A stretch of DNA of 56,905 nt, the filler included, from Sluysia triapertura (lineage: Eukaryota): the NCBI GenBank assembly GCA_046118255.1. It is 4 parts of 4 records of this genome, joined end to end, with 100 filler letters (N's around TTAATTAATTAA, not from the genome) between each part and the next. Parts side by side here need not be neighbours in the genome. Positions count along the whole stretch, not along the records: positions 44,736 to 56,905 come from JBJNIA010132512.1; 3 more parts are not named here. One strand, 5' to 3'. Below, one piece after another: positions 1 to 56,905 of this stretch (its first letter is position 1; each line of letters starts with the position of its first letter). The translations under genes were made by a program, and so were the position numbers. The notes beneath the pieces were generated by a model, which was not told the DNA's origin, searched no databases, and worked only from the letters and a program-made list of their open reading frames with translations.

Positions 1-25
1 TCTTTTCAATCCAAAACATGAATTC

Positions 26-493
26 TTGAAGTCTCTTATATCAAGAAAGTGGGCCCACCTTCCGAATTCATTATGTTTTAATAACTACAGTTGCAATAAA
101 TATATTGTATGTACATTTTGTATTAATCATGAAAATATTTTAATGTCCTTTGGAATACATGTTAGTGATCATTTTTCAGTTTTAGTATTTTGGTATCAAA
201 GATATAATTCTAATTTAATGCAATGTAGTCAATGTTCAGATGCTGCATTAAAAGTGAACTTCATTAATTCAATGATAAAGTCGTCGCGACATCAATGCGA
301 ATTTGTGGATTTAAGAATAGAATCCACCTCGATAAAAACTCTAATATTAAAAGATAGATTATTCAAGGATAAAAATTCTGTAATTGATAAAGTGGTAAAT
401 ATGTCTACAGATCTTCCTGAATCAGTCGAAGTCGAATACCATGACCACCACATTAATGCAGCCAACCAGAATATAAGTCTGTATTTATCATGA
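26..493 (+). CDS. Cys-rich ORF with CxxC pairs (possible zinc-binding or RING-like half), probably degenerate element cargo
   Basis: 155-codon open frame in very AT-rich DNA containing SCNKYIVCTFC and CSQC; family not recognised. Confidence 0.3.
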   Translation: MKSLISRKWAHLPNSLCFNNYSCNKYIVCTFCINHENILMSFGIHVSDHFSVLVFWYQRYNSNLMQCSQCSDAALKVNFINSMIKSSRHQCEFVDLRIESTSIKTLILKDRLFKDKNSVIDKVVNMSTDLPESVEVEYHDHHINAANQNISLYLS

Positions 494-1414
494 TTAGCTT
501 TTAGTAAATTGTTCTACCGAATGCTTAACTTAATTCAAGTCAACCAAACATTAATACGATGGATTCTGAGTCAACCTGTTATAATCTATGTATCGATAAG
601 CGAAACTGAATATGATTATCAACTGATCTTGTCAAAAAGAAGTCATCAATATATTTTAGCAGTAAAGAAATACATAAATGCGGTAATAAATATTTTTTTT
701 ATAGATTTTCATATAATAGTAGTTCTGTTAGTTTCAAATTAATTTGTTTACATAATTATCTTTTAGTTGATCGAAGCACTTGCTGGATGATGAAATGCTG
801 GCGAAATGGGTACAAAGATCATTATGACATAGTCATTGTTAATTCTAAATTTTTCCAAATGCTTGAAATAAAATTTTATGTTAAAATTCTTCTTTGTTCA
901 ACAATAAAATTTTATATTAAGATCTTGATTTTAATCTTACAGTTTCATGTTCAAATCCCTATCAAGATTATAAAGATGAAGTATATTATAAGGAATAACT
1001 TAAAATACAGATTCGATATATATTATCATTTCATTAACTATAAATATTACTATAAGATTCATAGGAAGGTGAAAAGCCTTATGAAAGTTAAATTTAATAA
1101 AGGAAAAAATATATCAAACAATCAAAAAGTAAGCCTTAGGTCAAATAATTGTCAGTTGAAATCGTCATATACATTCTTAATTCCTGAAGTATCGTTTAAT
1201 ATTATCGTTTGCGATAAAACTAATAATACGCCCTCAAATCTAACTTACACCTTCAACATAAATATTAAATTTCAAAATTTGCTTTAAAATACTATTTAAA
1301 ATTAACCACAACATCATCGTCTATAAAATGGTGTCTGGAGCGATCATCCCCTATAGCAACACCTTAATAATGGTTGCGTAATCTTCTAAAATATAAAATT
1401 TTAATTAAACACCT

Positions 1415-1432
1415 AGTAAAGGGTTGTAACAC
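1415..1432 (+). mobile_element. Possible weak PPT followed by an LTR-type start (TGTAAC)
   Basis: AGTAAAGGG, then T, then TGTAACAC at 1425; no matching LTR end identified. Confidence 0.25.
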
Positions 1433-2659
1433 AAAGTAATTAGAGTGATTCATATTAAAGATAAATCCTAAGTGAAAAGTTAGTTAAGTTTAATAGAATT
1501 AAGAAAACCTAATAGTACGTCTCCAATAGTGGTATAAATCATATATATTAGACGAACCGACTTCTAGATAAATTGCAGTAAGTTTAAGTTTAAGAATACA
1601 CTTGCATTTTTAACTTATTAAAATAATTAACAATTGAGTCATAATTGTTAACATAGACATTTACGAATAGTTGATACCTAATTATTCGGCTGAAAATTGA
1701 AAGATTTTGACGGCAATAAAATAACAAAGTTAACATCGAGATGGAAAGTTATCAAAATAAGCGGATACATAAATACATATATTTTTGCATTTCTCATTTT
1801 TCTGTGGACTTTATTTCCAACCTAATATCACTTAAATAATACAGAATTAATACCTAAGATTATTTGACCTCCATTTTCTTTAAGAATTTCATTTTATAAA
1901 TTCTGTAGACAAACCATTCGTCCAGACGATAGTATGTTTTTTTCTTTTTTTTTCACATCAACAAAAAGTATTTGAATTAAAAGTATATTGTAACATTTTA
2001 ATTTTATATATATTATTATTATTAATTAAAATATTATTATTATTATTAATTAATGAAACATCTGGTATTATTGATACATACAAATTATTTTAAAATATTA
2101 TAAATATCTCAACAATTATTTAGAAACATTATTGTTTTAAAAGTAAATTTTAGTATAAAAGGAAGAAAATTAAAGCACAAATTGATTAGAAGAGTTTTTA
2201 AAAGTTTTCCTTGTGTTGCGTCTTTAAAATTTATTAGTTATTACAACTCAATATTAACTTGATTAGTTTAAATGGTCAGTATATCAAGTATAATTTTACA
2301 GTAATCTTCTTTTATAATATTAATAAATATTATCCCTAATTTAAGTTCTTGAAAATCAATAATGTACTATTAAACAAAAAATCGAAATATAATTTATTGT
2401 CAATAAGAATCTTTACTAAATACTGAGAACAACTAAAATGACAAAAATAACAATAGCGTTTATAATAAAATCAAGGATATATTACAATCTAATTAAAACA
2501 ACCAGGAGTGACGCAACAGACATTAACAATAACTAGAAAATTATTAGTAATTATGTTATTTGAATATTTTTGGTCAACGTAACAGAGCGATTACAACTAC
2601 AATAAAATTCTTTTATAATAATACCTTTAAAGAAAAACTTAACAGCAATTTCTAGAGAT

Positions 2660-2975
2660 AAAATACTTAATATTTTGATAGCATAAATTGCGTATGGAAT
2701 TTCTATTTAATTCGCCTTAAAATAACTGAAAATCAAAAATAATTTAAATATAATCTTCAACAAAAAATTACGTAAACTGTTTTTCAATTAATTACCTTAA
2801 AAATTACTAAAAATCAAATATAGTCTTAACAAAAATTGCGTAGGGAGTCTCTTATCAATCCACCTTAAAAATAACAACACATTTAATATTTTAAAACAAA
2901 ATGGCCAAGGGAGTCTTTCAATAAATAACAATAATATCCCTTAAAAAATAATAACAAATTTAATATTTTAAGATA
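2660..2975. repeat. Degenerate tandem repeat, about 65-80 bp unit, 4-5 copies
   Basis: Recurring AAATTGCGTA...CCTTAAAA(A)TAAC...AATAT blocks. Confidence 0.65.
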
Positions 2976-3289
2976 AAATTAATTATTTATATTATCTTAA
3001 TAAAACAATAAATAAATAAAATTAAAGACCTTACCCAATACATGGATTTTCATATCTATCGTACTCATTGTCATTGTTGTTATTTTGTTACTGTGTTGTA
3101 AAAATTTAGAAATCTTTATTTTATAGTGTATCATCATCTAATCAATTCACAATCTCACAACCAAACATTCTCTCACACAAATCATTCAAACCTCTTTGAG
3201 AATCAAACCAAATTTTAACTTTGACAACTACATGGTACGGTCTGTCAAACTTTATTAGGTACAAAACATAGAAATCTGGTTTATTATCA

Positions 3290-4345
3290 TTTCCTTTTAC
3301 TCTACTCAATCTATTTTTACTTAAATTACTTCTCACATTAAAATAACAATCAGCAATACTGTTAACATACATAAAAATAATGAATTATTTAATTAATTTT
3401 CTATTTTTCACACCAAATTTTCTAATGAAAAATTATTAAGGTTCTTATTCTCAAACAAACCATTTTACAAACATTTCGAGTCCACTTATCGATTCTCCTC
3501 TTTCATAACGATCATCTTATATTCCATTCATCACATTTGCATCACTCTAAGTGTTAAAAATTTAACATTTCATAATTAAAAATTAAATAAGATTTGACTT
3601 TGCTCAATATTAAGACTTTCCTTGAATGAACTCGGTTAAACCATGCTTACATCGAGAGGTCTTTTCAAAACAAATACATACACAGTTTCAAATTTAACAT
3701 AACATTCCGCATTCAAAAGTTATTCAAGAAACGTACTTTTTCTTAATTAAGTTAATTAAGATTTTTAATTAGTTAATCTATTTTTAGACTTTATCTTATT
3801 CTATGTTTAAAAGTTTTATTGAGGTTTTAAAGTCATTTTAATAGTTTATAAGGCATTCAGGAGGCTTTAGATGTTTTCATCTTCACCTCTCTGATTCCTT
3901 TTTCAACTTCCACATGTTAATTATTACTATAATGAACTTATCTTTATTATTTCAAACAAAGATTTTATTTCTCAATCATTTTAAGGATTTTATACACTTT
4001 ATAAGTCTACTAAAGGATCTCAAATGCTTATCGATATTTCAAGAATACTTAAAAGTTACTAAGGTCTTCAATGGTCCAAAGGTTCTAAAGTTCAAAGGCA
4101 CCCCAATGCCTCCAAAAGCTTTTCAAGTCCATCTCAAGCTTCCATAAGATCTCAAACCCTTATATAGGTCTTTGGAACTCCAAGGTATTCTTTAACTGTT
4201 AACATTATTATAGATATTTTTACTCTCATGATTCTTATTCCAATAATGTTTACCATGTCCAATCCATCACTGTGTATCAGTTTTTCCCTAATTTTATATG
4301 TTTTCATTCATCACCAGATGCACAGTTGGGTAATCCCAACAATTA
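3290..4345 (-). repeat. Dispersed repeat family A, copy 1 (reverse complement of 37070-37975)
   Basis: Shared blocks such as ttaattaagatttttaattagttaatctatttttagactttat, aagactttccttgaatgaactcg and cagttgggtaatcccaaca match 37070-37975 in reverse complement. Confidence 0.75.
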
Positions 4346-4794
4346 TAGATGTTTTATCTTTATCATTCTTTCCTCAATAATATTTTATTATATTTCTATT
4401 ATTTTATATCAATATTTTATGTGTTGCGTTTTTATCTTTTTTAATACACTTCAAATTTTAAAAGACAATTGAATGAATCTCAATCTCAATATATATCACA
4501 ATAAAAATCAAATAATTAAGTCAATAAAAGTCTTTTACAATTAATAAAATAAAATTAATTTATAATACTCTTTCAGGGTTACACAACACAAATAAATATT
4601 AGTACTCAGAATACAATAAATAAATAATAAAAACTCAAGACTCAACTAACCACAAATAAGTTGGCTCTTTTAATAAATTTTAGTCCGATTTCTAAAGATT
4701 TTAAGATTCAGCCTTCTTACAGCAAAAGTTATTATAATTTTCTTTGGTTCGGCTTTGTGTCAAATGATAGAAAAATGTGGTTCTTTATATAGTG

Positions 4795-4959
4795 TTTGGA
4801 TAATTGCTAGAAGTCGGAAATTCGACTTAATTATTGTTCATATCGACAAGTCATGCTTACTTCTTAGAGTAGATTTTATGCTGACCAATTTTATTAATTA
4901 AAATTGAATATAAATTTCCATCGAATTTCATTTTTAATATTATCTAGCAATTATCCAAA
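4795..4959. repeat. Inverted repeat with perfect 17-bp arms
   Basis: TTTGGATAATTGCTAGA (4795-4811) and TCTAGCAATTATCCAAA (4943-4959), with a second inner pair GAAATTCGA/TCGAATTTC. Confidence 0.85.
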
Positions 4960-7959
4960 GATAATAAGCTTTGTGGCGAACAAACTCTTACTTTTTGAAA
5001 ATAAAATTAAAATTTAAGATCAATACAACAATAAATTAACTTAAATTGAATAAAAATCCAAACAATTATAAAACTAATTTTCAATAACTTTTGATATAAT
5101 ACGAAACACGTTAATGATACGTCTCACGTCAATATCAATAACATATTTAGAACAATCTCTTAATAAGCATTAATTTGACATATACTTTTACTATGTATGC
5201 CCATTATAATATGTAGAAATTAATTAAAAATAATGATTTTACGCCATCTACGTTGACATGTTTCATACCGTCTTGTTACATTTCATGATATATTTTATTG
5301 TGTGATACCCATCTCCATGCAAATATAAGAAAAGTTATTGATTAAAAATGATTTTCAAACAATTCTAATTAAATTAATTAACATACAAATTTTTTGTAAA
5401 ATTTTATAAAATATTGATCCCTTTACGTTGGAGTTGCAATATTCTTTCAGTTATTTTATTTTCCGACAACTCCGACAATGTTTAGGTTAAGTACATATTT
5501 CTACATATTTGTCCAATTTTGTCTCACCTTACTTTGTCTAACAGTAAGTCAATACTAAAATTTCTTTAATAATGTTTATCTTAACTAACAAAGGGCGCAT
5601 CTGATTGAGTTCTAGTAAAACGCTAGATTTATGTATAAAATTACATGATCACTTTACTTTAATTTACAAGATTATAATAAATTAAAATTTTTTACTTAAT
5701 ACTTTTATTCTAATTATTGATTATCATTTTATGGTGTAAAATTATGTTGCACAAAATTATAAGTGGTTTTAAGTCTCAAATCAATGTATGAAGAAATAGA
5801 TCATAGGCTTAATAGACAATGCTATATGAAAGCACAATGTAACATAGCCAGGACCGCACATATTAGCTATGATTTTATCTATCTAAACATTTTTTCATAT
5901 GCAGATTATTATACTGGTTTAATTTATAGTTTACATTATTTCTATTCATATGAAAAATACTTTTTCAGCGAGAAAGCGCTGCTTTGTAACGTGTATTCAA
6001 TTATATAATTCTAGAGTTAAATTCCACTCCAAGTCCAATTTCCTATAGTTAATATCATATAAGTTTAATGCATATTTTGCCGTGATAAAAGGGTCAATTT
6101 CATTTTTTACATTCAGTTTTCTCTATATTTGTTTGATCATAATATAATTTGTTTAGTATTAATATTTTAGTAAAATTAGTTTCTTGATACTTTTCTACTT
6201 ACTAATTAAGATTAGTAAATTCCACTTCATATTTCTACTTTCTTTTTATATTTTGGTTTCAGACAATATAGACTACTAGAGATATTTTTTTAAAATATCG
6301 CAGATGTTAGTTTTATTTAATTAAAATTTTATTAAGACTTGGCGTGCGGATATTCTTCGTCGCAGACTTACGCGTACAGTAAAATCAGCAAAAAACCGAC
6401 TAACTCGACAAACAAAATCTCTGGGAATAAATGCAATACAAACACAATATTTATACGATACTCGCTCTCTAGCACAAATGTGCGAGATACGTTTTTTATG
6501 TGACCTACGTTTCAGTGACAAATCGCGAAAATACGAAGCCCTTACACAATGCGTTAAAGGTGTTTAAAATTATTCTAAATCAATTAGCACCACAGTAAGA
6601 AAGACATTTCTGCAATTTTAGAAAATATTCGCAAAATTATAAATAACTAAAACCCAAATATTACGATATTTATTGTTTATTCTGTCAAATCCGAACAATC
6701 AACAATACATCTAATAAATAAACAGTCATCTTTTACATACTGATTTAAATTTGTGTGTTGAATAAAATGACTGATACCTACCGGTTCATTCATATTACTT
6801 TGTGGTTTCTTGAAACTATTTTTATGCTCTGTTGACTGAAATTAGAAAATTACCACAGAAAATGTACATATAATGTTTATTATAACTTCAAAATATTTAT
6901 TTCATTCATGTTAGAAAACTAATTTAGTTGGATAATGATTTTTAGTTTCAGTTATTCATGATTATATTTTATTTTTTATACGTTTTTATTTTAAATAAAA
7001 ATATTACAAAAATTAAAAATTTTATTATTTTCATGTTATAATAAACATTTACAGTAAGAAAAATGCAACATACATTATATTTAAACTGCATTTTTGTAAT
7101 TCATAAACGAAATTTTTTTCTGGTATATTTTAATTATAATTGTAAATTTATAATTCTAATTGATTCGAATTGCTCAAATATCTTTCAACCAATATTCAAT
7201 AATACTACTATTTTTTCAAATAAATTTTAATCATGAAAATGATATTTCAAAGCTGGAGCTCATAAAACCACGATATCAACATTAAAATATTTGTTTTTTT
7301 TCTGAAAATCTTTTCTTTCACGTCTTGAAATAACCAAACTCATTAAATGTCTTTGTATAAAGAAAGATAAATTCTTTCAAATTCTTTTAAACTACACTAG
7401 ACGAAAATAAAATTTTAATTTACAGATCAGGCTTCTAATTTGAATTTTCAATTTAATACAATTGATGTAATTGATAAACCTATTAACACTTTTCAAATTT
7501 ATTAATTATAAAACTTAATAACTAATTAAAAATTCGTGAATTATACAATCAAATTTAATATTTGTTCACGTTCATTACCATTTTCGACTGTAATGGAATC
7601 CATATAAATCCAATTTCAGTTTGGGTCGAAAGAATATGATTCTTATTTATTTCACTAGTAAACAAATATGATTCAAATAAGAAAATAATTTGAATTTGTG
7701 ATACTGGAACAAAATATTGGTAATTAATCAATTTAACTATTAGAATTTTTACAATTTTTACTAATCGTCGTTATTGTACAATATATGCTTAATTTTATAG
7801 TCACAAAAATTGTTATTATCATAACTTTGAAAATTGTTATTTTTCCGCGAGTCATCTTTAAAAATTATTCAACTAGAATTTATTATCATACATTTTTATG
7901 TATTTTTTAAAGATACATTTTACAAATTGACATTTATCTATAAAATGTAATGTTTGAAG

Positions 7960-9110
7960 ATAAAATACTGCTTTAATAATTTTAAGATACATTTTCTTTC
8001 TACAAAACTTTTATTACATTTTGTTGAATTTCGCAATATTTTATTCAATATTATCAATATAAAGTTTTTATGAAGAATTATGCCCATCGAAACCAATCAT
8101 ACATAAATTTCGAACACGATTTTGTATAATGAAAACATTTATTGGAACTAATTAATGTTAAAATAGTATACAAAATAATTTCTAATAAAAATTATAATAG
8201 TATAAAAGTATAATAATAGTATACTAAAAAAATCGATATAATGATAAAATTTTAAACTTACATTAGTTAAAGAACTAATCATAAACTCTTCGGATTTATT
8301 TACTTCATTTTCTTGACTCATAATTATGAAAGTAAACTTTTGTTTGAATGGCCATGATAATAAATTGTCATATTTACCTTTCATTATTACCAAGTACAAA
8401 CTGATGGCATTATCAAAAGCTGTACTATCTCCATTGGGATATAATTGCAAACACATTTTATAACTAAATCAAATTTTAAATTAATAAATAAAAAGATACT
8501 AAATATAACAAAAGTTAATTTAATATTTATTCATGTCTGAAAATGAAAATATTCTTAAAAATAGCCAAGTCAAGATAAAGGAACATAAGCATTCTCCGGA
8601 TACAAGTCTAATTATGTTTACACAAATATATAGATTGGCATAAACTTAACTTAATTGTTAAATTGTTATTCTTTCTAGGAGAAATAAACATCATTGAGAC
8701 TAATTCGAATATGTAAAAATACTGAGATACAATAACACTAAACAATTTTTGTTAATGATATTTGTTACTAATATTAATGTAAAATATTTAAAATATTGGT
8801 TTAAAGATTCTTTCTTAAAATAAAAATTATCATAAACAAATTAAACAATTTAATTTAAAAGTAAAGTAATACTTAGACACAAATATATTAAAATGACAAG
8901 GGAGAATGAGTATAAATGATAAGTAATCACACAAGATCATAAAAGTTAAGAGACTAAAAAATCTTACTTCCTCAGTTACAACCTCATTTTGTAGGAACTC
9001 AGAGCAGTTTTCCAATAATTTTAAGTGATCGGTAGCTACCGATTTTCGAAAGTGATGAATATCCGAATTTGCATATTTTTCCTTGAGAAACAGTCGGATT
9101 TATATCGAAA
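7960..9110 (-). pseudogene. TRAF-family gene copy, partly degenerate (end of zinc finger/coiled coil plus MATH domain)
   Basis: Exon about 9100-8968 reads ...SVATDHLKLLENCSEFLQNEVVTEE then GTAAG; MATH exon 8463-8262; downstream frameshifted remnant resembling the terminal MATH strand (FVERKMYLKII). Confidence 0.6.
8262..8463 (-). CDS. Internal exon encoding a TRAF-type MATH domain
   Basis: tttAG acceptor and GTAAGT donor flank YKMCLQLYPNGDSTAFDNAISLYLVIMKGKYDNLLSWPFKQKFTFIIMSQ, matching the TRAF consensus GYKxCxRxYLNGxG...SLFxVxMKGxYDxLLxWPFxQKVTF. Confidence 0.88.
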
Positions 9111-9643
9111 TATTATTCACTAAATTATTTATAAATACGTAAAATTTTTATTAACTTTAAGTTACGCTAAGTAGTTCTTTTTAGAAACTGTATACCGTTA
9201 AATGCTATTATATGTACTTATAATGAGCCTTATTATGTATTAATAATTTAAATTTTCTTGTAAACTCAGGTTCTTAATAATATTCAGTATCCTCCATTTG
9301 TTCTAATTTTAAAACCAAAAATTATTTGATGTAAAAATCACAAATTGTTATTACTCTTTTAATATTTCTGAATGGTTTCTTAATTTTTGCTTACACGAAC
9401 TTTTGGTTTGCAATGTTAATTTAAATGTCTTTACTTATATTATTATTCTTTAATAACTTAAACTTTCCTGGTAATTTTTTTAACCTTATATCGTATAGAC
9501 TCTTTATCGTTTAATTTATAAGTAATATGATTTAAACTTATTATATCTAGACGTGTGAGATCGGATACTCGTTTCAGTGACCTGAAATGGAAGTGCGAAG
9601 TAAGTTTTGAGTTTGATATCAAATAAAATAAAATCTTGTTATA

Positions 9644-10120
9644 TTAAGGAAATTCAAATCTCAACCGAATATCAAAATCAAATTTATTATTTAATGTAAA
9701 TTTATTTTTCTCCTGGAAGCCTATTGCCATAAAATAATAATTACTGTCGATCGAGCTAATTGTCCGTAATATAAGATCTCTGAGAAGTCCGACTATTCTC
9801 GTAGATTGATAACCACAACTTAATTCAATGTTTTTCTTAGATACTAATTCATATGCTGTATGCCCGTAAGGACAATTATTTCCGTTCTTTACACATACCG
9901 TATTTATCAGTGGCGAATGAACAGAAAGCAATCATTTTAGTTTCGTAATCATCGTGTTTGCTACCATTAACCTCATTATAATCAATATACCTTTAACTTT
10001 ACAATCATCGTTTTTATAATCATTATGATCCATATGGTTTTTAACATTATTGACATTCTTATTATGATCATTGACTTTATACTCATAATCTTTATAATAG
10101 TTGGATTTAGCAGAATTCAT
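9644..10120 (-). pseudogene. DYK/Asp-Lys-rich repeat protein with CCCH zinc finger, copy 1 (frameshifted)
   Basis: MNSAKSNYYKDYEYK... followed, across frameshifts, by IAFCSFATDKYGMC/KNGNNCPYGHTAYEL; paralogue at 27462-27824. Confidence 0.6.
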
Positions 10121-10239
10121 AATTTATTTTGCTCTAATTTTCACCACGTTTTTTAACAAATTGGTATAACTACGTTTTTTATTAAATATTGTTTGTTTTC
10201 GGAAATAAATTGAAAAATCTTAAGTTTTCTGCCAATAAT

Positions 10240-11313
10240 TAGTTATACTTGTGATTGCTACTGTGGCATGATTGGTTGTTAATATTAGTTACACTCACCG
10301 TGATTGCAATGTAAATCACCTAACAAAAGCAATTGCTGATTGGTCATCCAACCAACAGTGTTTTCATGATAATAGTAGTACTTAATGATTTGGTTGGATG
10401 ACCAATACAAATTAACAGAAAATAGAGAGACAAACCATCATCAATGTTGACATTCATTTATACACAGTGATTAGTTATGACAACATGGATGGTGGTAATT
10501 TCTGATTTATTTAAAAATTAATATTTTAAAAATAAATATAAAATTAAAATGATAACAATAATAATAACAACAGGAGTGTTATTATTGTTACTACCACATA
10601 AATTCTTTATTTGTCTTACATCTTTGAAATTACATGATCTGTCTTTTTGAATCTTTGTTTTCTCGACGTATTTGAAAGCTAAAATTGAAAATAATATGTA
10701 TTAAAGTGTAAATGGTTAAGACTTAAGTACTTTAGAATAGTATAATGTTAAAATGAGTGATAAATGTGCATTGATGTTTTGAAAGAAGGTCATGTTTGGT
10801 TGTTAGGATTTAATGATAAAAGATCGTGCATTTGGAATGTTCGAGATGATTTAAAAGTTTGTGATAATTAATTTCGAATGTAGTTGAAATTGAATTGTTG
10901 AGAGATGAAAGATAAAATATTTTGGATGAATTTTTAATGTAATTTGATGGTATTGAATGTCACCGTGGTTTATATGTTATAAGATTGTAGATTTAAATTG
11001 ACTTTAGCGGATGAATTGTTCTAGAGAATGTAGAGGAGATAAATATGATAATGTTAAAATGTTAGAGGGTTGACAATTTAAAATGTTTTGATAAATGAAA
11101 GTTTATTTTGGTGAATGTGAAAAGAGTTGCAATATATAAATGGTTGTGAAGACTTTTACAAAGTTGTGTGGTGTTAAAACGAGTATGTTTTTAATTGTAT
11201 TGGATTAAATTGTGAATTTGGAAATGTAAGTTGTTGATTTTGGAATGAGTGTTATAAGATATATGGGTTGTAAATTTTAATAAAATTGTTAAATTTACAT
11301 GTTGGCCACCACA
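10240..11313 (-). repeat. Dispersed module B, copy 1: strand-skewed tract plus two hairpins
   Basis: Reverse complement aligns with 41442-42530 from TGTGGTGGCCAACA; hairpins 10339-10406 (17-bp perfect arms) and 10435-10495 (15/18). Confidence 0.7.
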
Positions 11314-14300
11314 TTTCCATACTCTTGGAAATATTTAAATAATTCTTTTATAAATCCTCTTCTCAATTACTTAGTATACTTCAAAAAGATTTTATCATTG
11401 TATTGTCAAATGAATATTATGAATCTTTTGTTTTATAAATTTGTAATTTTAAACGTTTCTTGAAGTCTTTTTATTATGTTAAGTTAACTCTAAACTGTAC
11501 TAATAAACTAAAAAGTCACTTAAAAATAATGAAAGAATTTATTAAATACAAAAATTGTTGATTAATAATGGTAAAAGTAAATATAATAATAAAGATACAC
11601 GATTATAATTCAAAGAAATAATTTCTTTAATTCTTTTAAACAATATTTTAAAGATATATTAATCTAGGTTTAATACTTGGATTGTTAAAAGTTAATTAAG
11701 ATTTTAAGTAGGAATTTAACACTAAAAATATCAGAGCGTTGAAACTTAGTCATTATTATCTTACTTTATAAATATTATAAATTATGATGATTTTTTTATT
11801 GTCTGGAATGTTCTCGATATTAATGTATTTTCCAAGTCGCGATGTAATGTCGGTTTTGAACAGAAAACTGCTTCCAAAAATGAATCTTTTGAATTTCCAT
11901 TGACCACTAGATATATATCTTCCTTGAAATAACTTAACGTGAAAAATCTTTGAAACCAAAATTTGCGTGACTTGTTCTTTCGCGTTCTTTTTATATGTTT
12001 TTTCTATTGCAACGTTATATTCCAGCAATTACAAATAACATAAATTATTATTTAATCTAGTGAATGTATATATAAATTATCAAATAAAAATTTGATGTGA
12101 AATAAGTTTGTTTTTTTATACTAGTAATAAAATATATAATAAAATTCGGTGAATTATTGTAAATCCATTTGTACTGATTAAAACAGAACTATTTAATTAA
12201 AATAGAAATATTCAACTTGTTATTTTATTTTAAAAATACTAAAATACATCTCATTATTTATTAAATACATTATTTACACTTAAGAATACTTTATAATTTA
12301 TAATACTTAAAAATTCAATACATTATTTACTGTGAAATTATTTATAATACATTATTTACAATGATAAATTTATTAACATTGATGATTAATCATTAGTTAA
12401 TCGTTATTTTATGACTATTTTATACGAACATAAAATATGATAAAATATGACAACATGAAACAAGTATTACACAATTAAGAGCTCCTCCACAGAATTTAAA
12501 GATAAAATTATGATGAATTTTTGCTTGTTATTATGAAGTGTTATCGTAAACTCAAATCTTAGCAATTAATTCCACTCATTACTCAATTGGAATATATATT
12601 TAACTTGAGTTTAATAAAATTCCTTATTCCTTATCCTCGTACTTTTGATTTTGAAATCCTTTTTAAAGAGGATTTTAAAAAATGATTTTTTGCACGTACT
12701 TAAACCTATGTGAAACAATTCATAAGAGCAATTTATTATAAGAAGTTGAAGCTATATAATTTGGCTTTTATATTTTAAATCCAATACACTTTACAACAAG
12801 GAACAATGTATACGTATGAGCTAAAGGTAGCAAATAATTTTGACAATTTAAAATTCGCTTTAAATTGAAGATTAGATATTTTTATTGATTCTAATGACCT
12901 TAAAGGTCTTCAAAATTTACAAAGTAAATATGAGTGTACTTTATTAAATAGAGCTAACTTCAAAACATAAAACTAATTATATTTATGATATTATAAATTA
13001 TATTTATCCTAGTATTTTTTGTTTCTTTATTGCTTCAAAATATATCGATCTTTTCAAGTTCGGGAGATAAGTAAAAGTAATAGTTTGTGGAAAATAATTG
13101 TTTTCGAAATTGTTAACCACAATATTCGTATTGTAAGTGTGCAGGAACAAGCAACAGGCCTAGAAATACAAAATAAAATTATCACTAATAATAGCAATAA
13201 TAAGTATGACAATCTGCTGTTTGCTAAAATGAAATAATTCATATAAAATGTGAATAATCTGTTATTCCTAACTATTCGATATCTTAAAAATGATAAGTAA
13301 TTAATTATCTGTAAAAAAACCCAAATAAAAATATGTAAAAAAGAAATATGTAAAAATGCAACATTAACGACAAATTGAAATAATTTCTATTTATTTGGTA
13401 TTCCTAAAAATCATCGAATTTCGAATATATAAAAGGATCGGAATTTACAAAACAGGAGTAACGTTGAAAGTCACTCATTTTTGAAGTTGTTGATCAGTCT
13501 ATTGTCAAAGATTTTTTGATTTCTCGCTGCGGAACCAATATTCGTAAGTTATTTTTCTTTTGTTTTTATCTCTTTTTAACTGGAGATATAAAATACGCGT
13601 AAATTACCTTATTTTTTCAACTCTAGTTTAGGCTAGAAACAAAATCTTTTTAAAAATCAAAAATTCATATTAGAATATATTTCTAGTAACAATTTCCTTG
13701 TGCATATCTATATATTTACTTATGTATTTATTTCATCTGTAATAAATAAAATGTATTCTACACAGTTTTCTAATATACCTTGATAGTTTTTGTTTCTGAA
13801 TTATTATTTTAACTCAAATTAGAAGTAACGTGATCGAGTAAACGTTGTAATAAGTTACAAACTAACGGTTTACGTCTGCTATTAAGTTATTTAAAGAAGA
13901 AGCATAATTAACAAAGTTCTACGAGTGGACCCTAGGAATAAAATATCTATTTGCACTGTAGGAAAGTGAATCAAATATTGTAACATAAAACCAGTACAGT
14001 GTCTTGCGATTTCTAAAAATTCGTTAACTGAAAAATACGTAATAATTGTGAAAGAATTTGTAATGTTACTATGGCCATTAGCTTATTGAATTTATTAAAT
14101 TTATAGAATTTTTTAAGAATTTTAAAATATAACATTTATGATACAATTTATTTTTAAATTGACTAATTTAAAAATAAATTTATTAAAAGAAAAATAACAA
14201 AATTCCCTAAATCTATTCATCATTAAGTTTACTACATAAATTAATGTTACTTCTTCCAAAATATGCCATGTGAAATATTTGTATGTTCCGAAATCTAAAA

Positions 14301-14349
14301 TAAAATACATAAATAATAAAAATTTGTTATGAGATTTATAAATTTTTAC

Positions 14350-14739
14350 TTTATTCGAATCAGAATCGTTGATATCACACAAGAATTTTGTCTTCAGGCC
14401 AATTTCTTTATTGATCAAATTATTCGCCACACTGAACAGTAGTTGTTCCAATCTGCTTCTATGTGATGTTGGAAAGCTGTCGGAGAGTATTGGTTCTTGA
14501 AGTTGGCTGATTGTGTGTAGCTCCAAAGTCCGTTCTGATTGGATTCGATAATTATGAACAACATGAGTAACCTTTGTTGATTCGAAGGCTTGTGTACATT
14601 GTGTATCCTCAGGATAACTTAAAATATTATTTTGATGGTCAGTGTTTGTCTCGTGCATCGAATCCAGCACCATTCTGTCTTTATTTGATTGTTTTATCTT
14701 TTCAATCATGATTACTTTTGAAACTTTATCATATAGCAT
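14350..14739 (-). CDS. Putative coding exon, unknown product
   Basis: About 130 open codons with higher GC than the flanks, ending at AAA|GTAAAA donor; no family recognised. Confidence 0.35.
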
Positions 14740-15412
14740 ACGATTAGAGATGTGCGAACAAATATTATAATTGATTAGTACTGTTCAAGTTTTCTCTTAA
14801 TTTAATAACTTAACAATTATAATTTTTATAACCTATTGGGTTCGCCAATAATTTAAGATTTATTTCCTACGGAAGACTTAATTATTGGTTTTTTGGATGA
14901 TGAATGTTTCTACGTAAAAGTTGTCCTTACACTTGTGTATAGAGGGTCCTTTAATAATTCAAGGTTGCTAGATTATTAACAAATATTTTATTTAATTCCC
15001 AACCGATTTCTTGTTAATTTCGTTAATTAAATAAATAAAGACTAGCACTTATTGTACTCTATGAATATTTTATTTTTAAATATACAAAAGTAGATTACAC
15101 AATTAAAGATATATAAATGAATGAGAGATGTATAAAAATATACAAAGAAATAATAATATAAATAATAAAATTAGATAACTATTAAGATTTTCACTTAATG
15201 TTTATTATGAAATTTTAAAATTATTTTGACCCAGAGTTAATCTTTGGGTTGTTGAAAAAATTGATATGAGTTTACGTAGATTTTGATATAGTTTAATACT
15301 ATATAAACTTATAAAAAATAGCTTACAATATTTTCTTTTGAAATTGAATTCTCCAAAACAAATATATTATTTGACCAAAAATTCTCGAGCACGGTGTTTC
15401 AAAACTTTGCCG

Positions 15413-15494
15413 AATAAATAATTTCTTTAACCAATAAATAATTTCTTCAACCAATGGATAATTTCTTTAACCAATAAATAATTTCTTCAACCAA
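15413..15494. repeat. 20-bp minisatellite, at least 4 copies, running into the gap
   Basis: AATAAATAATTTCTT(T/C)AACC repeated. Confidence 0.9.
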
Positions 15495-15594
15495 NNNNNN
15501 NNNNNNNNNNNNNNNNNNNNNNNNNNNNNNNNNNNNNNTTAATTAATTAANNNNNNNNNNNNNNNNNNNNNNNNNNNNNNNNNNNNNNNNNNNN
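15495..15594. other. Assembly spacer (N44-TTAATTAATTAA-N44)
   Basis: 100-nt linker with stops in all six frames, identical at three places. Confidence 0.97.
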
Positions 15595-15668
<74 letters not shown>

Positions 15669-15669
15669 T
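15595..15669. repeat. (AAT)n microsatellite
   Basis: Directly visible. Confidence 0.97.
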
Positions 15670-15905
15670 GTTGAGTTTGCTTGAAGGTAAAGAGGAACAC
15701 AAAGGTTATAACTCAAGGGTATAAAAATGAAATAAGCATCATTGAGGAATCAAGATAGAGTATTGCGATGAATTGTGAAAATAAAATAAGTGTATAAATA
15801 TTTAAATCAAAAGAAAAGAAAGAAATATACAAAAAACAAACTTTTGTAAGGTTATTATTATTACTTTATTTTTATTATTTTATTACTGTTAACCCTGGAA
15901 TTTTT

Positions 15906-15920
15906 TTACAGATTTGGTAT
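15906..15920 (+). mobile_element. Possible LTR 3' end plus PBS remnant
   Basis: TTACA-GATT-TGGTAT; same CA-GAWT-TGGT layout as 19733-19742. Confidence 0.35.
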
Positions 15921-16729
15921 TGTATGTACAGTGATTTATAACTTTGAATTTGTATATTTAGGATATATTATTGTAAAGAATAGTAATTAATACAAGATAT
16001 GTACTGAGACTTTATTGAGGGCGTTATTCTAATTACAGCATTTTCAAAAAGAATAATAATTAGCATTTTAATTCTAAACTTAACGAATTTAATAAACGAT
16101 TTAACTTTCTTTAAAATTGAAAATAATTTAAACAATATATTTAAATTAAAAACAAATTTAATTTATTTTTAAAAAAAGGGATCAAAAATATATGAGAATT
16201 TGTTAAATTTCATAAATAGTGTAGTGTTTTATTATAATCAAATCTTGGTAGTGGTATGACAGTTTCTTTTAAAATTTCGAGTTACGGTTTAGTTAATGTG
16301 AGATCTAGTCCGCCTACTTTAGCATAAATGATTATTAAACAAAAACGATCAGATCTCGATTAATTGCATCTTAATATTGCAGATATAGAAGTTTGAGTTA
16401 AATTGTGCAAAAATAATTTCATAATGTTAGACGGCGACGAAACATTAGTATATGCGATATCATCTACTAAAAATGATTCTGCTAATTTCTGCTAACTGAA
16501 ATGCTGAAATGCTTGAAATTCTTAACATTTATCTTTAATTTATTACTTGTGTTGATACAAAATTATTGACGTATGCAGAATTACTTATTTTTAATATTTG
16601 TAATTAGAAATTTTTGTGATCGTTTTATAAATATCATTTCGAGTAATTATTTTGAACAATTATTTTTATTCTGGACAATTATTAACAGTATTGTGAGAAA
16701 AGTAAAGTAAAGAAATAGAATAAAAAGCC

Positions 16730-17460
16730 TACCTTAAAGTGAGTTCACCAACGTACTTGGCTTACCTGTTAGGGCCAGCCGTTGGATTTTCTAACAATTT
16801 TTTGAAATAAATGGAGGTTATAATAACTGTTTGTGCTGTAATTTTATATAAACTCTTAATACTAAATTTATTACTTATACAGAATATTTAATTCAATATA
16901 TTTTAATAAGGTTCCTAAATTGAACCTTTACAAATTATGGAATGATTTTAATACTTTAATGATTTTAAAACCTTTAAAAACTTTTGGAGAATTTTGTTAA
17001 GTGATTTTAATGAGGTTCGTAATAGAACCTATAATGTTAATTATAATAAAATTAAAATAAATGTATTACCAAAAACTTTATACAAAATAATTGTATACAA
17101 ATTAGTAAAATAATAATAATATATTTTAAATAGGATTGTAAAAATTAATCCACTGTTAAAATTTTTAAATGATGAAATTTAATCAGCTACCCTGAAATGG
17201 TAGCGCAATAGAAACTTAATTTTAAGTTAAATATTAATCAAGCAATTTTAAAGATTGCGGGAAACTTAACACAAAAACCTAACGATAATGTAAGTCTTAA
17301 TGCAAGCAGGTTGTAAGCGGATCCTGATTCTTCAAAAAACTGTTAAATAACTCGAAGCAGTTGTGAATTATACAAAGAATTGTAAAGAATTACAAAAACT
17401 GTGTGTAAAATTTTGTGAGTTTATGTATGTTTATATACCTTAAAATGTGACCTTGTGGCC
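16730..17460 (-). repeat. Dispersed family C, copy 1: minus-strand promoter plus spliced leader-like exon
   Basis: 16761-16790 is 28/30 identical to 53976-54005 and ends in a GTAAG donor on the minus strand; TATA and TGACCTTG at 17430-17455. Confidence 0.6.
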
Positions 17461-19738
17461 ACTATATTTTAAAACAAATTAAAGAAAATAATAATAAATT
17501 AAAGATTTAAAAATAGTGAATAATAAATATTTTCCCTTACAAAAAAGTTAAAAAATAAAATTAAAGTTATAACAATTAATATTAATAAAAATTTTTAAAA
17601 ATTAAAGATTAATATTAAATATATGCAAAAATCTTTTTAGAAATTAAAAAATCATAAATTATTCCAACTAAATTTTTTCGAATAAAATAAATAAATTAAT
17701 ATGAAATAAACTTTGATTTACAACATAATTAAATTTAAATAGTTTTATTTAACACATATGAATAATAGTTAATTTTCATTTGTATTTACAATTTTATATT
17801 TGTATTTACAAGTTTATGAATAATAGTTATTTACAAAGTTTATATAAAGTTTATTTAACAGACTATTATAAACGTTATTGTTAATTTCGTCATTTTAATC
17901 ATTTTAGTACTGCTTAATAGAGATTTATAATACTAATTTGTAATTGAATTTTATTTAACCAGTAAATTGTGTTGTTATTGATTTGATTTTCAAGAGCTTA
18001 ATTTTGGGGTGAATAATTATTGATATTAAATAAGAGAATTATTGAAAATTTATATTTGATCTAGTGAATACTTAAATAATTGAAATTCTTTTTAAGGTAA
18101 TTAAATTATTTTAAATAATTTAATAATTTTTTAAAGATAAACAATACCCTTAATAAAAGGAAAAAATACATACATATATGAAATAGTCACACATCTTCCA
18201 CAGCATCAGAACATGTGTCGTCACTATAATCTCGTAAGAGTAGTAATATTCATCATAATCAGATGCAGTTTCACTATTATTAAGTTCATCGTTTACCGGT
18301 AAATCATTATTCAGATCAGACTGAAATGAAAATAAATTATACTGTTTATAATTATACTGTTGCTTTTAGTTTTCTTCAAAACCAACTTGATCTGCAATAA
18401 ATTATACATTGTTTTACCTTAGCTTCTTTAAATGCCTTTATAACACGCTTGTAATCATTTAATAAACTTTTATAATAATAGGGTAAACATAAATAAGAAA
18501 TAATATTGTTAAAATCATTAGACGTAAACGTGTGGCATGGCACGCCTTCTTGACATAATAGAAGTAGTAAGTCTATTGTCCAAACATTAAAAATCATCCT
18601 CAATCCCACTGAAATCTTTGTGACACTTTTTGAATAATTAAGTTTGGAATATGATCCAATTGTTAAGTTGTAAAATATAAACTTGTAATTTTGATCATAA
18701 ATATTATTAAATATTATTGAATATTATTAATAATAATATTCAAAGAATATTAAAAATATTATAATTTATTATTTGTAAAAATAAATATTTAGTAAACTAA
18801 AATTAAAAAAATTAAAATTAATGAAATACATTTGTTTTAATAACTTAAAATAATATTTATAAATTTTTGTTTAAATATATTAATATTATTTCTATTAAAC
18901 AATGGTAGCCATAATTGAAATTCTTCATCTTTATGAATGAGAATTTCCAATATGTCAACCAAATTTGTTACCAATCGTCGATTAAGAAAATCTGCAGCTA
19001 CTCAACTTCTTTCATAAGGATATAAGTTGACTAGGCGACCCCTAACATTTAATATTACTACTTTTGCCAGTTAGCAAAAGTTAAAAAACACAATAAATTA
19101 ACGCAATGGAATGAAAAAGTAATCTTATGCTAGTGTTGGGTTGAGTTCATTAAGTTCAAATTAACATGAAATATTTATGTTTTAATATTTATTTTACATA
19201 AGTTTTAAGTAAGTTATAACCCTAATTTTGATAAAAGTTAAGTTTATAAGTACGATTTTCTTGCGATTTTATTGAATTAAATGTATCTTTTTGAAGTTCA
19301 TCTAAGTTGTTTATAAGTTTTCTTGAATTGATAAGTAGAGTTTATAAGTTTTTTGATATTTTGTTAAGTTTTATACGATTTTTATACGATCTTTAACATT
19401 ACCCCACTAAGTTTTACATTAGTTTTGATAATAAGTCTAAGTTTCACACTTTATTAGATAAGTTATATAAGTTTTAAGTTTGATTATAAGTTTATTTCAT
19501 TGTTATTAAGTTTAAGTTTATTGATAAAAGCTTCCCCGATTAAGTTTCGTAAGATTTTAATAAGTTTAGCTGAATTTTATTAAGTTTTTCTTATTTAAGT
19601 TTAAGATGTTTGATTCCTATTTGAGTTTTTACCATTTTGGATTATTATTTAAGTTATTAAGTTTTGATATTATGATATTTTGATATCTTTATTTTGATAA
19701 GTTATAAGTTTATATTTAAGTTTTTAAGTCTTCAGAAT

Positions 19739-19746
19739 TGGTGCAT
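19739..19746 (+). promoter_or_regulatory. Candidate primer-binding site (tRNA-Gly-like)
   Basis: TGGTGCAT, 4 nt after CA, complementary to a tRNA ending ATGCA-CCA; only 8 nt match. Confidence 0.45.
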
Positions 19747-19803
19747 GAAGTTTAATTTACTAAGAAAAAGAAAAATCGTAGAAGAAATCATTCTTTAAAT
19801 AAG

Positions 19804-21114
19804 ATGTCTTTACCTATAGAAGAATTTAGAGACTGTATGTCTCAATTTGCTAAGGATATTAGACTTGCTATGGTTTTTTCCCCAATTAAGAAAATTTTAC
19901 GGTGCAGAGGAAGAACTCTGTGACTTTCTTTTTGAATATGATAGTGTTGTAGAGGCAAATGGCTGGACTGAAATTGAAAAAATTAAGCGTATACAAAACT
20001 TATTAACTTGAGTTTCAATCCAGACTTATAAGGAGATAGATAACAATTATAAGCAAAACTGGCAAGAGTTTGTAAATGCCTTCACTGAAGAAATAGCTCT
20101 CGACGATATAGGTAAGTATTACAATAAGATGCTTGATGTAAGAAGACAAAAGAGTAAGGAAACTGTATATGAATTTGAATGCGCATTAAAGTCTTTAGTA
20201 TCTGGAGCTAAAATTCCTGATGATAAAAAGGAAAATGTTTTCATTGATAAGTTAAAAATGGCCTGCGCTCAGAGTTAAGAGCGTATGTAAGTCTAATTGA
20301 TGATTTACCTTTTAGAGATATTGTTAAAAAAATAAGGGGCATCGAGAAATCTCTTGCCGAAGAAAAAGATAATATAAGTTACGTAAGTGATAACGAATAT
20401 AACTATAAAAATAGAAATTTTAAGAAAATGGTGTCCCAAAGATTGGAGCGTAAGAACTTTAATTTTAGTGATAGATATGATAATCATTTAGATTATAAAG
20501 TAAATAATTATAATTCTACTAATCCTAATTTTAGAGGATATAATTCTAATTACAGAGGTAACAATTTTAATAGAGGAAATAATTTTAGATTAAATAGAGC
20601 TCTAAGTTATGATGATTCGCGAGGAGTTAAAAATAATTTTAGAGAAGATAACTCTCCAGCCTTTAGAAATGATAATAATTTTGGTTTTAGAAGTAATAAT
20701 AAAACTTCAGGCTTTAGTGGTTACTTACAAATACCTGCACCGAGTTGGCCAAGTTCGGCTGGTGAATATTTTGATCGACAAAATAATAGTCATAACACTC
20801 GAAATATGAGTCTTGCTAAGTTTAATGATAATAATAACTATAAGGCTCAGACAAACACAGAAGAGAATGTAATATGTAGTAACTGTGGTAAGCGAGGTCA
20901 CTATACTAGAAATTGTAGTAAATTAAGGGCTGAAAATTTTATTCAAAATCTCACCAACATGCAAATCTATTCGAAAGGGATAAGTTTTGATAGAAAAGTA
21001 AGATTTAATGACGCTAAGAATAGGAGTAAGGGACAAATAAATTATAATTATAATAAAATGCGAAATAATTATGACGAAGAAATGCACCTAGAATATGATT
21101 CTAAAGAAGAGTGA
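19804..21114 (+). pseudogene. gag: Retrotransposon Gag (capsid, Asn/Gly/Arg-rich region, CCHC zinc knuckle), frameshifted
   Basis: FYG..ELCDFL/FEYDSVVEANGWTEIEKI, WQEFVNAF and RRQKSKETVYEF (major-homology-like); CSNCGKRGHYTRNC at 20875-20916. Confidence 0.88.
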
Positions 21115-21578
21115 CAGAATATAATAAAAGACTGAATATAATTTGTTAATGAGTTCTCTAGAATAAAATTAGACGGTGATGATGATGATGAAGTTGACGA
21201 TAGATATAATAGACAAAAAGAAGAAGAATATGCATTTATAAATTAAATGTACGAGTATTATCTTGAATATTTAAAAAGAAAACAAGAGTTGAAAGATAAA
21301 GAGTTAGAAAAGGAGAAAGTGAATAATAAAAATCAAATAGATGGCAATAGTGACAATTCGAGTTTAACATCAGATGAAAATACCGACACCGATTCGATTA
21401 CCAGCGAGGAAATACAACGGATGTGGAATCAACAACAAGCCAATATCTCGAAACAAATTCAACAATTAGTGAAGATGAAGGCTCAAATTCAAGTGAAATT
21501 AGTAATTCGAATATAAGCAATGAATTTAATATAGAAAGCGAAAGTGAACCGGAACCAATAATAGTATCTGTTAATTAG

Positions 21579-21932
21579 GAGAATAAAGCAAATATACTAA
21601 AATTAACTGCAAATAAAGAACTTAATGCATTCATTTCATGTTTAAATAAGGACCGACTAAATGCAGAATATATCGAAATTAATTTAGAAAACTTATATAA
21701 ATTTGACCTAAGTCTACAAGATGGTCATAAAATTAAGTCTATTTTAGTCGAGTTTAGTAAAGATAAAAGTCCTCATAAAATTAAAGCAAGAAGACTATTA
21801 AAGAAGATTGCACTGATGGAGCGGAAGGAAACACCAAAAACCTTAATGAATATTAAACTATTAATTAATGATTCCATAAATATAGTAATGGAACTATCTG
21901 TCACTACGATAGTTAATTATAGAGTTAATTAA
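21579..21932 (+). pseudogene. Open stretch with TFIIS-N / LEDGF integrase-binding-domain-like helical pattern
   Basis: 117 open codons not in the ORF track; FISCLNKDRLNAEYIEINLENLYKFDLSLQDGHK...IKARRLLKKI; manual alignment only. Confidence 0.35.
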
Positions 21933-22320
21933 ACTGAATGACTCGAATACTATGGTTGTCAGTTTATATTTTAATGATAGAAATCTGACGTCCGATGATT
22001 TTTTAAATGATTATGGTTACCCTCTTGGAATTCATGATGATGTATTAAAAGCTACTATCGTTTATGATACAACCCTTAGTTATTCTCCTCCCAGTAATGT
22101 TAATATGGATATGGATATAAATGATAATAATGTTAAGAATAATGTTATTACTGATACAGATAATGTACAACCAGATTATTAAATGCCAACCCACATGTAG
22201 AGACGTTAATTAAGGAAACGAATACTCTCAAGAGACCAAGAAAAGAAGAGTATAGTGATCAGTTAGCAACTTCTCATTTAATTAATAGAAATAATGTAAA
22301 TTTAACCAAACTACTTTTGA

Positions 22321-22849
22321 TGGAGGAAAACTGAATTAAATATAACAAGTTTAGTTTACGCACTTTTGTCGGATAGGTTTAATAATTTTGATAAGTATAA
22401 AATATTGTTACCTAAGATTCAGGATTATAGAAATGTAATTATACAATTAACGCAACAATTAGAGGAAAATTATAGGGATAATGATATAAGTGAGTATATA
22501 GACACGGGGCAACATAAGTTAGAAAATAAGTAAACAGATTAATGCTGGATTCAATAGAGAAAAGCTTAAAATCATTATTGCCTATATATTGTTCCCATGC
22601 GATAAAGCGAAACTTCTTACTAAGGAGAGAGGAGACATGATAATAATAATTTTCATAGACAAAATACTTAAGTTATGGATTGAAAAGCAAGGCGGTTGGA
22701 AGAATATAATTAAAGCAAACTTTAAAGAAACTCTCAATAGGTTCACAAATTTATTAGGAAATAATGATAACCTATTGAATAATATATTGCCTAGATTAGG
22801 TAATTCGACAAATAATATGTTATTCGTAATTAAGGTGACAGATATTTAG
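22321..22849 (+). pseudogene. Bcl-2-family-like protein (one frameshift near 22522)
   Basis: BH4-like NITSLVYALLSDRF, BH3-like VIIQLTQQLEENY, BH1-like AGFNREKLKIIIAYILF and BH2 LKLWIEKQGGW, in canonical order and plausible spacing. Confidence 0.68.
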
Positions 22850-22871
22850 ATGGGCAAAGCGGGACAACTCT

Positions 22872-22885
22872 GAAGGAGGGGGAAG
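22872..22885 (+). promoter_or_regulatory. Polypurine tract
   Basis: GAAGGAGGGGGAAG preceded by CGGGAC. Confidence 0.7.
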
Positions 22886-23149
22886 TATCAGCAAAAATTT
22901 TCATACAGAATAAAAATAATATTGTAATGTTGTTATTTTTAACATAAGACTTACCTTAATTTTCTATGGTAAGTAGAATATTTGTAATATTTATTTGTTT
23001 AATTAGCTTGCTAGCATGCAGTACGAACACGAAGTGCATCATTTGAGAGACAAATGCAATGTAACTCGGTAGCAAAAGCAATATGTTAGTCGTAGGATTC
23101 TTAGAACGCAAAACAATGATTTTCATAAATATAAAATTTAACTTAATTC

Positions 23150-23217
23150 TAAAAGTTGGGACTTTTGAAAAACGTCGCGGGACAAATTGTGAAAAATCGG
23201 GACGTCTGGTCACCTTA
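23150..23217 (-). mobile_element. hAT (Blackjack-type) terminal inverted repeat
   Basis: Reverse complement TAAGGTGACCAGACGTCCCGATTTT with three subterminal GTCCC motifs, like the TAGGGTGACCA..GTCCCG ends of hAT-Blackjack elements; partner end not found. Confidence 0.65.
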
Positions 23218-23999
23218 AGTTTCATTAAATATTAACGTTGATTAAATTCTGCACGGATGCTTTTCGTCATCTACTGTAAATGAAGATGTAAAGATTAAAT
23301 TTTAGTTATTACATCAAAGATAAGTATTTATTATTTAATATGTCACATAGTTGGAATGGTGAACTGTATTGCAAATCTAAATTATTATTACGTATTTACG
23401 AATAATTTAATTATATTATTAATAATGTATTCATTTGTAGATACACTTTACACAACTTCGAGAAATGGAAAATCTACATACTGAAAGATTATCAGAAAAT
23501 GGGCAAGTTATAGTTGATAAGGTAATCAAAGGAGAATTTGATGAAGCAAAACTAAACAAATTTAAAAATGTTAGAATAATTATTGCTTTTTTCAGTTAAT
23601 TTAATTCAATTTAGTATAATTGTGTGCTGCACAAAAAACATTAAAACCGATCTACGTTAATGAATAACACGTTTTATGTTTAAAAACCACTGACTATAAA
23701 TCATTCAGAAATAACCATATCGTCCTCTTGCATTTATGGAGTTTTCATTTAACTGAATTTCATTCGTTTAAGTAATTCTCATGGATATTGTGCAGCAAAT
23801 AAGAAATGCTTTGATAATGCTAATAATATCTTGGAAGATTGTTTGAAAGTGAATCACAATCAGAATCTTTTTATAACAGTCATAGTAAGAATGATTTGAC
23901 TATGAAAGTATTGTAATTTACAGCTAATTGTGCCTTACATACAGAAGTACATGTTAAAGAATATATTGAACACCTTCTCAAGCCATTAATTGACTTTTA

Positions 24000-24057
24000 T
24001 TAGGTATCCTTATCGGCTATTTTATTTTAGGAGGTCTTAAATTAAAATCACCCTGTA
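24000..24057 (-). mobile_element. Tc1/mariner-type terminus
   Basis: Reverse complement TA-CAGGGTGATTTT..., i.e. TA target plus CAGGGTG TIR start; single end only. Confidence 0.45.
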
Positions 24058-25086
24058 GGGAATTCATCACACAAAATCCATCACATTTCATCGCATAAAA
24101 ACACTTCACATGTACACAGATTATTAAACAAACTATTAAACTCATTCAAAAACAAACATGACCATCACATCTAATTATCATTAACTATCGCTATTATTAT
24201 TACAGTTCAAATCGTATTAAAATATATATAATAATTATATTCATTATCGTTATATAATATAAATATCAAATAATAACTTTTATAATAAATTTCATAACAA
24301 ATTTTTACAACAACGTTTCAATATTAATAAACATAATATCCACATAATTGCTATCATTATTATTATTTCTTTTATCCTTATTATCAACCTATCTTTCTAT
24401 TTTTTTTGTTTTTTTAATATGGTTTTTTTAATACGACATAAATTAGAAGCAGCAATTAAATTCTTAAAATACCATTACAAAAACACAATCGCAAATGATG
24501 CCAGTGAGATGAAATGGATCAAAACATAACCGAAGTAGCTAGGTATGGTTAGTAATAACAATCGATATAATTATCCGAATTCGATTTGGTATTCAGAATT
24601 TCATCACGATTTTGCATCAACAAAATTTAATACTTTCGAATTTCAGAAAGTGTCATTCCAATTACGTTATATATTCGTACTTTAAAATACGGTTACATGA
24701 ATAATAACAATCAATATGGTTATTTTTCTGTTCAGTCTGTATTCAAATTAAATATGATTGTGAAATGTTTCGATAAGTTTTATGGAAAGATGTGTGAAAT
24801 ATATTGTGTAGAGTCTCAAACACTTATTTGTAATTATATAACCAGAGATCAAATATGTATCACGGAATCGTAAGGCAGTAAAGTATTCTGTGAAACCCCT
24901 TTCGAAATAAATTCGGTAACGAAATGTTCAACACAAGATCCTTGTGATGTTTAATGTTTATACGATACATATTGTGTATTAATTTTATATTCATACCCAA
25001 TATGCGCAGAAATAGAGTTTGAAATATCAAATGGGCAGTGTTTTTCGGAAATAATATTGTACAATGCATAATAAAAGCTTATCACT

Positions 25087-26326
25087 CTTTCAAAAGGCGT
25101 ATTCAAACAATTTCTTGAAGGTAGCATTACATTTTTACCTACGTACAAATTTGAACCCAATACAGACACTTATGCTATTAGCGAAAAGAATAGAATAATG
25201 TGGTATGGTAAGAAATGCCAACAAGTTTCTTATAACAGTGTTATGAAACTTAAGATTAGTGATCATAAACCCATTTATGCTCTGTTTAAAGTTGGAATCA
25301 AGAAAATTAACAAAAACAAACGTGCAAAAGTTCATAAGGCAATAATTCGTCAAGTCGATATGCTGCTTAACTTGAGTTTGCCACAAGTGGAATTAGATAA
25401 ACATGATTTGTTTTTCGGGAATGTCCATTTTTAAGAATGTCGAAATATAGGTAAAAATGAATTCTCTTATCGATTTAAAGAGATACAAAATAAACCTAGT
25501 ATTCCATAATGGCTAATTGTTGAACCTAATGTCGATACAATTAATCCAGGTGAATATAAAACACTAATATTCCAAATTTTTATTAATGCTCAATGTGTGC
25601 GTGAATTGAATACACTAGCGAAAATTGAAACTATTTTAGTTCTTGATTTGCAAGGTGGAAAAGACTGTTTCATTACAGTAACTGTAGATTCGGTCCCAAC
25701 ATGCTTCGGATTACCTCTTAATTATTTGATTCCTTTAAAAGTACCTGTAACTTCTCTAACGAGAGAAGAAATTTACGAAAAGGGTAAGCCTTATTTGAAC
25801 AACCATTATGTGTCAAAACAAGGATTAGCAAATATAGAATTATTTACGGTTCCTAAAGAAGTTATCGTTATGATTGATTATATACTAAAAAATATCAAAG
25901 AGGAGGAACTGTTTGCCAGGCCTGGAATTCATCCTGAAATTCAAGGTATTCGTGAACAGTTAGATACAAACGGTTACAATGCTAATCTATCTGATTTTAC
26001 GGTTCATTCAGCTGCAGAAGCATTGTTAGTTTATTTAGCAACTCTTTATTTTCCAGTTATTCCACAAGAATTTAATCGAGATTGTATAGTAGCGTTTCAC
26101 AATTACGACGATTGTATTCGAGTCATATCAAAGTTCATTCCACTACATTACGTCGCTTTTGTGCAAAGTTTTAGAATATCGGAACAGTAATAGTACTAAT
26201 AAAGAATCTCCCAGTATATTGTTTGTAGATGTTTTATTTAAAGCAGCTCCAGACAGAAATGCATGTGCACAATTTTTACGTCAGTTTTTGAATGTTAATA
26301 GAAAGTCACAATTCTATTGTAGTTAA
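25087..26326 (+). pseudogene. OCRL: OCRL/INPP5B-type inositol polyphosphate 5-phosphatase, 5'-truncated intronless pseudogene (end of phosphatase domain, ASH, RhoGAP-like)
   Basis: FLEGSITFLPTYKF, ISDHKPIYALF, LPQVEL, ILVLDLQGGKDCFITV, PTCFG, VPKEV, LFARPG, HSAAEALL; in-frame TAA at 25432 and 25507; frameshift near 26160; PxWCDR motif absent. Confidence 0.9.
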
Positions 26327-26427
26327 GTAATTTTTGACAAAAGTGATTTATTTTATATTATTTGAGGCGTCTGAAATAATTTAATACATAATTAAATAAA
26401 AATAAAAATAAATCAATAATTCTTAGT

Positions 26428-27446
26428 ATGAAGATATTAAAAGTTCTGTATTTAAATTACAAGTTTATATTTGGTAATAAAATTTTCCTACAAATATACG
26501 TATCCGGTTTTCCAACATATTCTGCCCGACCGTATTATTGGAGTGTATTATATGGATTTAGTTTGTTATCACTTATGGTTACTTTCATTGGTATTGCTAA
26601 GACTATGTTTCATATGCCATTTTATAATTATACCATTAATAACTTTGAACACATTTTATTAATTATATCATTATTTATTTATTTTAATATATTAAGTCTC
26701 TTAGTACATGAAGCATTTTTTACGATTTTATGGTTTCTTAAACCTCATTTATTGAATGTAGCATGGAAATTAGTTTGTGCACTAACCGTTTCATTTAATA
26801 CTGCTTTGTTTTTAAGCACATTATTAGCTTTGATACCAAGTAAAAATATTTCGTTCTCAATATACTTAAGATATCACCCATTCATTTAATGATGTGGTCA
26901 TTATTAATTTTTGAAGAAATTTGCGATTTAAGTATTATACATAAAAATAAACCCAGTCTGATTTTTATTGTTAGCTTAGCAGCTAATTTTGTTTTTTGGT
27001 TACTATCAATTATTATCATTTATATTAGTTGTATTAGACCAACTTGGTTTCGAAGAAAACTAAAAACAACAGTGGATTATAGACATGATAATTTACCATC
27101 ACTTCAGTATAAAATGGTTGTTAACGATGTATATTTCCCACAAGAAAATCCTTGTTCCAGTCATTTCCTTAAGCACGTAGTTTTATTATTGTATTTGACT
27201 ACACATTTGTTCTATTATTTTATTTTTTTCAATAAAATAACAAATTTTGTAGTTTTGTTAAATTTCTTAATCGTTGCAGGCCTTAAGCCTATTTTGTTAC
27301 ATCTAGTTGAATTTAAAGTAAAATGTTTTTGTCTAGTTAAATTTTGTTTAATTGATGTTCTAAATAACTTTCACAAAAAAATTAAATTATATAAAAATAA
27401 GAGTAGGATTTATAAATTTGAATATTTTTCGCCCTCCACACAATGA
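26428..27446 (+). pseudogene. Multi-pass membrane protein split into two ORFs at a TAATG overlap
   Basis: Two abutting ORFs (153 and 185 aa) with about 5-6 hydrophobic segments; family not recognised. Confidence 0.45.
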
Positions 27447-27461
27447 TGATTATTATTATGA

Positions 27462-27824
27462 TCTAACTATTATAAAGATCATAAAGTTAAGGAGTGTAAA
27501 GATGCTAACGATGAGTTTAAAGATTATAAAGACGATGAGTATAAGGACAAAGAATATAAATGTAACGACAATAATGCAAAACACTATAAAGATAACGATT
27601 ATCAATTTAACTCTTATAAAGATGATGACCACAAAGTTAAAGATTATAAAGATGCTAACAATGAGTTGGAAGACTATAAGGATGACGATTATAAAATTAA
27701 ACGTAATAATAATGATGTTTTCGAAGCTAGTATAATCGCCTTTTTCCCATTCGCTAAAGATAATTATAGAATATACTTGAAGAATTGAATTTATTGTCGT
27801 TAAGTCCATACGGCCTGCGAATTG
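27462..27824 (+). pseudogene. DYK/Asp-Lys-rich repeat protein with decayed CCCH finger, copy 2
   Basis: Frame not in the ORF track: SNYYKDHKVKECKD...DYKDDDYK...IAFFPFAKDNYRIYLKN*IYCR*VHTACEL aligns with 9644-10120. Confidence 0.6.
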
Positions 27825-30800
27825 AGAATTTCAGAACTAGTGAAGAGCCTCAGGTATCAATAACGATACCTGCCAACAATAAACCCGTCAATAACTATTC
27901 AGAAGTAATTTATTCTTTTATTTATTGTAATAATATTATAATTTATGTTTGTTCTTTAGGTAGTGGAACCTATAACAATAATCGAGACACATACAGAAGA
28001 TGGTGTTTAACGTTTAAAATTTTTGTAAATAAAATTTCATGTGGATTTTTATTCCTTTTTTTCCAACAAAATATTAAAGATCACTTTCAATTAGCAATTT
28101 TAAAAGACAAACTTTTAATAAATTTAAATCGAAATTATTTTTATCTAAGACTAAATAATTATTTCAATTTTAATGGAACTAATATTTTGTAAAATTTTGT
28201 ATAATTCTTGATATATTTTTAAAAGAACTTAGATATATTAGTTTTATTTTATTTAAAATCTTATTTTAAAATTATGTTTTTGTTAATTTAGTATAAAAAT
28301 TTGTATAAATACTATTAGTTATTGAATATCCAATTATAATATAGAAAAAAAAACAATTAAATATCAAAAGTTGAAATACATCATGCAATAGAATACTTTC
28401 TCATCTTGAAATTAATAACAAAGGAAAATACGAATAAAGATTCAATCTGAATTAATTAAGATGTATGTGCGCAATAAAGCAATATGTTTTGTTTGAATAA
28501 ATAAAATTAAATAAATATTTAAATGAAAGAATTTAAACGTTTACATAAATTAATATGATTGAAATAATTTGAAAATACGTATTTTTATTCTTACTTATTT
28601 TATTCTTATTCATTTCTATTCTCAAGTGCGCTTATATTAGAGTTTATATAACCTTCTTTGTGTTGACACGTGAAATAGATTTTATATTAATAATAATAAT
28701 ATTCTTTTATTTAAATTAAGAAATTATGTTTATTATGTAAAGATAAAAATATTATTGTAAAGATAAAAATATATGTATTTTTATGTATTTTAATAAAAAA
28801 TTTATTGAATTGAGATTGCTATTAAATTAAATTGAAATATGAAAAAATAAAATTATTATTATTTTTATATTAAAAATAGAATTATTATTATTATTTAAAG
28901 ATTATAATATTAAAACAAATAAATAGTATTATTTAAAACATTTAAAACTAACTAAATATTATTAATTCATTATTTGTTTATAGATACTACATAACAACAC
29001 AAAATATATAAAAGCAATAAGATTTTGTAAAATAGACAACAAAAAACTATAGTTTATACTTGTTATAAATTGTTTTTCTAATTACATTTTAAAAATTCGT
29101 TTTAATTAGAAAAAAGCTAAATTGTTTTATACTTTAAGAAGATACATTTTGAATTTAAAGAAGACTATATTTTATTTTGGAAAAATAAATTTGATATTTT
29201 ATTTGTTGATCGTTAGTTTTCTGACTATTTTAAGTTGATTTTAATTGTTTTTATAAAATACACTTAATTTTTTAAATTATAATTTAGTAACGTTTACTTG
29301 CAGTATAAACACTGTCTCATAAATTGAGATAATTAAATATTAATTATAAAATTAATGTTATCAAATATTATTGTAATACTTTGATTTGTATTAATTTGTG
29401 ACAGTTAATTACCAAATTTAATTCTGTGTATAAGTACATTTGATTATTAAAGTTTTCTTTTAAAATTGTATAATTCAATTAATATTTTTATCCCGAGTAC
29501 TAATTAACATTTTGATTTAAGTTGTATAATCGAATTTTATGTTTATTTTAATAAATAGTTTATGATATCATTGTGTTTTCTGATAAATAATAATCATTTT
29601 AAAATTTGTATATTTATAAACATTTAAAGCAGATAATTTTTGAATAAAATAATATCTTAGTTATAATCTTAAAAACTTTAATGTGCCATGTTTCTATGAA
29701 AATATCCTATACTATTTTATTTCATTTTATTACTTTATTATTTTAAATAATAACCTTGAAGGTTACTTTAGTTGGAAAATTTTTAAAGTTCAAATTTGAT
29801 ATTGTTAATGTTTTTAGTAAAGACAAGTATTGAACATAACTCCAACTAATATGTCATTTATTCTTCAAAGTATAATAAAAACACCGAAAAGGTAGTAAAA
29901 TTTAGAAAAATTTGGACATAAAACGAAATTTGATAAAAGAATTTTCAATGAGATATGTAAAATATTAAAACTAAACTGTGTTCAATTCAAAGTAATTCAC
30001 CTATTTGATTTTCAGCTATTATTATTATTATTTATATTATTATTATTATTGTGAAAAAGTTGTATTAGAAAGTTATATCCGTTCGTAAGGAATATTTCAA
30101 CTTTGTATAATTGTGAAATTGTATAACTAATGCACATTGACTAAATATTAAGGAAACTTTCATTCAGATTTTTCCATTAATGTTTTCCATTTAATTTTCA
30201 TAATTTTATATTGTTATGTATTTTATTAAAAATTAAAATAAATAATTAGCGGCAAAACCAAACATTTCATATATTTCTAGATATAATTAATGTATTTGTA
30301 GTTGTGGGTTTTAAAATAAATACATAATTTCTTATTATAATTTTATTAATACATTATTCATCGTCTTAGTAATATATAAGAAAAGTATTTTTTCAATATT
30401 TATCTAAACTAAATAATAAAACTGTATTAATTTAAATCCGAAATTCTTTTTATTTCGAAATTCGATTTGAAAAATCAAAATAAAATAAAATTTAAAAGTA
30501 AAATTAGATTAACAATATAATTATTACATCAGTTTTGCTACAAATACCTCATAAAGTTCTAATTGCAATTTCTTTTAGCATTAATTATGATACTGTAACA
30601 AGATGTAGTTTTATATGTTTCAGCAATAATTTTCATTCTAATTTTGAACTAATTTAAAAATGCTTTTAATAAATTTTATTAATCAAAATTTAATTGGTTT
30701 CGTTTGTTATTTTCAAATTATTCTGTTTAATCGTATTTTATAAATCCAATCCAGTGAATGTTGTAAGATGAAACCTTTAATATTATATAAACCAATAAAA

Positions 30801-31593
30801 TATAAGAATAAGGAAGATTGTAACTGGCTTCTTTTATTGAATTCAATAAATTCTACCATAAAATTCAAATTCATTAAATGTATTTATTACTTTTTACAGG
30901 TTACGTTTTTGTAAATTTAAGGACATTTAAAACTTATTTTTAGTACTTTCTTTTAGAATCATTTCATTCCATTTTAATAAGCAACATAACTATTTCTGAA
31001 ACATTCATTGATATATTAAATTGAATGTTTTTTTGACATTTTTATGACAAAGAAATCAAATAATAATCTAAAATAATCAAATTGTATAAATACATTATTT
31101 CGGAATCTGTGAATATTATAAAAGTTCACAGAATTTCTTAAAAGGTTCCCTATAAAGTAGATATTATACCGTGATGATCCTATTACATCTTGAAAACTTC
31201 GAATATGTATTTCCTCCTTTACAATGATAAAAATTGTCTACAATTATTCCAAAAACCAATTTCATAATACATCTACACAATATCTCCCGATGTTTTCTTT
31301 TCGAGATCATTTAAATTTGTTAACAATACTTTTATTGTTTGTTTAATATAATTTGATGAAGAAAATTCTATATTAAGTATAAATAGCCTTTATACTTTTC
31401 TGTACTAAAGCGAGAAAGAGAAAGAATGTTTCAATGTTTTGTGTGGTGAATAATGAGAAATAAAAAATATAAATTTTTCATTAAATATGAAACTTCTTTA
31501 TGAGTTGATTTTAATCTTTAATAACTTTCCTTTTAACTTATAATTATTAATCATACTATTTACAAAATTGACTAGAAATAATTAATCATAGAA

Positions 31594-31667
31594 TTAACCC
31601 TTTCAGCCCCGGGACCGCCATATGGCGTCAATGGCGATTTTTTCTCTTACACAACTGCTATGCAAGA
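31594..31667 (+). mobile_element. piggyBac-like left terminus at a contig end
   Basis: TTAA target followed by CCCTTT and GC-rich sequence, cut by the gap. Confidence 0.6.
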
Positions 31668-31767
31668 NNNNNNNNNNNNNNNNNNNNNNNNNNNNNNNNN
31701 NNNNNNNNNNNTTAATTAATTAANNNNNNNNNNNNNNNNNNNNNNNNNNNNNNNNNNNNNNNNNNNN
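31668..31767. other. Assembly spacer
   Basis: N44-TTAATTAATTAA-N44. Confidence 0.97.

Positions 31768-31805
<38 letters not shown>
31768..31805. repeat. (TAA)n microsatellite
   Basis: Directly visible. Confidence 0.95.
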
Positions 31806-31808
<3 letters not shown>

Positions 31809-31974
31809 TAATAAAAATAATATTATTAATTTTTAATAATAATAAATAATTTAATAACTAATAATCAATAATAATAATAACGATAATATAATGATAATAA
31901 TAATAATAAATAATTTCACGGTAACTAAATTAAATTATTACATTTAATTACATTTAAATTACATTTTACATTTT

Positions 31975-32962
31975 GCAGGTATAAGATGTGGAAGAGTTGA
32001 TGATTAATGGTCAGTTATGAAAATTGGTCCACTGAATCATGCCCGATGGTTGAATCTTGCAGTAAGATCATTTTGTCTGACATACGAGAAAACAAGGCCA
32101 CATGAATCTTAAGAAACTTGTGCACTACATTGTTCGTATCTATGCTCAAGCTTCGATTGAGATCAAAATGTCATTGAAGCTGCATGAATCACCACCACTG
32201 TTTGATTCCATTATGCAGCTGAATCTTCTTCAACATGATGAAGTCAAAAGCATTATCAAGAACAGCATCCAGAGCAATGACTATTGTCTCTACCAGAAAA
32301 CTTTCTGCAAACTATGTTTAAGAGTGATTATGTTGATGTTAGAAACATTGCACTTAATGTAATTCTGACAAACAGGAAAACTGGACATCAACAGTCACAG
32401 AAAGATTCCATCCATTAACTAGAATTCTCCAAAGTGGAATGATCTCGTTTATGGTACCTCACTTCATGCCGATGAGCCACCTACGATAAAGAACTTTATT
32501 GATGAGGAAATTCAATCAATGATTAGTACCAGCTTCAAAGCGTGGTACGTGGTGTCAAGCTGGTCTAGATGCTGCTCAGTCTTTGGATATGATAAGCGGC
32601 ATAGATCAATAATCACCAAACTGACAAGCGGACAATATCGTCCACCGTTTATTTCTAAAGGATATTATTTGCAGTCTTATGATGTGATATTTTGTTGTGT
32701 AATTTTCTTCACTTGCTTTGTAAACATTGGCGTTTAATTTTTAAATTGATGATATAAAAACACGTGTAAAACACTAGATTATGCTTTTAAATGAATTGTG
32801 TTACACCTAAGGTTGATATAAAATTTTCAACTGCAAATTCCCAAGCCACCCTTAATCTACTTAAACTGAAATTTGGCACGATCTCTTATCTAACCATTGT
32901 GCAACCACTTTCACATTACTCGTTTTGCGAAACAAAAAATTTTGAAAAATCGATCTACCCTA
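31975..32962 (+). mobile_element. DNA transposon 3' part with decayed transposase (probably hAT/hATm-like)
   Basis: Frameshifted KIGPLNHARWLNLA..LKKLVHYIVRIYA..EIK and C-terminal VFGYDKRHRSI..KLTSGQYRPPFISK; ends in ...GATCTACCCTA (TIR TAGGGTAG). Confidence 0.62.
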
Positions 32963-33072
32963 ATATTTTGTTGATGTATCATATAATCATAGAAAAGTTT
33001 AATCTTGCCTTTGAAAAATAAATCAATAGCATTAATTGATTTTCACTTCAAACCATAACTAAACACAAATAA

Positions 33073-33462
33073 TTATAATTTATTAAAAATCCTAAAAATA
33101 GAATCAATTATAATATTAAAAACTGAATCGGCACTTGATGTTTTATGTTGATGTTTAATTTGGTTTAAACGTTCAACTAAAGTACTTGATTTTAATGTTT
33201 CACCGCAAAAGTTATTATTTAAAATAGTACACAATTCAGACAAACGCCATCGTTTACTGTTAATGATTATTTTATCAATTTTTGCTTTGCAACATAATAT
33301 TTCAATGGCTATATCATTTTCGCATGACTTTATTGAAAATTTAGGTGTGCTGCCAAATATCCAATCAAAAGATGTGTATATCTGTAAGTGTTTCTCGAAT
33401 AATGATCGATCAATTAAGTCACATTCCATACCTTCTTGAATGTAAACAACTTTGTTTGGAAT
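33073..33462 (-). CDS. LIPT1: Lipoyltransferase 1 / lipoate-protein ligase homologue, terminal exon
   Basis: tttAG acceptor at 33464-33463; phase-0 exon IPNKVVYIQEGMECD...YTSFDWIFGSTPKF...FNKL*; WxxGxTPKF is characteristic of LplA/LIPT1. Confidence 0.85.
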   Translation of the reverse strand: MPNKVVYIQEGMECDLIDRSLFEKHLQIYTSFDWIFGSTPKFSIKSCENDIAIEILCCKAKIDKIIINSKRWRLSELCTILNNNFCGETLKSSTLVERLNQIKHQHKTSSADSVFNIIIDSIFRIFNKL

Positions 33463-36400
33463 CTAAATTAAAAATAATAATACGCACAAATCTATTAATC
33501 ATCACATTTTACATATATAATAGTTACAAATATTTTTATTTTTAAATCTTTAAAAACTTTTTCAAAACACAAAAATTAACAATTTCAATAGAATTACATA
33601 ATACATTTGATTATTTATTTATTCATATTAATATTTAAAATGATTTGAATTTTTGTTTTAATTGTTCTCCAACTAAATATCGAGGCAATAATCCCAAGAC
33701 ATTATTCGAAACGACTTATTGATTTCTTTAGAAAACTTTCCAGAGAAGCTATTCGTGGTACAATGTATTCGCTCGATAAAATTCTAGTGGTGACCCAAAC
33801 CACTAACGATGATTTTATTATCATCAACTGTTTTATAACACCTATATCACCTTCCAAACCTTACACTCACCTGCAAAACATCCAATGTAATTTATAAAAT
33901 ATACTTGATAAATAACAAAAAATAACACATATCCTCATCGTTATCATTATCATTACCGTCATTATTAGTACAATTATTATTATAAGTCTATTGTCTTTAG
34001 TCTAGTCAGTATCATTACCTGCATATTTCTGACTTACGTCTGAGTGGACATAAATTCAATAAACGATAATATTTATTTTATCGATTTATTGACAATTTTG
34101 ACATTGAAAGACATATCACCTTAAGAAATTTATAAAACAAACCACAAATGAATTTAAATTAATATTAAGTAGTCCTAATTATTCTGATCAGTCTGCTATT
34201 TTGATGCTGAAACATCTGAAATTAAGGCAATATTGATTTTAGGATACAAAAAGATTCAAATACAACTGCCTGTATTGTATATGATTCAAGTTGTAATGTT
34301 TATTGTAATTTATTCATGAAATAATTGATTGAGGCACTTTATTTTGATTATATACTGCATGTTTTAAAAAAATTTTCAGTAGTTTGTTTAAAAATTAATA
34401 AAAATTAAAAATGATTGAAGAATTAAAAAGTTTAAATGGATATTTACCAAATGAAATAAAACTAGACATATCGAATAACAGCAAGAATAATGCATCAATG
34501 AAAATGAAGAAAATTGACTAAAGTTCAAATTGGCAATCATGAATTGTCGATATTCAACCTGGAATCAGGGAATAAAATTAATGCTGATTTTGACTTATTG
34601 TGACGTTCCAGTTCACATGTCGAAATATTTAAATTAATTAGAAAATTAAGAAAAATGAATGTCTATTAAGCTATACAAATACTAGAAGGTCTTGCTATGT
34701 TTTCTGTAAATCGATATCACGGTTTGTATTGTGTTGAACCTGTAGCTGATAATTATGAATTATTGTTCCATACTTGACTCCTGATTCTAACAATAAAATG
34801 TTGAAACTCTTCGATTTCAAATATTTTCCGGAGTTTATTCAGACCAATTTTCCTAGACACACGGGATGGTCTTCGCTGTGATTACTAAACCTAATGTATC
34901 CTTTTACAAATATGATCCGTAATCCAAAACATCAATCGACAAAATTCACATGGACGAATATTATTAATACGTAAAGTTGTAGTGGTTTGTGTTTTCTATT
35001 TTCAAAATAATACAAATTAGTTTATGTGGCCATGTGCCAAAAACAATAAAGTATCTTGTTATTATGTCTTCTCTCTTGATAGTCAAAATTTAATAAATAA
35101 TTCTAAAAAGTTAATTTCCAAGTGCCTTAAGCACAGTTTCAGTTTATATAGGTATAATGAAGTGCTTTAGTTTGTATAGATAGGATGAAGCTAAAAGAAT
35201 AATTTGAAGTGCCATAAGCACTGAAGTAAATTCATTTTTACTGTAATAGAAATTTGAATGTAGTTACCAACTTGTTGACATTTTATGTAAAATTCCCCCC
35301 AAAAGTAATATATGATTTAAAACTGAAAATTGACGCATAAGTGAATTAATCATTCAAATATTTAAAATGATTTATATTTAGTATGTTGATTTGAGTGATG
35401 CAAACAAATGGCCTAGAGATACGAGACAGTATCTAAAGTACGTAGTAGTGAAAATTACTAAATTTGTACAATTCGATGGCGTAGTATGTTAATAAACAAG
35501 AATAAAGTCTATGTTTACTTTTGATGCAATAGATGTGTGATTATTCGCAGGGTCAGATTTCAGCATTTACATATCTTAGTATTATTATAAGATAAATATT
35601 ACATAAATTTTAAAATTAAAAGAAGCAACTTCAAAGCTCTGGTATTCTCAGTAGTTTCAAATGTAAAGCTTAAAAATCTTCTTATAATTTCTAGTCTAAT
35701 TTCATTTGCTATTCGGCATATTTTTGGTTAAAAAGGATTCAATTATATGGAAAAAATACTATATAAACAGCGTAAAAATATTACGTCAACAAAATAGTTT
35801 TATTTTGATTTCAAAATTCGACATTTGAGACTTGCCACTAAATATTTAAATAAATTAGGCAAAATATAAACAAAAAAATTAATACGACAATGTAAAGATT
35901 AAAATTATAAACTATAAAAGTAATTTTAAAATGTTTTGTTTTGTAAAAAGTAAAATATTTTGCATACTAAAATTGCCACATTTAAGAATGACTCCGTTTA
36001 CATATATACTATTCGTAGTATGTGAAATTGTATTTGGATTTGAATATATTTCATTATGAGCTTTTAGATAATTTTAAGAAGGTTATTAATGTGAAGACAA
36101 GTTCACTAAAGTCTTGTAAATGAATGTATACAAAATTTTGCTAAATGGTGACTAAAATAAAAGATCATCGAATTAATACTATCAATATTAAACAAAGTTA
36201 TTATTTGTATAATTACTATATGAATATATTTTTTTCAGTGTCATAAAATATACTTTAGTGTTTAGAATATGTAATAGTGAATTACAACTTTAAAATATAT
36301 AAATAAAAATTAAAAGAAACGAGCACTTCCATCTTTATCATTAGAATTCATCAGTATGCACATAAATAAACAAATTTAATTGATATAAGTTTTAGAAGTA

Positions 36401-36645
36401 AAAAGCGAAACATAAAATTGATTCTAAATTAATAACGTTACATTTGTCACAACACAAAGAAAATAAACGTGCTATAAACTTTTAATAGCACAAAGTAACA
36501 ATGTTTTTTTCTTTTCAAATATCTATAAGTATTATTGTGTATAGTTTTCAATGAATTTCACAATAAATTTTGACATTTGGTAAAATTTTATTTATATACT
36601 GTAAATATTTTACATTTTATTTATATAATCTAAAAATACACATAC

Positions 36646-36762
36646 ATGTAATGAATGAACTCGACTAAATTCTTTCGATATTTCTAAAGCTAATTCATCT
36701 GGATCTATGTTTATATTTGTTACGGGACTTCGAATGCTTTGAGTTGCATTTGATTCAATTAT
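36646..36762 (-). CDS. LIPT1: Lipoyltransferase 1 homologue, penultimate exon
   Basis: ttcAG acceptor and GTATGT donor; 117 nt reading IIESNATQSIRSPVTNINIDPDELALEISKEFSRVHSLH (SNATxSxxSxVxN motif); joins 33462 in frame. Confidence 0.85.
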
Positions 36763-37069
36763 CTGAATAAAATGATACATTTTTCAGTTGTTAATGTAGA
36801 AAAATATAAAAATTATTTAATAAAGTTTTATTCTACTTAATTGGGATTGCACTTCGAATATAAATACCTGATTTTGAAATAAAAAAATTATTATAGCCAC
36901 ACTTTGGATAAGGTAAAGATCATATTTAGGTACAATGAACAGACTGTCTAAATTCTAGAGCAGAAAATGAAGAGAAGAATAAAATGGATTAAATTTAATT
37001 TTCGAAAGAAGCTTAAAACTTATTAATTGTAAATATTGTATTTATTATTTAAGAATCTTATCTCTCAAT

Positions 37070-37975
37070 TGTAATGTTGGGATTACTCAACTGTTGTTGG
37101 GTAAGAAATTAGTGAGAAAATGGGGAACTGGAAAATCTTGGAACTGAAGAAATGATGGGCAAAACATAATTAAACATTATTGGAATGAGAATGACGAAGA
37201 TGAAAGAATCTATAATCATTTTGAGAATTGAGGAATACGTTGCAATTCCAAAGACACTTCTAAGTTTTTGGTACCCTTGAGGAAATTTGAGATTGGCCTG
37301 GAAACATTTTGAAGAATTAAAGTTTTCTTTAAGAACAACTGAGACATTTGAATAATCGTGTAAAGTGTTTGAAAATATTTTTAAAATATTTGTGAAACGA
37401 AATCATTATTAAAAAGACATTTAATACATTAATAGTTCGCATAGATAATTAGAATGGTGAAAATGAATCCATGAGTTCCTTGTAAAGTACCAAATAATTT
37501 TAGAAACTTGAGAGCCTTTAAGCATAAAATAGAATAAAGTCTAAAAAGAGATTAATTAATTAAAATCTTAATTAACCTAATTAAAGAAAAATACATTTTT
37601 ATAAGTAACATTTGAATGTGGAATGCTACGGCAAAGTTGTGACCTCGTATACATTTATTTTGGTTAGATCTTTAGATAAAAATATAGTTTGAACGAGTTC
37701 AGGCAAGGAAAGCCTTAATAATGAACAAAGTAAAATTTTAATTCTCAATTATAAAATGTTAAATGAATTGAATATGAGATAGAGAAGGATCTAAAATAAA
37801 TTTGAAATGTTTATAGAATGATATGTTCTATAATTTTTTCCGTTAAAAATTTAATTGCATTCTAAAAACAAACGTTAAATTCATTATTCTTATGTGTATT
37901 GTTAATACTAATGATTTTTAACTTAATGAGAAAAGTAATTTAGAATATAAGCCGCGTGGAATAGAGAAAAGTAAT
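37070..37975 (+). repeat. Dispersed repeat family A, copy 2
   Basis: Reverse-complement homologue of 3290-4345; TGTTGGG at 37075. Confidence 0.75.
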
Positions 37976-39219
37976 GGTGTGGTAGTCCAACCATTTACTC
38001 CAAGTTTTATCAAAAACTATCGCACACATCAGAATTGAACCCAATTAAACAACTTTTAACCTAATCTAAGAAAAGTAATAATAATAAGATAAATTCCTAT
38101 TTCATTTTTTATATAATTTTATAGGTTATGACAATTATTTCAAATGCATTCAATTAGTTAAAGCATATATCGAAATTAAAAAGAAAAATTCATGAATATA
38201 AACAAGTATTCAAATCTCTTACTTAAAATGAATTGCAAATTCTTGTAATTCTGAACTGCTTGAAATGCCCTGCACTTTTGAATTAATAATTAAAAAAGCA
38301 TTTGAATCAATAAAATAATTATAATTATATCTACCGCAATGTAAGCACCTAAAAGCGATTAAAATAAATCATTCATTATAATAATTAAAAAAATTATTAC
38401 TGCTAGAAAATCTTTCTAAAATAAAATCAGTTAACGAACAAGATAATACAATGAGTGTAATTTTCATAACGGTTCAATTATAACTAAAAGAATTCAAATT
38501 CAATTAGAAGAATATGTGCATGATAGCGATACAGTTAAAAAATGATAATTGTTTGTTTTATTGAGAAACTTATGGTAAACATGGCAGCTCTTACTGTTTT
38601 TCATGTTGATAAAGAATTTGAAAATGAATGTGTTGTAGAAAATGTATATTTATAAAATTGATGTCAGTTATATCAAAGAAATTCCTGTTACTTTTGATGA
38701 AAACAATCTTCATATTGAATATTGTAATAATTTCAATAAACTGATACTAGCAGTAATTGATAAATTTGGTTCACAAGAAAATCATACTAAAGGTATTGGA
38801 ATTAAAGCTAATGTTAAAGATGGGCTACGAAGGTGAATTAGAAAAAAATTAAGTAATGAAAGGTCGGATAATTAAAAATATTACAAATGATGATTATATT
38901 ATTGCAAACAATTCGAATTCAACGAAAGAATCAATAATAAGAAATGAAGTGAAATTAAAAGATTTGAATCAACAGATAGAACGACATGAACCCAAAATCG
39001 ATAATTTCTTAAAAGATTTATTTAAAAATTTATGGAATTCGACAAAAGATAGATGAATTTCAAAGAGAATGTAAAAGTAAAATAGTAATAATTATAATAA
39101 TCGCATATAATAATAATAATTTTATTACATTTGACTTATCATCACTAAATCTAGGTCGTATGCCTTCTTATAGTCAATTTTGAAATACAATCAAATGTGA
39201 ATTGGGTATATCATTACCA

Positions 39220-39595
39220 ATTCAATATAAATGTTCATGAAGCGAATTTAGATAATGCTGAATTTAATATAAATAATCATGAAATCAATGATGTTGAGTT
39301 TATGGCAAATAGTCATGAAATCAAATTAGATGATGCTAAATTTATTGTAAATATTTTCAAGTCAATTTTGATGATTCTAAACTTAATGTAAATGCACGTT
39401 AAATCAATTTAGACAATGCAGATCAATGTAAATAGTAATGAAGTCAATATAGAAAATGCGATTTACATTAAATCAAATTAGATGATGCTCAGCTTGGTAT
39501 GTATAGTCAGGAAGTCGATTTGGACGATGTTGAATTCAATAAATATAATCATGAAGTAAATTTAGATTATATTGAGCTTAATGTTAATGATCAAA
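39220..39595 (+). repeat. Degenerate 42-bp (14-codon) tandem repeat
   Basis: About 9 units translating to NxHEVNLDDAEFxV, with frameshifts. Confidence 0.75.
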
Positions 39596-41441
39596 TCTGT
39601 TCTAACTGTTACAATAGCAGCACAATCAGCTCACAGTTGTACCAAGACAACTACACAAAAGAATTCACCCGTTTGTGGATGCAAAATTAAAACTTTAAGT
39701 ATGCAATTTTACTAACATCAAAATTTTGTTTATGTGTGATATTTATATTTTTTCGCTATAAAACTTCATACTCTTATTTTGTTTTAGCTAAACTAATTAA
39801 ATCCCCTAAGTTGGAAATTCCAAATTGTTCCACAATAAAATAAAAACAAGTTGTTCTTCTAAACGATCAAATTACTCAAGTAGATATTCATGTTGAAATA
39901 AACACGAGCTACATAATCTCTTTAGCCTAATCAATCATTTACCAAATAAAACTGCTACAACAAATTTTAAACATAATTGCTAGAAAATAAAATTTATCAG
40001 AATATCATGTTTCTAATAAAGTATAAGAAAATTTATAATCCAGTATCACTTAAAAATTCATAGATTAAATAAAGTTTCGAATAATTGCATGCTAATTCTT
40101 TTAAAAACCACTTATGAACCAAGTGACACACGAAATTGTACTGAAGATTCTACAATTAATATCTCAGCTTTTCTGGAAGATTCACATGTTAAAGAAAGAT
40201 CACACATTCCATTTCATAATATGCATAATCACCATCTGAACCAACAAAAAAGGTTGATCATTAATCAAGTTTTTTGTGTTATGTACTTAATAAAGTCTGA
40301 CAAGTAGTATCATGTCATTGTCGGCTTGATTTTCAACGGATATTTAGATAAATTGCTTAAGAAAATGTTTTATTGAAAAACTCAAAAGTGATTGGAAAAT
40401 GAGAAAGTATAAAAAGGAGTCGTTGTAAAATTAACAATAACTATGATAGTATAATTAAATTAAAATTTAAAATCGTTATTTTACAAATATAAGTAAATCC
40501 AAATTTAAAATCATTATTGCTGGCAAGTGTATAATTAATAATAAAAAACTATGTATTTGTTAGAGTCAGCAGGTAATATTTACTAGTAATAGTGGCAAGT
40601 ATATTGAATATTTAATAATATATGAATAGTAATGGTAACTCTGTATAATAGCAAACTACGTATATGTGAATATTTATAGTGAGTAATATAGAACTTGACT
40701 AAACAGGAGTTAACTATAAAATAAAAATTAATTATAGAATAGAATTTTGCCCTAATAAAATAATAGCAAAAAATCTCTACATAAGGAAGAGCTTCCGTAA
40801 AGAAGATTAATTGAAAGTTATCATTGATTACAAATTGTATAATATTACAATTGTTATAATATTACAAGATATTATACTGATAAAAACTGACTGTTAAATT
40901 ATTAATATCCAAAACTGCAAAAAATAAATTTATTTATAAAGAGATAGTCAAGTGGAATCCCTTTTGTTGCGTATATCATTATAGCTACGTTTTAATTTTT
41001 GGTAAATAAAAAATTGTTTTAAGACCAAATAGTAGAATTTGAATCAACAACTCAGAAACAATATAAGCACTTCGAAATCTTACATCAGAAACGAGTAAAC
41101 TTTGACTTTCAGGATAAATTTTAACATTAAATTTAAATCTTATAATGACGTTAAAGTAATTTTGGATTAATATAAACAGCCATAGAAGAACATTAAAAAA
41201 AATTTTAACACAAAATTAACCCAACAAAAATATCTACCTCTATGACTGCGAAATAATGAGCCAATTTGTTATCTACTAAGAAAGATGTATAAAGTAATTT
41301 ATTTAATAAACCCCTTTTTTTCTTTAGTTTTTGGGTTTTAAAATGATATAATTAAAGACGCGGCAGTAGTAACGTCTCAAAATTTACAGAATAAAAACTA
41401 GATATTATTTTTTGCAGTAGAAATAAATCCAAAACGTCATT

Positions 41442-42530
41442 TGTGGTGGCCAACAGCCATAATTTAAAATTCATTAAAACATTACAACACTCAAATCACA
41501 AGCACATTCAACATTACCAAATTACAACAACTAGTTCATAAAAAACATAACATTTAAATCAATCACATGTCACACTATCGAATTACGTTAACTGAATCAT
41601 CACAATCAACATTCGACATTTATAATATTTCAACACACACACACACACTCTCAATCATTCACCTCATGTTATACTTTGATAATTAATGCCGAATAATCCA
41701 TAACATTCACTCAATAGTCATTCTATCAAACCAAACCACAACCATAATACATAATATGTAAATCACAAATACATTAACACAATTTAATAACATTAACAAG
41801 TACCTAAAACAGAAAACATTATGTAACAACCTCGAATCAATTACACTAATACAAACTCATTTCATCTACACATAATCATTATCAACATTTTTCAATAACA
41901 TCACAAATACGCTAAGATTTATTTTGTAATTGTCTTTTAAATTTAATAAACTATAACCTTTTAACAAAACTTTCAAACCATTATATTCAACACATAATTC
42001 TTGTTTTTGATTTCAAACCTTAAATAAATCTCAAGAATTTATCCTAACATTCTTCATTTCACTTACAATTCAAATCATTTAATTTCAAGAATTCTGAACA
42101 AATTTAATACAGCTTTAAAGAATTCATTGACGTATTATACCTCGTTACCGTTGCTCCTTCACAGCATGTCATCTGTTTTTGCTTTTTTTATTTTATTTTA
42201 TATGTAGTAGATTAAAGAATATAAAAGAAGATTGTGTAATTCAAGAGAAAGAATTATGCCATTGAAATTTATTTAATAATAATAATAATTTTATAAAATC
42301 AAATTATTTTAGTCGTCGCCATCATCAATAGTGACACTTTATTCAACATTTTTATCAATGTGTCAGTATTGATGATGGTCTGTCATCATAAATTACAATT
42401 TAATGCTGACATCCAATCACGACTGGTATTATTCATTCCAATTTCCTTCGAGTCGTGATTGGATAACCAATAGGCAGAAATTCAAGAAACAGGTAGTGAG
42501 AAATAAGAATTAACTGCATAGTATAATATA
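41442..42530 (+). repeat. Dispersed module B, copy 2
   Basis: Starts TGTGGTGGCCAACA, then a CA-rich tract; hairpins 42319-42378 (18/19) and 42411-42464 (14-bp perfect arms). Confidence 0.7.
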
Positions 42531-42676
42531 CAAATACAAAGCCAGTAAGAAAAAATAAAAAATTGGAGTGATAAACAAAATCAAACGACGTAAAACAGTA
42601 ACAGAAAAAGAGAAAATATTATCATTACTTTTATTATTGTAAATATTTATAATTTAAATTGGTTTCAAACACCGTG

Positions 42677-44354
42677 ATGAGTCTAAAAAATAAAACTACA
42701 AAAAGTAACGTAATTACAATGGATTCTAAAAGTTTTTCTGAAACACAAAATGAGCATGAAGTGATCCGAAAAAAGACATTTATGAGATGGATCGATTTTA
42801 TGTTTCTTAAATCAAACAGTTATATGAATTTTAGTAATGCCCAATGTTGTAATTTACTTCAATCAGGTTTTAATTTTTCTAGAACTCAGCTCAGTTATCT
42901 TGATGACAAAGTCACATTTGTGAAATAACAGCTCTAAAAATAAATGTCGTTTTTATTTCTAGATAAAGACTACGTGATTTGGAACTAAAATTACTATGCA
43001 CATTGATTGATGATAATTATTCAGAATTCGATGTAAAACATGTTCCGTAGAATTATAAAGTATTTAATCGAACCAGTATTTCCGAATAAAGTATTAGCTT
43101 ATTCGCGAATTCTAGACTATGCTTTTAATCCCAATAAAACTGTTGATGTAGACAACAATTATGATCTAAAGAAAAGAAACCAATTTTTACCATACTCACA
43201 TCAGTCAATCATTAGTAGTTATAATATGATCCGATAGATTCACCATCATTATGTGTGCATGATTATATACCGAAAAGGAATTATGATGATAAACAAATAT
43301 GTACATAAAGTTCTCAATGTCCTGCAAGTCCTACAGAATAATTTTCCAATGCTTCAATTTGTAACTTATCAGTTAATCATTACGAACATGTTAAAAAAAC
43401 AATCCCGTAATCCTATCTTACCACTTAATAGTCAACTACTGGATGATAGTACAATTTTAGTTCTATTACAAGCGAATATTAGTAAGTTGAAAGACATAAT
43501 CAACCCATGTTTAAGTATTATTACGTGTATATTCAACAAAGAGGCGAATTTTACTTACTTAGACAATTTCGAAACCAAATTAACGATACGATATCCATGC
43601 TTAGATAAATTATCGCAATACAAGTTGTTAATGATTGAGTTGATAGATCAAGAGGATTTTGAGTTAATCGTTAAAAACCTTTATAATATTAAGATAATTT
43701 ACGTGAGTTTTAATTTTATACATTCATTAACCTTTATTTTAGTTTATAAAATCACCAAACGGATTCATGAAGCTCAACAGAGTGTGGCGTGCACAAAAGA
43801 ACTGAAGAAGATAAAGAAGACAAAACCTTTAAATTAAATTTAAAATGTTTAATCATAAAATATATATCAATCAATGTGTTTTATTTGAATCTCCAAATTT
43901 ATACGTTTAAAAGATTTTTATTGTCATTAAATAAGATAATAATAAATGTGTGTTTAAAGTAACTGAATTAAATGCAAAAGAACTTTTAAATACTATCGAA
44001 GTTATTCCAATCCAAGCTTTGTGCGAGCACGTTAGGACTTGTAGTTTACTAAAAGATGTTAAAAACCGCATTACACAATACTCTGAAAACCTAGAAAGTA
44101 TATCAATAGATTTTATTAGAAGTTTAACTAACCTATTCTTAAAGTCTAGTATTAAAGTGACTTACAGTATCCTAAGTTTATTATTAAAACATTTGCTATT
44201 TAAATTTCACAAACAGGATACCATACTGATAGCAACGCTTAAAAATATAATAATATTACTAAACCATGAGATTAAAAACAAATACAAACATCTTAAAGAC
44301 CTAAATCTACCAAACCATTATTTTGATTTTTGTAAAGTAAAACAATGTTATTAG
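42677..44354 (+). pseudogene. Calponin-homology-domain protein (possibly ASPM/Asp-like), frameshifted
   Basis: RKKTFMRWID resembles the CH-domain QKKTFTxW motif; RLRDLELKLLCTLID; short GT-AG introns at 42911-42962 and 43703-43742; several broken ORFs. Confidence 0.4.
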
Positions 44355-44520
44355 AGCCAAATTTAATTTTCCAGAAACCTTTATTATTATTTCGTTATAT
44401 TATTAGTCTAAAAGAAAATATTGATATTATTTATTGTACATTTCTATGCTGTCCATTGGCTTGTTTGATTTTGCTAAAAATATTAATTGATCGATTATCT
44501 AGTTACGTTTATTTAAAGGG

Positions 44521-44602
44521 AAAATTGGAAAATACGAACTTTTTTTAAAAATTGGAAAACATTAACTTTTTCTTCAAAATTGGACAATACTAACTTTTCT
44601 TT
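44521..44602. repeat. About 28-bp tandem repeat, 3 copies
   Basis: AAAATTGGA(A/C)AA..AACTTTT repeated. Confidence 0.8.
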
Positions 44603-44635
44603 GACAAAGTTACTGTAAAATTTTTCATTAATTGT

Positions 44636-44735
44636 NNNNNNNNNNNNNNNNNNNNNNNNNNNNNNNNNNNNNNNNNNNNTTAATTAATTAANNNNNNNNN
44701 NNNNNNNNNNNNNNNNNNNNNNNNNNNNNNNNNNN
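44636..44735. other. Assembly spacer
   Basis: N44-TTAATTAATTAA-N44. Confidence 0.97.
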
Positions 44736-47383
44736 AATAATGCTATCAATCTCAATTTAATATAATTCAACTCTCGTATTAGAATGATCTTTATGTTTTT
44801 AAAATTTAATATTACATTGTCTTTATAAAATCTCATTTTAAAATGACAATTTGTTTAATTTTAATTTAAATTAGTTACTATTTGTTATTAAATTTTGAAT
44901 TTATATTAACTCTATTAAATATCATTTTAAATTGATATTAAGCATTATAATCTTGATGATAATGATTTAATTTTATTAAAATAATAAATTTAAATTAAAT
45001 GAATTTTAGATTTTATTTTAAATTAATTTTACTTTAAATAGATCTTTATTAAATGAAATTTTAGGATCCTGTTAAAATAAATGAATATTATGTTACAATA
45101 TAAATATAAATATAAAAATATAAAATATACAAAACGTTTAAATTCCAAAAGTTACGTAATTTTCAAAAAAGATTAATAAGTTATGAATTGGAATTAAAAA
45201 ATATTTAAATATTAATGGTAAGTTTGGGTTCAGCATTATCTAGTTTACCAAAGTTAAATTTCAATATAAAATTATTGTAACGGAGCATCAAATAAGAAGA
45301 CAAAGACAAAGTATATGGAGACGACAAAATGTTTAATAAATCAGTTGGAAAACCAATGAGACGAAGATGTCCAACACGTAAATATAAAACACAGAAGAAC
45401 CATGAAGTATGAAAAGCAAATAAATAATTATACTGCAAATTAAGGTCTATTAAATTCGTACGCAAATGTGCTTAGAATAAGGTCGTTCGTCAGAAAATTT
45501 TTGGAATCTTTTTTATAAGTACTTCATAAGATTTGTGAAATGTAACATTTGTCACATTATTATTTTATATTTCATACTCAGTCTAGTTTCTGCATTGTTT
45601 ACTTCCAAGAAATATTCTGGACTTCCATAATTTTATCATTATGTTTTGGAATTCGTTAAGATAACGTGTCATATGAGATGGTTTCGATTACACTTTTATT
45701 CTTTTAGATTTTAATTATGTCTCGATAAACACTGGAGTAGTTTATCGAATAGTTTATAAAGTTGTTTCATATAAATTTTTTAAATAATTAATTTTTTTTC
45801 AATTTTCATTTATCTAAGTACAATTCAAGTAAATAATTAATTTTTATGCATCACAGTACTTCAATACACAAATTGTAAGGTAATAAAAATAATTTAATCA
45901 AAATAGCTTAAGATTTGAAGCGAGAGGAATAAAAAAATTTCTTTCAAAAAATTGTATAAATCCTTGCATGATCAGTTGAATAAGATGCTCAAAGGTATTT
46001 TTAAATAATAATCATGAGTTTTACAAAAGTTTAATCTTGCATATCTGAATTATTTATTTATTTATACAGCCTATACATATTGCTGTATGATTATGGCATG
46101 ATTTTACTATAAAATTTAGATCTACGGAAATAGAACTTCTAATCAAAATGCATTTCAACTTAAGTAAAAAATTAAAATAGCAAACTTTAATACCTTTATA
46201 CCATTACATTAAAAAATATTTTTTAATTATAAATGTACATCTCGAGCTAGACCACTTAATAATAGAACGTTTATTATGAAATCTTTTATGATTTGATAAT
46301 TTATCATTTATTTTAGTTCATTAAGAACATACAAAAAGTTTTTCCATTTTTTATTATGAAATTTTTATCTGTTTACTTAATTACCAAGCATAGCAAAAAT
46401 TATAAATAAAAAATGTCTAATTAAATGACCAGTTTAATTTCGCTATAATTAATAATTAAATAATTAAAATTAATAATTAAACAATTATTTTAAATTAGCT
46501 AAATTAAACATTCTTTTCTCTGACAAAATATGTTATATAATTTCTCTACCGTTTGCATTTTTTTCCAAATAGTTTATTTTATTCAAATAAATCAAAGTTA
46601 AAAACAAGTAATTGTTGCCCATAATTGTTCAATGTTTGAAACAACGTTATAGACAAACTGAAAATTTTCATTGGATAACAAATATAGAATGTAGCGATTA
46701 TGAATATTGATAATATTACAAATATTTATTCTAACATGATGACTATTTATTTTTAAGATAAATATCTAAATGAATTTTTATGAATTTAAAGTTTTTTACT
46801 AAATAATTTCTATTTCATTAATTCTACAGTGGTTTTTTAATGAAAAATATCAATATATAAATATAAAAAGCTTATTACGTAGAAATATTTATTATTATAA
46901 GAAAAATAATATGGTAAATTAAAAGCTGTAATTGTAATTAAAATGTCAATCACATCTAGCTATTGTTAAAAAACAACTTAACTAAGGAAATCGGAAGTTA
47001 TGGTTGAAAAATTAAACTAAAAATGCATTCCATAGCTTGACATATTACTGATGATACTTTAACATACGCCAAGTCTTAACCTAAAGTGTGAAGGAAATTA
47101 AGCATTAGCGTTTATGATTGATAAATATATTTTTACATAACAGAGATGATTTAAAGAATAATTTTCAACTAAATTAATTTTTTGTTTCCTTGAGTCTAAA
47201 AAAATTAGAATGCTAAGCTCTTTTGTGTTTACACTCAAAGAAGAGAACATCGTAAGACAATTATTGACGGTAAAAATTAAGGTATTAGAGAAGGTTAACT
47301 AGACGCTCAGTAGTGTTGGGGTAAAAAGGCCTAAAAGTGCCATTTGGGAAAATTGAATATAATAAAAATGAAATTGTTAGACG

Positions 47384-47455
47384 GGGTTGATAGCTCAGTG
47401 GTAGAGCAGTCGAACTGCACAGCGATGGTCCCGGGTTCGATCCCCGGTCAGTCCA
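47384..47455 (+). tRNA. tRNA-like gene or pseudo-tRNA of uncertain isotype (Ala-like by G3:U70 and TGC; Cys-like if read CT-GCA)
   Basis: Paired acceptor GGGTTGA/TCAGTCC, D arm GCTC/GAGC, T arm CCGGG-TTCGATC-CCCGG, A and B boxes present; anticodon arm is non-canonical. Confidence 0.8.
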
Positions 47456-47459
47456 TTTT
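47456..47459 (+). terminator. Pol III terminator (T4)
   Basis: TTTT directly after the discriminator base. Confidence 0.55.
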
Positions 47460-47570
47460 ACGAAGTCTAACAAAAATATTAAGAAGGAATAGTAATTCAA
47501 TGAATAAATAGTAAGAAAATAATAATAATTATGATTCACTCGGACATCTCAAAACCGCTCTTCAGCATCA

Positions 47571-47690
47571 ATGAAATTTACAAGTGAGTTAATAAATAAA
47601 TTTACACTAAATTGGATAAGACAGAATGGAGGATAACCAAAAATAAAAGAAAAATTTAAAAAGGATACAGAGTCCGAAATAAATGTTGTA
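47571..47690 (+). pseudogene. Bcl-2-like BH2 remnant
   Basis: ELINKFTLNWIRQNGG*PKIKEKF; TAA at 47634 replaces the second BH2 Trp; aligns with FIDKILKLWIEKQGGWKNIIKANF at about 22650-22725. Confidence 0.6.
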
Positions 47691-50076
47691 TCTTAAGGAA
47701 TTTCCAAAAATTACTAACGAAGTTGATTTTTATGCAAAATCAGACAGACCGATACTACCCAGAGGTAATACTAGCCAGATATTCTAACTCAGGTACGGGA
47801 TCTTTATTTATAAAGAAAGTATATTAATTCTTATTAAAATTAAATAACATGCGATATTAGAGTTACGAAAATAATAATGTCGGCTGACACTTATTTTGAA
47901 ATCTTCGAGACAAATAATAGTGAAAACAAATAGTGATGTAAAGAGAAACCATAAAATATTATCACTTATTTACAATTAGCTCTTGCACAAACTGTAATTA
48001 TAAATTAGATTGAATCATATATAAAAGTGTAATATCTACAGATTATTATGTGATTGATTTATTTGAATGGTTTATTAAACATGAGACATTCTCGCTGCAC
48101 AGTTATCAAGCCAATTTAACAATTTATTTTCCTGATAGTCAATTTTACAATTTTATTATATTATAATAGATTGATATTGTTTTTTTTGAATTTACAAATA
48201 AACACAAAATAATTAGACGTTTTAGTCTTTATAATAAAATAAAATTTGAATTTTAAATTAATATTATTTACAATCAAATTACATCTTCATATTTCTTCTG
48301 TCAATATGTCAATTATTAATTCTTTGATTTTCTTTAAATTTGTAAAGACAAACAATAAAAAAGAAAGACCAAAATATTTAAATGAAGTAATTTTTATTTA
48401 ATGTTTATTTTTGTAAATAATTTATTAGAAAATAATTATTGAATGTATAAACAATTAAAACATGTCACACATATTAACGCATAAATCGATCTTTGAAATA
48501 AATTTTTATGAATGTGATTTCCAAGCAGTGATGCAATAACGTAATTGTGACGCCTTGTCTCATCTTCGCAAAATTAGTTGATAAGGGTCACCTAAAGTGT
48601 GCGGTTTATTTTTTCTACGAAAATATAAACGCTTTTCGAACTTCTTATACCAAGAACTTAAATAAAACTAACTATATTTCTTTAATAAAATAATTAGGGT
48701 TAGTTATTTGGAAAATATTTATTAAAGTAATGACCATCTGTAAATACGAGATGGGTTACTACCCAATAACAAAATTAATCGGTCTTGCACGAAGACTTAA
48801 ACACAGAACTAATTAATAACAATGAAACTACTAATTTAAACTACTAAATCAGAAAAATTTACCTGGTCAAAATGTATCAATAATATAATAATCGATAAGA
48901 TTTTGCTAAATCAGGTGCTCCAACTCTAGTGCACTAGGTGAAGATTCTAAAATGATTTTATCATTGGCTTAGCCAGCTCAAACATTAAAATATTTTATGT
49001 AAGATTTTATACATTATATAAGTAAGGAGACTTAAATAACAATTACTTACGAATTTTTCTAAAATTATTTGATAATAAATTATCCGAATTTCCAATGATT
49101 ATATTCTCAGCGATTGCTACATGAATTGATATGGATTATGACCGAACCATAGAAATAGTTTGAATTGATAAACAGGAGATATTTTACACATAATACATCA
49201 TGAACCTTTCATCAAGAACTGTTTTTAGCTCTTAATTTTATTTTGTTCTGTGTAGTTTATTTAAGAAATCATGGACACTACTTAAAGTAACGATTATGAT
49301 ACTACTTTTAAATAATGATGTAATCGTTCCTATTAAATGACATGTTCTCTATTGTAAGATATTGAGGCAGTGCACTGTGTCGCTGGGTAAAACTAATGCA
49401 TACATAATTTTGGTTATATGAACCGAGCTACAGAAAATAAAGGTTGATTCAAGAAGATCAAATGGTTTAAAATCTTTGATGGTATTCTGTTTAAAAAAAT
49501 TACTAACATAAAATGTTTAAAGAAATAATGAATCCTCCGACGATATAAAACTTACGCACATGATATTAATGACAAATTTGCGAAAATATTGAAGTTATAT
49601 AAATATCTTATGTGTTACAGCTAATATAGCTAATATACACAATTACGCGATAATTTAATATTAGTTTTTAGGTCATTTATTTTAAATTGATGTTTATCTG
49701 CTGTGATTTTATGGGATACATTAATAAAATAATACAAATTTCTTGAAATTAATATTTTAATCAAATCGATATACATCAACTTCAACTTATAAATGTATTT
49801 TAACACGATTTTTTGGCTTTGTAAATTGCCTTTAAAAAATAGAAATATGTTACGTAAGATTTTAAACATTAAAAACTTTGCGAATAAAATTAACGATAAT
49901 TATTTTTCTCACATAGATATTCCAATATAAATAAAAGTTTCAAGATGGTTCTATATTGCCAAATGTTCATTTAAATTGAATCTGCGATCGTTATTAGTGT
50001 TTTTGTGAGTTCCTTTTTCCTTCTTCTTGTGTAGTTTTTTATGTGGGTATTTGTTTATATATTGTTTTACTTTAAA

Positions 50077-50390
50077 ATGGAATTGCTGAAGAATTACTTC
50101 TCACAAAAATTCAAGGAAACAAAACTTTTGTACACAATTTATATTAACACGTTCGATAACGAAGATTGAAAAGAAAACTTGTACCACAATCCATGGAAAT
50201 ATTTCTTGGAAATGCCATTGGATTTTTTAACTGTGAAAAAGTATTGCAACATCTTATCGAAAACTGATAAGCTAGACACGTCACACATTTGCGATGTCAA
50301 GCTCAAAAGCAAGAACTGATACGTCGCATATATGCTAGGCTGGTGACAAACATGTTAAAGACAATGATGCAAAGATTGAACTGAAGATAT
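50077..50390 (+). pseudogene. FLYWCH-type zinc-finger remnant (Mutator-like element?)
   Basis: Across frameshifts GNKTFVHNLY...ISWKCHWIFNC...RHVTH. Confidence 0.3.
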
Positions 50391-50953
50391 AACATTTACC
50401 ACAACAATACAAATATACATTTTTTATGAATAAATAAACATATACAAACAAATGTATTAAATTTTACTATTATTTATTGTGATTTTATGTAATTTATGTA
50501 ATGATTTTGAATGTAGGTTATTCAAATTAACTTTTAAAAATGATTTTATGAGTATTAATTTTTAATTAATTACGAAGGTGGAATGAATAATGATAATTTA
50601 AAATATTAACAAATTACTAATTCCTCTTTAATGACTTTAATAACAATTTGACCCTTGCTAATGAAGGGAAAAAATTATTTAAACAAAATTTACTATTCTC
50701 TTAATTAAAGCTTAGGTTTATTTTTTGAGCAACAATTAATCTGTACCGGCCACAAAATAAAAGCAGATGTAATAAATGGTCCTGGATTTGGTCGTTTCAC
50801 TCGAAAAATTTTAATTACGTATAATTTCTCGTATCCATTTTAACTGCTAACTCATAGTAGTACTTTTTTATTGCACCTAAAATTATTTATTAAGTTGTTA
50901 GTAGTGTATCACATCGGATTTATTGGTTTGCTTATTTCATTGTTAATTTATTA

Positions 50954-56905: not shown

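Follow-up and report, generated by a model that had tools for sequence, protein, structure and literature searches.

We analyzed a stretch of 56,905 nucleotides of Sluysia triapertura DNA, hereafter called the window, in which two loci about 25 kb apart hold Bcl-2-like sequence, namely locus A (19.8-22.8 kb) and locus B (47.57-47.83 kb). The G+C content ranged from 15 to 35% per kb, and Pfam searches detected fragments of TRAF, OCRL-like and other eukaryotic genes; such fragments in AT-rich DNA make an animal genome likely. A 12-base linker with stops in all frames, amid runs of N, was found at 15495-15594, 31668-31767 and 44636-44735 and is a scaffolding artefact. Several other features were recorded. 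A gene fragment with a TRAF-type MATH domain (8148-9099, minus strand; Pfam E = 9e-20), which looks spliced, lies on the strand opposite to locus A and 10 kb from it; MATH domains also occur in the Burro elements discussed below. Pieces of an OCRL-like 5-phosphatase with ASH and RhoGAP parts (25075-26190) fall in two long ORFs with scant room for introns, the phosphatase motif having by eye an apparent short deletion, and are perhaps a retrocopy. An Asp/Lys-rich tandem repeat ORF with a 15-nt period (27462-27788) had no Pfam match. An inverted pair of 74 bp (18320-18393 and 27036-27108; 81% alike, E = 1e-12) is a dispersed repeat, and the inverted repeat pairs at 3585-4252 and 37171-37743 (227 and 100 nt, 73-75% alike) are probably duplicates of a single old element.

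The gag-bearing element at locus A and the probable insert behind it

Locus A, on the plus strand, opens with a gag broken by frameshifts and a stop (19804-20275), of which positions 20012-20275 matched Pfam Retrotrans_gag with an E-value of 0.0039, under the curated cut-off. An ORF with an Asn-rich stretch and one CCHC knuckle at approximately 20872-20922 (Pfam zf-CCHC, E = 0.0012) spans 20251-21114, and two ORF pieces (21247-21932), charged and coiled-coil-like by eye, gave no Pfam match at the cut-off and, within 21579-21929, no atlas match of at least 0.9. The following segment (21934-22092) is a ubiquitin/SUMO-like lead only: its best named atlas cluster was PF11976 Rad60-SLD (0.80, rank 5) and three of its four named atlas rows were ubiquitin-like, but neither Pfam nor PDB supported it, and its score against a ubiquitin profile (94 viral sequences) was reached by 59-61 of 500 shuffles. 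No MATH, env, protease, RT, integrase, BIR or LTR was found at locus A, and the blastn and nhmmer matches listed included no second copy of an LTR ahead of gag. The missing env, protease, RT, integrase and LTRs, like the length below 25 kb, may reflect truncation, since this copy ends at the insert described below.

The last domain of locus A (22333-22829, plus strand) is a decayed Bcl-2-like domain and the top profile hit in the window. The profile comprised 34 distinct natural segments chosen from 139 pattern-matched loci. With hmmsearch, the domain scored 11.8 bits, a value reached by one of 100 shuffled windows; in a frameshift-aware alignment it scored 29.6 bits, reached by none of 34. 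The order and spacing of BH3, BH1 and BH2 are present, with one frameshift near 22531 and the BH2 Trp codon at 22676, and the upstream fit was independent of BH2: when the last 45 nt were held fixed, the gain from the upstream part was matched in 1 and 0 of 400 shuffles. For BH1-alpha6 alone these counts were 3 and 17 of 400, and BH1 alone was at chance level as a local match. Both loci share with the Bcl-2 family the W-I-x-x-x-G-G signature of BH2 and the helix preceding it, locus A having in addition the BH3-BH1-BH2 spacing. They depart from the family in that locus A has no Pfam hit and a BH1 devoid of the NWGR letters, and that locus B has neither BH1 nor BH3; no transmembrane tail was seen at either, both being broken.

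Searches with the Bcl-2-like part of locus A returned no Pfam or PDB match and none in a word-index protein search. Its open piece had no phmmer match among 1.84 billion proteins, and a metagenome scan with the same piece produced 274 pattern matches, none of them confirmed. A single-sequence model reached a pLDDT of 40; with this model, Foldseek returned BCL-2 in two of seven rows (E = 7.2), fold searches found no PDB or BFVD match at E 0.001, and a wide search had a best Z of 4.2, with Bcl-2 absent among the best 50; at this model confidence the fold searches were uninformative. Two large IMG/VR contigs (130 and 148 kb) were seen to carry Bcl-2-like ORFs (L001:209-790, plus strand; L028:499-1035, minus strand).

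Sequencing depth was examined over 16.5-27 kb in 350-bp bins by placing contigs from two runs, X1 and X2, the latter from another organism; summed depth is no copy number. Over 664 and 498 nt, the X1 contigs showed 0 differences from the flanks of the window. Over 19.3-22.8 kb, including the Bcl-2-like bins, X1 depth was 3984-14902, compared with 83-118 over the OCRL-like region at 24.9-26.0 kb. The corresponding X2 values were 12-43 and 0-5.4, with pieces 85-90% alike, one of which (record 11) spans 20356-21746; the OCRL-like pieces at 25075-26190 were hardly covered by X2, whereas the retroelement was. No contig bridging gag to the Bcl-2-like part was among the matches listed, but the even block of depth over gag and Bcl-2-like bins is as expected of a single repeated unit. 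The 5' region of the element (19200-19750), which is made up of short TAAGTTT-like words, also had repeat-level depth in X1 and coverage in X2. Further very high X1 bins at 23871-24572, 16500-16850 and 17904-18254 (172645, 122094, 42524 and 32453) belong to other abundant repeats.

Burro elements are giant gypsy-like LTR elements of planarians with a published BCL2-like cargo (PMC6431247). Excerpts of that paper give their order as retrotrans_gag, two to three CCHC knuckles, Smc, MATH, a Ubi2/SUMO-like PF11976 domain, BCL2-like, env, protease and RT, and mention decaying fragments in Dugesia japonica. Compared by domain description and not by sequence, locus A resembles Burro/GYPSM1 of dugesiid planarians in having retrotrans_gag, CCHC, a charged region, the SUMO-like segment (as a lead only) and a BCL2-like domain on one strand, as well as many copies, decay by stops and frameshifts of the kind reported for Dugesia japonica, and a very AT-rich host. 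It differs in having one knuckle instead of two or three, in its length (about 3.5 kb, against 25-30 kb for Burro), and in the domains and LTR listed above as not found. We infer that locus A functionally resembles the 5' portion of a Burro-like element, a likeness that falls short of established membership. Adintoviruses, like locus A, place a Bcl-2-like cargo in an animal mobile element (Bcl2 homologues; excerpts of PMC8502044), but adintoviruses and Polintons/Mavericks are DNA elements with PolB and integrase, in place of which locus A carries gag and a knuckle. In our literature search, Burro was the only LTR element with Bcl-2 cargo; excerpts of PMC8532177, PMC13238120, PMC4678618 and bioRxiv 10.64898/2025.12.11.693146 added nothing on cargo. 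The initial annotation had proposed that this cargo is a feature of a retroelement family and not a one-off insertion. Because the Bcl-2-like bins match the high X1 depth of the gag bins and are covered in X2, and because such a cargo is published for Burro (in the excerpts of PMC6431247), this proposal is supported, by locus A and not by locus B.

Immediately behind the Bcl-2-like domain, a 389-bp insert (22830-23218) carries at its termini a perfect inverted repeat of 10 bp, which extends to 13 of 14 positions with one gap, and has TTAA at both outer ends and four GGGAC words inside. It is short, with no ORF of note. Its depth in X1 was very high (88282, vs 5505 and 7795 in the Bcl-2-like bins) and in X2 low (2.85, vs 22 and 20.1). 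No copy of it upstream of gag was among the matches listed, and no joint across it appeared in the 15 of 291 joints listed. A perfect pair of 10-mers is by itself not rare, as a second, all-AT pair occurs in the same 600 nt; the case for a MITE therefore rests on the GC-bearing ends and the depth. With its small size, non-coding content, terminal inverted repeats, subterminal GGGAC words and very high depth, the segment is very likely a MITE-like insert. Its ends may be hAT-Blackjack-like or Kolobok-like; it departs from these tentative labels in having no 8-bp target duplication and TTAA on both sides. A literature search for the end motif returned nothing relevant.

The probable BH2-like remnant at locus B

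Upstream of locus B by 115 nt lies a tRNA-like gene with an irregular anticodon arm (47384-47455, plus strand; Rfam RF00005, 48.3 bits, E = 9.4e-09; tRNA-??? in ARAGORN), which may be Cys-like. Its A and B boxes look intact, a T4 run stands behind it, and its flanks (47372-47474) pair mutually over 9-10 bp in a predicted fold (z = -2.0); it may be a pseudogene, the head of a SINE or an odd tRNA.

At locus B itself (47571-47636, plus strand), the peptide LNWIRQNGG followed by TAA, on which the initial annotation had based a second BH2 remnant, is present in frame +2, with its Trp codon at 47613 and the TAA at 47634-47636. Together with the helix before BH2, approximately 21 codons match the BH2 region weakly, and the TAA sits at the position of the second Trp of Bcl-2 family members. 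The 21-residue piece matched positions 80-99 of Pfam PF00452 with an E-value of 0.15 and 13 bits, under the curated cut-off of 31.4, and longer frames had no Pfam match. Bax (E = 0.58) and A1 (E = 0.79) were the best two of 14 PDB sequence rows, and the peptide found no match in the word-index protein search. The hmmsearch score was 5.8 bits (rank 3), reached by 4 of 100 shuffled windows; frameshift-aware alignment gave 23.6 bits (rank 2 in the window, the next being 19.1), reached by none of 34. The hmmsearch hit at 11523-11735, tried as a third Bcl-2 match, was riddled with stops, disappeared in the frameshift-aware scan and was rejected. The motif W[ILVFM]xx[NQHKR]GG occurs within the window at loci A and B only and was present in one of 150 shuffled windows. 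Profile and shuffle results make the BH2 motif of locus B unusual, with a level of about 1-4% per window, and all of its individual scores fell under library thresholds. Likeness between the peptides of loci A and B over 8 residues was reached in 14 of 150 shuffled windows and over 24 residues around BH2 in 145 of 150, so that beyond 8 residues it was at chance.

Behind the remnant, a stretch in another frame (47681-47827, plus strand; tblastn E = 0.35-0.56 in the window) starts 44 nt past the TAA and is similar to the tail that follows BH2 at locus A. Scores at least as high as its 38 (47681-47812) came from 30 of 2000 shuffles, from 14 of 879 natural tiles and, when the query was shuffled instead, from 20 of 2000 trials; the match was noticed by inspection before this statistical test, and requires a 44-nt insertion and a frameshift. 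Within its last 15 codons, seven residues are identical to those of locus A, four of them differing synonymously. By codon count only, and with the insert at 22830-23218 omitted, the locus A frame stops at the same column as locus B, an agreement that presupposes a TTAA target duplication and carries little weight in stop-rich DNA.

From these weak protein-level scores, locus B is probably a real relic derived from a Bcl-2 sequence. That it is instead a chance motif in AT-rich intergenic DNA, locus A alone being real, seems unlikely, although several observations fit such a reading. DNA comparison of the two loci was at chance level (see below), and the BH2 pattern WIx[QE]NGGW alone was a poor guide, since only 1 of 16 matching viral loci was a Bcl-2. 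The unrelated segment 11523-11735 scored 5.9 bits in hmmsearch, against 5.8 for locus B. Nothing Bcl-2-like was found upstream, where BH1 and BH3 at the right spacing scored at chance (205 and 140 of 400 shuffles), also with one long gap allowed. What argues against chance is that no shuffled window reached the frameshift-aware score, that the stricter motif turned up in a single one, and that the tail match supplies a further signal (about 1.5%), located where it would be expected and with synonymous differences at four of seven shared residues. By eye, a possible BH1 was seen on the far side of the tRNA-like gene, upstream of it, which would make the tRNA a later insertion whose length fits; this reading was at chance level in every test and was rejected.

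A Bcl-2 origin could also have come by another route, through a host exon or pseudogene or through the cargo of a Polinton/Maverick, which we regard as quite improbable. The BH2 of locus B is nearer to Bax and A1 than to locus A, with seven consecutive residues identical to A1, and an acceptor-like CAG stands ahead of it at approximately 47566 (by eye). No gag or pol frame had a Pfam match at 44.7-50.9 kb, no LTR was found near locus B, and the Bcl2 homologues of adintoviruses (excerpts of PMC8502044) provide a precedent. However, no BH1 exon scored upstream on the plus strand, no GT donor follows the stop, and the tail of locus B resembles that of locus A; nor was a Polinton gene found nearby.

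Sequences shared behind the two BH2 motifs

According to the initial annotation, both BH2 motifs are followed at a similar distance, about 180 nt at locus B, by a tract resembling a polypurine tract (PPT). The words GATATT...CGGGA are indeed present behind both motifs, beginning at 22841 and 47778, and the pattern GATATT.{5,25}CGGGA occurs at these two places only within the window. The distance from the Trp codon to GATATT is 165 nt at both loci, not about 180, and CAGATATT stands exactly 165 nt behind the Trp at both. At locus B (47778-47820, plus strand) the words GATATT (47778), CGGGA (47796) and AAAGAAAGT (47812-47820) are codons of the tail stretch and give no supported PPT. An exact 8-mer was present on 1.1% of 113395 diagonals, and the 165-nt offset stays unexplained; when a nearby GC-rich 5-mer was added, in a test defined post hoc, the diagonal of locus B was the sole pass (1 of 113335). 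The alignment of the two tails runs 47 nt off the diagonal of the word alignment, and the two cannot both be real.

A pairwise DNA alignment of the two loci did no better than controls. Under three scorings, 72, 138 and 144 of 500 shuffles, and 189, 168 and 262 of 698 natural tiles, scored as high as 47540-47830 against 22600-22890. A composition-adjusted banded alignment on the Trp-codon diagonal was matched or beaten on 1120 and 643 of the 3866 control diagonals. A wide-band test (30 and 50 of 925 over 230 nt; 270 and 141 of 927 for the part before the insert) was not counted as evidence. Neither blastn nor nhmmer gave a DNA match between the loci among the matches listed, and identity beyond the shared words was 9/60 and 15/60.

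At locus A, the words fall inside the inverted-repeat insert, which has its own depth profile, and so does the purine tract that had been proposed as the PPT (22872-22885). At locus B, positions 47812-47819 are eight purines, in a window whose plus strand holds 69 purine runs of at least 9. No LTR or insert end follows the words there; a pattern for insert ends matched 9 times near locus B, against 12.7 expected, though this pattern misses the gapped left end of locus A's own insert. A purine tract directly before an LTR with a second upstream copy was found at neither locus. The shared priming tract is thus most likely a coincidence, and the words behind BH2 appear to be non-homologous, belonging to an insert end in locus A and to tail codons in locus B.

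GGGAC with a purine run resembles gypsy PPT contexts, the tract of locus A being a 14-nt purine run after GGGAC, and the high X1 depth behind it could represent solo LTRs, the shared offset adding to this case. Yet that both loci are 3' ends of retroelements, in which a Bcl-2 ORF precedes PPT and LTR, is very improbable, as the tract lies within the inverted-repeat segment, a second LTR copy ahead of gag is absent from the matches listed, X2 covers coding and 5' non-coding parts and drops at the insert, the DNA of locus B is at chance beyond the words, and the Burro order in the excerpts of PMC6431247 has BCL2 followed by env and protease, with no PPT.

Proposed origin of the remnants and implications for Bcl-2 cargo

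The explanation that best accounts for these observations, which we hold at about even odds as a whole, is that locus B is an orphaned Bcl-2-like scrap and locus A the 5' part of a Burro-like gypsy element, broken by stops and frameshifts and truncated or split by a MITE-like DNA insert immediately after the Bcl-2-like domain. Locus B would be a dead piece of about 250 nt, made of the BH2 helix and a frameshifted tail and left from a copy, older or more distant, whose cargo belonged to the same broad class as that of locus A, BH2 being its only part in common with Burro as described in the excerpts of PMC6431247. The active ancestor may have made a Gag with SUMO-like and Bcl-2-like domains. 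By analogy, the Bcl-2-like domain would most likely have bound the BH3 helices of host death proteins and kept the expressing stem or germ cell alive; damping of cell death by the BCL2-like cargo is put forward as a hypothesis in the excerpts of PMC6431247. Neither remnant is able to make a Bcl-2-like protein now.

In its best-supported form, this explanation would add little to what is published for planarians, where both the BCL2-like cargo of gypsy-like elements and their decayed fragments are already known (excerpts of PMC6431247). If true, it would mean that the cargo lineages are too diverged to align as DNA, which would point to long residence under protein-level selection. Whether Burro elements meddle with host apoptosis is an open question there, and a dead 250-nt scrap makes it no more testable. 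In practice, when purines form a tract behind a cargo ORF, that tract may belong to a later insert.

There is also a slim chance that the two loci represent a compact, pol-less gag-SUMO-Bcl-2 family, distinct from the giant Burro polyprotein and with the Bcl-2-like domain last, locus B being a second, deeply diverged lineage that kept motif and tail while its DNA became saturated. Should the host, in addition, not be a dugesiid planarian, gypsy-like elements with anti-apoptotic cargo would extend to a new animal group.
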